A DNA stretch of 64,000 bases from Candidatus Multivoradales bacterium (GTDB taxonomy: Bacteria > Acidobacteriota > Thermoanaerobaculia > Multivoradales > JAHEKO01). Under the pieces are notes generated by a model. The model saw only the letters and a list, made by a program, of their open reading frames with translations. It was not told the origin of the DNA and made no database searches. Where the stretch lies: assembly GCA_965212505.1 (NCBI GenBank), contig OZ243123.1:4624313-4688312 (forward strand), written 5' to 3'. The position numbers and the translations under genes are program-made. This document shows, piece by piece, positions 1 through 64,000 of this stretch (position 1 is its first letter; every line of letters begins with the position of its first letter).

Positions 1-379
1 CGTCCGAGGCGTCGATCGGCCCCTCGCGGAAGATCACTTCGTCGCGAGGGTCCGGTACGCCGGTCACGGACTCCGTGACCCAGTTCAGGAAGTGTTTCTC
101 CCCGATCGCTACGTTGAAGGCCAAGATCTCGGGAAGCTCATAGTCGTGAAGCTCCTGGATCGTGGACTCGACCTGGGCGTACTGACGCTTGTTGGTCTTG
201 ATGACCAACAGAAGCTCCTGGTCATCACAGATCTTCCCTTGCCACAGGTAGACCGAGCGATGAACTGGGAGAATGTTGACGCAGCTCGCGAGCCGGCCGA
301 TGACCAGCTCCTCGGCAATGAGGTTCGCCTGCTCCTGGTTTCCGACGGTGGTGACAACAACAATGGGTTTCAAAGCCAA
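1..379 (-). CDS. cutA: CutA divalent-cation tolerance protein (3' end beyond window start; TTG start near 377-379)
   Basis: Manual reverse translation gives KPIVVVTTVGNQEQANLIAEELVIGRLASCVNILPVHRSVYLWQGKI...LLLVIKTNKRQYAQVESTIQELHDYELPEI, which matches the CutA1 fold signature. It is missing from the ORF track (no ATG start, runs off the window edge). The sense-strand ORF 92..460 is the antisense artefact. Confidence 0.7.
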   Translation of the reverse strand, partial: MALKPIVVVTTVGNQEQANLIAEELVIGRLASCVNILPVHRSVYLWQGKICDDQELLLVIKTNKRQYAQVESTIQELHDYELPEILAFNVAIGEKHFLNWVTESVTGVPDPRDEVIFREGPIDASD

Positions 380-429
380 TGCAATCTAGCCCACGCGCTG
401 GGGGCCGTCAATCGTATTGATGGTTGGAC

Positions 430-1029
430 CTACTTCCACACTCCTGTAAGACGATCATAGTTCAGCGTTTTCACTTTCCCAGTAATGCCGTATAGACGCA
501 CCACCGTGAGGTGCGCGCGACTGTCGGTTAGATAGACGGAACCCGGGGTCGACCCTCCGAGGGGATTGAAGGAGGCGAGATCGGAGCGGTTGAATCGGAT
601 GGGGTCCTCGAGACGCTCGAGGAGCCTGGACGGGTTGGACGGGTCGGTCGGCGGCGGGCCGGAGGGGAATCCGAACCTCAGGCCATGACCCAGGTGGCGG
701 ATCCTGCGGGCGGGCCCCGCCGCAGGATCGACCCCGGAAGCGATGTCCGCGTTGAGCACGCCGTCGCCATCTCCATCTCGGTGGAGAGTGAGCGAGACGG
801 CGCCTCCTGTCTCGACGCGGAACTTGACCGCGGCGTGATCGCCGGTGCGAAGCGCTAGAGCTCGCGCCTCTCGAAGAGCTCCTGCGATCTCGGCTGCGGC
901 GGTCCGGACACGCAGCCCCGCCGACAGACGTGTGATCGCAGGCGTCGCTGCGGCGGCTAGCACCAGAGAGATGGTGAGCACCACGAGGACCTCGAGAAAC
1001 GTGAAGCCCGCTCTTCGCATCGGCGACAC
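430..1029 (-). CDS. Type II secretion / type IV pilus pseudopilin (GspH-like), prepilin N-terminal methylation domain
   Basis: N-terminus RAGFTFLEVLVVLTISLVLAAAA is the classic prepilin cleavage/methylation motif (GFTLxE plus a hydrophobic helix). Confidence 0.75.
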   Translation of the reverse strand: MSPMRRAGFTFLEVLVVLTISLVLAAAATPAITRLSAGLRVRTAAAEIAGALREARALALRTGDHAAVKFRVETGGAVSLTLHRDGDGDGVLNADIASGVDPAAGPARRIRHLGHGLRFGFPSGPPPTDPSNPSRLLERLEDPIRFNRSDLASFNPLGGSTPGSVYLTDSRAHLTVVRLYGITGKVKTLNYDRLTGVWK

Positions 1030-1035
1030 GCCCCC

Positions 1036-1356
1036 CTACCTCGAGCCGCTGCCGGCTGCCACCTTGTCGCGCAACGTCGTCTCTCCCTCGACGCTGACGT
1101 AGGGCCGAATCAGGTCGAACGTCCGGTCTCCGATTCCGGAGACGAGCAGCAGGTCCTCTGGCTTCTTGAACTTGCCGTTCTGCTCGCGGAACTCGACGAT
1201 GCGCGCCGCGACGGAGGGTCCGACCCGCGGCAGCAGGCTGAGCTGGTCCACCGAGGCGGTGTTCACATTCACCTTGCCGCTGGCGGCAACGGCTGGGGCG
1301 AGGAGGGCGAGGGCGAGGAGGGCGATCCAAGCTGCGGCCCGATAGGACGTCTTCAT
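1036..1356 (-). CDS. comEA: ComEA-like helix-hairpin-helix DNA-binding competence protein (signal peptide); start at internal ATG MKTSYRAAAW
   Basis: Signal peptide followed by VNVNTASVDQLSLLPRVGPSVAARIVEFREQNGKFKKPEDLLLVSGIG (the ComEA HhH motif). GGAGA Shine-Dalgarno sits 8 nt upstream of the ATG at 1354-1356. The upstream part of the ORF track call is R-rich and was rejected. Confidence 0.8.
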   Translation of the reverse strand: MKTSYRAAAWIALLALALLAPAVAASGKVNVNTASVDQLSLLPRVGPSVAARIVEFREQNGKFKKPEDLLLVSGIGDRTFDLIRPYVSVEGETTLRDKVAAGSGSR

Positions 1357-1765
1357 AGTCTCTCCTTCTTGAGTCGATTTGGAATGGCTTCTTTGAACTC
1401 TGCTACTGCCTGCGCTGTATCGATGCTCGGTGGACGGTCGGCACCTCCTCTCCCGAGTTGAGTCCGTATGCCCTCTCAAGCCCGTTGCCATCACGGCCGC
1501 ATCTTCCAACCGACTCATTCGATGTGACTTAGAGGCGTCCACCGCACCACGGACAGCCCCAGCCCGTCCAGACTTCTTGCACCGGCGGCGAGGCGTAGCT
1601 GGAGATCCGCCCATGACCAAAGGGGACTTCTTCGCGTCAAGCGTTGTGGACAGCTGCGCGATCGCTTGACGGCCACCTCGCGCGGTTCACTGCCGCGGAG
1701 CCACCAGCGGCTGCAATCCCGGGCAAACGCGGAACCTGGAAGGGCGCCACTGAGTCAACGCAAAG

Positions 1766-2729
1766 AATGACCCCTCGACTCGCTGTGCTTCTCTCACTCG
1801 CCGTAGCTTGCTCTCTCTCCGCCTGCACTCGCGGCCTGGCCATCGAGCCTGGCGAGACGTTTCAGGACTGTGAGGCCTGCCCGAAGATGGTCGTGATTCC
1901 ACCTGGGGATTTCCAGATGGGCGCCAAGACCGGCCGACCGCAAGAAGAGCCGCTTCACACCGTCACGATCTCGGAGTCGTTCGCCGTTGGCGTCCATCCG
2001 GTCACCGTGGCGCAGTTCCGAGCGTTCGTCGACGAGCGACCACAGGCCGTGGCGAGCGGTTGGTGCGAGGTCTACGGAGACGATGGCTCTCGCCGTCGTG
2101 AGGACAACGCCAGCTGGAGACATCCAAACTTCGAACAGGCGGACGACCACCCGGTGGTGTGCGTGAGCTGGACGGAGGCGATCCATTTTGCTCGTTGGCT
2201 CTCCACCAAGACCGGCCGCCAGTATCGACTGCTCACCGAGGCGGAGTGGGAGTACGTCGCTCGGGCAGGCTCGACAGCCGAGACCCTTGCTCAGCGCGGC
2301 GCTCTCGGTCGAGCCAATCAGGGGGCGGGTCGCGGCGAGGTCAAGTGCTGCTTCGGTGCCACGGCCGAAGGAGATCCGTGGCTCCACACCTCTCCGGTCG
2401 AGGCCTACCCGGCAAACGCCTTCGGCGTCTTCGACCTCGAAGGCAACGCGAGCGAGTTGGTCGCCGACTGCGTGAACGAAGACTATGTCGGAGCCCCTGC
2501 GGACGGCAGCGCCTGGACAACGGCCGACCGGCTGCTCACCGACTGGTCGCGGTTTGCTTGGACCCCTGTCGGCCAGTGCTTCGGAAATGTCCAACGAGGC
2601 AGAGCCTGGCCCCACCCGCCTTGGCCCGACGCCTGGTATGCGCGTCGCGGCTGGTGGTACCCCTCGCACTCGGCGAACTTCTTCGGCTTCCGAGTCGCTG
2701 CCGACCTTTCGGAAGAACCCGGCGCATAA
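1766..2729 (+). CDS. Formylglycine-generating enzyme (SUMF1/FGE-sulfatase) family lipoprotein
   Basis: Lipobox LSLAVACSLSAC. FGE domain motifs are present: MVVIPPGDFQMG, HPVVCVSWTEA, RLLTEAEWEY. The start was moved from 1644 to the ATG in front of the signal peptide. Confidence 0.8.
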
Positions 2730-2841
2730 AAGAATCGAACCTACGAGCAGCTCCATGCGCCAGCTTCAGGCTGGCGGAATAGACTCACCTGTGGAGGGCG
2801 TTGTAGAAGCGGTACCTTCTTTCGGCTAGGGTAGGGAGCCC

Positions 2842-3525
2842 ATGCAGCGCCGCCAGTCCACTCTTCGCGAATATTTCGAGGCACTCCTGATCGCAGGGAT
2901 CTTCCTCGGCTTTACGAACACCTTCGTCGTCAAGACCTTCTACATCCCGAGCGGTTCGATGGAGAACACGCTCCTGATCGGCGATCACCTGTTCGTCAAC
3001 CGATTCATTTACGGAGCGGCTCCGACGTCGCCCGAGAAGTCCCTGCTTCCGCTCCGCCCGGTCGAGCGCGGCGACATTGTGATCTTCCGATCCCCCGAAC
3101 GGCCGATGGTCGACATGGTGAAGCGATGTATCGGACTCCCCGGCGACCGGGTGGAGGTCGTGGACAAACGACTTCTCGTCAACGGCCAGCCGGTCGAAGA
3201 CTCGACCTATGCCATCCACAAGGACCCTCGTGTCATACCTGCTGCGGCAGGCCGACGCGACAACTTCGGTCCGATCGTCGTTCCGGAGGACCGGTTCTTC
3301 TGCATGGGTGACAACCGAGACGAGTCTCACGATTCGCGCTTTTGGAACGGCGTCCCGAAGCACTACGTCAAGGGCAGAGCATCCCTCGTCTATTGGTCCT
3401 TCGGCGGCGAAACCTCGGACGGAGTCTGGAGGGGCTGGGCTCACAAGGTCGGGCAACTCGCCCGCACGGTAGCCGGCTTCGTGACCAAGACTCGCTGGGG
3501 TCGTACGTTCCACATGGTCAACTAG
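2842..3525 (+). CDS. lepB: Signal peptidase I
   Basis: N-terminal TM helix, catalytic box IPSGSMENTLLIGD, box E GDNRDESHDSRFWG. Confidence 0.9.
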   Translation: MQRRQSTLREYFEALLIAGIFLGFTNTFVVKTFYIPSGSMENTLLIGDHLFVNRFIYGAAPTSPEKSLLPLRPVERGDIVIFRSPERPMVDMVKRCIGLPGDRVEVVDKRLLVNGQPVEDSTYAIHKDPRVIPAAAGRRDNFGPIVVPEDRFFCMGDNRDESHDSRFWNGVPKHYVKGRASLVYWSFGGETSDGVWRGWAHKVGQLARTVAGFVTKTRWGRTFHMVN

Positions 3526-3534
3526 ACACCAGCA

Positions 3535-4230
3535 ATGGCACGCTCAATCGGCAGGGAGTACCTCGAGGCGCTCCTGATCGCCGTGATCTTTGCGACGTTT
3601 GCACGAACCTACGTGGTTCAGGCGTTCAAGATCCCAACCGGTTCGATGGAGCAGAATCTCCTGGTCGGTGACCACATTCTGGTCAACAAGTTCCTCTACG
3701 GAGAGAGGTTGGGCCTGGTCGAGCGGTTCCTACTTCCCGCCAGAGAGGTGCGCCGGGGGGACGTTGTCGTCTTCAAGTTCCCTGAAGATCCGAGTCGAGA
3801 TTTCATCAAGCGTTGTGTAGGACTACCTGGCGATGAGATCCGAATTGTCGACAAGATCCTGCACGTGAACGGTGAACCCGTCGGAGAGACCGGATACGCC
3901 TTCCACGCGGACGAGCGTGTCTACCCGAGCTCCGTCTTCCTACCGGAGGACTACAGCCAGCGGGACAACTTCGGTCCGACCGTGGTGCCCGACGGCCACC
4001 TCTTCTTCCTAGGTGACAATCGCGACAACTCGCACGACTCGAGGTTCTGGGGAGCGGTACCGGAGGACTACGTCAAGGGACGAGCCTTCTTGGTCTACTG
4101 GTCTTTTGCGGTCGAGCAGGAACAGACCGAATGGCCCGGCTACATGAGCCGGCTCCGACAGATCTCCTCGGTGTTTTCGAGCTTTTTCTCGAAGACTCGC
4201 TGGGAGCGTAGCTTCCAGGTGGTGCGCTAG
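3535..4230 (+). CDS. lepB: Signal peptidase I (tandem paralog)
   Basis: Same motifs as the first copy: IPTGSMEQNLLVGD and GDNRDNSHDSRFWG. It starts 10 bp after the previous lepB. Confidence 0.9.
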   Translation: MARSIGREYLEALLIAVIFATFARTYVVQAFKIPTGSMEQNLLVGDHILVNKFLYGERLGLVERFLLPAREVRRGDVVVFKFPEDPSRDFIKRCVGLPGDEIRIVDKILHVNGEPVGETGYAFHADERVYPSSVFLPEDYSQRDNFGPTVVPDGHLFFLGDNRDNSHDSRFWGAVPEDYVKGRAFLVYWSFAVEQEQTEWPGYMSRLRQISSVFSSFFSKTRWERSFQVVR

Positions 4231-4256
4231 ATCTTTTTCGTATTGGAGGCCATCAC

Positions 4257-4622
4257 ATGACGAGACTCGGATCCCGCGGCGAAGGCAGGCTTGGCTGTTT
4301 TCTCTGGGCGGTCGTGCTGGGCGTGGGCATACTCATCGCAGCCAAAGCCGTCCCCGTCAAACTTGTCGACGTAGAGTTCGGCGACTACATCGAAGAGCAG
4401 GCGCAGTTCTCCGGCCGAACCGGAGGCGAAGAGCTGCGAAAACGCATCCTCAAGAAGGCCAAGGAACTCGAGATTCCTCTCGACAAGAAGAAGCTGAAGG
4501 TCACCAAGTCCACCCGCCGGGTGCAGGTAGAGTGCAGCTACACGGTGACGGTAGACCTGATCTTCCGCACCTACGACTGGACCTTCGAGCACGACATCGA
4601 CCAACAGATCTTCATCATCTAG
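4257..4622 (+). CDS. Small membrane-anchored hypothetical protein (DUF4845-like, commonly downstream of lepB)
   Basis: Single N-terminal TM (CFLWAVVLGVGILIAA). Protein-like composition, same strand, tight spacing after lepB. Confidence 0.5.
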   Translation: MTRLGSRGEGRLGCFLWAVVLGVGILIAAKAVPVKLVDVEFGDYIEEQAQFSGRTGGEELRKRILKKAKELEIPLDKKKLKVTKSTRRVQVECSYTVTVDLIFRTYDWTFEHDIDQQIFII

Positions 4623-4725
4623 AGGGCAGAGCCCCTCAACGGGCACAAAAAACCATCTGGCGGGCGCGAAATTTCCACTCGGGGCCCGCCAGTCCGCCCA
4701 TATTCGCTCGCATTGTCCACCCAGT

Positions 4726-5214
4726 ATGTCTCTCGACCTAGACCAGATCCGCCAGACGATCACTGAGTGGCTACTCGCCGAGGGTTGGCAGACGGCCGAG
4801 GGAACCGGCGAGGGGGCAGCTTGGGCACTTCGCGGTCAGGATCCCGGAGGGAAGGTTGTGATCTTCGCTCAGGAGAGTGCGTCACCACACCGTCTGCTGC
4901 TCCACGCGAGCGTTCGACTCGACCCCGCCCATGGCGAGAAGCTCCTGGCCCTCGACGAGAAGCGGCAGGAGGAGTTCTGCTGGCAGATTCGCATGAAGCT
5001 CCTCGACATGCGGGTGGACTTCCAGGGTGTTGCGATTCCCCTGGAACAGGTCAACCTGCGGATGCGGCTCTATGCAGAAGACCTGACTCGGTCTCGCTTC
5101 TTCGACACTCTCGGGTGTCTGCAGAACGCCATGCTCTTCCTGATCTGGACCGTCCGGCGCACGCTCGACGAGCCCGCGCTCGAGCGCGACGACGAAAATC
5201 TGCGCGTCAACTAG
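4726..5214 (+). CDS. Hypothetical protein
   Basis: Non-repetitive protein-like ORF, same strand as neighbours. The overlapping 4767..5357 frame is Arg-rich and was rejected. Confidence 0.4.
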   Translation: MSLDLDQIRQTITEWLLAEGWQTAEGTGEGAAWALRGQDPGGKVVIFAQESASPHRLLLHASVRLDPAHGEKLLALDEKRQEEFCWQIRMKLLDMRVDFQGVAIPLEQVNLRMRLYAEDLTRSRFFDTLGCLQNAMLFLIWTVRRTLDEPALERDDENLRVN

Positions 5215-5923
5215 AGGCGCTCGGCAGCGAAGACAGTTCCAGCCGAAGGCTCTCGAGAGCGGCGAGTGGGTCGGCAGACCGTGTCAGGGGCCGACCGATC
5301 ACCAGAAGGTCCGCACCGGAATCGAGCGCCTGCCGAGGCGTAGCGGTTCGCCTCTGATCGTCCGCCGCCGAGCCGCCGGGGCGGATCCCTGGGGTCACGA
5401 GATCAAACGACTCGGGCGAGAGGGCCCGCAGAGACGCGACCTCGCGCGGAGAACAGACTGCGCCTCGACAGCCGTGACGCTCGGCCAGCGATGCCCATCG
5501 CTCGACGCGCTCGGCCGCTTCCCCCGGAAGATCCAGCGCTTCCAACTGGGTCCTGTCGAGGTGCGTGAGCAGCGTGACTCCGAGAATCTTGAGGCGATCT
5601 CCAGCGGCCTCGGCCGCCGCCTCGATCATCGCCGGACCGCCTCCAACGTGCGCCGTCAGATAGTCGGCTCCAAGCTCGCGGGCCATCCGCACGGCGCCGG
5701 CCACGGTGTTGGGAATGTCGTGCAGCTTCAGGTCGAGAAACAGCCCTCGTGCACAGCGACGCGCAACCTCGACTCCGTCAGGGCCCCAGCGTGTGAACGC
5801 CTCCAGCCCGACCTTCAGAACGCCGACTCTCGGGCCGAACATTTCGCACCACCGCTCGAAGGTCGGCCAATCCGCGGTGTCGAGAGCAACGGCGACCTGG
5901 CGCAGGGGATCATCTCTTGTCAT
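5207..5923 (-). CDS. pyrF: Orotidine 5'-phosphate decarboxylase
   Basis: Motif DLKLHDIPNT and the overall OMP-decarboxylase TIM-barrel pattern. Start moved to the internal ATG (MTRDDPL), which overlaps the pyrD stop by 4 nt. Confidence 0.85.
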   Translation of the reverse strand: MTRDDPLRQVAVALDTADWPTFERWCEMFGPRVGVLKVGLEAFTRWGPDGVEVARRCARGLFLDLKLHDIPNTVAGAVRMARELGADYLTAHVGGGPAMIEAAAEAAGDRLKILGVTLLTHLDRTQLEALDLPGEAAERVERWASLAERHGCRGAVCSPREVASLRALSPESFDLVTPGIRPGGSAADDQRRTATPRQALDSGADLLVIGRPLTRSADPLAALESLRLELSSLPSASS

Positions 5924-7041
5924 TGCTGTTTCCTCGCCATGTCCGCACCGACTGCCTCTTCGAGGGTCTCGAAGCCATCGGCGTCGAGACGTTGTACCAG
6001 TCGCCGGAGGCAGCTGCAAACCAGGCGTGGACCTCTGTAGATCATGGCTGTGTAGATCTGGACCAGAGAGGCGCCGGCTCGAACCCGGCGGTAAACCTCG
6101 TCGCCCGAATCGACCCCGCCCACGCTGATGAGTGTCGTGTGGCCGAAGAACTCCGACGCGAGCGCTTGGAGCATCTTGTAGCTGCGGGCACGGAGCACCG
6201 CTCCGCTCAAGCCGCCCTTTCTGGCAGCTCCCGGCAGGAGGTCGTAGTCCGTCGTCGTGTTAGTTACGATCACGCCAGCGGCGCCGGCCTCGATCGCGCC
6301 CTGGACGAGCGCCAACGCTTCGGCCACCTCGAGGTCCGGAGACAGCTTCACGAGCACCGGCTCGGCGCCCAGGTCGAGACCAAGGCGCACCAGTCCCGCA
6401 ATTCGCTCGGGCGTCTGCAGGTCACGCAGACCAGGGGTGTTTGGCGAAGAGATGTTGATCACGAAGTAGTCCGCGGAGCCCTGGAATCGCCGGAACAGCT
6501 GCTCGTAGTCCGATTCGGCGTTCTCGAGCTTTGTGATGGCGTTCTTGCCCACGTTCACCCCGAGCGGGACGCGGTAGGGCCGCCCCGCGACCACCCGCCG
6601 ATGGATCGAGCCCATGCCGTCGTTGTTGAAACCGAGCGCGTTCTGCAGACTCTCTTTCTCTGGATGGCGAAAGATCCGTGGCTTCGGGTTTCCCGGCTGG
6701 GCGAGCGGCGTGACCGTACCCACCTCGACGAAGCCAAAGCCCAGGCCCTCGAAGCCGTGGATTGCCCGGGCATTCTTGTCGAAGCCCGCCGCCAAGCCGA
6801 CGGGGTTCGGGAACGTTCGGCCGAAGAGGCGCTGCTCGAGGCGCGCGCCCTCGGGGGTGCGATAGGCCGCCCGAAGGAGACCGCGCCCCGGCCCCAGCGA
6901 CGAGACGGCGCGCAGGGCGGTCATCGCCAACCCGTGAGCGCGCTCGGGTTCGAGGCGGAGAAGGAGCCTGTGCGTCAGGCCGGTTCGATAGGGCTTCGTG
7001 GGCTGCAACGTTCTCTCTGCTACGATCCGTCGGGCCTTCAT
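5920..7041 (-). CDS. pyrD: Dihydroorotate dehydrogenase (quinone), class 2
   Basis: N-terminal LEPERAH membrane-association helix, FPNPVGLAAGFDKN, GFGFVEVGTVTP, and the NISSPNTPGLR active-site loop. Confidence 0.9.
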   Translation of the reverse strand: MKARRIVAERTLQPTKPYRTGLTHRLLLRLEPERAHGLAMTALRAVSSLGPGRGLLRAAYRTPEGARLEQRLFGRTFPNPVGLAAGFDKNARAIHGFEGLGFGFVEVGTVTPLAQPGNPKPRIFRHPEKESLQNALGFNNDGMGSIHRRVVAGRPYRVPLGVNVGKNAITKLENAESDYEQLFRRFQGSADYFVINISSPNTPGLRDLQTPERIAGLVRLGLDLGAEPVLVKLSPDLEVAEALALVQGAIEAGAAGVIVTNTTTDYDLLPGAARKGGLSGAVLRARSYKMLQALASEFFGHTTLISVGGVDSGDEVYRRVRAGASLVQIYTAMIYRGPRLVCSCLRRLVQRLDADGFETLEEAVGADMARKQQ

Positions 7042-7076
7042 TATGGTCCAGCGCGACCCGACCTTGCCTGCTCTCC

Positions 7077-8834
7077 ATGAGCGCTGAACCGACTCGAGCC
7101 CCGGCCCCTTCGGAGCACCGGCTCGACCAGCTGCTGAACGCGGTTCCTGGATTCCTGCTGGGCTCTCACCTGGCGGGGTTGATGTTCTTCCTGAACCCGA
7201 GTCTCGCCTTTGGCGCCTGGCCCTTCTTGCGCGGAACGCTCCTGTATGGCGGCCTACTCGGTGCGCTCACCGGTGTCGGGCTCACTCTGATCACTCGCCG
7301 GTCACAAGGCCTCGCGCGTCGCGTCTTCCCCTGGTCTCTGGCGACCGTCTTCGCTGTCGCCGCGACGACCTACTGGGTTCACGCCTCTTATTATTCCTTC
7401 TTCGTACCGCCGGGGATGAACGCTCGGCTCATCAAGGCGGCGGGTTGGCTGACCCTCTGCGGCCTTGCGACGTTCTATACCGCCCTGCTGCATTCGATAC
7501 AGGCCAGGCCGTACAGCCGTCGCACGCGCGCGTTTCTCGCGTTCCTGGCGCTACTTTCGATGGTTGTGCTCGTCGAGAGGCGAGAGGCGTTCAAACCCAC
7601 GGTCGCCGCCGCACTGCCCTCCACCGTGGAGCGCGAAATCCGCCCAACCCTCATTGTCGTAGGGATCGAGGGGGCGACACTCGACGCGATTCTTCCGCTG
7701 GCGGGGCAGGGGCAGCTCCCCTTCTTCTCAGAGCTTCTGGCAAGCGGTACGCACGGTCGACTCTCGACCCTGTCGCCGACCTACGAGGACGCCCTCTGGA
7801 CCTCGGTCGCGAGCGGAAAGTTCCCCTACAAACACGGAGTCTTGGGTGAGCAGATCTTTCCGGCGGGCGCCCTGAGCCCAGGCTCTCTCCTCCGGCTCGT
7901 GCCCGCCGGGTTCGGCGGACCGCTCTTGCAGACGGCCGGCTACGAAGCGAGCCCTCCAGACGCCCAGAGCAAGGAGTCGTTGGTGGCCTGGGAGATTCTC
8001 GGTCGGCTGGGCGTCGACACCGGGGTCGTGGGTTGGCCCGTTTGCTACCCATCTGGAGGCGAGGTCGACTTCGCCTTCTCGGAGCGCTACTTCGACGGCG
8101 ACTTCTTCGCGGCCAGTGCGCGACCGACCGAGCTCGTCGAGCGCGGCATCTTGTTTCGGGTCTCCACGGATGACATCGACCCTGGTGTCGTCGACCAGCT
8201 CGCATTTGCCGTGCCTCACGACCTGCTCCGAGTCTTGGCGGGGGATCTTTGGCGCGAGTCTCTCACCACGTTTCTCATGGATCAGAAGGGCGGCGTGAGG
8301 GCCTGGTTTCTGATGCTTCCTGGCCTCCGAGAGGTCTCAGCCCGCTACTTCGGAAGCTACTCCGCCGTTCATTTCGAGGGCGACCAGACGCCCCTTCACC
8401 ACCAGTCGGCACAGTTCGTCACGTCCTATTATCGACATCTCGACGCGTTCTTGGCGCAGCTCTGGAATCGCGCAACCGGGCCACGGATGTTGGCGATCGT
8501 CTCGCCCTTTGGCGCCGAGTCTCCTACCGGTGTTCGTCGGCTCATGGCGAACCTGTCGGGCAAGCCGATTCCGGGGCGTTTTAATGGAGCGCCGGACGGC
8601 GTGCTCTTTCTCGCCGGAGAGGGCATCCGCCAAGGTGTCTTCCTCGAGGACGCCCATGTGATCGACATCCTGCCAACCCTCCTGTACGGGCTCCGATTCC
8701 CGATCGCAAGAGACCTCGACGGCCGGGTCCTGGTGTCCGCATTCGAGTCGTCCTTCCTGGCACGCCACCCGCTGACCTTCGTCCCGTCCTACGAGACGCT
8801 AGCGGCGGAAGCGGCGCCCGGACAAGAGCGCTAG
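7077..8834 (+). CDS. Multi-TM membrane protein with C-terminal alkaline-phosphatase-superfamily (type I phosphodiesterase/nucleotide pyrophosphatase-like) domain
   Basis: About six predicted TM helices, then TLIVVGIEGATLDAILP (AlkP-type metal-ligand motif). Start set after the pyrD stop (ATG near 7077); the upstream part of ORF 6762 is antisense to pyrD. Confidence 0.7.
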   Translation: MSAEPTRAPAPSEHRLDQLLNAVPGFLLGSHLAGLMFFLNPSLAFGAWPFLRGTLLYGGLLGALTGVGLTLITRRSQGLARRVFPWSLATVFAVAATTYWVHASYYSFFVPPGMNARLIKAAGWLTLCGLATFYTALLHSIQARPYSRRTRAFLAFLALLSMVVLVERREAFKPTVAAALPSTVEREIRPTLIVVGIEGATLDAILPLAGQGQLPFFSELLASGTHGRLSTLSPTYEDALWTSVASGKFPYKHGVLGEQIFPAGALSPGSLLRLVPAGFGGPLLQTAGYEASPPDAQSKESLVAWEILGRLGVDTGVVGWPVCYPSGGEVDFAFSERYFDGDFFAASARPTELVERGILFRVSTDDIDPGVVDQLAFAVPHDLLRVLAGDLWRESLTTFLMDQKGGVRAWFLMLPGLREVSARYFGSYSAVHFEGDQTPLHHQSAQFVTSYYRHLDAFLAQLWNRATGPRMLAIVSPFGAESPTGVRRLMANLSGKPIPGRFNGAPDGVLFLAGEGIRQGVFLEDAHVIDILPTLLYGLRFPIARDLDGRVLVSAFESSFLARHPLTFVPSYETLAAEAAPGQER

Positions 8835-8839
8835 ACCGC

Positions 8840-9253
8840 TCAGCCTTCGCGCTTTGCCGCGAGGGGCGTCACGACGCCGGAGGGGCCACCGGAATCGCTT
8901 GTGCGCTTCGGCGGTTCCATCGCGCAGCGGCCTTCGTAGAAGCCGCCCTCCTCGATCACCAGGGTCGGCGCCTGGATGTCGCCTAGAAGCCGGCCGCCGG
9001 CGTTGATTTCGATCCGCCGCTCCGCCTTCACGGTGCCCTTGAGAACACCCGAGACGTAGACGCGACCGACCTGAACGTCGCCGTCGACCTCTCCCCGCTC
9101 GCCGACCACGAGATCGCCCTTGGAGGTCACCTTTCCCTCCAACCGGCCGTCGACTCGGAACGTGTCCTCGAAGGACAGCTCACCCTGAATGCGGCTACCG
9201 GCATCCAAAAAACCGTTGAGATCGCCCTTGGCCTCGCCGTTCTTGAACATCAA
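8840..9253 (-). CDS. Bactofilin (DUF583 beta-helix cytoskeletal protein)
   Basis: Repetitive GxLxGxV beta-helix rungs (GELSFEDTFRVDGRLEGKVTSKGDLVVGERGEVDGDVQVGRVYVSGVLKGTV). It overlaps the parB stop by 4 nt on the same strand. Confidence 0.85.
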   Translation of the reverse strand: MMFKNGEAKGDLNGFLDAGSRIQGELSFEDTFRVDGRLEGKVTSKGDLVVGERGEVDGDVQVGRVYVSGVLKGTVKAERRIEINAGGRLLGDIQAPTLVIEEGGFYEGRCAMEPPKRTSDSGGPSGVVTPLAAKREG

Positions 9254-10089
9254 GCTTTCCTCTTCTTGATCAGAAGATCGAAGAGTCTCATCAACTCTTC
9301 TTCGTTGTGGAACGCGATCTGTACGGTACCGCCCGAGCCGCGCCTTCGAATTGTAACTCGCGTTTGCAGACTCCGGGTCAACCGCTCGGCCGCGGCGACC
9401 GTGTCGGCATCGACCTCGGGCGCCGCCTTCTTGGACGGTCGCGCGGAAACAAGCTTCTCCACCGCCCGAGCCGACAGCTTCCCGTCGGCGGCCTTCTTTG
9501 CGACTCGAATCTGCTCCTCTTCACTCGAGAGCGTCAGCAGCGGCCGCGCCTGGCCCGCGGTCAGTCGTCCCGCTTGGAGCAAGTCGAGCACATCTTCGGG
9601 AAGGCGAAGGAGCCGCAGCGCATTCGAAACGCTCGCTCGCGCCTTACCAACCTTGATCGCGACGTCCTCGTGCGAAAGGCCAAATTCTTCGTGAAGCCGG
9701 CGATAGGCTTCTCCCTCCTCGACCGGGTTCAGGTCGGTCCGCTGGAGATTCTCGACCAACGCCATTTCGAGCAGCTGTCGGTCGTCCGCAACTTCGCGAA
9801 TTGCCACCGGTACCTCTTCGAGGCCGGCGCGCGCGGCCGCCCGCCAGCGCCTCTCTCCGGCGACGATGGTGTAGTCGCCATCCGTACGCGGTGTTACGAC
9901 AAGCGGCTGAACGACACCCTGGCTTCGAATGGAGTTCGCCAGCTCCTCCAAGTCGGCGTCGTCGAACCGAACCCGAGGTTGGACTTTGTTCGGCTTGAGA
10001 CGCTCTAGAGGAAGCGACTGCTCGCCGGGAGATTCGATCTTCAGCAGGGCATCGAGACCGCGCCCGAGCCCTCTCTTCTTTGCACTCAT
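9250..10089 (-). CDS. parB: Chromosome partitioning protein ParB (Spo0J)
   Basis: [13 protein letters not shown]-terminus, the ParB box VQPLVV, and a HTH region. Confidence 0.9.
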
Positions 10090-10844
10090 CTGGCTCTTCT
10101 CAGCAGTTCCTGAGCCGCCGCGAGGTACGCCTCGGCGCCGCGGCTCTTGATGTCGTAATCGAGAATCGGTACGCCGTGACTTGGAGCCTCGGCGAGCCGA
10201 ACGTTTCTTGGGATGACCGACTCGAAGACTTTTCCGGCGAAGTGGCGCCGAACCTCGCCCTCGACCTCTTTCGAGAGGTTCGTTCGCTCGTCGAACATCG
10301 TCAGAAGGATGCCGGCGATACCCAACCGACGGTTCGCTCCGGACTGCACACGCCGGATCGTTGTCAGCAGCTCGCTGATGCCCTCGAGTGCATAGTACTC
10401 ACACTGCAAGGGAACCAGGACTCCATCCGCCGCGGCGAGAGCGCTCACGGTCAGGTGCCCGAGCGATGGCGGGCAATCGAGGAGCAGCACGTCGAACGAA
10501 TTGCGACTCTCCCGGATCGCGTTCGCCAGCCGGGCCTCCCACCCATCGAGCCGCACGAACTCCACCTCTACTCCGACGAGCTCCCGATCCGAGGGCACGA
10601 GGCTCAGGTTCGGAAAGCTCGTCGAACGAATCGCATCCGCGAGCGGCACACCATCAGAGAGCACGTGGTACAGCGTGGGGTGCTCCGCTTCGACGCCCAG
10701 CCCGCGACTCGCGTTTCCCTGCGGATCACAGTCGACGAGGAGTACTCGCTTCTCCAGGGCGGCGAGCGCCGCACCGAGATTGATCGCGGTCGTCGTCTTG
10801 CCGACGCCACCCTTCTGATTCACCACTGCGAGTACGTTTTGCAT
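10086..10844 (-). CDS. parA: Chromosome partitioning ATPase ParA (Soj)
   Basis: Deviant Walker A NQKGGVGKTTTAINLGAALA. Start moved to MQNVLAVV, overlapping the rsmG stop. Confidence 0.9.
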   Translation of the reverse strand: MQNVLAVVNQKGGVGKTTTAINLGAALAALEKRVLLVDCDPQGNASRGLGVEAEHPTLYHVLSDGVPLADAIRSTSFPNLSLVPSDRELVGVEVEFVRLDGWEARLANAIRESRNSFDVLLLDCPPSLGHLTVSALAAADGVLVPLQCEYYALEGISELLTTIRRVQSGANRRLGIAGILLTMFDERTNLSKEVEGEVRRHFAGKVFESVIPRNVRLAEAPSHGVPILDYDIKSRGAEAYLAAAQELLRRAR

Positions 10845-11500
10845 CAACTCGTTTGTTGTGAGGACGCCGCCCGGATCTGCTCGATCCTGCCGCGGCCTTC
10901 CCCAAGTTCTATCGAGCGCAGGCTTTCGAAACCCGCAGGTACTTCCAGCGCTGCGCTGGCCCAGACGAGGAAGGAGCCGCCCGGACGAAGCCTCCCGCCC
11001 AGAGCGCTCATCCACTCTGGTTCCAACCGGAGCGCTCGCGCCGTCACCCGATCGAAAGACTCCGGGAATGAAGACGGCAAAGCGGCGGCGACTCTAGCAT
11101 TCAGGCAGATGCACTCCAACGAGGAGCGATCCGCGACAGACCGCAGAAAGGCCCACTTACGCTGCCGGGGCTCAACAAGAACAACCTCCAGATCAGGGCG
11201 CGCCGCCGCGATCACGAGCCCCGGGAAGCCGGCACCCGACCCCACGTCGACCACAGGGCCGGCGGCGCCATCCAGAAGAGGCAGCACCGCAAGACTCTCC
11301 AGGAAGAGACGTTCCACCACCCACTGCGCCATTCCGCTGCCGACCAGCGCAACTCTGCGGTTCCAGCGCCGCAGCTCTCGATAGTGCTGATACATCGAAG
11401 CCGCGGACGCGCGAGGAATCGCAGAGGCGGAATCCCAACCCAATCGGTCAAGAAACTGGTCTTCGCTAAGATCTGGCAGCTCGACGCCCATGAAGCTCAC
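10844..11500 (-). CDS. rsmG: 16S rRNA (guanine527-N7)-methyltransferase RsmG (GidB)
   Basis: SAM-binding VVDVGSGAGFPGLVIA and the conserved gidB-parA-parB synteny. Confidence 0.85.
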   Translation of the reverse strand: MSFMGVELPDLSEDQFLDRLGWDSASAIPRASAASMYQHYRELRRWNRRVALVGSGMAQWVVERLFLESLAVLPLLDGAAGPVVDVGSGAGFPGLVIAAARPDLEVVLVEPRQRKWAFLRSVADRSSLECICLNARVAAALPSSFPESFDRVTARALRLEPEWMSALGGRLRPGGSFLVWASAALEVPAGFESLRSIELGEGRGRIEQIRAASSQQTS

Positions 11501-11532
11501 CCTCGCCCTGAGACTACCGCTGACCGCGCCCC

Positions 11533-11595
11533 TGTTTCACGGGGAACGTGACGGTGAAACAATCGAGGTTCCACGTGAATCCTGACGGTGAAACA
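11533..11595. promoter_or_regulatory. parS-like centromere motif cluster (split palindrome TGTTTCAC-N13-GTGAAACA, a 12/16 palindrome GGTTCCACGTGAATCC, and a second GTGAAACA)
   Basis: Perfect left and right halves of the TGTTTCACGTGAAACA consensus at 11533-11540 and 11554-11561, a near-palindrome at 11567-11582, and another right half at 11588-11595. All sit just upstream of rsmG-parAB. Confidence 0.45.
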
Positions 11596-11931
11596 ACAGC
11601 GGCGCTGAACCTGACAGAGTTCGAGGAGGGCTTCCTGGTCGGAATCCTCGTGGGCGAAGGGCATTTTGGGGGCGACGGCCGCCAGCCGCATGTCACCCTC
11701 CGAATGCACACCGACCACGAGGCCCTCTTCCTTTGGCTCGAAAGGCGTCTCCCTGGATCGAGGCTCTACGGGCCCTACCACCATGGCGGCCGAAGCTACT
11801 TCCAGTGGATGGCCCGCGGACCGTTCCTTCGGAAGCTCCTGCTGCCGCTCCTCGAGAGGCGGATCTCACCCGAGCTCGACACCAAAGCGTTCGAACGCTT
11901 CCAGGCGATGAAGAAACGCTACCGCCTGTAG
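11548..11931 (+). CDS. Small free-standing LAGLIDADG-like (homing-endonuclease-fold) protein, hypothetical
   Basis: Motif GFLVGILVGEGHFGG resembles LAGFVDGDGxF and is followed by an I-CreI-like hydrophobic pattern. The N-terminus is encoded by the parS-like repeats, so the true start may lie further downstream. The antisense ORF 11497..11784 is less protein-like. Confidence 0.4.
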   Translation: MTVKQSRFHVNPDGETTAALNLTEFEEGFLVGILVGEGHFGGDGRQPHVTLRMHTDHEALFLWLERRLPGSRLYGPYHHGGRSYFQWMARGPFLRKLLLPLLERRISPELDTKAFERFQAMKKRYRL

Positions 11932-13148
11932 GAATCGGAGCCGGCCGAGCGCTCTCCGGCGCTCGTGCGCACCATCACCCGCTTGAACAGCCCGCTGCCG
12001 TGACTCTCGGTCTCGACCCCCGGGTAGTCGGCCAGCGTGAGATGAACAATGCGCCGCTCATCTGGAGACATCGGCTCCAGGGTCTTCGGACGCCCCCCGT
12101 GCCGGACCTCGTCAGCCGCTCGCTGTGCCATGTCGCGCAGGCGCTCTTCGCGGATGTCGTGGTAGTTGTCGCTGTCCACTTTGCAGACTACCGAACGTCC
12201 GATCAAGCCCCGTACGACCCGCGGCAGGAGATGCTGAATAGCCAGCAGCAAACGGCCACGATCCCTCAGAAGTAGATCCTGGTCGGCTCCGCGTAGCTCG
12301 ATCTGAAGGTGCTCGTCACCCTGGAGGATCTCGCTCTCAACCACGAGGTCGGCCAACGAGAGGATGCTGTCGAGCGCCTTCGATGCGGCCTCCGCCTCTT
12401 CGCCCGTCGCTTTCGAGAACTTGGCCCCCGCGGGCACTGGCGCTTCGGCCAGCTCCACCCGGGTGCCCGCCTTGCTCCCGCCACGACCACGACGGCGGCG
12501 GCGCGAGCGACGGCGACGCGGGGGGCGGTTGTCCGACTCGTCCGCCGAACCTTCGGACTCTCGGGACGCCTCGGACTCCTCCAATCGGACGGGCGGTTCG
12601 TCGACCGTTTCGTCGGCCGGCTCGTCGACCGGCTCGTCAACGGGAGCTTCGGCCGAAACCTCGGCCGGTTGCATCCCTCGCTCTTCCGCCGGCTCCGGAT
12701 CCAGGCTCACGGCGGCGGCCATCTCAGACGGGGTCCACGACTCGGTCGGGAGCTCCGCAGAGCCCTCCTCAGAATCGGCCTCCGGCTCATCGAAGCGACC
12801 GACGGAGCTCGAGTCGTCGGTTCCCACTTCGAAACTCCACGTCGAACCGGTGGACCGATCCGCCTTCGGCTCGGGCGCGGCGTCCGCCGGCTCGACTGCG
12901 GGCTCTCGGTCGGCCGAAGTCGCGGTGGGTTCTACACTCGTCGAGATCGGCGCCACTCCCGACTCGCCACGTTTCGGGCTGAGCTCGTCCACTTCGATGA
13001 CCACCTTGCGCCGCACTTTGAGAAAGCCATGGCGCTTCTCGACGGTCTTGTAGTCGATCTCTCCCGGCAGCAGCTGAAAGTGCTGCGCGGCCTGATTCAG
13101 TGCGTGGGCCAGTGAGTCGCCCGAGAAAAAGCGTCGTTTCGAAGTCAT
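11919..13148 (-). CDS. jag: Jag/KhpB RNA-binding protein (Jag_N, KH and R3H domains) with long acidic/Pro-rich linker
   Basis: Jag_N region (FFSGDSLAHALNQAAQHFQL), a C-terminal KH/R3H region (RIVHLTLADYPGVETESHGSG), and position next to yidC. Confidence 0.8.
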   Translation of the reverse strand: MTSKRRFFSGDSLAHALNQAAQHFQLLPGEIDYKTVEKRHGFLKVRRKVVIEVDELSPKRGESGVAPISTSVEPTATSADREPAVEPADAAPEPKADRSTGSTWSFEVGTDDSSSVGRFDEPEADSEEGSAELPTESWTPSEMAAAVSLDPEPAEERGMQPAEVSAEAPVDEPVDEPADETVDEPPVRLEESEASRESEGSADESDNRPPRRRRSRRRRRGRGGSKAGTRVELAEAPVPAGAKFSKATGEEAEAASKALDSILSLADLVVESEILQGDEHLQIELRGADQDLLLRDRGRLLLAIQHLLPRVVRGLIGRSVVCKVDSDNYHDIREERLRDMAQRAADEVRHGGRPKTLEPMSPDERRIVHLTLADYPGVETESHGSGLFKRVMVRTSAGERSAGSDSYRR

Positions 13149-13176
13149 CTTTCTTCCTTCCATCTGACGTCCCGAG

Positions 13177-14888
13177 TCAGCCTGCGGCCTGTCGCTCTTT
13201 GAAGCGCTTGTACCCAAGCTGCTGAGCGATGCCCAGGACGTTGTTCGTCAGCCAGTAGAGAACCAGCCCGCTCGGGAAACCCAAAAACAGAATGGTGAAG
13301 AAGATCGGCATGAGCATGAAGATCCGACGTTGCATCGGATCGGCGGCACTCGGCGTGATCTTCTGCTGGAGAAACTGAGTGGCGCCCATGACAATGGGCA
13401 ACACGAGGAGTGGATCGGGCGATGCCAGATCCTGGATCCACCCAACCCAGGGGGCGTTGCGCAGCTCGATCGCCGTGCTCAGCAAGCTGTAGAAAGCGAA
13501 CAGAACCGGAATCTGCAGTAGAAGCGGCAAGCACCCGCCGGCGGGGTTGACCCCCTCTTGTTTATAGAGGGCCATGATCTCTTCGTTCTGCTTCCGCTGC
13601 ATCTCAGGGTTCGGGCGCCCCTGCTTGTCCTTCAGCTTGCTGCGGTACTTCTGGCGGATCGCCTGAATCTTCGGATTCAGCTGCTGCATCCGCTGCATCG
13701 ACACCACGCTCTTATGGTTGAGCGGGAAGAGAATGATGCGAATGCCCAGAGTCATGAGAATGATCGCCCAGCCGTAGTTGGAGACGATGTTGGCGTGGAT
13801 CCAACGCAACCCGATCAGGAGCGGCCGCGCGAGGAGCCGGAACGGTCCGAGCGCCACAGCCTTCTCGAGCCCGACCCCGAGCGACTCGAGATCCTCGTAG
13901 ACCTTGGGTCCCCAGTAGGCGTTGGCTTGAAGTCGGTTCGCCTGAGGTCGCACGAGAAGATCGAGCTCAGGAACGAAAGACTCCTCCTCGTCGCTCATGT
14001 CCGCCGGCCTCGAGCGAAAGCGCATCGGACTTCCCGGTTCGCCGAGAAGCGGCTCGAGCACCACCTGGTCCGGAGGGCCGCTGGTAAACACCAGCGCCGT
14101 CAGGAAGTAGGTGTCCTGGAGGCCGACCCAGCGGAGGTTCGTACCGGGGAGGATGACGGGGGCTTTCTCACCCTTCGGGTCGACCGTCTCGGTGTCGTCT
14201 TCGAGCGTTCGGTAGACGGCCGACTTCCGCTCGAAGCGATTCTCGAGCTCTTTCTCGGTCGGGTTGCGGATGCCGGGGCCCATGACGACACTCCGGCTGC
14301 GCCCGTCGTCGAACGAGATGTCGACCTCGAACAGGCTCCCGGCCGCAAACGTGAACCGCTTGGTCGCGGCACCCGCCGAGCCTCGGTAACGAAAGACGAT
14401 CTCGCCCCCGTTGCGATCCACCTGGAAGAGCACATCGTTGAGCGGCGACGGCTCGCCTCCCTGCTCCATCAACCCAAACGGATACGGCCTCGATTCACGA
14501 GCTCTCACCAGGTTGAGCGGCGCCCCGTCGCTGTTGGCGTGCTCCGCGAGCAGGAACGACACGAGCTGAGCTCCCCGGTTGGTGAACTCGGCACGGTACG
14601 TCTCGGTCTCGACGACCTCCGTCTGCTCTCTCTCGGCCGAGACCCCCAGCGCCGCCTGGGGCTCGTCGACCATCATGCTCGCCGCTGTCGATTCCGAGAC
14701 CGCGGAATCGAGAGGCGAGGTGGCGCCCGGCGGCGGCGCGCCCCCTGGCGCGATCGGACTCTGCTCCGCTGCCGGTGCCGAAGCCGGTTGGGTGAGCTGC
14801 GGCTCTTCGGTCGGCGGGAAGAGCCAGCCCCAAAGGGTTAGGACGCCGATCGAGAGAAGAATCGCGAGAAGAAAACGACGGTTGTCCA
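13177..14888 (-). CDS. yidC: Membrane protein insertase YidC
   Basis: N-terminal TM (NRRFLLAILLSIGVL), a periplasmic domain, and the conserved C-terminal five-TM core (GWAIILMTLGIRIILFPL..., PLLLQIPVLFAFYSLL). A TTG start with GAGGAG Shine-Dalgarno at 14888 is preferred over ATG 14919. Confidence 0.9.
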
Positions 14889-14899
14889 ATGCGTGCTCC

Positions 14900-15112
14900 T
14901 CAGGGCATGTCGACGCCACCCGGATGGAAGGGGTGACATCGAAGAATCCGGCCCGCCGCCTTGACCGAGCCTCTCCAGAATCCGTACTTCACGATCGCCA
15001 TCCGCGCATAGTCGGAACAACTAGGGATGAACCGGCAGGCACGCGGTAGAAGTGGTGACAAGAAGCGCTTGTAGAAACGGATCAGGCCGATCGCGGCTCG
15101 GCTCAGGAGGCT
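14900..15112 (-). CDS. yidD: Membrane protein insertion efficiency factor YidD
   Basis: [37 protein letters not shown] matches the YidD signature. Exact start is uncertain (non-ATG), and it overlaps the rnpA end. Confidence 0.7.
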
Positions 15113-15489
15113 TTGCGGCGCTCCGGCGTCAGGCTCCCGAGCTGTCTCAGAAGCTCCCGGCGGAGTCGATCGAAGCTCGCCGAAGCCATAGCCGGCTTGG
15201 CGTGAACCACCAGATCCAACGCCGGCAAACTGCTCCGCTCGCTCCATCTCCGATAGATCTCTCTGATCCGCCGCTTGAGCCGCACCCTGAGCACTGCGCC
15301 GCCGACCTTCTTGCTGACCGTCATGCCCAAACGGGCATGTCCCAGCTCGTTGGGAGCTGCATACAGAACCGCCAACGCGCCGTGCCGGCGGCGACCGGTT
15401 CGATAGCACCTCAGATAGTCGGACCGCTTGCGCAGCCGCTCTGCCCGCGTCAGGGACTCCCCGTCAGGGACCCCCGCCTTTCGGGCCAT
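15103..15489 (-). CDS. rnpA: Ribonuclease P protein component
   Basis: Basic protein with the RnpA pattern ([17 protein letters not shown]...[26 protein letters not shown]), immediately downstream of rpmH. Confidence 0.85.
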
Positions 15490-15492
15490 GGC

Positions 15493-15627
15493 CTATACGG
15501 CCAGGCGCTTGCGCCCTTTTCTACGCCGGCGCGACAGGACCGCCCGCCCCTGTCTGGTTTTCATTCGCGAGCGGAAACCGTGCTTCTTCTTGCGGCGCCG
15601 ATTGTTCGGTTGAAATGTACGTTTCAC
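15493..15627 (-). CDS. rpmH: 50S ribosomal protein L34
   Basis: Manual translation: [44 protein letters not shown], 44 aa with a GTG start. Missing from the ORF track because it is below the 60-aa cutoff. Confidence 0.85.
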
Positions 15628-15727
15628 GACTGGTTATTCCACTAGATGATTTATCGATACCTCGCTGCCGGTCCTGAAAGTGTCCGACTCGACAGCGCGG
15701 AGCCAAGCGGCTATAAACAAACGAGTT

Positions 15728-15756
15728 AATTTAACCAAAAAAGGCTCGCAGGTCAA
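15728..15756 (-). promoter_or_regulatory. Sigma70-like promoter for rpmH-rnpA-yidD-yidC-jag (TTGACC-N17-TAAATT)
   Basis: On the minus strand: -35 TTGACC, 17-bp spacer, -10 TAAATT, about 90 nt upstream of the rpmH start. Local AT-rich island. Confidence 0.45.
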
Positions 15757-16012
15757 CGGTTGATGGCGCCACCAGCAGGGATTCTCTGATGGCACATCAT
15801 GTAGTGGGCTCTGCTCCCAGAGACACGACCTGTCGACCTTCTCGTCCGGTCGGAAGCGCGACTTCGACCTCTTCGCGCCGCCCTCTTCTTTGATCGTGAG
15901 ACTGGCAGACCGACCAGGTCCTCGGCGAGGTGGCGGACTGGCACATCTCGCTCCGACCTACGGTCGCCTCTGATCAAGGTGGTGCAGCCTATTCGTGGTC
16001 GGGTACTGAAAA

Positions 16013-16102
16013 TGGCGGAGAGGGTGGGATTCGAACCCACGGATCGCTTGCACGATCAACGGTTTTCGAGACCGCCCCGTTCGACCACTCCGGCACCTCT
16101 CC
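16013..16102 (-). tRNA. tRNA-Ser (anticodon CGA)
   Basis: Manual fold gives GGAGAGG acceptor, D-arm GCCGGAGTGGTCGAACGG, anticodon loop CUCGAAA, a long variable arm, T-arm GGGTTCGAATCCCAC, and CCA encoded. About 90 nt. Confidence 0.85.
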
Positions 16103-16188
16103 GCTTTTCGATTTCAGTACTACGACGACGACCCCAACCAGCGAGCGAAGCGATGCGCCCAACGCACCGTCTGCTTCACCCGGGGTGT

Positions 16189-16396
16189 TGGCGGAATCCA
16201 GTAAGAACGGATTCGTTCCGAGCCGGCCGGCATTCAACCGACCGACGAGTACCGAATCCCACCCGCGGAGCCAACGCGACCAAAGCAAGCGCTGGCGGAA
16301 TCCAATAGGAACGGATTCGCTCCGAGTCGCTCGGCGCTTAGCCGACCGACGAGCACCGAATCCCACCCTCGGAGCCAACGCGACCAAAGGAAGCGT
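16189..16396. repeat. Two tandem ~104-bp repeat units derived from tRNA-Ser 3'-end sequence (each begins TGGCGGAATCC... and ends ...CCGAATCCCACCC-GGAGCCAACGCGACCAAAG)
   Basis: Units 16189-16292 and 16293-16396 are about 85% identical. Each carries an antisense-like and a sense-like copy of the tRNA T-arm/acceptor 3' segment, but neither folds into a cloverleaf. Confidence 0.6.
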
Positions 16397-16486
<90 letters not shown>

Positions 16487-16536
16487 GATCATCATCCGGC
16501 CCGCATGACGCGGGCCTCTCTGCCAAAGAACCGGTC

Positions 16537-16974
16537 CTACCGGCGCCGCCGCAGCTCGGCGAAGAACTCTCGAAGGAGATCGCCGCACTCTTTGGCGAGT
16601 AGGCCGCTGGTCACGTCGAGCCGATGATTGAGCCGCCGGTCGCGGACCAGATCGCCGAGACTACCGCAGAATCCAGCTTTTGGATCTGCTGCGCCGTAGA
16701 CGAGCCGCTCGATCCGACTGTTGACGAGCGCACCCGCACACATGGCACACGGCTCGAGGGTGACGTAGAGCGCGCAGCGCTCGAGGCGCCAGTCGCCCAA
16801 CGCTCGCGCCGCTTCCGCGATCGCGAGGAGCTCGGCATGCGCGAGAGGATCACCGTCGACCTCGCGCCGGTTGTGGCCGCGCCCAACCACCTGACCCTCT
16901 CGAACGACAACCGCGCCCACGGGAACCTCTCCGAGCGACTCGGCGCGTCGCGCCTGTGCGATCGCCAGCTCCAT
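16537..16974 (-). CDS. tadA: tRNA-specific adenosine deaminase TadA
   Basis: HAELLAI and the zinc motif LEPCAMCAGAL (the CDA fold). Start moved to the internal MELAIAQARR; the upstream ORF extension overlaps ffs. Confidence 0.85.
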   Translation of the reverse strand: MELAIAQARRAESLGEVPVGAVVVREGQVVGRGHNRREVDGDPLAHAELLAIAEAARALGDWRLERCALYVTLEPCAMCAGALVNSRIERLVYGAADPKAGFCGSLGDLVRDRRLNHRLDVTSGLLAKECGDLLREFFAELRRRR

Positions 16975-17094
16975 CCACTCCTGATCGTTGCCGCCCACCG
17001 AAGGTCGAGACTCCCAACGCCGGATGTTAGCCGAGCCCTCGGGCCGGTACGTGTTTACATCCCCAAGGTCTCCCAATACGATGGGTGGTGAGCA

Positions 17095-17220
17095 GGGACC
17101 GAGGAAGGGTTCGGGTCCTGTGCACCGGCGGATTCCGAACCTCGTCAGGCCCGGAAGGGAGCAGCGATAAGGTCTCTTTGCCGGGTGCCGCAGATCAACC
17201 GGAACCCTTCCTCGACCCCT
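17095..17220 (+). ncRNA. ffs: Signal recognition particle RNA (4.5S / small SRP RNA)
   Basis: Domain IV core GUCAGGCCCGGAAGGGAGCAGC matches the bacterial SRP consensus GUCAGGUCCGGAAGGAAGCAGC. A terminal helix is formed by CGAGGAAGGGUUC (5') pairing with GAACCCUUCCUCG (3'). It lies immediately upstream of dnaX, a common synteny. Confidence 0.7.
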
Positions 17221-17239
17221 GCTCCTCAGTCCCCCTCTC

Positions 17240-19336
17240 ATGGCCTATCAAGTTCTCGCCCGCAAGTGGCGGCCGCAAGATTTCTCCCAGGTGGTCGGGC
17301 AGAAGCCGATCGTCACGGCGCTCCAGAACGCCCTGACCGAAGGAAGAATCGCGCAGGCCTATCTCTTTTCGGGCATCCGCGGCGTCGGCAAGACGAGCGT
17401 CGCGCGCATTCTGGCCAAGGCGCTCAACTGCGAACAGGGACCAACGGCAACGCCGTGTAACGAGTGCACCTCGTGCACCGAGATCACGGCCAGCAGCGGC
17501 ACGAACCTCGACGTTCACGAGATCGACGCCGCCACCCACTCGAAGGTCGAGCAGGTCCGCGACCTCACCGAGGGACTCAAGTACGGCCCAGCGCGCGATC
17601 GCTACAAGGTGGTCATCCTCGACGAAATCCATCGGCTCTCGCGTCAGGCGTTCGACGCTCTGTTGAAGATTGTCGAGGAGCCTCCAGCTCATCTCGTTTT
17701 CATCTTCGCGACGACCGAATCCGAGGCGGTTCCGGTCACCATCCTCTCGCGCTGTCAGGAGTTCCGCTTCCGGCGCGTTCCGTCACAAGAGCTGGTCGCC
17801 CACCTTCGGCGCTTGAGCGACGCCGAAGAGATCGAGGTCAGCGACGCCGCTCTGCGACTGGTCGCTCGTGCCGGCGATGGTTCAGTTCGCGACTCGGTTG
17901 CGCTCCTCGACCAGTTGGCAACCTTCGGCTCGGGGAAGATCCCCGATGAAGACGCCGCGCGGCTTCTCGGCGGCGTCGACCACGCGATCTTCTTCCGGCT
18001 CCTCGGCGCGATGATCGCCGGCGACTCTCGAGAGGTCTCTTCCGTCGTCACCGATGTCGCCGACCAGGGCTGGGACCCTCGACACGTCTATACCGAGTTC
18101 CTCAACTACGGCCGCGACGCGCTCCACCTCGCGCTCGGTGGCGATGCGGCTAGCGTCGAGCTGCCGACCGAGGAGACCAAGCGCCTCGCCGACCTCGCCA
18201 AACGAGCCGGCTACGAAAACCTCCTCCGACTCGTCCACCAGATGCTCGCCAGCGAGAACACCGTGCGGCGCAGCGAGATGGGTTCGCTGGCCTTGGAGAT
18301 CTGTTGGCTCCGCGCGGCTGAGCTGCCGAAGCTCGTGCGAGTCGAGGAGATCCTCGGAGGTCGCACGCCTGACGAGTCGGGCGAGGCGGGGCCGACGACA
18401 GCAACCGAAGACCCTTCGGGCTCGGGCCGCCTGTTCGGCGGCCGCGAAGAGGGTTCGGCCGAGATCGCGGCCAAGGTCCAGGCCGAGAAGACGCCAGAGC
18501 CGGCTCCTGGGCCCGAACCCAAGCCAGAGCCGGAAGCGCCGCTCGAAGTCGAGCCCGAGACCACCAGCGCTCCGACGCCGTCGGTCGCCGAGACCGCGCC
18601 CGTTGAAGAGAAGCCGGCCGAGGCCGAGCTAGCCGAGACAAAGCCAACCGAGACCAAGCCGGCCGAGACCGAGTTGGCCGAGACCAAGTCAGCTGAGACC
18701 AAGCCAGCCGAGGCCGAGCCGACCGAGACCAAGCCAGCCGAGGCCAAGCCGGCCGAGACCAGAGAGGCCGAGGCCAAACCAACCGAGCGGGGGACTGCGA
18801 CTCCGATCGAACCCGAAGGTCCTCCCGACGACGGCGCACCTCCGATTGGAGTGGAGCCGGCCCCCGAATCGGCGGTCTCCCAGCCGCCGAAGGCCAAGCC
18901 GGAACCGGAGGTCGAGCCCGTCACGGCCGCGGTCTCTGCGCACGACAACGGTCTGGTCGGAAAGTTCCTCGACGAGGTGAGCCGGCGCAAGCTGCCGCTC
19001 GCGGCGCACCTGCGCGAAGCTCGCACCATCGCTCTCGAGGGCGACGTCCTTCGCATCTACTGCGTCCCCGGCGACCCCTGGCTCAACATGAGATCGCTCG
19101 GGCGTCCGTCGAATCGCGAAGCGCTCGACGCCGCACTTCTGGCGGTTGCCGGCGAGAGCGCCACCTGGCGAGTGGTCGAGTGCGACGACGAAGATCTTCC
19201 GGCGGCTCCCATCAAGGAGCCCGAGGTAGAGCCCGCCGTGCAGGATCCCCGCGTGCAGAAGGTCCTCGACATCTTCGGTGGCCACGTCGAACCTCTGGAC
19301 GACCCTGCGGCCGACGCCGCGGAAAGGAAGCCATGA
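17240..19336 (+). CDS. dnaX: DNA polymerase III subunits gamma/tau
   Basis: AAA+ clamp-loader motifs (GIRGVGKTS, DEIHRLS, SRC motif) plus a low-complexity PE/TKPAE-repeat linker before the tau C-terminal domain. Confidence 0.95.
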   Translation: MAYQVLARKWRPQDFSQVVGQKPIVTALQNALTEGRIAQAYLFSGIRGVGKTSVARILAKALNCEQGPTATPCNECTSCTEITASSGTNLDVHEIDAATHSKVEQVRDLTEGLKYGPARDRYKVVILDEIHRLSRQAFDALLKIVEEPPAHLVFIFATTESEAVPVTILSRCQEFRFRRVPSQELVAHLRRLSDAEEIEVSDAALRLVARAGDGSVRDSVALLDQLATFGSGKIPDEDAARLLGGVDHAIFFRLLGAMIAGDSREVSSVVTDVADQGWDPRHVYTEFLNYGRDALHLALGGDAASVELPTEETKRLADLAKRAGYENLLRLVHQMLASENTVRRSEMGSLALEICWLRAAELPKLVRVEEILGGRTPDESGEAGPTTATEDPSGSGRLFGGREEGSAEIAAKVQAEKTPEPAPGPEPKPEPEAPLEVEPETTSAPTPSVAETAPVEEKPAEAELAETKPTETKPAETELAETKSAETKPAEAEPTETKPAEAKPAETREAEAKPTERGTATPIEPEGPPDDGAPPIGVEPAPESAVSQPPKAKPEPEVEPVTAAVSAHDNGLVGKFLDEVSRRKLPLAAHLREARTIALEGDVLRIYCVPGDPWLNMRSLGRPSNREALDAALLAVAGESATWRVVECDDEDLPAAPIKEPEVEPAVQDPRVQKVLDIFGGHVEPLDDPAADAAERKP

Positions 19337-19626
19337 ATCTTCGGAAGCTGATGAAGCAAGCGCAGGAGATGCAGGACAAGATGCAGCGCGAGCTCGGAGA
19401 CCTGGTGGTCGAGTCGAGCGTCGGTGGCGGCATGATCACGATGAAGATGAATGGCCACAAGGAACTCTTGAGCGTGGCCATCGACCCCGAGGTCGTCGAC
19501 CCCGAAGACGTCACCGTGCTTCAGGATCTGATCGTCGCAGGCGTCAACGATGCGAGTCGTCGCATCGATGAGACCATGCGCGAAAAGATGGGCAACATGA
19601 CCTCCGCGCTCCCGGGACTCTTCTAG
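19333..19626 (+). CDS. ybaB: Nucleoid-associated protein YbaB/EbfC
   Basis: MNLRKLMKQAQEMQDKMQ...GGMITMKMNGHKELLSVAIDPEVV signature. ATGA overlap with the dnaX stop. Confidence 0.9.
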   Translation: MNLRKLMKQAQEMQDKMQRELGDLVVESSVGGGMITMKMNGHKELLSVAIDPEVVDPEDVTVLQDLIVAGVNDASRRIDETMREKMGNMTSALPGLF

Positions 19627-19632
19627 ACCTTC

Positions 19633-20223
19633 GTGTCGACCCAAGACCCGCTGGCGCGGCTTGTCGGCGAACTGTCGCGCCTCCCCGGCATCGGACCCAA
19701 AACGGCGACCCGTCTCGCCCACCACCTGCTCAAGATCTCGGTGGACGATGCTCGGGAACTCGCGGAGTCGATTGTCGAGGTCAAGGAGAAGCTCTTCCAC
19801 TGCTCGCAGTGCAATTCGATCACTGCGATCGATCCTTGCTCCATCTGCTCCGATCCCGAGCGTGAGCGCACGACGCTCTGTGTCGTCGAGGAGCCGTTCA
19901 ACATCCAGCCGATCGAGCGCACCGGCGAGTACCGCGGCCTCTACCACGTGCTGATGGGAGCGCTCTCGCCGCAGCGGGGCATCGGCCCGGATCAACTGCG
20001 CGTCGCTGGGCTTCTCGCTCGACTCGAGGGTGTGGAGGAGGTGCTCCTCGCCACCAACCCCGACGTCGAAGGCGAAGCGACCGCGCTCTACCTGGCGCGC
20101 CTGATCAAACCGCAGGGCCTACGGGTGACTCGCCTCGCGTTCGGCATACCGGTTGGTGGCGACATCGAGTACACCGACGAGGTGACTCTCGCGCGGTCGC
20201 TGGTCGGTCGGCGCGAGGTCTAG
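19633..20223 (+). CDS. recR: Recombination protein RecR
   Basis: HhH (LPGIGPKTATRLAHHL), C4 zinc finger (CSQCNSITAIDPCSIC), and a Toprim domain. Confidence 0.9.
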   Translation: MSTQDPLARLVGELSRLPGIGPKTATRLAHHLLKISVDDARELAESIVEVKEKLFHCSQCNSITAIDPCSICSDPERERTTLCVVEEPFNIQPIERTGEYRGLYHVLMGALSPQRGIGPDQLRVAGLLARLEGVEEVLLATNPDVEGEATALYLARLIKPQGLRVTRLAFGIPVGGDIEYTDEVTLARSLVGRREV

Positions 20224-20283
20224 GTCTCGACATCTCTCGGCACCCGGCGAGCGATCGGAACGGACCACTAGAATGGTCTCGAC

Positions 20284-20856
20284 GTGAGCACAAAGCCGCG
20301 ACAACTGAAGATCGCCTTCATCGGCACTCACGGTGTCGGCAAGACGACGCTCTGTTATGGATTGGCCGCCCGGCTCAAGGCGCGCGACCAGTCGGTGGAG
20401 GTCGTTCGTGAGGTCGCTCGCCGCTGCCCGTTGCCGATCAACCAGGAGACCGGGGTCGCCGCTCAATCGTGGATCCTGCACACGCAGATCGCCGAGGAGT
20501 TGACCGCCGAGTCGAACTACCCGGTGGTCATCTGCGATCGCAGCGTTCTCGACAACTACGTCTACATGCTGCTCGCGGCCGGACCGCAACCGGCTCTCGA
20601 GCCGCTGCTCGACACCTGGCTCCGGTCGTACGGACTCCTGGTCCACATTCCGGTCGTCGAGACCCCCTCCGCCGACGGGGTTCGCGCCACCGACCCGGCG
20701 TTCCAGCGCGCAGTGGAGGAGAGGCTCGAGAGGGAGCTCTCCGAACGCGGCCTCGCCACCCTCAGGCTCGACTCGGCGGGGCGCGACGGCTGGATCGATG
20801 CGGTCGAGCAGGAGACATTCCGCCTGCTCAACCCGCCGCAGCTACAGCTCCTCTGA
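20284..20856 (+). CDS. P-loop NTPase (AAA_28/NadR-like ATPase family) hypothetical
   Basis: Walker A GTHGVGKTT and Walker B VVICDRS. Confidence 0.6.
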   Translation: MSTKPRQLKIAFIGTHGVGKTTLCYGLAARLKARDQSVEVVREVARRCPLPINQETGVAAQSWILHTQIAEELTAESNYPVVICDRSVLDNYVYMLLAAGPQPALEPLLDTWLRSYGLLVHIPVVETPSADGVRATDPAFQRAVEERLERELSERGLATLRLDSAGRDGWIDAVEQETFRLLNPPQLQLL

Positions 20857-20859
20857 CCT

Positions 20860-21517
20860 CATGGGCACCCTCGAGCTGATCACTCTCGTCGTGACGGTCC
20901 TGGTCGCTGTGGCGGGCTTGATCGTGTTGACGGCCGTCCTCCGGCATGCGCCGCGGAGCGAGGCGGGCCAACTCGTCGGCCAAGGCGAGTTCGCCGACGC
21001 CCTCGAGTCGGCAGACGTCGGCGCTGAGGCCGAGCGTGACGAACTGCTCGCCGCCGCCATCGCAGCCAAACATCTCGGCGACTTCGAGCGCTCGCGAGCC
21101 CTCACCGAGCGAGTGTTGACCCTTGACCACGACGACGGGGAAGCGTGGTTGGAGCTAGGGCTGTCTGCGGCATATTCCGGTGATGCCGAGCGAGCGCTCG
21201 AGGCGCTGTACGAGGCCGGCCGACGACGCGCCGACCTTCTGGAGTCGATCTCTCTCCACCGAGCCTGGGTCGAGCTTCAGGCGCAAGACGCGGTCGCGGC
21301 TCGTCGACGCTTCGAGGAGATCTCCGCGCCGATCGAATCGAAGCTTCGCAGCGATCTCGGCCCGGGCGATCCACTCTTCGCAGAGTGGTTTTTTCAGGCA
21401 GCCGACCTGTGGGAAGAAAGCGGCGCACTCGAGAAAAGTGCCTGGGCGCGACGAGAGGCCCGTCGCTCCGCACCGAATAGCCCGTTGGTCGAGAGGCTCA
21501 CCCGAGAAACCGGCTAG
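20860..21517 (+). CDS. Membrane-anchored TPR-like repeat protein, hypothetical
   Basis: N-terminal TM (LITLVVTVLVAVAGLIVLTAVL) followed by helical TPR-like repeats. Start moved to MGTLELI after the upstream gene's stop. Confidence 0.5.
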
Positions 21518-21614
21518 AAGCTCCACATTTGTGGAGGCCTTCGCTCGGAATTCTGGGGCTTCTCGCGGGGACTTCTTAACAGACACCCCGGCGGGCCGTA
21601 GCCACAATTCCACC

Positions 21615-22658
21615 GTGCCAATACCGGAGAAGATCAAGGCCCTCGAACTGTTCGCCCACTTCAGCGATCAGCAGATCGACCAGCTGTGCAGCAGCCTGAC
21701 CGAGATGTCGTGCCCCGCCGGCTCGACCCTCGTCTCTCGGGACGACGAGTCGTTCGAGGTCTACCTCCTGGCGGAGGGCTCCCTACGAGTCTGGGCGACG
21801 ACGCCCATCGGCGACTTCGAGTTCACCCGTCTGGCCAAGGGCGACCTCTTCGGAGAGGGGAACTACATCGACCGCCAAGGACGTATGGGTGAAGTCCAGG
21901 CGCTCACCGACGCCGAGCTTCTGGTCTTCGGTCAGTCGGACCTGGCCGCTCTGGCGGATCTCGACGCCGGCTTCGAGCGTGCGCTCTACTGGTGCTTCTG
22001 GAAGAGTCTCTCCGCAAAGCTGCGCGCCGCGAACCTCCACCTGACGCAGTTCTTCTCGCCGGGCGTCACCGCGGGGTCGAGGACCTCGACGCCGCAGTCG
22101 GCCAACCCGAGCCGAGCCTCCCGCGTCGACATGGCGGCACGTCGCGATCTCTTCCGTGAGCAGCGGCTGCCGAGCATGGAGATCAACTTTCTCTCGTCGC
22201 TCTCTACCGAAGAGTCGTACGAGCCTGGGGAGACCATCTTCCGAGAGGGAGACGACGGCGACAAGATGTACGTGATCGCCGACGGGCAGGTGATGATCAG
22301 CAAGTCCATCCACGGCGCCGGTGAGGAGGCGCTCTCATTCCTCAAGCGCGGCGACTACTTCGGCGAGATGTCGCTCATCGACAAGCGCAGCCGTTCGGCG
22401 GATGCGAAGGCACATCCCGAAGAGGGAGCCACGGTGCTCGGGTTGCGGCACGAAGTGGTGGAACAGATTCTCGACATCGACCGACTCTCGTCGATTCGCC
22501 TACTGAAGATTCTCTGCCGGCTCGCCACCGAGCGGCTGCGCAAGATCAACGAGAAGCTCCTCGGCTGGCACCTGGTCAGCGGCGGCGCCATGGCCGCGTC
22601 TCCAGAACCCAGCGCCGATCGCCTGGTGGTGAGCCCGGACCTGAGCGAAGCCGTCTAA
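21615..22658 (+). CDS. Protein with two tandem cyclic-nucleotide-binding (CAP-effector) domains
   Basis: Two cNMP-binding signatures (GDLFGE...G and GDYFGEMSLID...RSA). The 5' part of ORF 21180 overlaps the preceding gene in another frame, so the start was taken as GTG near 21615 (uncertain). Confidence 0.6.
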   Translation: MPIPEKIKALELFAHFSDQQIDQLCSSLTEMSCPAGSTLVSRDDESFEVYLLAEGSLRVWATTPIGDFEFTRLAKGDLFGEGNYIDRQGRMGEVQALTDAELLVFGQSDLAALADLDAGFERALYWCFWKSLSAKLRAANLHLTQFFSPGVTAGSRTSTPQSANPSRASRVDMAARRDLFREQRLPSMEINFLSSLSTEESYEPGETIFREGDDGDKMYVIADGQVMISKSIHGAGEEALSFLKRGDYFGEMSLIDKRSRSADAKAHPEEGATVLGLRHEVVEQILDIDRLSSIRLLKILCRLATERLRKINEKLLGWHLVSGGAMAASPEPSADRLVVSPDLSEAV

Positions 22659-22756
22659 CTCGTCGTTCCACTGCGGATTCGGTTCGCGGCGTCGCGAACT
22701 CGGACCGGAGTTCGGGGCAAAGCGGAGGAGAGGAGCGGCGAGGCCCGCCGGTCGGT

Positions 22757-23797
22757 TCACGCGCGATCTGCCATCCGCAGGATCTTCTGAAGCAGCGACG
22801 AACTCGCGAGCTCATCGATCTCTGCCGGCGCGAACCAACCCGACTCCTCACCTTCGGCCAAACTCGAGCCGGCGTCGACCTCGCCGAAGAAGACCTCGAT
22901 CTCGAGTGCTCGGTGGGTGATCGTGTGCCGCACGCGACCGACCCTCTCACTCAGACTCCAGCTCCCTCCATAGGCGCGGCTGAGACTCGCCTCGGGGGTG
23001 GCACCGTCCCCTTCCGGCACCCAGGGCACCTCCCAAATGCCCGCCAGGAGCTCGCAGTCATCCGGCCGCCGGAAGAGTAGGGTGCGCGCACGGTCGCGAA
23101 CGACGACGCTCACGTGGCGCTCGCGGCGTGGCTTCTTGCGTTCGGCGAGAACGGGGTATCGCTCAGAATCTCCGGCCCGAAGAGCGACACAATCTTCGTC
23201 AAGCGGACAGAGCCCACACTCGGGCGAGCGCGGCTTGCAGACGGTCGCTCCGAGCTCCATGAGTGCCTGGTTGCTATCGCCGGGCCGAGCCGAATCGAGC
23301 AAGCGCCTCGCCGACTCGACCACTCGACGCCGACCGGCACTCCGTTTCGGATCTGCCTCGAGTGCCAGGTAGCGGCTCATGACTCGCTCGACGTTCCCGT
23401 CGACGACCGGCTCCACGATGCCGAACGCGATACTGCCAATCGCCGCTGCCGTGTAGGGCCCGATGCCGGGAAGCTCTCGGAGGGTCTCGATCGTGCTCGG
23501 GAACCCCGTCCCCGATGCGACGATTTGACGCGCTGCGGCATGCATTTGTCGCGCTCGTCGGTAGTAGCCCAGACCGGACCAAGCTGCGAGCACCTGATCG
23601 ACCTCGACGGCTGCCAAAGAGGCGAGGTCGGGAAAGCGCTCCAGAAAGCGCTCGAAATACGGCAGAACCGTCTCCACACGCGTCTGCTGGAGCATGATCT
23701 CGGAGATCCAGACGCGATAAGGGTCCTGGTCTCTTCGCCAGGGGAGCTCTCGCCGTGCGCTGTCGTACCAGCGGAGAAGATCCTCTGCGGCCCCCAT
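22757..23797 (-). CDS. mutY: A/G-specific adenine DNA glycosylase MutY (with C-terminal NUDIX-like domain)
   Basis: HhH-GPD (RELPGIGPYTAAAIGSIAFG), a 4Fe-4S cluster loop (CKPRSPECGLCPLDEDC), and a WISEIMLQQTRV N-terminus. Confidence 0.85.
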   Translation of the reverse strand: MGAAEDLLRWYDSARRELPWRRDQDPYRVWISEIMLQQTRVETVLPYFERFLERFPDLASLAAVEVDQVLAAWSGLGYYRRARQMHAAARQIVASGTGFPSTIETLRELPGIGPYTAAAIGSIAFGIVEPVVDGNVERVMSRYLALEADPKRSAGRRRVVESARRLLDSARPGDSNQALMELGATVCKPRSPECGLCPLDEDCVALRAGDSERYPVLAERKKPRRERHVSVVVRDRARTLLFRRPDDCELLAGIWEVPWVPEGDGATPEASLSRAYGGSWSLSERVGRVRHTITHRALEIEVFFGEVDAGSSLAEGEESGWFAPAEIDELASSSLLQKILRMADRA

Positions 23798-24295
23798 GGG
23801 AGCTCGACTGTAGCCCAGCGGCCGCCATTTTGGCGGCAGAGGCCAAAACAAGGAGAAATCGCTGGCCTTGACGCCATAGCTGACGCCACGCCGGGAGGCG
23901 CGACATCGAGCTGGCTACTTGTTTAGGAAGTGAAAGGTGGTTGAGGGGGGAGGTTCTCGGGAGGTGGGAGTTTGAGGTTCTACCCCTGTGCAAGTAGGGG
24001 ATTTAGGCGAGATCTTCTTAGGAGTGTGAAGCCTAGCGACCTCTTTCAAAGGTGAGAATAAAACTGGAAAGGGAACCTCCCCGCTAACCAGGTTCTAAAC
24101 TGCCCTCAGAACAAAGCAATCCGTGTGCCAAACCTCCCAAAAGACCTCCGCCCAAACCTCCGCTCGATGTGCCGTGTGACAAATCGCCAGAGAGGCCCAG
24201 TAGGATGTTGCACCCCGCTCGGCTGTGTAGTTACAATGACCGCCGCTTCGGCGAGATTCCAATACTCTCGGCTCGCCCTGCTGAGCCGCATTTTC

Positions 24296-24327
24296 TTTTT
24301 CCACAGGTTGTGGACGCCCTGTGGAAA
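24296..24327. promoter_or_regulatory. Inverted pair of DnaA-box-like 9-mers overlapping the dnaA start (TTTTCCACA ... TGTGGAAAC; perfect 10-bp inverted repeat TTTCCACAGG/CCTGTGGAAA)
   Basis: Each 9-mer is within 1-2 mismatches of TTATCCACA. Positioned for dnaA autoregulation. Confidence 0.5.
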
Positions 24328-24347
24328 CCAGGTGCCCTTGTCTTCGA

Positions 24348-25637
24348 ATGGCTGATTCTCTCTGGAAACGCTTACAAGATCGACTGAGGCGGGACCTGGA
24401 TCCCGATGAGTTTTCGACTTGGATCAAGCCACTCAAGGTCCGTAACGAAACTCCCGACTCGATCGAGCTAGAAGCACCCAACCAGCGGTTCCTCCACATG
24501 CTGGAGGCGAGCTATCGCCCCCAAGTGGACCGAGCCATCGCGGGCGTTGCAGACACCTCTTGCGAGGTCCTCTTTTCGGTCGAGCCGTTGGCTGTAACGG
24601 GTCAGATCGAGGCGCGTTCGAGCGACCAGTTCAACCCTCGTTACATTTTTGAAACATTCGTCGTCGGCAACTCGAATCAGTTCGCCCACGCCGCCTGCCG
24701 AGCCGTCGCCGAGACCCCGGCGAAGAGCTACAACCCGCTCTTCCTCTACGGAGGGGTCGGTCTCGGGAAGACGCACCTTCTGAACGCCATCGGCTGTCAG
24801 ATCGAGCGCGCTCGCCCCGACCTCAAGATCCTCTACCTGACCGCCGAGCAGTTCGTGAACGACCTGATCAGCTCGCTGCGCTTCAACAAGATGCCGGATT
24901 TCCGGGAGCGCTACCGCAGCATCGACCTGCTGCTGGTGGACGACATCCAGTTCCTGGCCAACAAGGAGCGCACGCAGGAGGAGTTCTTCCACACCTTCAA
25001 TACGCTCTATACGAGCCAGAAGCAGATCATCCTGTCGTCCGACTCCTCGCCCCGGAACATTCCGGCACTCGAAGAGAGGCTGCGGAGTCGGTTCGAGTGG
25101 GGCCTGATCGCCGACATTCAGCCGCCCGACCTCGAGACCAAGGTCGCCATCCTGCGACGGAAGGCCGGCAATGAACAGATCGAGCTGCCCGACGACGTGG
25201 CGCTCTTTATCGCCCGCCAGGTGCGCTCCAACATCCGCGAGCTAGAAGGCCTTCTGAATCGAGTGCTCGCCTTCTCCTCTCTGACCGCTAAGCCGCTGTC
25301 GCTCGAGCTGGCCAAGGAGACGCTCAAAGACATCCTGCCGCCGGAAGACCAGCGAACCACGGCCGGCGAGATCATCAAGTTCGTCGCGCGCCACTACGGC
25401 CTGCGGGTCACCGAGATCAAGAGCCGGAAGAACTCCCACCAGATTGTCTTCCCCCGTCAGGTCGCGATGTACCTCTGCAAGAAGCTGACGGACCTCTCCT
25501 TCCCCGAGATCGGCAAGCAGTTCAACGACAAGCATCACTCGACGGTGATGTACTCGGTGGAGAAGATCGAAGGTCAACGAGCGACCAACGAAGACCTCGA
25601 CCGGACCATCCAGAAGATGGTCGAGCACTTCAGCTAA
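24348..25637 (+). CDS. dnaA: Chromosomal replication initiator DnaA
   Basis: AAA+ motifs (GGVGLGKTHLLNAIG, LLLVDDIQFL), a C-terminal DNA-binding domain (VFPRQVAMYLCKKLT..HHSTVMY), and an N-terminal LWxxLxxxL. The internal ATG MADSLWKRL is preferred over the GTG at 24321. Confidence 0.95.
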   Translation: MADSLWKRLQDRLRRDLDPDEFSTWIKPLKVRNETPDSIELEAPNQRFLHMLEASYRPQVDRAIAGVADTSCEVLFSVEPLAVTGQIEARSSDQFNPRYIFETFVVGNSNQFAHAACRAVAETPAKSYNPLFLYGGVGLGKTHLLNAIGCQIERARPDLKILYLTAEQFVNDLISSLRFNKMPDFRERYRSIDLLLVDDIQFLANKERTQEEFFHTFNTLYTSQKQIILSSDSSPRNIPALEERLRSRFEWGLIADIQPPDLETKVAILRRKAGNEQIELPDDVALFIARQVRSNIRELEGLLNRVLAFSSLTAKPLSLELAKETLKDILPPEDQRTTAGEIIKFVARHYGLRVTEIKSRKNSHQIVFPRQVAMYLCKKLTDLSFPEIGKQFNDKHHSTVMYSVEKIEGQRATNEDLDRTIQKMVEHFS

Positions 25638-25657
25638 CGCGTCGCGACTGGGCGAAC

Positions 25658-28327
25658 CTACTGAAGGTCGGGGAAGGCCTCGGCCCAGTTCTGGACCACG
25701 ATCACATCCGAGCGCCGAGCGCTCAGCTCCTTGACGGCAAGGAACGTCTCCCCGTCGGGGGCGACCTCCCACCCCCGCCCGAGCACGAAGTCGGCACCGT
25801 CCATGTCGAAGAGGACACGGGGCGCGCCCAGGCGGACTTCCGGTAGAGCCGAGACATCCGCAGCCATCATCGCGTTCTGCGTGGTGGGCCGGATCTCGCC
25901 GTAGTACTCCGTCTGCATCAGTCGCTGCCACCAGTAGAGAGCGTGACCATCGGGCGACCACCTGGGATCGCCACCGCCCTTCTGAGAGACCTGCCATCGC
26001 CCCTCGAGGCTGGGGAATCGCGTCAGGTAGACCTCGCTCCTTCCGGACTCGTTCGACTGGTAGGCGAGCAGGGTGCCGTCGGGGGAGAGCTCTGGGTTGA
26101 CGTAGCGCTTCGGTCCCACGAAGACCGGCACCGGGCTGCGGTCGCCGGCCAGGTCCATCTTCAGGATGTCCTGCTGAAGACGCACATCCCAGGTTGCGTA
26201 GACCATCGTCCCACCGTCGGGGCTAAAGGTGAACCGCCCGCCACCCTGACCGAGATCTTCCGGCTCCCGCGAGCCCTCGACGCCCATCAGCATGATGCGG
26301 TTCTTCTCGGGGTCCCAGTCCATCTGCTGGCGGCGCCAGAAGACGACCTGCCGACCGTCCGGTGTCCAAGCCGGTCCAGCGCTGTCGTGCTCTCCCTGAG
26401 TCAGGCGCCGCTCGGTCTGGCGGACTCGATCGTAGACGTAGATGTTGGAGATCCAGGTCTCCAGGGTCGCTTTGGCGTACACGATGCGACCGCCGTCCGG
26501 CGAGACCCGAGGCGTGTACAGATCTTCGGTCGGTGGCCCCTCGACCGCCACGATCTTTCCCTCGAGATCGACCCAAACTAGCTGCGTCGACACCCCTTCC
26601 GCGCGTGTGAGGTACGCCAGCTTGCCGTCGCTCGAGAGAGCAGGTAGAACACCTCCCGCAGCGATCAAGCGCGGCTCGCCCGTGACCTCCAGGCTCTCGG
26701 TGGAGAACGACATCGCGTAGATCCCCGGGTTGCTGCCCCATCGGCTGAAGAGCAGCTGTCCAGCGGGCGAATAGGCGAGACCCCAGAGATTGGTGTCTCG
26801 GTCGAAGACGTGGATCTCTTCGCGCTGTCCGTTCCGGATCGCCTCGAGCTTGCCGACCGCTCGCGTCTCGTGGGGGTTGACCAAGAGCGTCTCTCCATCC
26901 GGCAAGAGGATGAGATCGTGAAGATCGACGAGATTCTCGTCCGGCTCCAAGATCTGCTTGAGATCCCCGCCACCGACCGAGAGCTCATAGAGCCCTCCTC
27001 GCCATTTCGAGAGGAAGATCTTTCCGGACGGCGACCACGCTCCGCTCAGAACGCGGAACCCCTCAGGCAGCGAGGCGACGACCCGTTCTCGGAGCGTCTC
27101 GGCGTCGAGCCTCCACAACTTCTCGTCCTTCTGGTAGGCCAGCTCCTTCCCGTTCGGCGACCAGAACGGCGAGGAGATGCCGATCAGATCCGGATGTGTT
27201 CGCGGCTCGATCTGATCCAGATCGCGAATGCTGAGCTTCGTTCGTTCAAGCAGAAAGACGCGCGCACCGTCGGGCGAGAGGATCGGGCCGAACTCCATGC
27301 CGGCCTCGTGCTCGCCCACTTTGAATCGGTGAACCGGTAGCTCGACTCCGACCTCCGGTCGATTGAGAAGGCCGAACCCGAGCGCCAGCGCCGCGATCGC
27401 CCATGGAAGGAGGCGTAGCCAGATGGGCGTGCTGCGACTCGAGGTGGGATCCGGCTCGGGCGACTCGGTCGATTCGTCTTGCCAGCGAGCGATCGCGATC
27501 CTCGCCTCCCCGATCGCTTGGAGTCGATCTCGAGCCCCCTTTTCGAAGCAGCGCTCGAGAAGTTCTCTGATCCGCGAAGGGGTCTCTTTCGGAAGCGAAC
27601 TCCAATCCGCTTCGCGCGCGAGGATGCCGGCGAGGGTGTCCGACACCGTGCCGGCGCTCCAGACCGGGCGCCCGGTGAGCATCTCCATGAGGATGACTCC
27701 GAAGGCCCAGATGTCCGACCGTCGGTCGGCGGGTTCACCTCGCGCCTGTTCGGGCGACATGTACGCCGCGGTTCCCATCAGGAGGCCCGCAGTGGTCATG
27801 TTCGCTGTCAAGGTCGGCGAGTTGGTCATCGACGGCGCGACCTCGTCAGGCGTCTCGTCGAGCGCCTTGGCCAGACCGAAGTCGAGGATCTTCAATGTGC
27901 CGTCGGGTGCCAGCTTGACGTTGGCCGGCTTCAAGTCGCGATGAACGATGCCGCGTTCGTGCGCACTCTCCAGCCCTTCGGCGATCTGGGCGGCGATCTC
28001 GAGAGCGTCGGCGAGTGGCACCGGTCCGCGGTCCAAGCGCTCGGCGAGCGTCTCGCCCTCGACCAGTTCCATGACGAGGAAGTGCGCACCCTCGTGCGAG
28101 TCGACGTCGTGGATCGAAGCGACGTTCGGATGGTTGAGAGCGGCCAAGAGTCGAGCCTCCCGCTCGAATCGCGCCAACCGTTCCGCGTCGTCGGTGAATC
28201 CGTCCGGCAGAACCTTCACCGCCACCTCTCGGCCGAGCCGCGAGTCGGTGGCTCGATAGACCACGCCCATGCCGCCCTCGCCGAGCTTGGCCGTCAGTTG
28301 GAAGTGGGAGAGCGTCTTACCGATCAT
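25658..28327 (-). CDS. Ser/Thr protein kinase fused to TolB-like (PD40/WD40) beta-propeller repeats
   Basis: Hanks kinase motifs (GEGGMGVVY, VAVK, HRDLKPANV, DFGLA, APE), a TM segment, then repeated SPDG/WSPDG beta-propeller blades. Start taken as MIGKTLSHF. Confidence 0.85.
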   Translation of the reverse strand: MIGKTLSHFQLTAKLGEGGMGVVYRATDSRLGREVAVKVLPDGFTDDAERLARFEREARLLAALNHPNVASIHDVDSHEGAHFLVMELVEGETLAERLDRGPVPLADALEIAAQIAEGLESAHERGIVHRDLKPANVKLAPDGTLKILDFGLAKALDETPDEVAPSMTNSPTLTANMTTAGLLMGTAAYMSPEQARGEPADRRSDIWAFGVILMEMLTGRPVWSAGTVSDTLAGILAREADWSSLPKETPSRIRELLERCFEKGARDRLQAIGEARIAIARWQDESTESPEPDPTSSRSTPIWLRLLPWAIAALALGFGLLNRPEVGVELPVHRFKVGEHEAGMEFGPILSPDGARVFLLERTKLSIRDLDQIEPRTHPDLIGISSPFWSPNGKELAYQKDEKLWRLDAETLRERVVASLPEGFRVLSGAWSPSGKIFLSKWRGGLYELSVGGGDLKQILEPDENLVDLHDLILLPDGETLLVNPHETRAVGKLEAIRNGQREEIHVFDRDTNLWGLAYSPAGQLLFSRWGSNPGIYAMSFSTESLEVTGEPRLIAAGGVLPALSSDGKLAYLTRAEGVSTQLVWVDLEGKIVAVEGPPTEDLYTPRVSPDGGRIVYAKATLETWISNIYVYDRVRQTERRLTQGEHDSAGPAWTPDGRQVVFWRRQQMDWDPEKNRIMLMGVEGSREPEDLGQGGGRFTFSPDGGTMVYATWDVRLQQDILKMDLAGDRSPVPVFVGPKRYVNPELSPDGTLLAYQSNESGRSEVYLTRFPSLEGRWQVSQKGGGDPRWSPDGHALYWWQRLMQTEYYGEIRPTTQNAMMAADVSALPEVRLGAPRVLFDMDGADFVLGRGWEVAPDGETFLAVKELSARRSDVIVVQNWAEAFPDLQ

Positions 28328-28559
28328 CCGCGGTGCCTTCGGACCCCTGGGAGGCCCTCGCCGCCAACCGCTGTCCATTCGACAGCGCGTACTCCCTTCC
28401 TGCCAGGTGTAATGGATAGTAGCGAATCTGCTCGCGGACGGGGTTCTCTGGAAGCGCTGGCGAGCCTGCTAACCGCCTTCGACGAGCTGCTATACGCCAT
28501 CTCAGGGAGCCCCGAACACACCCAAGTCGTCGCAGACCCAGGCTGGCCACCGAGGGTGT

Positions 28560-28830
28560 CGAGGGGCGAAAAAGAGACCCGGCCCACGGGGAGCGCCTGT
28601 GCGAGAGGCTGTGGATCTCCGCGTCATTCCTCTGTGAAGAACTTGTGGATTCTGACGACCCTTCGGTCTTCCTCCATCGCTCCACAACTCATCCACAGGC
28701 CTTTTCCTCGATCTGCGGTGGGCAAGAGTGCTTTCGTGGTCCGACTTCGAGTGAAATCCTTCGTTTCGACAGCCCCTACTACGACTACTTCTATACTAAG
28801 ATTCTGTTTCTTCTAGTCGGAGTAGATCTC
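28560..28830. promoter_or_regulatory. Candidate oriC: DnaA-box cluster plus AT-richer unwinding-element-like segment immediately upstream of dnaN
   Basis: TGTGGATCT (28609-28617), TGTGGATTC (28643-28651), and TCATCCACA (28688-28696) are each within 2 mismatches of TTATCCACA. They are followed by locally AT-rich CTTCTATACTAAGATTCTGTTTCTTCTAG before the dnaN Shine-Dalgarno. Confidence 0.5.
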
Positions 28831-28831
28831 T

Positions 28832-29929
28832 ATGGAAATTCGCGTAAATCGCAGTCACTTTCTGGGGGAGCTGGGTCCCATGCAAGGGATCGTGGAGCGT
28901 CGTACGACGATTCCGGTCCTCTCTCACATCCTTCTCACCACCGCCGAAGACCGTTTCAACATGGCGGCTACAGATCTGGACGTCTCGCTGACTTCGTCGT
29001 GCGATGCGGAGATCATCGGGGAAGGAGGGATTGCGGTTCAGGCGCGGAAGTTCGTCGAGATCATCCGCGCGGTCAACGCGGAAGAGGTGCGACTGGTCCT
29101 CGAGGACGAGAAGCGTCTCGGTATCGAGGCCGGGAATTCACGCTTCAAGATCAACGGCCTCTCGCCTGAGGACTTCCCAACGCTGCCGAGCGTTCCGAAC
29201 GACGACGCGGTCGAGATTCCGTTCGCTGCGGTGAAGCGCATGATCTCCAGAGTGATCTTCGCGGTGTCGACGGAAGAGTCGCGCTTCCAGCTCAACGGTG
29301 CTCTGCTGGGCTTCAAAGACGGTGCCCTCGAGATGGTCGCGACCGACGGCCACCGCCTCGCGCTGATCGAGAACGGTCTCGAGAACGGCGTCGCTGCCGA
29401 CGGCGTACTGGTACCGCGCAAGGCGCTCCAGGAGCTGATGCGCTTTGAGGGTGACGAGACGATTTCGTTCAGTCGGAGTGATCACCATCTCTCCTTCCGA
29501 CTCGGTCGCCGCGAGCTGATCTGTCGCATCCTCGAGGGGACGTTCCCCGACTACGAGCGCGTCATCTCCAAGGATAATGACAAGCAGGTGATGTTCGATC
29601 GGAAGACTCTGGCCGAGGCCGTTCAGCGCGTGGCGCTGCTCACCGGCGATCGCGCACGCGCCGTGCGGATGAGCTTCTCCGACGGCAAGCTCATGATCTC
29701 GGCGGCCAACCCGGATCTGGGCGAGGCGGTCGAGGAGCTCGAGTGCAACTTCGCGGGCGGTGAGCTGAGGATCGGCATCAACCCCGACTACATGAATCAG
29801 TTCTTGTCGGCGGTCGACACCGATCAGGTGCGCTTCGAGCTCAAGGACGAGAACACGCAGTGCGTCGGCTTCCCGGTCGACGGGTCGGACGAGCGATACC
29901 TCTGCGTGATCATGCCGATGCGCGTCTAG
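28832..29929 (+). CDS. dnaN: DNA polymerase III beta sliding clamp
   Basis: Three-domain clamp; MEIRVNRSHFLGELGPMQGIVERRTTIPVLSHILL is a typical DnaN N-terminus. Confidence 0.95.
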   Translation: MEIRVNRSHFLGELGPMQGIVERRTTIPVLSHILLTTAEDRFNMAATDLDVSLTSSCDAEIIGEGGIAVQARKFVEIIRAVNAEEVRLVLEDEKRLGIEAGNSRFKINGLSPEDFPTLPSVPNDDAVEIPFAAVKRMISRVIFAVSTEESRFQLNGALLGFKDGALEMVATDGHRLALIENGLENGVAADGVLVPRKALQELMRFEGDETISFSRSDHHLSFRLGRRELICRILEGTFPDYERVISKDNDKQVMFDRKTLAEAVQRVALLTGDRARAVRMSFSDGKLMISAANPDLGEAVEELECNFAGGELRIGINPDYMNQFLSAVDTDQVRFELKDENTQCVGFPVDGSDERYLCVIMPMRV

Positions 29930-29941
29930 TCTGACGCGCAG

Positions 29942-31015
29942 GTGACCGAGTCCACCCTCACTCGCCTCTACAGTCGCGACTTCCGCAACCTCGAAGAGCT
30001 CTCCTGGCAACCGGGCCAGGGGCGGCATCTGCTGCTCGGCGACAACGGCGCCGGCAAGACGAGCTTGCTCGAGGCGCTGTATGTGCTCGCGACGACGCGT
30101 AGCTTCCGGGCCTCCCGGCTCGCCGACTGCGCACGACACGATACGGAGAGCTTTCGCCTCGGCGGAGAGATCGCCGGAGACGCGCGAACCGAGCTCGAGC
30201 TGGTCCTGGGCCCGGAAGGAACGTCCCGTCGCCTCAACGGGAGCCCAGCGAGCCTCCAAGAGCATCTCTCGGTTCTTCCGCTGGTCGCCTGGACGGCCGC
30301 CGATCTCGAGTGGATTTCGGGCGCGCCGGCTGCGCGGCGTCGACTGATCGACCGCGGTGTCGTCGGTTTGACTCCGGCGGCCATCGTGTCGCTCTCTCGC
30401 TACCGTCGAGCCTTGGAACACAAACGGGCACTTCTCGCGCATCGGGAGACCGGACTCGAGGCTTGGAACGAGGTTCTCGCCGAGGCGGCCGACGACCTCA
30501 TTCGCCGGCGGCGTGCACACGTCGAGGCGCTATCTGAAGCGCTCGCCGAGCTACTCGAAGAGTGCGAGATCGAGCTTCCCTCGATCTCACTCACCTATCG
30601 CCCGTCTCCGGCGAACGGTGGGCGCGGTCTCGACGAGACGCTGGCGGCCATCGAGTCTCACCGTTCGAGTGAAGTCGATCGGCGGTCGCCGCTGGTCGGG
30701 CCCCACCGAGACGAGCTCGACATTCGGTGGGGCGGTCATGGTGCGCGCAAGGTCGCCTCCGCCGGAGAGAGGAAGCTTCTCGGACTTGCGATCACTGCTG
30801 CCAGTGCGCGACTGCTCGCGGCCTCGGGCCGTACTCCGGTACTACTTCTGGACGACCTGGACGCTGCGCTCGACAGTCGTCGTCTCGGCGCCGTCTGGTC
30901 GTTCTTCGAGCCCTTCGAGCAACTCTTCGTGACTTCGAATCGAGCCGCTGTATGGGAGCGATTCGACCTCTCGAGCGCCTGGAATCTCACCTGTGGAAAA
31001 CTCTCCCCACGGTAA
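29942..31015 (+). CDS. recF: DNA replication and repair protein RecF
   Basis: Walker A GDNGAGKTSLLEA, an ABC signature, and Walker B LLLDDLDA. Confidence 0.9.
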   Translation: MTESTLTRLYSRDFRNLEELSWQPGQGRHLLLGDNGAGKTSLLEALYVLATTRSFRASRLADCARHDTESFRLGGEIAGDARTELELVLGPEGTSRRLNGSPASLQEHLSVLPLVAWTAADLEWISGAPAARRRLIDRGVVGLTPAAIVSLSRYRRALEHKRALLAHRETGLEAWNEVLAEAADDLIRRRRAHVEALSEALAELLEECEIELPSISLTYRPSPANGGRGLDETLAAIESHRSSEVDRRSPLVGPHRDELDIRWGGHGARKVASAGERKLLGLAITAASARLLAASGRTPVLLLDDLDAALDSRRLGAVWSFFEPFEQLFVTSNRAAVWERFDLSSAWNLTCGKLSPR

Positions 31016-31050
31016 GACTCTAAACTACTGAATACAAACACTTTATATCC

Positions 31051-31078
31051 TTGCTCTCGCGACCTTTGGTGATATAAT
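31051..31078 (+). promoter_or_regulatory. Sigma70-like promoter upstream of gyrB (TTGCTC-N16-TATAAT) followed by ~195-nt leader
   Basis: Consensus -10 TATAAT at 31073-31078 with -35 TTGCTC at 31051-31056, inside an AT-rich island in an otherwise GC-rich region. Confidence 0.45.
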
Positions 31079-31273
31079 CGAAGGCGTTCCATCCCGCCCC
31101 GGAGGGGTCGCTTCGAGCGAGCCGCAAAAGGGGCCTTCCAGAGAGAGCGTTTGAGCGCGCGAGACAGGCGAATCGAGGGCCCGATGCAGACGGGCCGTGG
31201 CGTGAAGTGCACCCGCGGTCTGAGCTTGCCGGCTGTCGAACCGCCGTACCGAAGGACACCTACGGGAGCCTAA

Positions 31274-33700
<2,427 letters not shown>

Positions 33701-33718
33701 GAAAACGGAAGAGCACTC

Positions 33719-36226
<2,508 letters not shown>

Positions 36227-36337
36227 GCCGCTCCGGCGCACTTCGTCACATAGCGATAGCCAGATTAGTGGCCGGCGCGAGCCGTGGCTATACTGGCCAC
36301 TCTTCGATTCAGTTGGTGACATCGGGCCGCCGGCACC

Positions 36338-37843
36338 TTGGCCGGAGCTCTCATGATGGGAACGTCCTCGCATCGGGGTGGGACTCTCCGCCGCTCGGCG
36401 GCGGGAGGGTTGATTTTGCTCGTCGGCTGGGGGCAGCCGCTCACTCCTGCGGAGATCGTCGTCGACAATGGCTGCAGCCTGGCCGACGCAATCGAGTCGG
36501 CGAACACGGACGCCGCGATCGGCGAATGCGTAGCGGGCGACGGCCCGGACACCATCCGATTGACTGAAAGCGTCGAGATCTCGAGTGCGTTACCGGCAGT
36601 CACCGCGACGGTGACTTTCGAAGGGGCCAACTTCGAGATCCGTCGAGATGAGACGGCTCCCGATTTCCGCATTCTCGAGTTCAAGGGCGGTATCAACTCA
36701 CGCCTCGAGAACGTCACCATCTCCAACGGTCGTTCCGACCGTGGCGGGGGCGTGTACCACAACGCCCAGAGCCTCACCCTCGTGAACGTCACGATGACCA
36801 ACAACGTTGCGCTCTCGCGAGGGGGTGCTCTCTACAGTGGCTGGGACACGATCGATACTCGACTCGTCGGCTCGACCGTCTCCGGCAACACATCAGGTTT
36901 GAGCGGAGGTGGCATCTTCGTCGGCGACTACGGCGACCTGACGCTCACCGCCAGCACCATCTCCGGCAACGTCGCGGGAACCTGGGGTGGCGGCATCGCG
37001 GGCGGAACGTACACATCGATGACGCTGATCAACAGCACGATCTCCGAGAACATTGCAGAGGATGGTGAAGGCGGCGCCATCTACAAGGCCTACGGCTATC
37101 AGGACATCGTGCTGCGGAACTCGAGCGTGATCAACAACTCCGCTTCGGCTACCACCGGCGGCATCTACTACGACACGTTTGGCCCGACCGACCTGATCGT
37201 CTCGAATTCGATCGTGGCAGCAAACTCCGGCCTGAACTGTCAGTACATGACGCCGGTGAACCTCGGTGGCAATTTCGACGACGACGGCAGCTGTGGCTTC
37301 GCGACCGCGTTACCGGGTGTGGACTTCGATCTGGCGCTTGTCGACAACGGCGGTCCGACGAAGACGCACAGACTCTTGCGCGACAGCGTTGCGATCGACG
37401 CCGGCGTCGACTGTGAGCAGCCCTTGGACCAGCGGGGATTCTTGCGCGACCTGCCCTGCGACAGCGGCTCGACCGAGTTCGGCAAGGCACCAGCAGGCGG
37501 TTCGATCGAGGGCCTGGCCGGCCGCGACGTGAGCTGCAAGAACCTGGATACGGGGTTCAGCTCGAGTTTCGCGCTCGGCGGCGCCGACTCGTGGAGCTGC
37601 CGCGGCCTGGGCGTCGAGCTCGGTGATCGCGTCGAGCAGTCGGTCTCGGCGCGCGTCGTCGACGGAGCCGCGGGCTCGATCATCGGCCTGACCGGCCGGA
37701 GCGTCTTCTGTGCAAACCTGACGACGGGAGATGGCGTCAACTTCCCGATCGTCGCGACGTCAGCCTGGGACTGCGAAGCGGCCGGCCTGGTCGTCAACCC
37801 GGGAGACCGGGTTCGCATTGAGTTCTCGGGACAGGATCCTTGA
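36338..37843 (+). CDS. Secreted right-handed parallel beta-helix repeat protein (choice-of-anchor-Q / Pmp-like GGxIY repeats) with two C-terminal Cys-paired ~50-aa modules
   Basis: N-terminus CSLADAIESANTD...C..GDGPDTIRL. Repeated rungs (NxS/T, GGGVY, GGAIY, GGGIF). Two C-terminal modules (G.S..C.NL.TG......W.C...GL...PGDRV). Confidence 0.7.
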   Translation: MAGALMMGTSSHRGGTLRRSAAGGLILLVGWGQPLTPAEIVVDNGCSLADAIESANTDAAIGECVAGDGPDTIRLTESVEISSALPAVTATVTFEGANFEIRRDETAPDFRILEFKGGINSRLENVTISNGRSDRGGGVYHNAQSLTLVNVTMTNNVALSRGGALYSGWDTIDTRLVGSTVSGNTSGLSGGGIFVGDYGDLTLTASTISGNVAGTWGGGIAGGTYTSMTLINSTISENIAEDGEGGAIYKAYGYQDIVLRNSSVINNSASATTGGIYYDTFGPTDLIVSNSIVAANSGLNCQYMTPVNLGGNFDDDGSCGFATALPGVDFDLALVDNGGPTKTHRLLRDSVAIDAGVDCEQPLDQRGFLRDLPCDSGSTEFGKAPAGGSIEGLAGRDVSCKNLDTGFSSSFALGGADSWSCRGLGVELGDRVEQSVSARVVDGAAGSIIGLTGRSVFCANLTTGDGVNFPIVATSAWDCEAAGLVVNPGDRVRIEFSGQDP

Positions 37844-37878
37844 TCCGCCCTCACGACTCCAATAGAAGGAGCATCGCA

Positions 37879-39393
37879 ATGAAAGGCAAACTGACAACTC
37901 TCAGGGACCGACGCTTTGCGCGTTTCGGCTCTATTTTGCTCACGGGTGCCTTCTTGCTGCAGCAGCCCCTGAGCACGGCGACGATCACGGTGAGCGGTGG
38001 GTGCACGCTCGCTGACGCCATCACCGCAGCCAACACCGACACGGCGACCGGCGCCTGTGCGGCCGGCGCTGGCGCCGACACCATCGAGCTCACGGAGGAC
38101 GTGACCCTTATGTCGGTGTTGCCGGTGGTGACCGATGACGTGACCATCGAGGGGAACGACGCCACGATCGGTCGTGACCCGGCCGCTCCCGACTTCCGCA
38201 TTCTGCAGTTCGACCTCGACGGGGACATCGCACTGCGAAACGTCAAGATCACCAACGGCATTGCGGTCGACGGAGGCGGAATTTTCAACGGAGCAGACAA
38301 CCTGACGCTCTTCAACACCACGGTTATCGGCAACGAAGCGACGAGTCGTGGCGGTGGTATCTACAGCGACTTCAACACCCTCAACTTCTTGATGCAGGCG
38401 AGCACGGTTGCCGACAACGACGCGAACAAGGGCGCTGGCCTGTACACGGGATTCGGCGCCTGGTCGACGATTGAGAACTCGACGGTCTCGGGCAACTCGG
38501 CAGGCGACAACGGCGGCGGCATCTACAACGCGATGTACGCCGAGCTCTTCATCACCAACAGCACAATCTCGGGCAACGACTCGGGTGATCGAGGCGGTGG
38601 TCTCTACAACCAGTTCTACGCCGGTGACATGAACCTCGTTGCGACGACCATCTCTGGCAATTCGGCGATCGACGGCGGAGGGGTCTACGCCTACCCGTCC
38701 TTCGATGCGACAGAGGGGCACTACACGGACCTGAACCTGACCAACACGCTGATCGCAAACAACGTCGGTGGCAACTGCCTCGGCGACAACCAGCACGATC
38801 TGGGCGGCAACTTCGACGACGACGGTACCTGCCTCGGCGCCTCTGCAGTGGTTGCAGACGTCGACTTCGACACCACCCTGGCGAACAACGGTGGTCCGAC
38901 CCTCACCCACGCTCTGTTTCCAGGCGGTGCGCCGATCAACACCGGCGGCGCCTGCGGAATCGCCGCCGACCAGCGGGGCTTCGCGCGAGACGTGCTCTGC
39001 GACAGCGGAGCGGTCGAGTTCGGAGCCGCACCGGTGGGCGGTTCGATTCGCGACATCCGTGGCATCACAGCTACCTGCCGGAACAACACGACCGGCAGCG
39101 ACGTCACCTTCGGACTCGGCCCTGGTGTGAACACGTGGGACTGCGAGGCACAGGGCCTTGCGGTCAGCCCGGGCGACGTCGTCACGCAGTCGGTGCAAGG
39201 AGGCATGATCGACGGCGTCGGTGGCACCGTCATCGGCCTGGCCGCCGACCGTGTAGCGTGCCGAAACACCTCGACCGGGCAGAGCGTAAACCTGCTCTTG
39301 AATGGCGACCCGAGCTGGGACTGCTTGGAAGCGGGCCTGACCGCGAGCCCGGGCGACCGGATCCGGATGATTTCTCGAGGGCAGGTTCCGTAG
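37879..39393 (+). CDS. Secreted parallel beta-helix repeat protein, tandem paralog of the preceding gene
   Basis: Same architecture: CTLADAITAANTD...C..GAGADTIEL, GGGIY/GGGLY/GGGVY rungs, and two C-terminal W-C...PGD modules. Start taken at MKGKLTTL. Confidence 0.7.
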   Translation: MKGKLTTLRDRRFARFGSILLTGAFLLQQPLSTATITVSGGCTLADAITAANTDTATGACAAGAGADTIELTEDVTLMSVLPVVTDDVTIEGNDATIGRDPAAPDFRILQFDLDGDIALRNVKITNGIAVDGGGIFNGADNLTLFNTTVIGNEATSRGGGIYSDFNTLNFLMQASTVADNDANKGAGLYTGFGAWSTIENSTVSGNSAGDNGGGIYNAMYAELFITNSTISGNDSGDRGGGLYNQFYAGDMNLVATTISGNSAIDGGGVYAYPSFDATEGHYTDLNLTNTLIANNVGGNCLGDNQHDLGGNFDDDGTCLGASAVVADVDFDTTLANNGGPTLTHALFPGGAPINTGGACGIAADQRGFARDVLCDSGAVEFGAAPVGGSIRDIRGITATCRNNTTGSDVTFGLGPGVNTWDCEAQGLAVSPGDVVTQSVQGGMIDGVGGTVIGLAADRVACRNTSTGQSVNLLLNGDPSWDCLEAGLTASPGDRIRMISRGQVP

Positions 39394-39473
39394 TCGAGTC
39401 GGCCCGCGAGTTGTCTGGCGGGCGGGATATCGTAGCGCTCGCCTGGGAGAGCGGATCTCCGTGGGCATCTGCC

Positions 39474-40871
39474 ATGTGCGCACTCCGCCATTGGATACTC
39501 GTTCCGGTTCTCGCTCTTCCGCTCGCCGGGTGTGGCGGGGCCGAACAGACCTCTGACGCCCTCGATACCAGGGCCTTCGGGCCCGAGGTGCGGCGACAGA
39601 TCGACGAGGCGTATCGGGCGGCTCTCGAGGCTCCCGACGATGCCGAGTTGCAGGGACGGTTGGGCATGACCCTTCACGCCTATCAGCAATACAACCCTGC
39701 GGCGGACGCCTACCGCCTCGCCGCCGAGCTCGACCCCGAGGTCTTCCGCTGGCGCTATTACCTGGCGCGAGCGGTTGGCGCGGCCGGCCGAAGCTCCGAG
39801 GCGCTGGCTCTCATGAACACCGCGGTGGAACTCCGGCCGGAGTACTCGCCCGCGCTCGTCAGTCTGGGAGATCTTCTGATGGAAGCGGGTGATCTCGAGA
39901 CGGCGCTAGAGAACTACACCCGCGCGGTCGAGCTCGACGAGCAGTCTGCGCGCGCGCGCTATGGTCTGGCCAAGGTACTTCGGGCGGTCGGCGACGATCT
40001 CGCCGCGCTCGAGTCGTTTCGAGAGACGCTCCGCCTTTCCCCCTCCTTCGGCGCCGCTCACCACGCGATCGGAATGCTCTACCGAGACCTCGGCGAGTCG
40101 GAACTCGCCGCTGAGCATCTCGAACTGGGCGCAAAGCACCGAACGGTGCGAGCGCGTGCCCGCGACACGCTGATGGTTGCCATCAGCTCTCTCCTTTCGG
40201 GGGCCGGAGATCTCACCAAGGTAGCGGTCGAGATGTTTGGCAACGGAAACACGGAAGGGGCTCTCACAAAGCTGCGCGAAGCGGTCGAACTCGATCCGGA
40301 GTTTGTCCCCGCCCGCGTCAACCTGGTCAAGATTCTCGGAGACCTGGGACGCTATGAAGAGGCCGAGTCGCACTACGAGGCGGCGATCGCTACCACCCCG
40401 AACGCCCAGCAGGCACGGTTCAACTACGCCCGAATGCTCATTCAGCAGACTCGCCTGCGAGAGGCACAGACCGAGCTCGAGACGGTGGTCGGTATCAACC
40501 CCCACCTTGCCGATGCTCAGGTTCTCTTGGGATCGCTCTTCGAAGAGAATGGCCATCTCCCCGAGGCTCGTGCTCGCTACGAGCTGGCGGTCGCATCGAA
40601 GCCGGCACATCCGCAGGCCAACCTCATGCTGGTGAAGCACCGACTCGCCGCCGGTGATCTCGCGAGCGCTGACGAACATGCGCAGCGTCTGCTCGAAGCG
40701 GACACCAAGAGCCTGCCAATTCTCGCCTACCGCCTCGGTCTCTTCTACGAGCAGGCCGGTCAGCGCACGCGAGCGATCGAGATCCTTCGGTGGACACGGA
40801 ACCAAGCCGAGGCGGCGGGTCGGGAGCGATTGGTGCAGGAGATCGATGGTCGGCTGGAGGCGTGGGGTTGA
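39474..40871 (+). CDS. TPR-repeat lipoprotein
   Basis: Lipobox ALPLAGCGG followed by at least eight TPR-like helical repeats. The upstream part of ORF 39135 is R-rich and was rejected. Confidence 0.7.
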   Translation: MCALRHWILVPVLALPLAGCGGAEQTSDALDTRAFGPEVRRQIDEAYRAALEAPDDAELQGRLGMTLHAYQQYNPAADAYRLAAELDPEVFRWRYYLARAVGAAGRSSEALALMNTAVELRPEYSPALVSLGDLLMEAGDLETALENYTRAVELDEQSARARYGLAKVLRAVGDDLAALESFRETLRLSPSFGAAHHAIGMLYRDLGESELAAEHLELGAKHRTVRARARDTLMVAISSLLSGAGDLTKVAVEMFGNGNTEGALTKLREAVELDPEFVPARVNLVKILGDLGRYEEAESHYEAAIATTPNAQQARFNYARMLIQQTRLREAQTELETVVGINPHLADAQVLLGSLFEENGHLPEARARYELAVASKPAHPQANLMLVKHRLAAGDLASADEHAQRLLEADTKSLPILAYRLGLFYEQAGQRTRAIEILRWTRNQAEAAGRERLVQEIDGRLEAWG

Positions 40872-42562
40872 GACTCGCCGTCGCTGTTCTCGTCGTCGGG
40901 CTTGCTCTCGGCTGCGGCTCGCCGCCAGTGCCGCCTGAGACCGGAACTCCCTGGTTCTCCGATGTCGCGAAAGAGATCGGTCTCGACTTCCAACACTTCC
41001 TCGGTTCGACCGGAGAGTTCTACTTCCCGGAGACCGCCGCCGGAGGCGCCGCATTCCTGGACTACGACGGCGATGGTGACCTCGACGTTTTCATCCCGCA
41101 GGGCGCGATGCTGGACAGCTCGGTAGCCGCAGCCGACTCGCGCTTCCCGCCCGACCCGACGAGCTGGCCGGGCGATCGTCTCTATCGGAACGACCTGTCG
41201 GGCGATACGCCTCGGTTTGTCGACGTTTCCAGGCAGGCGGGAATCGATGTGCCTGGCTACGGTATGGGCGCGACGACGGGAGACTACGACCGGGACGGCG
41301 ACGTCGACCTCTACGTCACTCGCTTCGGATCCAACACGCTCTATCGGAACGACGGAGCAGGGCGCTTCGAGGACGTGACCGTGGCGGGGCTCGACGACGA
41401 CCGCTGGAGCGCCGGCGCAGCGTTCGCAGACTACGACGGCGACGGCGACCTCGACCTCTATGTGGCGACCTACGTCGACTTCACCGTCGCGGGCGCCCGC
41501 CCCTGCGCCGGCCCGGCGGGCCAACGCGACTACTGCGGCCCGATGACCTACCAGGCGCTACCGGATCGACTGCTGCGCAACGACGGCGCCGATCAATTTA
41601 CCGACGTCACCGCCGAGGCCGGTCTGCACTCGACGTTCGGTTCGGGCCTGGGTGTCGTGGCCGCAGACTTCGACGGCGACGAGCGAGTCGACTTCTTCGT
41701 CGCCAACGACCAGCGCGCGAATCAGCTGTGGAGGAACCTCGGCGACGGTACTTTCGAGGACATCGCACTCCTGTCCGGCACGGCGGTCAACGAAGATGGG
41801 CAGGCCGAGGCGAGTATGGGACTGGCGGTCGGCGACATCGACCAGGACGGCGACGACGACCTGCTCATTACTCACCTCGAAGGCGAGACGAACACGCTCT
41901 ATCTGAACCAAGGCGGCGGCTTCTTCGCCGACGTCACGACGGAGCGTGGCCTGGCCACCGCAAGCCGACCGTTCACCGGCTTCGGCACCGCGTGGATCGA
42001 CTTCGACCACGACGGTGCGCTCGACCTCTTCGTAGCCAACGGTGCGGTCAAGACGATCGGAGCGCAACGCGGCCGCGAGCCGTTTCCGTTCAACCAGACG
42101 AACCAGCTCCTGCGCAACGTTGGCGACGGCCGCTACGAGGATGTGAGCGATCGGGCAGGGCGGATCTTTGAGGTCGCCGAGGTGAGTCGCGGAGCGGCGC
42201 TCGGCGACGTCGATCTGGACGGCGATGTAGACCTGCTGATGGCGAACATCAACGGCCCGGCGCGCCTGCTGCGCAACGAACTTCCCGACGGCGGCAACTG
42301 GTTGATGGCGAGCGCCGCGGAGAGCGGTGCGGGAGCCGACGTGGTGAGCGCGAGGATCGGCGCCGTGGTGGGACAGCGAACCCTGTGGCGAACGACCCGA
42401 ACGGACGGTAGCTATCTCAGCTCTCATGCTCCTCAGGCGCACTTCGGTCTCGGAACGGCCACGACCCTCGACGTCGAGGCGGCTTGGTCCGGGGAGGAGC
42501 GTGTTCGCTGGTCGGAGTTGCCGGCCAACCGGCACGTCCGCTTCTACCGCGCCGGCTCCTAG
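40870..42562 (+). CDS. FG-GAP repeat / ASPIC-UnbV (CRTAC1-like) lipoprotein
   Basis: Seven D-x-D-x-D-G FG-GAP calcium-binding repeats (DYDGDGDLDVFIP etc.) and a C-terminal UnbV_ASPIC-like tail. TTG start overlaps the TPR gene stop. Lipobox LALGCGS. Confidence 0.8.
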
Positions 42563-42638
42563 CGACGTGAGCTGACTTGCGGGGAGTCGTCGAAGCGCCG
42601 CGAGACGACCGATAGCATCTGGGTGGGAGACGGGCACG

Positions 42639-43253
42639 ATGAGCGATACCGAACACGAGCGCCCCGAGCTCTCGCCCGAAGAGCCAGAGCTCGCGACCGG
42701 CCAGCTCTATCGGCTCGCCTGGTTCTTCTACCTGTTTCTGGCGGTCGGGGGGGTGCTCTGGATCGGTCTGCGGGAAGGGGCGATTCCGCTCAGCCTCTTC
42801 CTGTCGCTCGACTCGTGGCCGGTGGATCTGGGACTCGGAGTTGCAACCGGTGCGCTTCTGGTCGGAGGGTGGCGCGGACTGGCAAGCCTGTCCCAACGCG
42901 CCCGCGATCTCGAGGACGAGCTCGGCAAGATGCTCGGCCCGCTCGCACCGGCCGAGATCGTGGCGCTCGCCCTCCTTTCGGGTTTTGCCGAGGAGCTCTT
43001 CTTCCGCGGCGCCATGCAGGCGTCCTGGGGCTGGTTGGTGACGACCATCATCTTCGCGTTGATCCACACCGGCCCCGGCCCGGCCTACCGGACGTGGACG
43101 CTCTTCGCTGCGGTCGCCGGCCTCGCGCTGGGTGGGTTGATGCTCTGGCGCGGCAACCTCCTGGCCCCGGTGGTGGCCCATGTGCTCGTGAACGGCGTCA
43201 ACCTGCGGTGGCTGATCGTCGCTCCGCCGGAGAGCGACACTCGCGGCGACTAG
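42639..43253 (+). CDS. CPBP family intramembrane glutamic endopeptidase (CAAX protease-like)
   Basis: EELFFRG, FALIHTG, and HVLVNG motifs in a multi-TM protein. Confidence 0.8.
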   Translation: MSDTEHERPELSPEEPELATGQLYRLAWFFYLFLAVGGVLWIGLREGAIPLSLFLSLDSWPVDLGLGVATGALLVGGWRGLASLSQRARDLEDELGKMLGPLAPAEIVALALLSGFAEELFFRGAMQASWGWLVTTIIFALIHTGPGPAYRTWTLFAAVAGLALGGLMLWRGNLLAPVVAHVLVNGVNLRWLIVAPPESDTRGD

Positions 43254-43338
43254 AAGCGGTCTTCATGGGTAGGGTGCGCCCCCGGCTTCGCTGCTAGACT
43301 CTCTTTCCCAAAACGACCGACGGGAGGAGCGAGCGTAG

Positions 43339-44718
43339 ATGGGCACCGACAGCCAGGATGTCTTCGCGAGGATCGATCGCGAGAAGGAGAGCTACCTCGA
43401 GGAGTTGAAGGAGTTTCTCCGGATCCCCTCGATTTCGACCAAGCCGGAACATGCGGACGACGTTCGCCAGGCCGGAGAGTGGGTGCGGGACAAGCTGACC
43501 GACGCCGGTCTCGAGGCGGAGCTCATCGAGACCGACGGCTATCCGCTGGTCTACGGCGAGTGGAACGGCGCGCCCGGCAAGCCGACGGTTCTCTTCTACG
43601 GCCACTACGACGTACAGCCGCCGGAGCCGCTCGAGGAGTGGCGCAACCCGCCGTTCGAGCCGACCGTCGAGGGCGACCAACTGGTCGCGCGAGGAGCGAC
43701 CGACGACAAGGGGCAGACCTACGCCCAGGTCAAGGCGGTCGCCGCTCTTCTGGCCGAGCGCGGCTCCTTGCCGGTCAACGTCAAGTTCCTGATCGAGGGC
43801 GAGGAGGAGAGCGGTGGCGAGGCGATCGACAAATACGTTCGCGACGACGGCGGCGATCGGCTCGCTTGTGATTCGGTAGTGATCTGCGACACCTCGATGT
43901 ACTCCCCGGGTCAGCCCTCGTTGCTCTACGGCCTGAAGGGTCTCGCCTACATGGAGATCCTGGTCACCGGCCCGAACCACGACCTTCATTCGGGGACCTT
44001 CGGTGGCGGTGTCACCAACCCGGCCAATGCGCTCTCGACGATCATCTCCCGCCTATGGGACGCCGACACCGGTCGGATCGCCATCGAGGGCTTCTACGAC
44101 GACGTGAAGGACCTCGAGGACTGGGAGCGGGAGCAGTGGGGAGCGCTGCCCTTCGACGAGACCGAGTATCGTGCCGAGCTCGGCGTCGAGGAGACGTTCG
44201 GAGAAGAGGGGTACTCGACCGTCGAACGTGTCTGGGGCCGACCGACCCTCGACGTCAACGGACTCTGGAGTGGCTACCAGGGCGAGGGCGCCAAGACGGT
44301 GCTGCCTTCGATCGCCGGCGCCAAGGTCTCCATGCGCCTGGTGCCTCACCAGGATCCCGAGAAGATCGCGCGGCTCTTTGTCGAGCACGTGGAGCGCGTC
44401 AAGCCCAAGGGCGTTACGGTCGAGGTGCGCGACCTGCACGGAGCGCAGCCGGTACTGATCGAAACCTCGGGTGCTATCGCCGACGCCGCTACCGGCGCCC
44501 AGGAAGACGTCTGGGGCAAGGCGCCCTACAAGATTCGCGAGGGCGGCTCGATTCCGGTCGTCGCAACGTTTGCGGAGGTGCTCAGCGTGCCGGTTCTCCT
44601 GGTCGGACTCGGCCTGCCGGACGATCGCCTCCATTCGCCGAACGAGAAGTTCAATCTCAGCTGCTTCTACAACGGCATCAAGACCATCGCACGTCTGCTC
44701 GATCGAGCGGGCGTCTGA
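43339..44718 (+). CDS. M20 family metallo-dipeptidase (dipeptidase/ArgE/DapE superfamily)
   Basis: YGHYDVQP metal-binding motif, GATDDKGQ, and EGEEESGG catalytic/ligand motifs. Confidence 0.85.
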   Translation: MGTDSQDVFARIDREKESYLEELKEFLRIPSISTKPEHADDVRQAGEWVRDKLTDAGLEAELIETDGYPLVYGEWNGAPGKPTVLFYGHYDVQPPEPLEEWRNPPFEPTVEGDQLVARGATDDKGQTYAQVKAVAALLAERGSLPVNVKFLIEGEEESGGEAIDKYVRDDGGDRLACDSVVICDTSMYSPGQPSLLYGLKGLAYMEILVTGPNHDLHSGTFGGGVTNPANALSTIISRLWDADTGRIAIEGFYDDVKDLEDWEREQWGALPFDETEYRAELGVEETFGEEGYSTVERVWGRPTLDVNGLWSGYQGEGAKTVLPSIAGAKVSMRLVPHQDPEKIARLFVEHVERVKPKGVTVEVRDLHGAQPVLIETSGAIADAATGAQEDVWGKAPYKIREGGSIPVVATFAEVLSVPVLLVGLGLPDDRLHSPNEKFNLSCFYNGIKTIARLLDRAGV

Positions 44719-44729
44719 GGAACATCCGA

Positions 44730-45283
44730 TGAGCGAGGGTGTGGAGAGTCAAGAGCGCGAGCTGAAGTTCCCCTGTGAGGGGCTCGACGGCATTCGCGAA
44801 CGTCTCATCGAGCTCGAGGCCGAGCGGCTTCAGGCATCAGCACTCGAGGAGAACCTGCTCTTCGATCGCGGTGGCGAGCTGCAGTCGAACGGCTCTCTCC
44901 TGAGGCTGCGGGTAGACGCCCACGGCACCCGGTTGACCTATAAGGGGCCGGCGACGTTCGAAGGCGAAGTCAAGGTGCGTCAGGAGCTCGAGCTCAAGGT
45001 CGACGACAGCGATCAGGCGCGGGCGTTGCTCGAGCAGCTCGGCTACAAGGCGTCCGCTCGCTACCAGAAGTACCGCGAGGAGTGGCAGCTCGGCGGTGTG
45101 ATCATCGCTCTCGATCACACGCCGGTCGGGGACTTCGCCGAGTTCGAAGGCGACGGCGCCGAGAAGGTTGCGACCCGCTGCCGTTGCGACATCGAGCATG
45201 CGGAGCGGCGGAACTATCTCCAGATCTACAAGGACTACCGCGAGCAGCACCCCGACGCGCCCGCGGACATGGTCTTCCCTTGA
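44730..45283 (+). CDS. CYTH domain protein (CyaB/thiamine-triphosphatase-like)
   Basis: N-terminal ExExK (ELKFP) plus a beta-barrel pattern typical of CYTH. Start moved to MSEGVESQ. Confidence 0.7.
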
Positions 45284-45324
45284 GCCGACTGAATCTCGGC
45301 CGCGCTGCGTGATGGCCTCGACCG

Positions 45325-46371
45325 GTGGCTGAGAGTCCTTTTCGCGCCGTCGTGTTGGCCGCGGGCCTCGGTACCCGGCTTCGGCCCCTGACAGAGTTCG
45401 AACCCAAGCCGGTACTGCCGGTCGGCGGCCGACCCTTGATCGCCCACACCTTGGCGCGCTTGGAGGCGGCCGGCTGCGAGGCCACCGCCCTCAATCTGCA
45501 TCACCTCGGAGAGCGCGTTCGTGAACAGCTGGGCGACTCGTTCGGGTCGATGCCACTCACCTACTCTCCGGAGACCGAACTCCTCGGCACGCTCGGCGCG
45601 CTGGCGCCGCTGCGCGACTTCTGGGCCGAGACCGAAGTCCTGGTCATCGTGAACGGCGACAGCCTTTGCAAATGGCCGATCCGCCAGCTGGTCAAGAGAC
45701 ATCGTCGCAAAGCCGCTGACGTGACCCTCATGCTCTCGCGGCGCGCAAAGGTCGAGGAGTACGGCGGCGGTGTCGGCGTGGCGAAGGGGGGCGCAGTGGT
45801 GTCGATCCGGGGAGAGCAGGCCTGGGGCGATGTCGAGAGGCGTCGGGTCTATGCGGGGGCGCAGGCGATCTCGCCGGCTCTTCTCGAGGGCATGCCGACG
45901 AAGCCACTCGACTTTGTTCCCGACCTTTGGGAACCGATGCTCGAAGAGGGGCGCTCGATTGACAGCTACGAGTCACGGGCACGCTGGTTCGAGAGTGGGA
46001 CTCCCGAGCTCTACCTGCGATCCGTACGCGGCTGGGTCGGCCGGAGTTGGCTACCGAGTTGGATGCGCGGCTCGTGGATTGCGCCCGAGGCGTCGGTGCA
46101 CGACAACGCCCGCATCACGCGGTCCGTGATCGAGAACGACGCAGTGGTCGAGCACGGCGCTCTCGTCGAGCGGTCACTGGTACTGCCGGGCGCGTGCGTA
46201 CGACGCGGCTGCTCGGTGCGACACTCGATTGTCGGCTTCGGTGTCGAGCTGGCTCCCGAGACCAGTGTCGAGCGCCGTCTGGTGACTCCGGAGCGCGCCG
46301 AAGTGCCCCCGCGGCCGGTCGACTCGCTCGTCGGCGGGCTCGTCTACTCCCCGCTGCGACCGTCCGCCTGA
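45325..46371 (+). CDS. Sugar-phosphate nucleotidyltransferase with C-terminal left-handed beta-helix domain
   Basis: N-terminal VVLAAGLGTRLRPLT (the NTP-transferase G-rich loop) and C-terminal hexapeptide repeats. Confidence 0.75.
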   Translation: MAESPFRAVVLAAGLGTRLRPLTEFEPKPVLPVGGRPLIAHTLARLEAAGCEATALNLHHLGERVREQLGDSFGSMPLTYSPETELLGTLGALAPLRDFWAETEVLVIVNGDSLCKWPIRQLVKRHRRKAADVTLMLSRRAKVEEYGGGVGVAKGGAVVSIRGEQAWGDVERRRVYAGAQAISPALLEGMPTKPLDFVPDLWEPMLEEGRSIDSYESRARWFESGTPELYLRSVRGWVGRSWLPSWMRGSWIAPEASVHDNARITRSVIENDAVVEHGALVERSLVLPGACVRRGCSVRHSIVGFGVELAPETSVERRLVTPERAEVPPRPVDSLVGGLVYSPLRPSA

Positions 46372-46560
46372 GGCGCGAAGGAATCGCGTCGTCGCGGCCC
46401 TCCTACCCGTAGGGGCGCGCCGTCAGCGGCACCGTTTCGAGAACTCCTCTATGGACACCCAACCCGGTAACTCCCGAGACGACACCTTCTCCCCGCCGCC
46501 GCGGCGCGCCCTGATTGCTCTCCTCGCCCCGGCGGCACCGGTCGGAAGACGAGGTAGAGT

Positions 46561-47253
46561 TTGCTCGCTGTGGCGACACCAACCAGCTTCCAACTTCTCG
46601 TCTTCGACTGGGACGGAACCCTGGTCGACTCGATCGGCCGAATCGTCGAGTGCACCCAGGCCAGCCTTCGCGACGTCGGCATCGACACGCCAGACGAAGA
46701 GCGGATTCGGATGTCGATCGGCCTGGGCATTCGCGCGATGGTCGATTCGTTCCTGCCCGGTTGTGACGACGCGACCTTTCACAAGATCTGCGACGCCTAT
46801 CGAGGCAATTGGCGCGAGACGTTCTCGCGCGACCCGGTGCTGTTCGACGGAGTCCGCGAAGCGTTGAACGACATGGAAGACGGCGGCTATCTACTGGCGG
46901 TTGCGACGGCCAAGAGCCGTTGGGGTCTGACGCAAGACCTCGAGGCGACCGGCTTGACCACCTTCTTCCACGGCTCGCGAACCGCAGATGAGAGTCAGTC
47001 GAAGCCGCACCCGGCGATGCTGCTCGAGCTCCTCGACGAGTTCGGCGTTCGCGCCGATCAGGCCCTGATGGTGGGCGACACCGTCCACGACCTGCAGATG
47101 GCCCAGAACGCTTCGGTCGCCGGCCTGGGTGTGACCACCGGGTCGCACGAGCGTGAGGATCTGGGCGTGGTCGAGACAATCGACGTTCTGGACGGAGTGA
47201 GCAACATGCCGGCGTGGCTTCGCGAGCTCGAAGGTTCGGAGCCTCGGCCTTGA
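46561..47253 (+). CDS. HAD-superfamily hydrolase (phosphoglycolate phosphatase-like)
   Basis: Motif I FDWDGTLVDS, motif II VATAKS, and motif IV GDTVHD. Confidence 0.8.
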   Translation: MLAVATPTSFQLLVFDWDGTLVDSIGRIVECTQASLRDVGIDTPDEERIRMSIGLGIRAMVDSFLPGCDDATFHKICDAYRGNWRETFSRDPVLFDGVREALNDMEDGGYLLAVATAKSRWGLTQDLEATGLTTFFHGSRTADESQSKPHPAMLLELLDEFGVRADQALMVGDTVHDLQMAQNASVAGLGVTTGSHEREDLGVVETIDVLDGVSNMPAWLRELEGSEPRP

Positions 47254-49721
47254 AGCGATCGACCGGCCTCGTCTTGGCGTTGCTAGCCGCGGTCGCGCTC
47301 CTGCCGGGTCCGCCGACGCCCGACCCACAGTTTGGGCAGCGACCCTTCGATCGACCCGACCAGGCGGCCGAGTTCGCTCGCGCAAAGCGGTTGGCCGGGA
47401 GCGGTATCTCCGATCCCGCCTCTGCGTACCGGAAGGCGCGCGCACACGTCGCCGAGATGCCGGTCTACTCGACGCGCCGCGACGTTCTGTCCGCCGCCCC
47501 CGAGACGCCGCGCAAGGTGACGTCGAACATCGACACCTGGACGGCCCTCGGCCCGGGCAATGTCGGCGGCCGCACTCGAACGCTCGCGATCCACCCGAAA
47601 AAGCCGAAGATCATGTACGCCGGTGGCGTGTCGGGCGGAATCTGGAAGACCAAGAACAACGGTCGCAAGTGGCAGCCGATCGGCGACGAGCTGACCAACA
47701 TCGCGGTCAACGTGCTCGCCCTCGACCCCGAGAGTCCGAACGTGGTCTACGCGGGCACCGGAGAGGGTTACTTCCGCGAGGAGGTGCGAGGCACCTCGCT
47801 GCCGCTCCGAGGCGGGGGCATCTTCAAGACCGAAGACGGGGGTGACAGCTGGCGACGGCTCGAGTCGACCTCTGGAGCGAACTTCTTCTGGGTCAACGAC
47901 CTCGTCATCAGTCACCTCGATAGTTCGCGTCTCTACGCGGCGACCCGCAAGGGCGTCTTCCGATCCAGAGATGGTGGCGAGAGCTGGAAGCGGGTGTTGA
48001 AGACCAAGGTGAAGGGCGGCTGTCTCGATCTCGCCGCACGCACCGACCTGGACACCGACTATCTACTGGCCTCTTGTGGAACGCTCGCGCAGGCCAAGGT
48101 TCATAGGAAGGTCGACGCCAACTCCGCCGGCTCCTGGAGCGTCGTGCTCAGCGAGGGTCCGGAGATGGGGCGCACGTCTCTGGCGTTTGCGCCGTCCGAT
48201 CAGAGTGTCGTGTACGCGGTTTCAGCGAGTAACGTCCCTGGCCCGGGAGGTCTGTTCGAGCAGGCGCTGCACGCGGTCTTCCGTTCGGACGAAGGCGGGG
48301 CGCCGAACAGCTGGCGAGCGACCGTGCGCAATCGCGATCCGCGCACGATCAACACGTTGTTGCTCAGCAATCCGATCATCGCCGTGCTCGAGGAATGCGG
48401 CTTCCAGGGGCCAAACGACAACCTGGCGATGGGTTGGTACGTCAACATGATCACTGTCGATCCGCGCGACCCCGATCGGGTCTGGGTCGCTGGGGTCGAC
48501 CTCTTCCGCTCAGATGATGGCGGTGAACGCTGGAACCCCGTCACCTACTGGTGGGCGGGCAGCGGCAACTCGAACTGGGTGCACGCCGATCAGCATCGCC
48601 TCGTCTTCCATCCGAAGAAGAAGCGGACGGCCTTCTCGCTCAACGACGGCGGCATTGCGCGCACACGCAACGCCGATGCGTTTGTGCCCGACAGCGACTT
48701 CGGCATCTGCTCGCCGGGGGTGGCCGGCGTGTCCTGGAAGCGCCTCAACAACAGCTACGGAGTGACGCAGTTCTACCATGGCACGGCCTTCCCGGACGGC
48801 CGCACTTACATGGCCGGCGCCCAGGACAACGGCACCGTGCTGGGAAGTGACGGCTCCGGGAACAACGGTTGGGTTTCGGTCTTCGGCGGCGACGGCGGTT
48901 ATTCGGCCGTCGACCCGCGCGACACCAACGTTCTCTATGTGACCTTCCAGAACGGCGAGGTCCGCAAGTCGTCTGACGGCGGATTCAACTTCCAGTCCGC
49001 GACCGCCGGTATCGACGATCTGCCGCTCAACGACTCATCGAACTTCCGAGCCTTCGGTGACTTCTTCCTGTTCATCGCGCCGCTGACCCTGGACCAGAAC
49101 GACCCCGATCGTCTCTGGACCGGCGGCACCCGGCTGTGGCGTACCGACGACGCGGCGGCCAACTGGCAGGGTGCGAGTGAACGCCTGAACTCGGGCGGCA
49201 AGGCGAGCGCCATCGCCGTCGCCGAAGGGAACTCCGACGTCGTGCTCGTGGGTTCCGACACCGGCCACATCTACCGCAGTACTGCGGCGACCTCGGCCGA
49301 CGAGGGAACCGTTTGGGACTCGACCCGCCCGCGGCAGGGGTTCGTCTCATCGGTAGCCTACGACCCGACCGACGCAAGTGTCGCCTACGCGACCTACGCC
49401 GGCTTCGGCGGCGCACACGTCTGGCGCAGTGACGACGGTGGCGCGACCTGGAACTCCATCGATGGTGGTGGTGCCGGTTCGGTGCCCGACGTCCCGGTGC
49501 ACTCGATTGTCGTCGACCCGACGCGGCCTGAGCGCCTCTACATCGGCACCGACCTGGGCGTGATGGCCTCGACGGACGGCGGCGCGACCTGGGCGGTCGA
49601 GAACACCGGCTTCGCCAACGCGGTCACCGAGTGGCTGTCGATCAACAGCGACCGCTCGACCGACGCCTATCTGTTTGCGTTCACGCACGGCCGTGGCGCC
49701 TGGCGCGTGCCGCTCGAGTAG
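47250..49721 (+). CDS. Secreted BNR/Asp-box repeat (sortilin/Vps10-like beta-propeller) protein
   Basis: Signal peptide plus at least five S-x-D-x-G-x-T/S-W Asp-box motifs (SRDGGESW, TEDGGDSW, SDDGGERW, SDDGGATW, STDGGATW). A TTG start at the HAD gene stop is likely. Confidence 0.75.
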   Translation: MKRSTGLVLALLAAVALLPGPPTPDPQFGQRPFDRPDQAAEFARAKRLAGSGISDPASAYRKARAHVAEMPVYSTRRDVLSAAPETPRKVTSNIDTWTALGPGNVGGRTRTLAIHPKKPKIMYAGGVSGGIWKTKNNGRKWQPIGDELTNIAVNVLALDPESPNVVYAGTGEGYFREEVRGTSLPLRGGGIFKTEDGGDSWRRLESTSGANFFWVNDLVISHLDSSRLYAATRKGVFRSRDGGESWKRVLKTKVKGGCLDLAARTDLDTDYLLASCGTLAQAKVHRKVDANSAGSWSVVLSEGPEMGRTSLAFAPSDQSVVYAVSASNVPGPGGLFEQALHAVFRSDEGGAPNSWRATVRNRDPRTINTLLLSNPIIAVLEECGFQGPNDNLAMGWYVNMITVDPRDPDRVWVAGVDLFRSDDGGERWNPVTYWWAGSGNSNWVHADQHRLVFHPKKKRTAFSLNDGGIARTRNADAFVPDSDFGICSPGVAGVSWKRLNNSYGVTQFYHGTAFPDGRTYMAGAQDNGTVLGSDGSGNNGWVSVFGGDGGYSAVDPRDTNVLYVTFQNGEVRKSSDGGFNFQSATAGIDDLPLNDSSNFRAFGDFFLFIAPLTLDQNDPDRLWTGGTRLWRTDDAAANWQGASERLNSGGKASAIAVAEGNSDVVLVGSDTGHIYRSTAATSADEGTVWDSTRPRQGFVSSVAYDPTDASVAYATYAGFGGAHVWRSDDGGATWNSIDGGGAGSVPDVPVHSIVVDPTRPERLYIGTDLGVMASTDGGATWAVENTGFANAVTEWLSINSDRSTDAYLFAFTHGRGAWRVPLE

Positions 49722-49853
49722 CTCCGGGCTCGTCTGGCGCACTCCTCCCGTCCTGTAGCGGGAAGGGCATGCACGGAGATCGACAGTCGCTCGTAAACCA
49801 ACCGACGGGAGAGGCTCGGGCTAGAATCGGCTCTTTCCCGGAAGGAGGGGTCG

Positions 49854-50387
49854 ATGACTGGAGGGGCACAGCGGAGCTCGAGGCTCGGACTCATCATTGG
49901 GGTCGCGGCGTTTGCGGGCGGCCTCTGGCTGCTACTCAACGCCATGAACGTCGGCGTGCCGGAGTTCAAGCGGCTGTGGCCGTCTCTCTTCATCGTTGCG
50001 GCGGTCGCGGCGTTGGTGGACTATTTCTTCCTCAAGCGCGTCCCCAGCTCGGCGGGTTGGATGGTGACCTTCTTCGGTTTCGGGGTCCTCGGATTCGCGC
50101 TGACGCTCGGCTACACCGACATGGGCAAGATCCTCGACTGGCTACCGAGCTTCCCGACCATCGCCGGGGTCGGGTTGCTGACTACGTGGATGGCGGGCGG
50201 CCGCCAGTCGACGAACCTACCGGTCGCCGGGATGGTCCTCGTCGGACTCGGCGTCCTCGGGTTCGCGGCGAGATTCGACTTCTTGCGCAAGATCCTGCCC
50301 TCGGCGCAAGTCATCTGGGCGCTCCTCTTCCTGCTCGGCGGCGCCTGGTTGGTCTGGCGCTATGTCATCCGCGCCAAGAACGACTAG
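49854..50387 (+). CDS. Integral membrane protein, hypothetical
   Basis: Five to six predicted TM helices; protein-like composition. Confidence 0.6.
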   Translation: MTGGAQRSSRLGLIIGVAAFAGGLWLLLNAMNVGVPEFKRLWPSLFIVAAVAALVDYFFLKRVPSSAGWMVTFFGFGVLGFALTLGYTDMGKILDWLPSFPTIAGVGLLTTWMAGGRQSTNLPVAGMVLVGLGVLGFAARFDFLRKILPSAQVIWALLFLLGGAWLVWRYVIRAKND

Positions 50388-50741
50388 GTGGCGACTGAAG
50401 CCGAAAAGCTCTTCGAACTCTGCCGCTCGCTCGCGGGTGTCACGGAAGACGTGAAGTGGGAGAAGAACTTGGTCTTTTCGGTCGGCGAGAAGATGTTCTG
50501 CGTATTCGGCCTGCCGGACGCCGAGACGATGAGTCTCAAGGTTGATGGCGAGGCCTTCGAGGCGCTGACCGAGCGACCGGGCATCAAGCCGGCTCCGTAT
50601 CTCGCGCGCCACTCCTGGATCTTCCTCGAGTCGCTCGACGCGCTGCCGCGCGACTTCCTCGAAGAGCTCATCGAGCGCTCCCACCTTTTGGTAGCGGCCA
50701 AGCTGTCGAAGAAACTGCGCGCGCGGCTCAGGATCGCCTAG
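50388..50741 (+). CDS. MmcQ/YjbR family DNA-binding protein
   Basis: Size and the conserved pattern (VTEDVKWEKNLVFSVGEKMFCVF...PYLARHSWI). Confidence 0.7.
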   Translation: MATEAEKLFELCRSLAGVTEDVKWEKNLVFSVGEKMFCVFGLPDAETMSLKVDGEAFEALTERPGIKPAPYLARHSWIFLESLDALPRDFLEELIERSHLLVAAKLSKKLRARLRIA

Positions 50742-50834
50742 CGGATTCGTCTTCCCGGGCCTCTTGCGCCGAACGCGCCTCGCCGCATAGGTTTGGCAGA
50801 GGGCCGAAACCTGAACGAGGTCGAGGGGAGAACC

Positions 50835-51773
50835 ATGAAGTACCTGTGCCTGAGCATGATCGTGCTGACACTCGTCGCGCTGGCGCCGCCGCCGGCAGCC
50901 GCGCACGACACCATGTCCATGGCCGAGCTGCTGCAGGCGTTCGGCTGGGACTTCGAGACCGCCGAGATCACCGTCGAGCAGGTGGGCGAGAACCTCTGGG
51001 TGCTGTTCGGGCTCGGAGGCAACGTCCTCGCGTCGATCAGTCCGCAGGGGGTCCTGATCGTCGACGACCAGTTTCCGGAGCTGATGCCGAAGATCAAGGC
51101 CGCGATCGCCGAACTTGGTGGCGGCGATGTCGACTTCGCCATCAACACGCACTGGCACTTCGATCATGCCGACGGCAACAAAGTGCTGGGCGAGGAGGGG
51201 ACCTGGTTGGTCTCGCAAATCAACTCGCGCGAGATGATGCTCGACACCCACACCATCGACCTGGTCGGTGCTGCTGTCGACCAGCCCGCCTATCCGAGCG
51301 AGGCGCTGCCGGTGATCACCTACGTCGACGAGATGCAGTTCTTCTTCAACGACGAGCGCATCGACCTGGTGCACTTCGGGCCAGCCCACACCACCGGCGA
51401 CACGGTGGTGATCTTTCGCGGCCACAACGTCGTGCACATGGGAGACGTCTTCAACAACACCGGCTATCCGTTCATCGACGCCGGCAATGGCGGCAGCCTG
51501 GATGGTCTCATCACCTTCTGCCGGGCGGTGCTCGACCGCATCGACCCGGGCACCGTCGTCGTGCCGGGACACGGTCCGGTAGCGACCTACGCCGAGCTCG
51601 ACGCCTACACCTCGATGTTGGCCACCATTCGCGACCGCATGCAGGCCCTCATCGACCGAGGGGCGAGCTTGAGCGACATCATCGAGGCCAAGCCGACGGC
51701 GGAGTGGGACGACAAGATGGGCGACCCGGCCCGTGTTCTCGATCGCGCCTACCTGAGCATGACGCGTCACTAG
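50835..51773 (+). CDS. MBL-fold metallo-hydrolase (subclass B3-like), secreted
   Basis: Signal peptide, the HxHxDH motif (NTHWHFDHADG), and a distal His (VPGHG). Confidence 0.8.
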   Translation: MKYLCLSMIVLTLVALAPPPAAAHDTMSMAELLQAFGWDFETAEITVEQVGENLWVLFGLGGNVLASISPQGVLIVDDQFPELMPKIKAAIAELGGGDVDFAINTHWHFDHADGNKVLGEEGTWLVSQINSREMMLDTHTIDLVGAAVDQPAYPSEALPVITYVDEMQFFFNDERIDLVHFGPAHTTGDTVVIFRGHNVVHMGDVFNNTGYPFIDAGNGGSLDGLITFCRAVLDRIDPGTVVVPGHGPVATYAELDAYTSMLATIRDRMQALIDRGASLSDIIEAKPTAEWDDKMGDPARVLDRAYLSMTRH

Positions 51774-51810
51774 AGGCTGCTGCAGGCTCTATCTCGAGCC
51801 GCTCGACGCG

Positions 51811-53025
51811 CTAGCGCCGGAGTTTCTCGATCAGGCCGAAAACCTCGTCGACCTGCTCCCAGCCGGTACGCATGAGGAACGTGTTGTTGCGCCCGTAGGA
51901 CTTGGCCCCGACGATGAAGAAGTTCGGCTCCGGGTTCACGAGCGTGTCCGCTCCGTGACTCTCCTGGGCGAGACAGTCTCCGCTGCTCGAGCCGAGGAGT
52001 GCTGCGGCAAGCTTCATCGGGCCGCTGGTGGCGTAGCACTCGTGGACTTGCAGCTGTCGGTAGAGGCTGTGATCGCCGACAAATCCTGTGAGCGAGACCA
52101 TGCGGTCTACATCGAGGGTCGTCCGCTCGCCGCTGCGATGGCGGAGTGTCACTTTGTAGCTGCCGTTGGTCGCGGAGATCGACTCGACCACCACGCCCAG
52201 CTCGGTCTTCACCCGGGAGCTTTCCTCGGCGATCTTTTGCGCACGACGAGTGAGACGGGCGCGCTCCGGCAGCGGATCGTCCGGGTCGACGTGCCAGCGA
52301 GGGCTCTCCGAGCGGAGCGCCCAGGTCACCTCGGTGCCCGGGAAGCGCTCGGCCAGCCAGGCCAGGTCGACGACTGCGGTCTGCGCTGAGTGCCCGGCGC
52401 CGACCAGGAGGATCTTTTTCCCCGCCCACCGGCTCTCGTCGCGCACGAGGTCTGGGATGTGGCGCTCGATCGCCGCGGCCGCCGCCTCTTCTCCAGGGGC
52501 TTCGATACCGCCGTCGCCGAGTGCGTTCGGGTGACCCCAAGAGCCGGTGCAGTCCAAGACGACGTCCGCGTGCTCGACCCTTTCGCGCCCATGCTCGTCC
52601 TCGACCAACAGGCGGAACGGCTGTGCGCGGCGCTCCTCGGAGCCGATCTCCTCGTGCTTGAGTAGCCCCTCGCGTCCCACTCGCTTGACCCGCGTACCGG
52701 TTCTCACGTGCGGGGCGACCTGCGGGAGCTCCGCGATCGGGGCGAAGACCGTCTCGACCAGTTCGCTACCGGTGGGACAGTCCGGGTCGTCCTCGGCTGG
52801 CAGTCCCGCTCCGGTCCCTGCCAGTGCGCGACGCATTCGAGGCGAAATGTCCAATCCCCACGGGGTGAAGAGACGCACGTGGCCCCAGCGACGAACGCTC
52901 GAACAGACCTCGGAGCCGGCTTCGTAAACAGTGAACGAGCAGTCGCTTTCTTGGGCTGCGAGGGCTGCTTCGAGTCCTACGGGGCCCGCGCCCAGAATGG
53001 CGATGTGCGGTGTTTCGGAGCTCAT
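51811..53025 (-). CDS. FAD/NAD(P)-binding oxidoreductase (flavin monooxygenase-like)
   Basis: N-terminal Rossmann IAILGAGPVGLEAALAA and a second GxGxxA (LVGAGHSAQTA). Confidence 0.7.
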   Translation of the reverse strand: MSSETPHIAILGAGPVGLEAALAAQESDCSFTVYEAGSEVCSSVRRWGHVRLFTPWGLDISPRMRRALAGTGAGLPAEDDPDCPTGSELVETVFAPIAELPQVAPHVRTGTRVKRVGREGLLKHEEIGSEERRAQPFRLLVEDEHGRERVEHADVVLDCTGSWGHPNALGDGGIEAPGEEAAAAAIERHIPDLVRDESRWAGKKILLVGAGHSAQTAVVDLAWLAERFPGTEVTWALRSESPRWHVDPDDPLPERARLTRRAQKIAEESSRVKTELGVVVESISATNGSYKVTLRHRSGERTTLDVDRMVSLTGFVGDHSLYRQLQVHECYATSGPMKLAAALLGSSSGDCLAQESHGADTLVNPEPNFFIVGAKSYGRNNTFLMRTGWEQVDEVFGLIEKLRR

Positions 53026-53028
53026 GGG

Positions 53029-54135
53029 TCAGTACCTTGAAGAAGCCCGCTCCTTGGCGGGGAGGATTTCCAAGCAGGTGGTCCACCATCCGGTGAGGAC
53101 GGTCTCGACGAACTCTTCCGGCAGCTCTTCGACTCGCATCTCTGCCGCGAGCGCGTCGTGATCGTAGGCGAGCGGAACCAGCTCGACCGCAAGCCCTTCC
53201 GATCTCTCTTCGAGCATGGCGTACCAGACGTGAGTGTTGCCATCGTTTGCCGGCCGGCCGATGACACCTACGTTGACGACGTCGCCGCCGGAGGGCAGTT
53301 TGCGGTGCCATGGCAGACCGGTGTGGGTACAAAGGAAGCCGTCCGCCTTCTCCTGGCCGAGAAGCACTTCGAGGAACGCTGTCGGTGTCGTGGAAAGAAA
53401 CAGGAACTCGTTGATCTGTCGGGGTGAGCCGTGGACCAGCAACAGTTCGCGATCGCCGACGCGCACACGCCGTCGCTCCGGCAGCTCCCCCATCCACTCC
53501 TTGAACTCGGGCGCGCAATTGCGGGCTGTGTAGTTGTACGAGAGCTCTGCGAAGTGGTTGTCGCGCGGATCCGTGTAGCCGCAGTTGCAGTCCTCGTGGC
53601 CGGTTGCCAGCGACTGCTCGTAGTTGCCCTGAAGGGTCGACACGCCCCCCTCGTCGAGCAGTGGTCGGACCCGGTTCGGATTGGGCCCGAAGCCGCCCAG
53701 ATCTCCGAGGCAGTAGATCGCCTCGGCCCCTCGCCGGGTCGCGTCGTCGAGGAGAGCGGTCAAGCCGTAGTGGTTGTTGTAGACGCCGCCAAAGACTGCG
53801 ATCCGCGAGTACGGCCCCTCTACCGGAGTCTCGTCGTCCGAAATCGCCAAGAAGCTGTCGACCTCTTCGGCGCGCCCTTCCGGCGAGAGCTCGCGACCGG
53901 CCTTCGCGGTCGCCTCTCGGAACTCACCCAGCGGCACCAACCTCTCCCCCCAGGTCGCAAGACCACGATGCACGGTCAGAGGCGACGAGTCGCGCCGCTT
54001 CTTGTCTCGATCGTCCTTTGGAGTTCTCGGGCTCATTCGGAGGAACCAAGAGAGGGGCTCGTCAAACAACTGGCCATCGACGCAAGTCCGACAGGAGGGT
54101 TTGTCAAGGGAGGGCTCTCCCTTGACCCCAATCAA
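53029..54135 (-). CDS. Metallophosphoesterase (calcineurin-like) family protein
   Basis: GDLGGFGPNP and GNYE/GH motifs typical of the calcineurin fold. Four-nt gap to the upstream oxidoreductase. Confidence 0.7.
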   Translation of the reverse strand: MIGVKGEPSLDKPSCRTCVDGQLFDEPLSWFLRMSPRTPKDDRDKKRRDSSPLTVHRGLATWGERLVPLGEFREATAKAGRELSPEGRAEEVDSFLAISDDETPVEGPYSRIAVFGGVYNNHYGLTALLDDATRRGAEAIYCLGDLGGFGPNPNRVRPLLDEGGVSTLQGNYEQSLATGHEDCNCGYTDPRDNHFAELSYNYTARNCAPEFKEWMGELPERRRVRVGDRELLLVHGSPRQINEFLFLSTTPTAFLEVLLGQEKADGFLCTHTGLPWHRKLPSGGDVVNVGVIGRPANDGNTHVWYAMLEERSEGLAVELVPLAYDHDALAAEMRVEELPEEFVETVLTGWWTTCLEILPAKERASSRY

Positions 54136-54153
54136 CTCTCTCCCTTGATTCGG

Positions 54154-54951
54154 TCACGTCTTGCAACTCACTCCGAACACATGGCACGTCCAGCAGGCCG
54201 GATGCCCCATCTCGAACGGCCCCAGCGTGTCGGCGATCGCCTCGCCCATCTTGCCGTCGGGCTCGTTGACCAGAATCGGGCAGACCCACACCCCTTGATC
54301 GGTGACCATTCGGCAGCCGCTGCATTGCAAGTGCGACCAGCCGTCGGATGGCGTGTCGCCCTCGCGCAACCGCTGCCAGCTCTCGTAGGCGCCGCCGCGT
54401 TCGGCCTCGGCGCCCATGCGGAAGACGGGTAGCATCTTGAGCCGCGGCTTCTCGATGCCCATCTCGCTCAGGAGCTCGAAGAAGCGCAGGCGACCCTCTC
54501 GAGAGGCGTTTTGATCGTGCACCTCGGTGACCGTGATCACGGGATTGATCCCCGCTCGGTAGAGGTTGGAGATCCCGCCGAGAATCCGCACGAACGTCCC
54601 TTCGCCTCGAATCGGGTCGTTCGTGGCGGCGTCGTAGCCGTCCATCGACACTCTGAAGTCGAGAGAGTAGTCGCTCGCCGTGGCGAGTTTCGCGAGTCGC
54701 TCGCAGCGCACCGGATCGAGAAGTAGACCGTTGGTGAGAACCGTCGCCGGGCCGTACTCGAGAGTCCTCGCGAGGATGGCCTCCATCTCGGAATTGAGGA
54801 ACGGCTCGCCGCCGGTGAAGTAGTACTCCTTCACCCCCAGGCGCGCGCCCTCTTCGAGATAGGGCACAACCTCTTCCAACGACAACCCATCGTGAGTGTG
54901 GTTGGTCGGCGAGCTCGAGACGAAGCAGTGCGTGCACGCGAGATTGCACAC
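54154..54951 (-). CDS. arsS: ArsS-like radical SAM protein (arsenosugar-biosynthesis type), Cys-rich C-terminus; true start probably upstream (frame open to ~55104 without ATG/GTG/TTG)
   Basis: CNLACTHCF radical SAM cluster motif, a GGEP SAM-binding motif, and a C-terminal Cys-rich tail (CSGCRMV...CP...HPACWTCHVFGVSC). Positioned immediately downstream of arsM. Confidence 0.7.
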   Translation of the reverse strand: MCNLACTHCFVSSSPTNHTHDGLSLEEVVPYLEEGARLGVKEYYFTGGEPFLNSEMEAILARTLEYGPATVLTNGLLLDPVRCERLAKLATASDYSLDFRVSMDGYDAATNDPIRGEGTFVRILGGISNLYRAGINPVITVTEVHDQNASREGRLRFFELLSEMGIEKPRLKMLPVFRMGAEAERGGAYESWQRLREGDTPSDGWSHLQCSGCRMVTDQGVWVCPILVNEPDGKMGEAIADTLGPFEMGHPACWTCHVFGVSCKT

Positions 54952-55034
54952 CGTACCGGCGATCTGAAACCAGAGGGTGTCCAGCGAGCGGAGCTCGACC
55001 TTCGGTGCAGCCCGCGCGACCTCGATCGGCTGAC

Positions 55035-56189
55035 TCAGCAGCAGTCTCCCGGTTCGCAGCAGGCCTTGGCCTCGGTGGTTGCGTCGTATTCGAGCCCTTT
55101 CGTTTCACGAGGGTGCCGAAGGACCGTGCGCGAGCAGTCGAACGGCTCGGCGGCCTCGAGCGGAACCTCCTCGAGCGGATCGACGAAGTCGAAGTGCTCG
55201 CGATAGGGCTCGCGCTTGTAGATGTTGTAGGTCTTGTCGCAGACAGCGTAGCGGTGGCCACGCTCCATGCGGTGATCGTCGTCGTCGAGGACCTCTTTGA
55301 ACGGACCGCGATAGACCACCGCCTGGTTGCGCTCGACGCAGGGCCCTTCTTTGCCCTTGAACGCCTCGACGGTGAGCGAACGGAACTCGATGCCCTCGAC
55401 GGTGCGCCACGGCTCTTCCTGCCGTTCGAGCACTCGCACGCCGTAGAAGCCGACCTCTTCGAACGCTTTCAGAAATCCGTCTTCGGTGAAGGCGCCAGAG
55501 ATACAGCCACTCCAGAGATCCGCGTCCGTCTGCATGGAGAGCGGTACATCTTCGTCGCTCACAATGTCCGAGATCACCGCGCGACCGCCGTTGTTCAGCA
55601 CTCGGTAGATCTCTTCGAAGAGCTCGCGCTTGCGCGAGTTGTCGACCAGGTTCAGCACGCAGTTCGACACCACCACGTCGACCGAGTCGTCGGCGACCAA
55701 CGGCCGGCTCCGGCGAAGCTCTTCGCTCAACCCTTCGATCTCGAGCAGGCCCTCGACGTCGGTAACCGGCGTCGAGCCGAGGCGCTCCTCGAGTAGGTCG
55801 AGGTCTAGGGCGAGGTCCTGAATCCGCCCTCGGCGAAATTCGACGTTCGAGAAGCCGATGCGCTCGGCGACCACCGGTACGTTGCGACGTGCGACATCGA
55901 GCATGTCGGGCGTCATGTCGACGCCGATCACCTTGCCCTGCGCTCCCACCACCTGGGCTGCGATGAAGCAGATCTTCCCTGTTCCGCTCCCCAGGTCGAG
56001 CACGGTCTCGCCTTCGTTCAGGAAGCGGCTCGGATCACCGCAACCGTAGTCGCGCTCGAGAACCTCGCTCGGGATCACCTCCAAGTAGCGAGGGTCGTAG
56101 TCGACCGGGCAGCAGAGCTCCGGCACCTGGGTCTGGGCGCCGGCGCTGTAGCGCTCTTTGACGGCCCGCTCTGTATTGGCAACTGTCAT
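55035..56189 (-). CDS. arsM: Arsenite S-adenosylmethionine methyltransferase ArsM with Cys-rich C-terminal tail
   Basis: VKERYSAGAQ..CCPVDYD (N-terminal Cys pair), GCGDP, VLDLGSGTG, GVDMTPDMLDVAR, VVVSNCVLNL, and WSGCISGA (third As-binding Cys) match the characterized ArsM pattern. C-terminus ends KACCEPGDCC. Confidence 0.85.
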   Translation of the reverse strand: MTVANTERAVKERYSAGAQTQVPELCCPVDYDPRYLEVIPSEVLERDYGCGDPSRFLNEGETVLDLGSGTGKICFIAAQVVGAQGKVIGVDMTPDMLDVARRNVPVVAERIGFSNVEFRRGRIQDLALDLDLLEERLGSTPVTDVEGLLEIEGLSEELRRSRPLVADDSVDVVVSNCVLNLVDNSRKRELFEEIYRVLNNGGRAVISDIVSDEDVPLSMQTDADLWSGCISGAFTEDGFLKAFEEVGFYGVRVLERQEEPWRTVEGIEFRSLTVEAFKGKEGPCVERNQAVVYRGPFKEVLDDDDHRMERGHRYAVCDKTYNIYKREPYREHFDFVDPLEEVPLEAAEPFDCSRTVLRHPRETKGLEYDATTEAKACCEPGDCC

Positions 56190-56306
56190 CTAGATTCCAC
56201 TCCAGTCTCTGGCGGAGCCCTCTCCGCCGTTCAAGAAGTCGTCTCGCATCGATGCGCGAGGGGGCGACCGGCTTGGCGGTCGCGCGTCGTTGGGTCTCGG
56301 TCGGCT

Positions 56307-57038
56307 CTAGGCCGGCGGACCGCGAAGCGATCGAGTCGGTCGATAGCCAGTTGCGGTGACGCCCACGAGAGCGGGTGCCAGGGGGGTACAGAGGGCGAGG
56401 AGCGCGGCGCGCAACTCTCGCAAGAGCCCCTGCCAGCGCGGTGCCTGTTCTCGAGCGATCCAGGCGAGAAGATCTCGAGCGCGATCGAGATCACGCAATG
56501 GCTCGAGAAGGTAGACCTCGAGGCCGCGCTCTTCGAGCGCCCTGCGAAGGGTGGCGAGCGTAGCGTGGCAACACCAGTGAACGCTCGCTAGCTCAGCATC
56601 GAGGCAGATGTTGGTTGCGAGCAGGTAGAAGCCGCCGTCGGGAGACGGTCCGAGTACGACGCGCCGGCGTGAAGACCCGAGCCGGCCGAGCGCTTCCCGC
56701 ACGTGGCGAGACTCAAGCCCCGGCACGTCGGAGCCCACCGCCACGACCGGTCCGTCCGCTTCCAGGCGTGCTGCCGAAAGAGCGTTTCGGAATCTCTCGC
56801 CGAACGAGGCGCCCGTCTGGCGAATCATGTGAGCCCCGGGCTCGGTCAGCTGCGGCTCGGTCGTAGCAACCTGAAGCCGGCAACCGGAAGTTCGCCCGGC
56901 GGTCAAAGCCGCGTCGAGGCTCTCCCGCAGAACGCTTCGTGTCAGCCCGTCGAATCGTCTCGGCAGGAGCCGCCGCTGCGCACACTCACTCGCGGGAGTT
57001 CGGGCAAAGACGAGCAGACTCGGCTGGTGGGCTGTCAT
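56307..57038 (-). CDS. DUF2064 (TIGR04282-type, glycosyltransferase-like nucleotidyltransferase fold) protein associated with arsenosugar clusters
   Basis: LLVFARTP N-terminus and DGGFYLLA motif typical of DUF2064. Located upstream of arsM on the same strand. Confidence 0.6.
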   Translation of the reverse strand: MTAHQPSLLVFARTPASECAQRRLLPRRFDGLTRSVLRESLDAALTAGRTSGCRLQVATTEPQLTEPGAHMIRQTGASFGERFRNALSAARLEADGPVVAVGSDVPGLESRHVREALGRLGSSRRRVVLGPSPDGGFYLLATNICLDAELASVHWCCHATLATLRRALEERGLEVYLLEPLRDLDRARDLLAWIAREQAPRWQGLLRELRAALLALCTPLAPALVGVTATGYRPTRSLRGPPA

Positions 57039-57128
57039 CTAGAAGGTGGGTACGAAGCGAGGGCGTTTGCGGATCGCTTCGGATGCGGCAGTCTATCTTG
57101 GCTCTCCGTTCGCTATGATCTCCCGGCT

Positions 57129-57548
57129 TTGGCCAGATACCTCGCGATCTCGCTGCCGCTCCTGGTACTCCTGATGGGCGGATTCACCTTCGTACTCGGC
57201 GCCGTCGGATTGAGCCCCTCTCTCGCCTCGTTGGAGCGAGCGGGTCTGGCGCGGCCCGAGGCGCTGCCGATCGGCCTCTCCGTTGCGGGTTGGCTGATCG
57301 AGACGCTCGCCCTGACGGCGCTCTTTCTCTTGATTCAAGATCGCACCGGCGCCTGGTGGATCGACGGCCTGGTCGCGGGCATGATCGGATGGGTCTTCCG
57401 CGGTCCGATCCTGGTGTTGACGATCGTTTCGACCAGTCGTCTCGGCGTCGACCCCTGGTGGCCGATGGCCCTGCGGCTCCTGCTGCTCTACTCGATCTGT
57501 GGCCTCGCCCTCGCGATGATCGCCCGATCGGTTGGGCTCGAGCGATGA
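57129..57548 (+). CDS. Small multi-TM membrane protein, hypothetical (TTG start; ATGA-coupled to the type III PKS)
   Basis: Four predicted TM helices. The stop overlaps the PKS start. No ATG in frame; TTG proposed. Confidence 0.4.
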   Translation: MARYLAISLPLLVLLMGGFTFVLGAVGLSPSLASLERAGLARPEALPIGLSVAGWLIETLALTALFLLIQDRTGAWWIDGLVAGMIGWVFRGPILVLTIVSTSRLGVDPWWPMALRLLLLYSICGLALAMIARSVGLER

Positions 57549-58627
57549 GCGGCGCACCACGAGTGGTCGCGGTCGGCAGTGCGTTTCCAGAGCACTACTA
57601 CGAGCAGGAAGAGCTCCTGGCGGCCTTCCGCCGCGTCTGGGCGCCGAAGATCTTCAACCTTGCACGACTCGAACGACTCCACCGTAACGTATTGGTCGGG
57701 AATCGCCATCTGGCACTGCCGCTCGAGAAGTACGAAGAGCTCGAGACGTGGGGCCAGGCGAACGACGCTTGGATCGAGGTGGCGCAGGACGTCGGCGCGC
57801 GCGCTGTCTCCGACGCCCTCGAGCGCGCCGGTCTGTCGGTCGAGGACCCTGCGGCGATCTTCTTCGTGACGGTCACCGGTGTCGCCACGCCGTCGATCGA
57901 TGCTCGGTTGATCAACCGACTCGGTCTCTCGTCGAGCATCAAGCGCAACCCGATCTTTGGTCTCGGCTGTGTGGCGGGAGCCGCCGGCATCGCCCGCGCG
58001 TCGGACTACGTGCGTGCCTTCCCCGATCAGGTCGCTGTACTGCTCTCGGTCGAGCTCTGCTCCTTGACCCTCCAGCAGAAGGACTTCTCGGTGGCCAACC
58101 TGATCTCCTCCGGACTCTTCGGAGACGGTGCGGCCGCAGCGGTTGTTGCCGGGGCCGAGTGCCCGTTGAACGACGCCCCTAGGGGGCCTCGAGTGGTCGC
58201 GACTCGCTCGATCTTCTACCCCGACTCCGAGCGGGTGATGGGCTGGGACATCTCGGAGAGCGGCTTCCAAGTTGTGCTCTCACCAGAGGTCCCTGAAGTC
58301 GTGCGACAGTTTCTTCGGCGCGACGTCGATGCGTTTCTCGGCGATCTCGACTTGGAGGTTGGCGACATCAACTCGTGGGTTGCCCACCCCGGCGGTCCGA
58401 AGGTCCTTCAGGCGATGGAAGAGTCGCTCGAGATCGAGGGCGGCGAGAAGGGGGCACTCGGCGTCACCTGGCGGAGCCTCAAAGAGGTCGGCAACCTCTC
58501 CTCCACCTCCGTGCTGCTAGTGCTCCAAGAGACGATGGCCGAGCACCGCCCCGAGCCTGGGAGCCTAGGAATGCTCCTCGCCCTCGGTCCGGGTTTCTGT
58601 TCGGAACTTGTGCTCCTCGAGTGGTAG
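57545..58627 (+). CDS. Type III polyketide synthase (chalcone/stilbene synthase superfamily)
   Basis: Catalytic Cys in GLGCVAGAAG, His in WVAHPGGPKVL, and Asn in GNLSSTSV. About 361 aa. Confidence 0.85.
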   Translation: MSGAPRVVAVGSAFPEHYYEQEELLAAFRRVWAPKIFNLARLERLHRNVLVGNRHLALPLEKYEELETWGQANDAWIEVAQDVGARAVSDALERAGLSVEDPAAIFFVTVTGVATPSIDARLINRLGLSSSIKRNPIFGLGCVAGAAGIARASDYVRAFPDQVAVLLSVELCSLTLQQKDFSVANLISSGLFGDGAAAAVVAGAECPLNDAPRGPRVVATRSIFYPDSERVMGWDISESGFQVVLSPEVPEVVRQFLRRDVDAFLGDLDLEVGDINSWVAHPGGPKVLQAMEESLEIEGGEKGALGVTWRSLKEVGNLSSTSVLLVLQETMAEHRPEPGSLGMLLALGPGFCSELVLLEW

Positions 58628-59101
58628 CTACGGCGTCGCGTCGAGGAGCGAGCACCAGAAGGTCACGGCGGTGAGCTTCTTGTTGCCCTTGAGGTTCAGC
58701 TCGGCGACCAGCGCCACCTGCTGGGCGAAGCCCGCTCGACGCGGGATCGGATAGTCGAAGGTCACGATGCCGTTCTTGTTGGTCTTGGCGGTCTGATCTT
58801 CGAACACTTCGATCTCCGCGTAGGTGTTGGCGTCGACCAGTCGCGCCGAGACGGTCCCCTTCACGCCTTTGCGCGGCTCGCTGCTCACAAGGGCGTCGAT
58901 TGCACAGGTGGCGGACAGCTCGTCCTCGAGGATGCCGCCAACCACGACAGGGCCAGGTTCCTCGACGTCCTTGGCCTTGGTCTCCTGGTCGTGGGTGACC
59001 GTCGACGCGGCGTTGTTCGTTCCGGTATCGGCGCCCAGAGGAGAGAGGGCGAAGAGGAAGAACACGAGCGCGAAAGCGAGCCTGCACGAGAGCTTCGTCA
59101 T
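58628..59101 (-). CDS. Small secreted hypothetical protein
   Basis: Signal peptide (MTKLSCRLAFALVFFLFALSPLGA). Paralogous to the next gene. Confidence 0.5.
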   Translation of the reverse strand: MTKLSCRLAFALVFFLFALSPLGADTGTNNAASTVTHDQETKAKDVEEPGPVVVGGILEDELSATCAIDALVSSEPRKGVKGTVSARLVDANTYAEIEVFEDQTAKTNKNGIVTFDYPIPRRAGFAQQVALVAELNLKGNKKLTAVTFWCSLLDATP

Positions 59102-59112
59102 TCGTCGTCCTC

Positions 59113-59616
59113 CTAGCTGCAGGCCGGGTCGCTCGACCCGTTGCAGAGATCGCCAAAGCCGTAGATACAGCGCAAGCGAATCTCGTCGGTTTTCTTCTTG
59201 TTGACGGGGTCGGCGGTCGCGGTGAGCACCGAGTTCGCGGGAGCGGCGCCGAGAAGTGGCGGCACCACGATCGGCTTCGTCCATCCGTCTTTCTTCGTGC
59301 GCTTGGTTTCCGTGGTGTCACTCAAGAGATTGCGCTCCGCATCGTGAATACGGAAGCGCACGTCCGACTTGACTCCTTTGAGAGCGCCGAACACCGCGCA
59401 GCGGATCTCCTTGGCCTGGCCGCTGGAGGCCGAGAGTGGTATCAGCACGGTCAGCACACCGCTCGAGAAGGTGTTGGCGGCCGCCTCGGCGTCTTTGGTC
59501 TGTGCGGCCTCGGCCTCGCTGAAGCGACGGACCTCGGCGGCACCGGCTGAGTCAACCGGGGCGAACGAGCACAGCACGACCGCGACGAGCGAGAGGATGG
59601 TGCACCTGCGAGTCAT
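59113..59616 (-). CDS. Small secreted hypothetical protein (paralog)
   Basis: Signal peptide. Shares the C..F.AL.KGVK...R..DA...........T.KT.K.G pattern with the neighbouring gene. Confidence 0.5.
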   Translation of the reverse strand: MTRRCTILSLVAVVLCSFAPVDSAGAAEVRRFSEAEAAQTKDAEAAANTFSSGVLTVLIPLSASSGQAKEIRCAVFGALKGVKSDVRFRIHDAERNLLSDTTETKRTKKDGWTKPIVVPPLLGAAPANSVLTATADPVNKKKTDEIRLRCIYGFGDLCNGSSDPACS

Positions 59617-59685
59617 CGTTCCTCCTTTCCTCTCGGGTGAGCGCATACAGCCTACAGCACGCCTCTCCGGCGGATGAAAGGAGCC

Positions 59686-60522
<837 letters not shown>

Positions 60523-60747
60523 GGTGATCGAACCTATCGCGGATCTTGAGGACCGACAATTGTAGCTTCCGCTTGGCGAAGCGGGATCGTGGATCGGGGG
60601 ACCGTCTGTGCCGTGAAGCGCCAACATCGCGGATGCCGCTGCATTCCCGGTGGATAGAATCGAATGTACTCCTACAACTTGCAGCGACTCGTCCCTCGAC
60701 TGCCGGTTGTGGTCTAGAAACCCGCTTGTGAGGGGTGGAGGTGTTAG

Positions 60748-61872
60748 ATGCCAAGACGAGCAGCACTCATGGCGGCGCAGACGATTCTGATTCTCTGGGC
60801 ACATCAGGCATTGGCGACTGCCCCGCTCCCGGTGACGCCAAAAGCCGAAGCTGGTGGGGGTGTCGCCACGATGTTTACGCCCTGCCCGACGTTCCATTGG
60901 GTAGAGAGCCCTGAAGCCCGTCGATACGAGCTGGTCGTCTTCGACGCGGAGGCGTCCGAGCTCTATCGGGTCGAGCTCCCCGCGGGCGCCCAGATGTGGA
61001 CTCCGACAATCGACCGTTGTTTTGAGCCTGGTCTTCAGTACGCCTGGGCTTTGCGCGCCGTCGTAGACGAGTCGACTGAGCTCTGGTCCGATGTTGTGCT
61101 CTTTCGGGTCACGCGCCCAGGCGCTTTGACGAGAGGCCGGCGATCCGACAATGAAGAGCTTCCCATCTCGCCGGCTCCCAGTGAGTCGAGCGGCACTCAG
61201 TCGCCGCCGCCGAGTTCACCGCTGCCGACCGAAGGCCCTGGTCTCCTCGCCCCAGAGCGTCAGCGAGTCGTGTCGGGCGAGCAAACGAAGACGGCCGGTA
61301 TCTCGATCAGCTCTGCGATCAGCGTCGACGACAACCTCCACGCGACAACCGGTGACACGCCGACGCTCCGCCTGGAGCAAGACGGCTCTGGCAGCTTCAC
61401 TCCACAGACTTGGGACATCCGAGCGAACGAGACAGACTTCCGCATCGTAGATGTCGACGCCGACGAGACGCGCTTCAGGATCGATCGATCGAGCGGGCTG
61501 GTAAGCGGCGCCTTCGCAATCGCCTCCGATTGGATCACGCCAAGCACCTATACCGGTTCCGATGTCTTTGGGGTCCTCAATTTTCGAGCGGTTATCTCCG
61601 CCCCGGAGATCACCCAGGAGGTGATCGATTCGGGCGCAGTTGTCGTCTATGGGAATCTGCTGTCCTATGCGGTGGGTTTCTGGCCGCCAGGAGAGGTCGC
61701 CCAGTTGCCGATCACGACGGTTTATGTCGCGGGCGACATTTTCTACGAGGACCGATGGTCGTACCGCTTGAACCCGGGTTCGCTGGAGATTCACGTCACG
61801 AATAACGAGGATCTCTACTCGACGTTCCCTTCGGGGGCAGAGTTTCGGTACGTGGTGATACCGCCCCCTTAG
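60748..61872 (+). CDS. Secreted hypothetical protein
   Basis: Signal peptide (LILWAHQALATAP); protein-like composition. No recognisable domain. Confidence 0.5.
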   Translation: MPRRAALMAAQTILILWAHQALATAPLPVTPKAEAGGGVATMFTPCPTFHWVESPEARRYELVVFDAEASELYRVELPAGAQMWTPTIDRCFEPGLQYAWALRAVVDESTELWSDVVLFRVTRPGALTRGRRSDNEELPISPAPSESSGTQSPPPSSPLPTEGPGLLAPERQRVVSGEQTKTAGISISSAISVDDNLHATTGDTPTLRLEQDGSGSFTPQTWDIRANETDFRIVDVDADETRFRIDRSSGLVSGAFAIASDWITPSTYTGSDVFGVLNFRAVISAPEITQEVIDSGAVVVYGNLLSYAVGFWPPGEVAQLPITTVYVAGDIFYEDRWSYRLNPGSLEIHVTNNEDLYSTFPSGAEFRYVVIPPP

Positions 61873-62069
61873 CGGCCACGTGACGCCGCGTCCGACTTGG
61901 CCGGAGTGGAACGGCGTGCGAGCCCGAGATCAGGTGGCCCGAGGCCTGCGGTCCGAGCTTCAAGATGACGAGAAGTCGCAGGAGACAGGGTCAGCGGCTG
62001 AGGAGGGCGAAACGTCTCGAGCGCCGAGGTCGCGCGCGAGTGCGAGAAGCCGCGACATAATCACCCGCG

Positions 62070-62648
62070 GTGCTGGACATCCTCGCTCTCGATAGCCGAA
62101 CCCTTTACCTGCTCCTGATCGTCGCGATTGTTCTCGAGCGGCTGGTGGAGCTGCGCATCACCCAACGGAACCTCGCCTGGGCGATGCAGAACGGCGGCAT
62201 CGAAGCGGGGCGCGGGCACTACCCGGTGATGGTCGCGCTGCACACGGCGTTCTTGATTGCCGGGCCGGCCGAAGTCCTCTTGCTCGACAGACCGTTCATC
62301 GCGGGGCTCGGCTTCCCGATGCTGGCGGTCGTCCTTCTCGGCATGGGGCTCCGCTACTGGGCGGTCACGACGCTCGGCAAGCGATGGACGACACGGGTGG
62401 TGTGCGTGCCGGGCCTGCCGGTCGTCACGGGTGGGCCGTATCGATTCGTGCGCCACCCAAACTACGTGGCGGTGGTGCTCGAGATCTTCGCGCTGCCGCT
62501 CGTCCACTCAGCGTGGCTGACGGCGCTGGTGTTCACGGTTGCGAACCTCTTCCTGCTGCGCACTCGTATTCGGGTCGAGGAAGAGGCGCTCGAGGAGTTC
62601 AACGACTACCGAGAAGGTTTTCGCGCGGCGCGGGCGAGTTCGACATGA
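62070..62648 (+). CDS. Isoprenylcysteine carboxyl methyltransferase (ICMT) family membrane methyltransferase
   Basis: Multi-TM with the C-terminal GPYRFVRHPNY...E motif characteristic of ICMT/PEMT-fold methyltransferases. Confidence 0.8.
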   Translation: MLDILALDSRTLYLLLIVAIVLERLVELRITQRNLAWAMQNGGIEAGRGHYPVMVALHTAFLIAGPAEVLLLDRPFIAGLGFPMLAVVLLGMGLRYWAVTTLGKRWTTRVVCVPGLPVVTGGPYRFVRHPNYVAVVLEIFALPLVHSAWLTALVFTVANLFLLRTRIRVEEEALEEFNDYREGFRAARASST

Positions 62649-62884
62649 CGGCCGAAGAGATCCTGAGCGAGATTCGACAGCTCGCGCGCGAACGGTTGGC
62701 GTTGGAGATGACGGTCGAGCCGGCGAGTCGGCTGGTCGAAGATCTGGGGCTCGATTCGCTGCGACTCCAGGCGCTCGCGATCGAGGTCGAGAATCACTTT
62801 CGGATCTGCCTCGAGCCCGAGGACGAAGAGTCGATCCGCACCATCGGCGATCTCGTCTCGACGATCGACGGGAAGTTGGCGTGA
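62644..62884 (+). CDS. Acyl carrier protein
   Basis: About 80 aa with the phosphopantetheine attachment motif LGLDSL. Overlaps the ICMT stop and the FAAL start. Confidence 0.75.
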
Positions 62885-64000
62885 CGGCGGAGCCATCGCT
62901 CGTGGCGCGAGTCGCCGGCACCTTGAGCGAGTCCCTGGCGCGAGCGGCGCTCGATCCCGCGACCGGCGTACGACTCGTCGATCGCCGGGAGGCCGAGACC
63001 TGGCTGCCGTGGTCCGAAGTGCTGTCGACTGCGGAGCGGGTTGCGGGAGGGCTGCAGGCGTCCGGCGTCGAGCCCGGAGACCGAGTCGGTCTGATCTTCG
63101 GTACCGGTCGTGAGCTGATCGAAGCCTACTTCGGCGCCTCGCTCGCCGGAGCCATCCCGGCCAGCCTCGCGCCGCCACCGCGACTCGGCGGCCTCGAGGG
63201 TTACGTCGAGCGGGTGAGGGCGATGTTGAGCGCCGCCGACGCGAAGCTGGTTCTCGCCGAAGACCGATCGAAGCGCCGCCTCGGAGACGCGGTCGATCCG
63301 ACTCCGATGCGAACACTTGCGGAGCTCCCGGAAGGAAAACGAGTCGATCTGCCGCCCGTGAGTCCAGGCGACGTGGCGATGATTCAGTTCTCTTCGGGAA
63401 CCGAGCTCAAACCCAAGCCGGCGGCGCTTTCGCATCGAGCGATTCTCGGACAGGCGAGGCTCTTGAACGGCTACTGGCCGGAGACCGGCGTCACGCACCG
63501 CGGCTGCTCTTGGCTGCCGCTCTACCACGACATGGGGTTGATCGGCTGCCTGTTGGTGGCTCTCGAGCGGCCGGGGGAGTTGGTACTCCTGCCGCCCGAG
63601 GTGTTCGCGGCGCGACCGGCGATCTGGCTGCGAACGATCTCGCGTTACCAGGCAACCATCTCACCCGCCACGAACTTCGCCTATGCCCACTGTCTCGACT
63701 CCATTCGCGACGACGAGCTAGAAGGGGTCGATCTGTCGAGCTGGAGCGTGGCGCTCAACGGCGCCGAGCCGATCAGCGCCGACGTCATGCGCCGCTTCGC
63801 TGAGCGCTTCGCCCGATGGGGCTTCCCCGCCGAAGCGTTGACACCGGTTTACGGCCTCGCGGAGGCGTCGTTGGCGGTGACGTTTTCGGAGGTCGACTCG
63901 CCCTTCTCGAGTCGCCGCTTCGATCGCGAGCGACTCGCCGAGGGCTGTCGCGTGAAGGAAGACTCGGACGGGCGGGAGCTGGTTTCGGTCGGCTCGCCGG
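62881..64000 (+). CDS. Fatty acyl-AMP ligase / AMP-dependent synthetase (continues beyond window end)
   Basis: Manual translation from the GTG at 62881 gives an AMP-binding enzyme. The motif IQFSSGTELKPKPAALSH resembles the T[SG]-S[G]-G-[ST]-[TE]-G-x-[PALIVM]-K signature and is followed by YGLAEAS. No stop before 64000, so it is absent from the ORF track. Confidence 0.75.
   Translation, partial: MTAEPSLVARVAGTLSESLARAALDPATGVRLVDRREAETWLPWSEVLSTAERVAGGLQASGVEPGDRVGLIFGTGRELIEAYFGASLAGAIPASLAPPPRLGGLEGYVERVRAMLSAADAKLVLAEDRSKRRLGDAVDPTPMRTLAELPEGKRVDLPPVSPGDVAMIQFSSGTELKPKPAALSHRAILGQARLLNGYWPETGVTHRGCSWLPLYHDMGLIGCLLVALERPGELVLLPPEVFAARPAIWLRTISRYQATISPATNFAYAHCLDSIRDDELEGVDLSSWSVALNGAEPISADVMRRFAERFARWGFPAEALTPVYGLAEASLAVTFSEVDSPFSSRRFDRERLAEGCRVKEDSDGRELVSVGSP

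Follow-up and report, generated by a model that had tools for sequence, protein, structure and literature searches.

Gene content at the end of the window

The last 6.9 kb of the window (the whole 64,000-nt stretch of DNA analysed here) carried genes for a type III PKS, an ICMT-family methyltransferase, an ACP and a probable fatty acyl-AMP ligase (FAAL), with a small membrane protein (mem139) encoded in front of the PKS and four further genes between the PKS and the methyltransferase (Table 1). GC at the third codon position (GC3) was 0.71-0.87 across all ORFs, indicating that every ORF looks coding; the gene for the 157-aa secreted protein (58628-59101) had a value of 0.87. All Pfam matches exceeded their gathering scores, bearing out the domain assignments of an earlier sequence-only reading of this DNA. 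The overlaps described in that reading were also present: ATGA at the PKS start, coupling the gene to mem139, ATGA between the methyltransferase and ACP genes and GTGA between the ACP and AMP-ligase genes, each of 4 nt in this second half. The coordinates likewise agreed with its estimate of about 3.4 kb between the PKS half and the methyltransferase half. Because of this distance and the opposite-strand genes within it, the PKS and the methyltransferase operon would be separate transcription units. They would not be co-transcribed in this genome, and coordinated expression is therefore not guaranteed.

Table 1. Genes located between positions 57129 and 64000 of the window.
Feature	Position	Strand	Remarks
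Membrane protein mem139	57129-57548	+	TTG start, 139 aa
Type III PKS	57545-58627	+	360 aa; Pfam Chal_sti_synt_N + Chal_sti_synt_C
Small predicted secreted protein, 157 aa	58628-59101	-	ORF, signal-peptide-like N-terminus
Small predicted secreted protein, up to 177 aa	59113-59646	-	ORF, signal-peptide-like N-terminus
Tandem FKBP-type peptidyl-prolyl isomerase, secreted, 278 aa	59686-60522	-	Two FKBP_C stretches, Pfam
Predicted secreted protein, 374 aa	60748-61872	+	ORF, signal-peptide-like N-terminus
ICMT-family integral-membrane SAM methyltransferase (SrsB-type), 192 aa	62070-62648	+	Pfam ICMT
Stand-alone ACP, 79 aa	62645-62884	+	Pfam PP-binding
Probable FAAL, N-terminal 373 aa of ~560	62881-64000	+	Pfam AMP-binding; cut by window end

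Biosynthetic enzymes

The PKS scored 74.2 and 63.3 bits for the two Chal_sti_synt domains of Pfam (cut-off 27). Its best solved relative was M. tuberculosis Pks11 (PDB 4jao), which matched over the full length with 47.9% identity (E = 1e-96, 327 bits). The resorcinol-forming CylI was second (232 bits); the naphthalene-type PKS 1u0m (158 bits) and chalcone synthases were far lower, and Pks18 scored 111 bits. The intact Cys-His-Asn triad claimed earlier was found at Cys142/His281/Asn317, aligned with Cys138/His277/Asn310 of Pks11, and Trp234 aligned with Trp230 of Pks11. This position (Trp281 in ArsB) is reported to be indispensable for ArsB to form resorcinols and to be conserved in FtpA, SrsA, PKS10 and PKS11 (PMC5916927). 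By its sequence, the PKS was assigned to the bacterial alkylresorcinol-synthase clade (Pks11/PKS10/SrsA/FtpA), and it grouped with long-chain lipid type III PKSs rather than with non-lipid ones. Pks11 is a long-chain enzyme, and type III PKSs of its clade, Pks11 included, also yield alkylpyrones in vitro. An assignment as DpgA (3,5-dihydroxyphenylacetyl-CoA synthase) was rejected at 189.8 bits against an NCBIfam equivalog cut-off of 425.

The methyltransferase scored 96 bits for Pfam ICMT (cut-off 24). In Nonomuraea and Myxococcales, homologues with 61-64% identity were located after a type III PKS, and the enzyme is best classed as a PKS-linked small-molecule type within the ICMT Pfam superfamily; a true protein-S-isoprenylcysteine O-methyltransferase was rejected at 40.3 bits (NCBIfam equivalog cut-off 160). 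The ACP carried Ser38 in a GLDSL motif and was above the gathering score of Pfam PP-binding and under the cut-off of the NCBIfam ACP models. The AMP-ligase fragment reached 167 bits for Pfam AMP-binding, and its top solved relatives in a PDB comparison were all FAALs (3kxw, 3pbk, FadD32, FadD23 and FadD28). Its best NCBIfam model was 'fatty acyl-AMP ligase' PRK09192 (cut-off 600); the fragment scored 255.6 bits and the full-length orthologue of 560 aa in the related locus L001 scored 406.7 bits, both below the cut-off. The region of the FAAL-specific insertion, which prevents CoA ligation, falls at or past the window end.

Conservation of the cluster in relatives

We compared 80 related loci, the majority of them from Thermoanaerobaculia (Acidobacteriota); denominators varied by gene. 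The usual layout was a contiguous series of PKS, ICMT, ACP, FAAL and FAD monooxygenase genes, and in most of the 80 loci the ICMT/ACP/FAAL block was located directly downstream of the PKS orthologue. The ICMT gene followed the PKS in 70 of 76 loci with a median gap of 33 bp (<200 bp in 54 of 71); the ACP was present in 62 of 73 and the FAAL in 53 of 64. The FAD monooxygenase came after the FAAL in 46 of 58 relatives. The two closest (L003 and L001/L004) were among them, in agreement with the earlier expectation of more cluster beyond base 64000. The order PKS-ICMT-ACP-FAAL was retained in a Myxococcales contig. A scan of species-representative genomes yielded >500 related genes, and the pathway appears to be very common in Thermoanaerobaculia.

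The genes between the two halves behaved differently. A check of 58628-62069 for conservation with the cluster, as the sequence-only reading had suggested, showed that the four genes were not kept: FKBP was near the PKS in just 3 of 69 loci (L003, L004 and L028, representing two relatives), and none of the 69 carried any of the three secreted-protein genes. In other relatives, the same PKS/ICMT junction was occupied by different, unrelated genes. The 157-aa, up-to-177-aa and 374-aa secreted proteins had no family match in Pfam or NCBIfam. The description of the two small ones as paralogous did not hold up well, since pairwise BLASTP gave E = 0.007 and 25-28% identity over short stretches, at best a marginal relation. 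The FKBP protein scored 166 bits over its two FKBP_C stretches (Pfam), and its gene contained an internal 239-nt duplication (79% identity). Judged from this distribution, the four intervening genes are inserted cargo outside the pathway, with the FKBP gene as an older insertion common to the closest relatives alone.

The membrane protein mem139 had no Pfam or NCBIfam match. AlphaFold gave four long helices and one short helix (mean pLDDT 85), in line with the four transmembrane segments proposed before. In an HMM search, 51 related loci had a homologue upstream of the PKS, mostly within ~150 bp and on the same strand, and two more distant contigs had the same arrangement. The protein represents a small unannotated family (70 clusters in a set of 1.84 billion representative proteins) that is almost confined to positions upstream of these PKS genes; W55, E58, G74, W76, D79, G80, W88, F90, R91, G92, P93 and Y121 were invariant. 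We regard it as a putative lineage-specific accessory and would guess at a role in anchoring the soluble PKS to the membrane or in accepting its hydrophobic product there. That it is a previously unrecognised obligate partner of this group of type III PKSs (a tether, or a protein for lipid-product uptake), defining a new phenolic-lipid sub-type in Acidobacteriota, is improbable. A bolder version, also improbable, would couple the pathway to the adjoining ArsM-like/radical-SAM gene set to give a modified (e.g., arsenic-bearing) lipid.

Proposed pathway and product

The affinity of the PKS and the conserved linkage in relatives supported the phenolic-lipid cluster put forward in the earlier reading. 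The window end is likely an Ftp/Srs-type phenolic-lipid cluster of a Thermoanaerobaculia-like acidobacterium, split into two transcription units by insertion. By analogy with characterised homologues, the FAAL would adenylate a long-chain fatty acid and load it onto the stand-alone ACP, and the PKS would take this acyl-ACP starter and extend it with malonyl (perhaps methylmalonyl) units. Aldol ring closure, guided by the resorcinol-type Trp234, would give an alkylresorcinol or alkylresorcylic acid. The tailoring steps would then be methylation of the phenol by the membrane-embedded ICMT-family enzyme and ring hydroxylation by the FAD monooxygenase, presumably in this order, giving a membrane-held methoxy-alkyl-benzoquinone or quinol. 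The monooxygenase gene, known here from relatives, is expected just beyond base 64000.

The product is likely an O-methylated alkylresorcinol, with probable further oxidation to an alkylquinone by a hydroxylase whose gene is expected past base 64000. An alkylresorcinol or alkylpyrone had been proposed initially; Trp234 favours the alkylresorcinol step, and a methoxy-alkylquinone or quinol is a more likely end product than either of these in plain form because the FAD monooxygenase follows the FAAL in most relatives. A pathway ending at an alkylpyrone (lactone cyclisation) or at a plain O-methyl alkylresorcinol envelope lipid is rather unlikely. It would fit a window that itself shows no hydroxylase gene, ending as it does within the FAAL, and BpsA/BpsB-like two-gene systems do end at methylated products; however, the tryptophan occupies the resorcinol-determining position, and the monooxygenase of the 46 relatives is 48% identical to the enzyme of the Streptomyces operon.

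The two halves could also be functionally independent, with the PKS and its membrane partner using acyl-CoA starters and ICMT-ACP-FAAL serving another lipid pathway. The separate transcription units described above are compatible with this, as are relatives that have the PKS with no adjacent ICMT, ACP or FAAL (e.g., L022, L027, L036, L040 and L086). Independence is nevertheless very improbable when the ICMT gene accompanies the PKS in 70 of 76 loci and ACP-FAAL in >80%, when all genes are still intact in the closest relatives even with FKBP inserted, and when a Streptomyces PKS-ICMT-monooxygenase operon encodes a methyltransferase with 59% identity to the ICMT. Least probable of all is joint action of the operon with the divergently transcribed neighbour set (ArsM-like methyltransferase, radical SAM, metallophosphoesterase, flavoprotein and DUF2064) in making or handling an organoarsenical or otherwise modified lipid: the set shares a 90-bp divergent intergenic region with the PKS operon here and, though rearranged internally, adjoins it in many relatives (radical SAM 42/61, ArsM-like 18/50), but the synteny extends further to genes that are clearly unrelated (M20 peptidase, Rce1-like, CYTH, NTP-transferase and HAD), so that inherited gene order suffices to explain the linkage, the PKS operon stands without the set in more distant lineages and in Myxococcales and Streptomyces, the radical SAM protein, at 45 bits for a cut-off of 300, is not ArsS, and our literature search found no paper linking a phenolic-lipid operon to an ArsM-like/radical-SAM set.

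The Ftp/Srs-type assignment extends the alkylresorcinol/polyketide-quinone pathway to Thermoanaerobaculia, an acidobacterial class that is little studied and for the most part uncultured. Such quinones have been reported as alternative electron carriers in mycobacteria and Streptomyces and as influencing beta-lactam tolerance in S. griseus, so the cluster may matter for respiration or envelope protection in these soil bacteria. The locus also shows that a biosynthetic cluster split by inserted cargo is still recognisable through comparison of relatives, and mem139 offers a concrete and cheap experimental target.

Comparison with known systems

The sequence-only reading had modelled the cluster on both Srs and Azotobacter Ars-type systems. 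The Srs part stood, with Myxococcus Ftp as the best model, and the Ars part did not. In Azotobacter vinelandii Ars, ACP-bound starters are likewise converted to long-chain alkylresorcinols or alkylpyrones; however, type I synthases supply these starters and there is a pair of type III PKSs (PMC5916927), and no ICMT or FAAL is described. An Ars-type cluster was rejected here, with one PKS only and no type I synthase domains among the genes called in 21 kb of L001 or in the examined window region. The hidABC-type operons of cyanobacteria and planctomycetes combine a methyltransferase, an FAD oxidoreductase and an alkylresorcinol synthase (PMC10896814), but the PKS is last in order and ACP and FAAL are absent. 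Pks11 has triad and tryptophan positions identical to those of the window PKS, but its gene adjoins type I PKS genes (PMC5916927).

A closer match is offered by Streptomyces griseus SrsABC and the mycobacterial pks10 'polyketide quinone' operon, which combine a PKS with an ICMT-family methyltransferase and a flavin hydroxylase and whose methylated alkylresorcinols are oxidised to alkylquinones (PMC10896814, PMC5916927). Identities to an srsABC-type trio on a Streptomyces plasmid were 54% for the PKS, 59% for the methyltransferase and 48% for the hydroxylase (from relatives). Unlike the window, Srs-type operons have no membrane-protein partner; their starters are presumed to be acyl-CoA or FAS-derived, and ACP and FAAL are missing.

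These last two components are supplied in Myxococcus xanthus Ftp (Hayashi et al. 2011, as cited in PMC5707447 and PMC10896814), where, according to those accounts, FAAL-made acyl-ACP primes the type III PKS and the products are oxidised to alkylquinones. FtpA uses acyl-ACP made by the FAAL FtpD (PMC5707447), and oxidation to alkylquinones is common to Srs and Ftp products (PMC10896814). A Myxococcales contig with the order PKS-ICMT-ACP-AMP-ligase encoded an ICMT 61% identical to that of the window. The window differs from Ftp in the 3.4 kb of inserted genes separating the PKS from the rest, in the small membrane protein coupled upstream of the PKS and in its acidobacterial host. The cluster is an ordinary but real member of the known Srs/Ftp kind, and mem139 is its sole new element.

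Gene content and conservation of the PKS operon

The sequence-only reading had placed a phenolic-lipid-type cluster at 57129-64000; its gene map was reproduced by the ORF list and direct translation, and each of its domain calls was backed by Pfam and NCBIfam. [quoted passage not shown] Third-position GC (GC3) was 0.71-0.87 across all ORFs of the cluster region, unannotated ones included, indicating that all of them are coding.

Features of the window in and around the PKS cluster
Feature	Position	Strand	Evidence or remark
Two tRNA-Ser genes (anticodons CGA, GGA) and small SRP RNA	16013-17207		no relation to cluster
Rce1-like, M20 peptidase, CYTH, NTP-transferase, HAD block	42639-47253		syntenic with relatives
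835-aa Sortilin/BNR-repeat protein, LiaF-TM protein, YjbR protein	47214-51788		about 4.5 kb
Five-gene set divergent from membrane-protein gene	51811-57038	-	family/domain matches
Pyridine-nucleotide-disulfide-type flavoprotein (Pyr_redox)	within 51811-57038	-	
Metallophosphoesterase (Metallophos_2)	within 51811-57038	-	
Radical SAM enzyme	within 51811-57038	-	best match Rv1681 family, 99 vs cut-off 380
ArsM-like methyltransferase	within 51811-57038	-	best match arsinothricin ArsM, 346 bits vs cut-off 500
DUF2064 protein	within 51811-57038	-	TIGR04282-like, 95 vs 134
Membrane protein, 139 aa	57129-57548	+	ORF list, direct translation
Type III PKS, 360 aa	57545-58627	+	ORF list, direct translation
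Small predicted secreted protein	58628-59101	-	ORF list, direct translation
Second small predicted secreted protein	59113-59646	-	ORF list, direct translation
Tandem FKBP isomerase	59686-60522	-	ORF list, direct translation
Internal direct repeat of FKBP gene	59708-59946 and 60083-60321		239 nt, 79% identity
Predicted secreted protein, 374-aa ORF	60748-61872	+	ORF list, direct translation
ICMT	62070-62648	+	ORF list, direct translation; Pfam/NCBIfam
ACP	62645-62884	+	ORF list, direct translation; Pfam/NCBIfam
AMP-ligase (FAAL)	62881 onwards, cut by window end after 373 aa	+	Pfam/NCBIfam

Using tblastn, 80 related loci with 10-kb flanks, and one further locus found by exact look-up, were searched with every protein of the window and with the genes that follow the FAAL in the closest relative. 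Downstream of the PKS, ICMT was present in 70/76 loci, ACP in 62/73, FAAL in 53/64 and a FAD monooxygenase in 46/58, and the PKS-ICMT gap had a median of 33 bp and was below 200 bp in 54 of the 71 loci. These counts and short gaps showed that the usual arrangement in relatives is a single PKS-ICMT-ACP-FAAL-monooxygenase operon, and the frequent presence of ICMT, ACP and FAAL upheld the earlier joining of both halves in one cluster. The monooxygenase was followed in 22/49 relatives by a B12-binding radical SAM gene (TIGR03960-like, 196 bits vs cut-off 462; 15696-17505 in the close relative L001), with a DUF6116 protein beside it in some cases; this radical SAM protein could be an extra tailoring enzyme or a mere syntenic neighbour. 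On one distant contig (L086, 2265-3290), two Sulf_transp (YeeE/YedE-like) genes stood after the membrane-protein/PKS pair, replacing ICMT-ACP-FAAL.

Genes inserted between PKS and ICMT

The sequence-only reading had assigned the genes at 58628-62069 no relation to the cluster. When conservation of this region was checked, the FKBP gene was found near the PKS in just 3 of 69 loci, both closest relatives (82-84% PKS identity) among them, and the three secreted-protein genes were absent from all 69 by tblastn. Other relatives carried Schlafen AlbA_2/HATPase_c_4, Fic/DOC, DinB-family or extra class I methyltransferase genes at the PKS-ICMT junction (insertions in loci L005, L008, L019, L024, L029, L037, L043, L052, L056 and L070). 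The rarity or absence of the window's inserts in relatives, together with other genes at the same site, showed that insertions recur at this junction and that the 3.4 kb between the halves are cargo. Neither flanking repeats, tRNA genes nor other mobile-element signs were seen around the insertion, and promoter or terminator signals there did not rise above chance. Paralogy of the two small secreted proteins, as given earlier, was not confirmed, their similarity being marginal (E = 0.007). The direct repeat within the FKBP gene reflects an FKBP domain duplicated in tandem. The FKBP protein exceeded the cut-off of the NCBIfam BamJ model (146 vs 100), probably as nothing more than the summed score of two domains.

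The PKS and the proposed pathway

The nearest solved relative of the PKS was Pks11 of M. tuberculosis (E = 1e-96, 47.9% identity, full length), with CylI second and naphthalene-type enzymes, Pks18 and plant enzymes far lower. Cys142, His281 and Asn317 aligned with the Pks11 triad, confirming the intact Cys-His-Asn triad noticed earlier, and Trp234 occupied the position of Pks11 Trp230. This Trp is needed for resorcinol formation in ArsB and is kept in FtpA, SrsA, PKS10 and PKS11 (PMC5916927). The score against the DpgA NCBIfam model was 190 bits, below the cut-off of 425. PKS homologues with 70-84% identity were very abundant, nearly all of them in metagenome-assembled genomes of Thermoanaerobaculia and other Acidobacteriota, a distribution that locates the source organism taxonomically. 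The top solved relatives of the AMP-ligase fragment were FAALs without exception, and the ACP carried the phosphopantetheine serine.

In the proposed pathway, a long-chain fatty acid would be adenylated by the FAAL and passed to the ACP; the acyl-ACP would then be extended by the PKS and cyclised to an alkylresorcinol or alkylresorcylic acid, which the membrane ICMT-family enzyme may methylate. Ring hydroxylation by a FAD monooxygenase, whose gene is expected just past base 64000 judging from the relatives at 82-84% identity, would yield a membrane-retained methoxy-alkylquinone or quinol. Such a lipid could serve as an electron carrier, envelope component or protectant.

The membrane protein coupled to the PKS

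The four-helix membrane protein is the sole part of the cluster without precedent. It had no match in Pfam or NCBIfam, and only 70 clusters were recovered when 1.84 billion representative proteins were searched with its profile. A degenerate ICMT was ruled out (hhalign probability 0.4%), and a Pfam scan of longer homologues revealed no additional domains. With a membrane-protein HMM, 51 related loci proved to have a homologue upstream of the PKS, mostly within about 150 bp and on the same strand, with inversion in five loci; two more distant homologues also lay directly 5' of a type III PKS, one of them sharing the 4-nt overlap. The protein persisted in relatives without the neighbouring radical-SAM set, showing that it goes with the PKS. 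The invariant charged residues E58, D79 and R91 within its helices suggest a specific role, for which docking or product handling would be our guess.

The divergent upstream gene set

The five-gene set adjoined the PKS operon in many Thermoanaerobaculia relatives. Conserved gene order extended past it into M20 peptidase, Rce1-like, CYTH, NTP-transferase and HAD genes, and more distant lineages had the PKS operon alone. A functional link between set and operon was therefore unsupported; we read their adjacency as inherited synteny and do not take it to indicate a common pathway. Both here and in L001, the Sortilin/BNR-LiaF-YjbR stretch parts the Rce1-like to HAD block from the flavoprotein gene.

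Resemblance to arsenic pathways was confined to the ArsM-like methyltransferase, in which the cysteine motifs YGCGDP, SNCV and GCISGA were all present, and the DUF2064 protein, both scoring below cut-off. Naming the radical SAM enzyme ArsS, and the set arsenosugar genes, was dropped (ArsS 45 bits vs cut-off 300); the set could encode an uncharacterised organoarsenical or related pathway. No ATG, GTG or TTG was found 5' of the CxxxCxxC motif of the radical SAM ORF (window 54951-55034, minus strand). Since the frame upstream of the motif stays open and matches the N-terminus of a relative (VELRSLDTLWFQ), translation probably starts at a non-standard codon or by read-through from near the ArsM stop.

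Comparison with known systems

The literature search yielded no published account of this cluster for Acidobacteriota. The Azotobacter Ars-type parallel drawn earlier proved a poor fit, as Ars depends on type I synthases together with two type III PKSs; no type I synthase and no second type III PKS was seen here. The Streptomyces Srs parallel fared better: a Streptomyces plasmid had the srsABC layout (PKS-ICMT-FAD monooxygenase), with a PKS 54% and an ICMT 59% identical to those of the window and a monooxygenase 48% identical to that of L001. ICMT homologues at 61-64% identity followed a type III PKS in Nonomuraea and lay in the order PKS-ICMT-ACP-AMP-ligase on a Myxococcales contig. FtpA of M. 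xanthus takes acyl-ACP produced by the FAAL FtpD (PMC5707447), and products of SrsA and FtpA are oxidised to alkylquinones (PMC10896814). Mycobacterial polyketide quinones are described as electron carriers in PMC10896814, PMC5916927 and PMC9927152. The comparison supports the cluster as a further example of the known Ftp/Srs-type phenolic lipid or polyketide quinone pathway, with two local peculiarities, the cargo insertion that splits it and the unannotated small membrane protein that partners the PKS.
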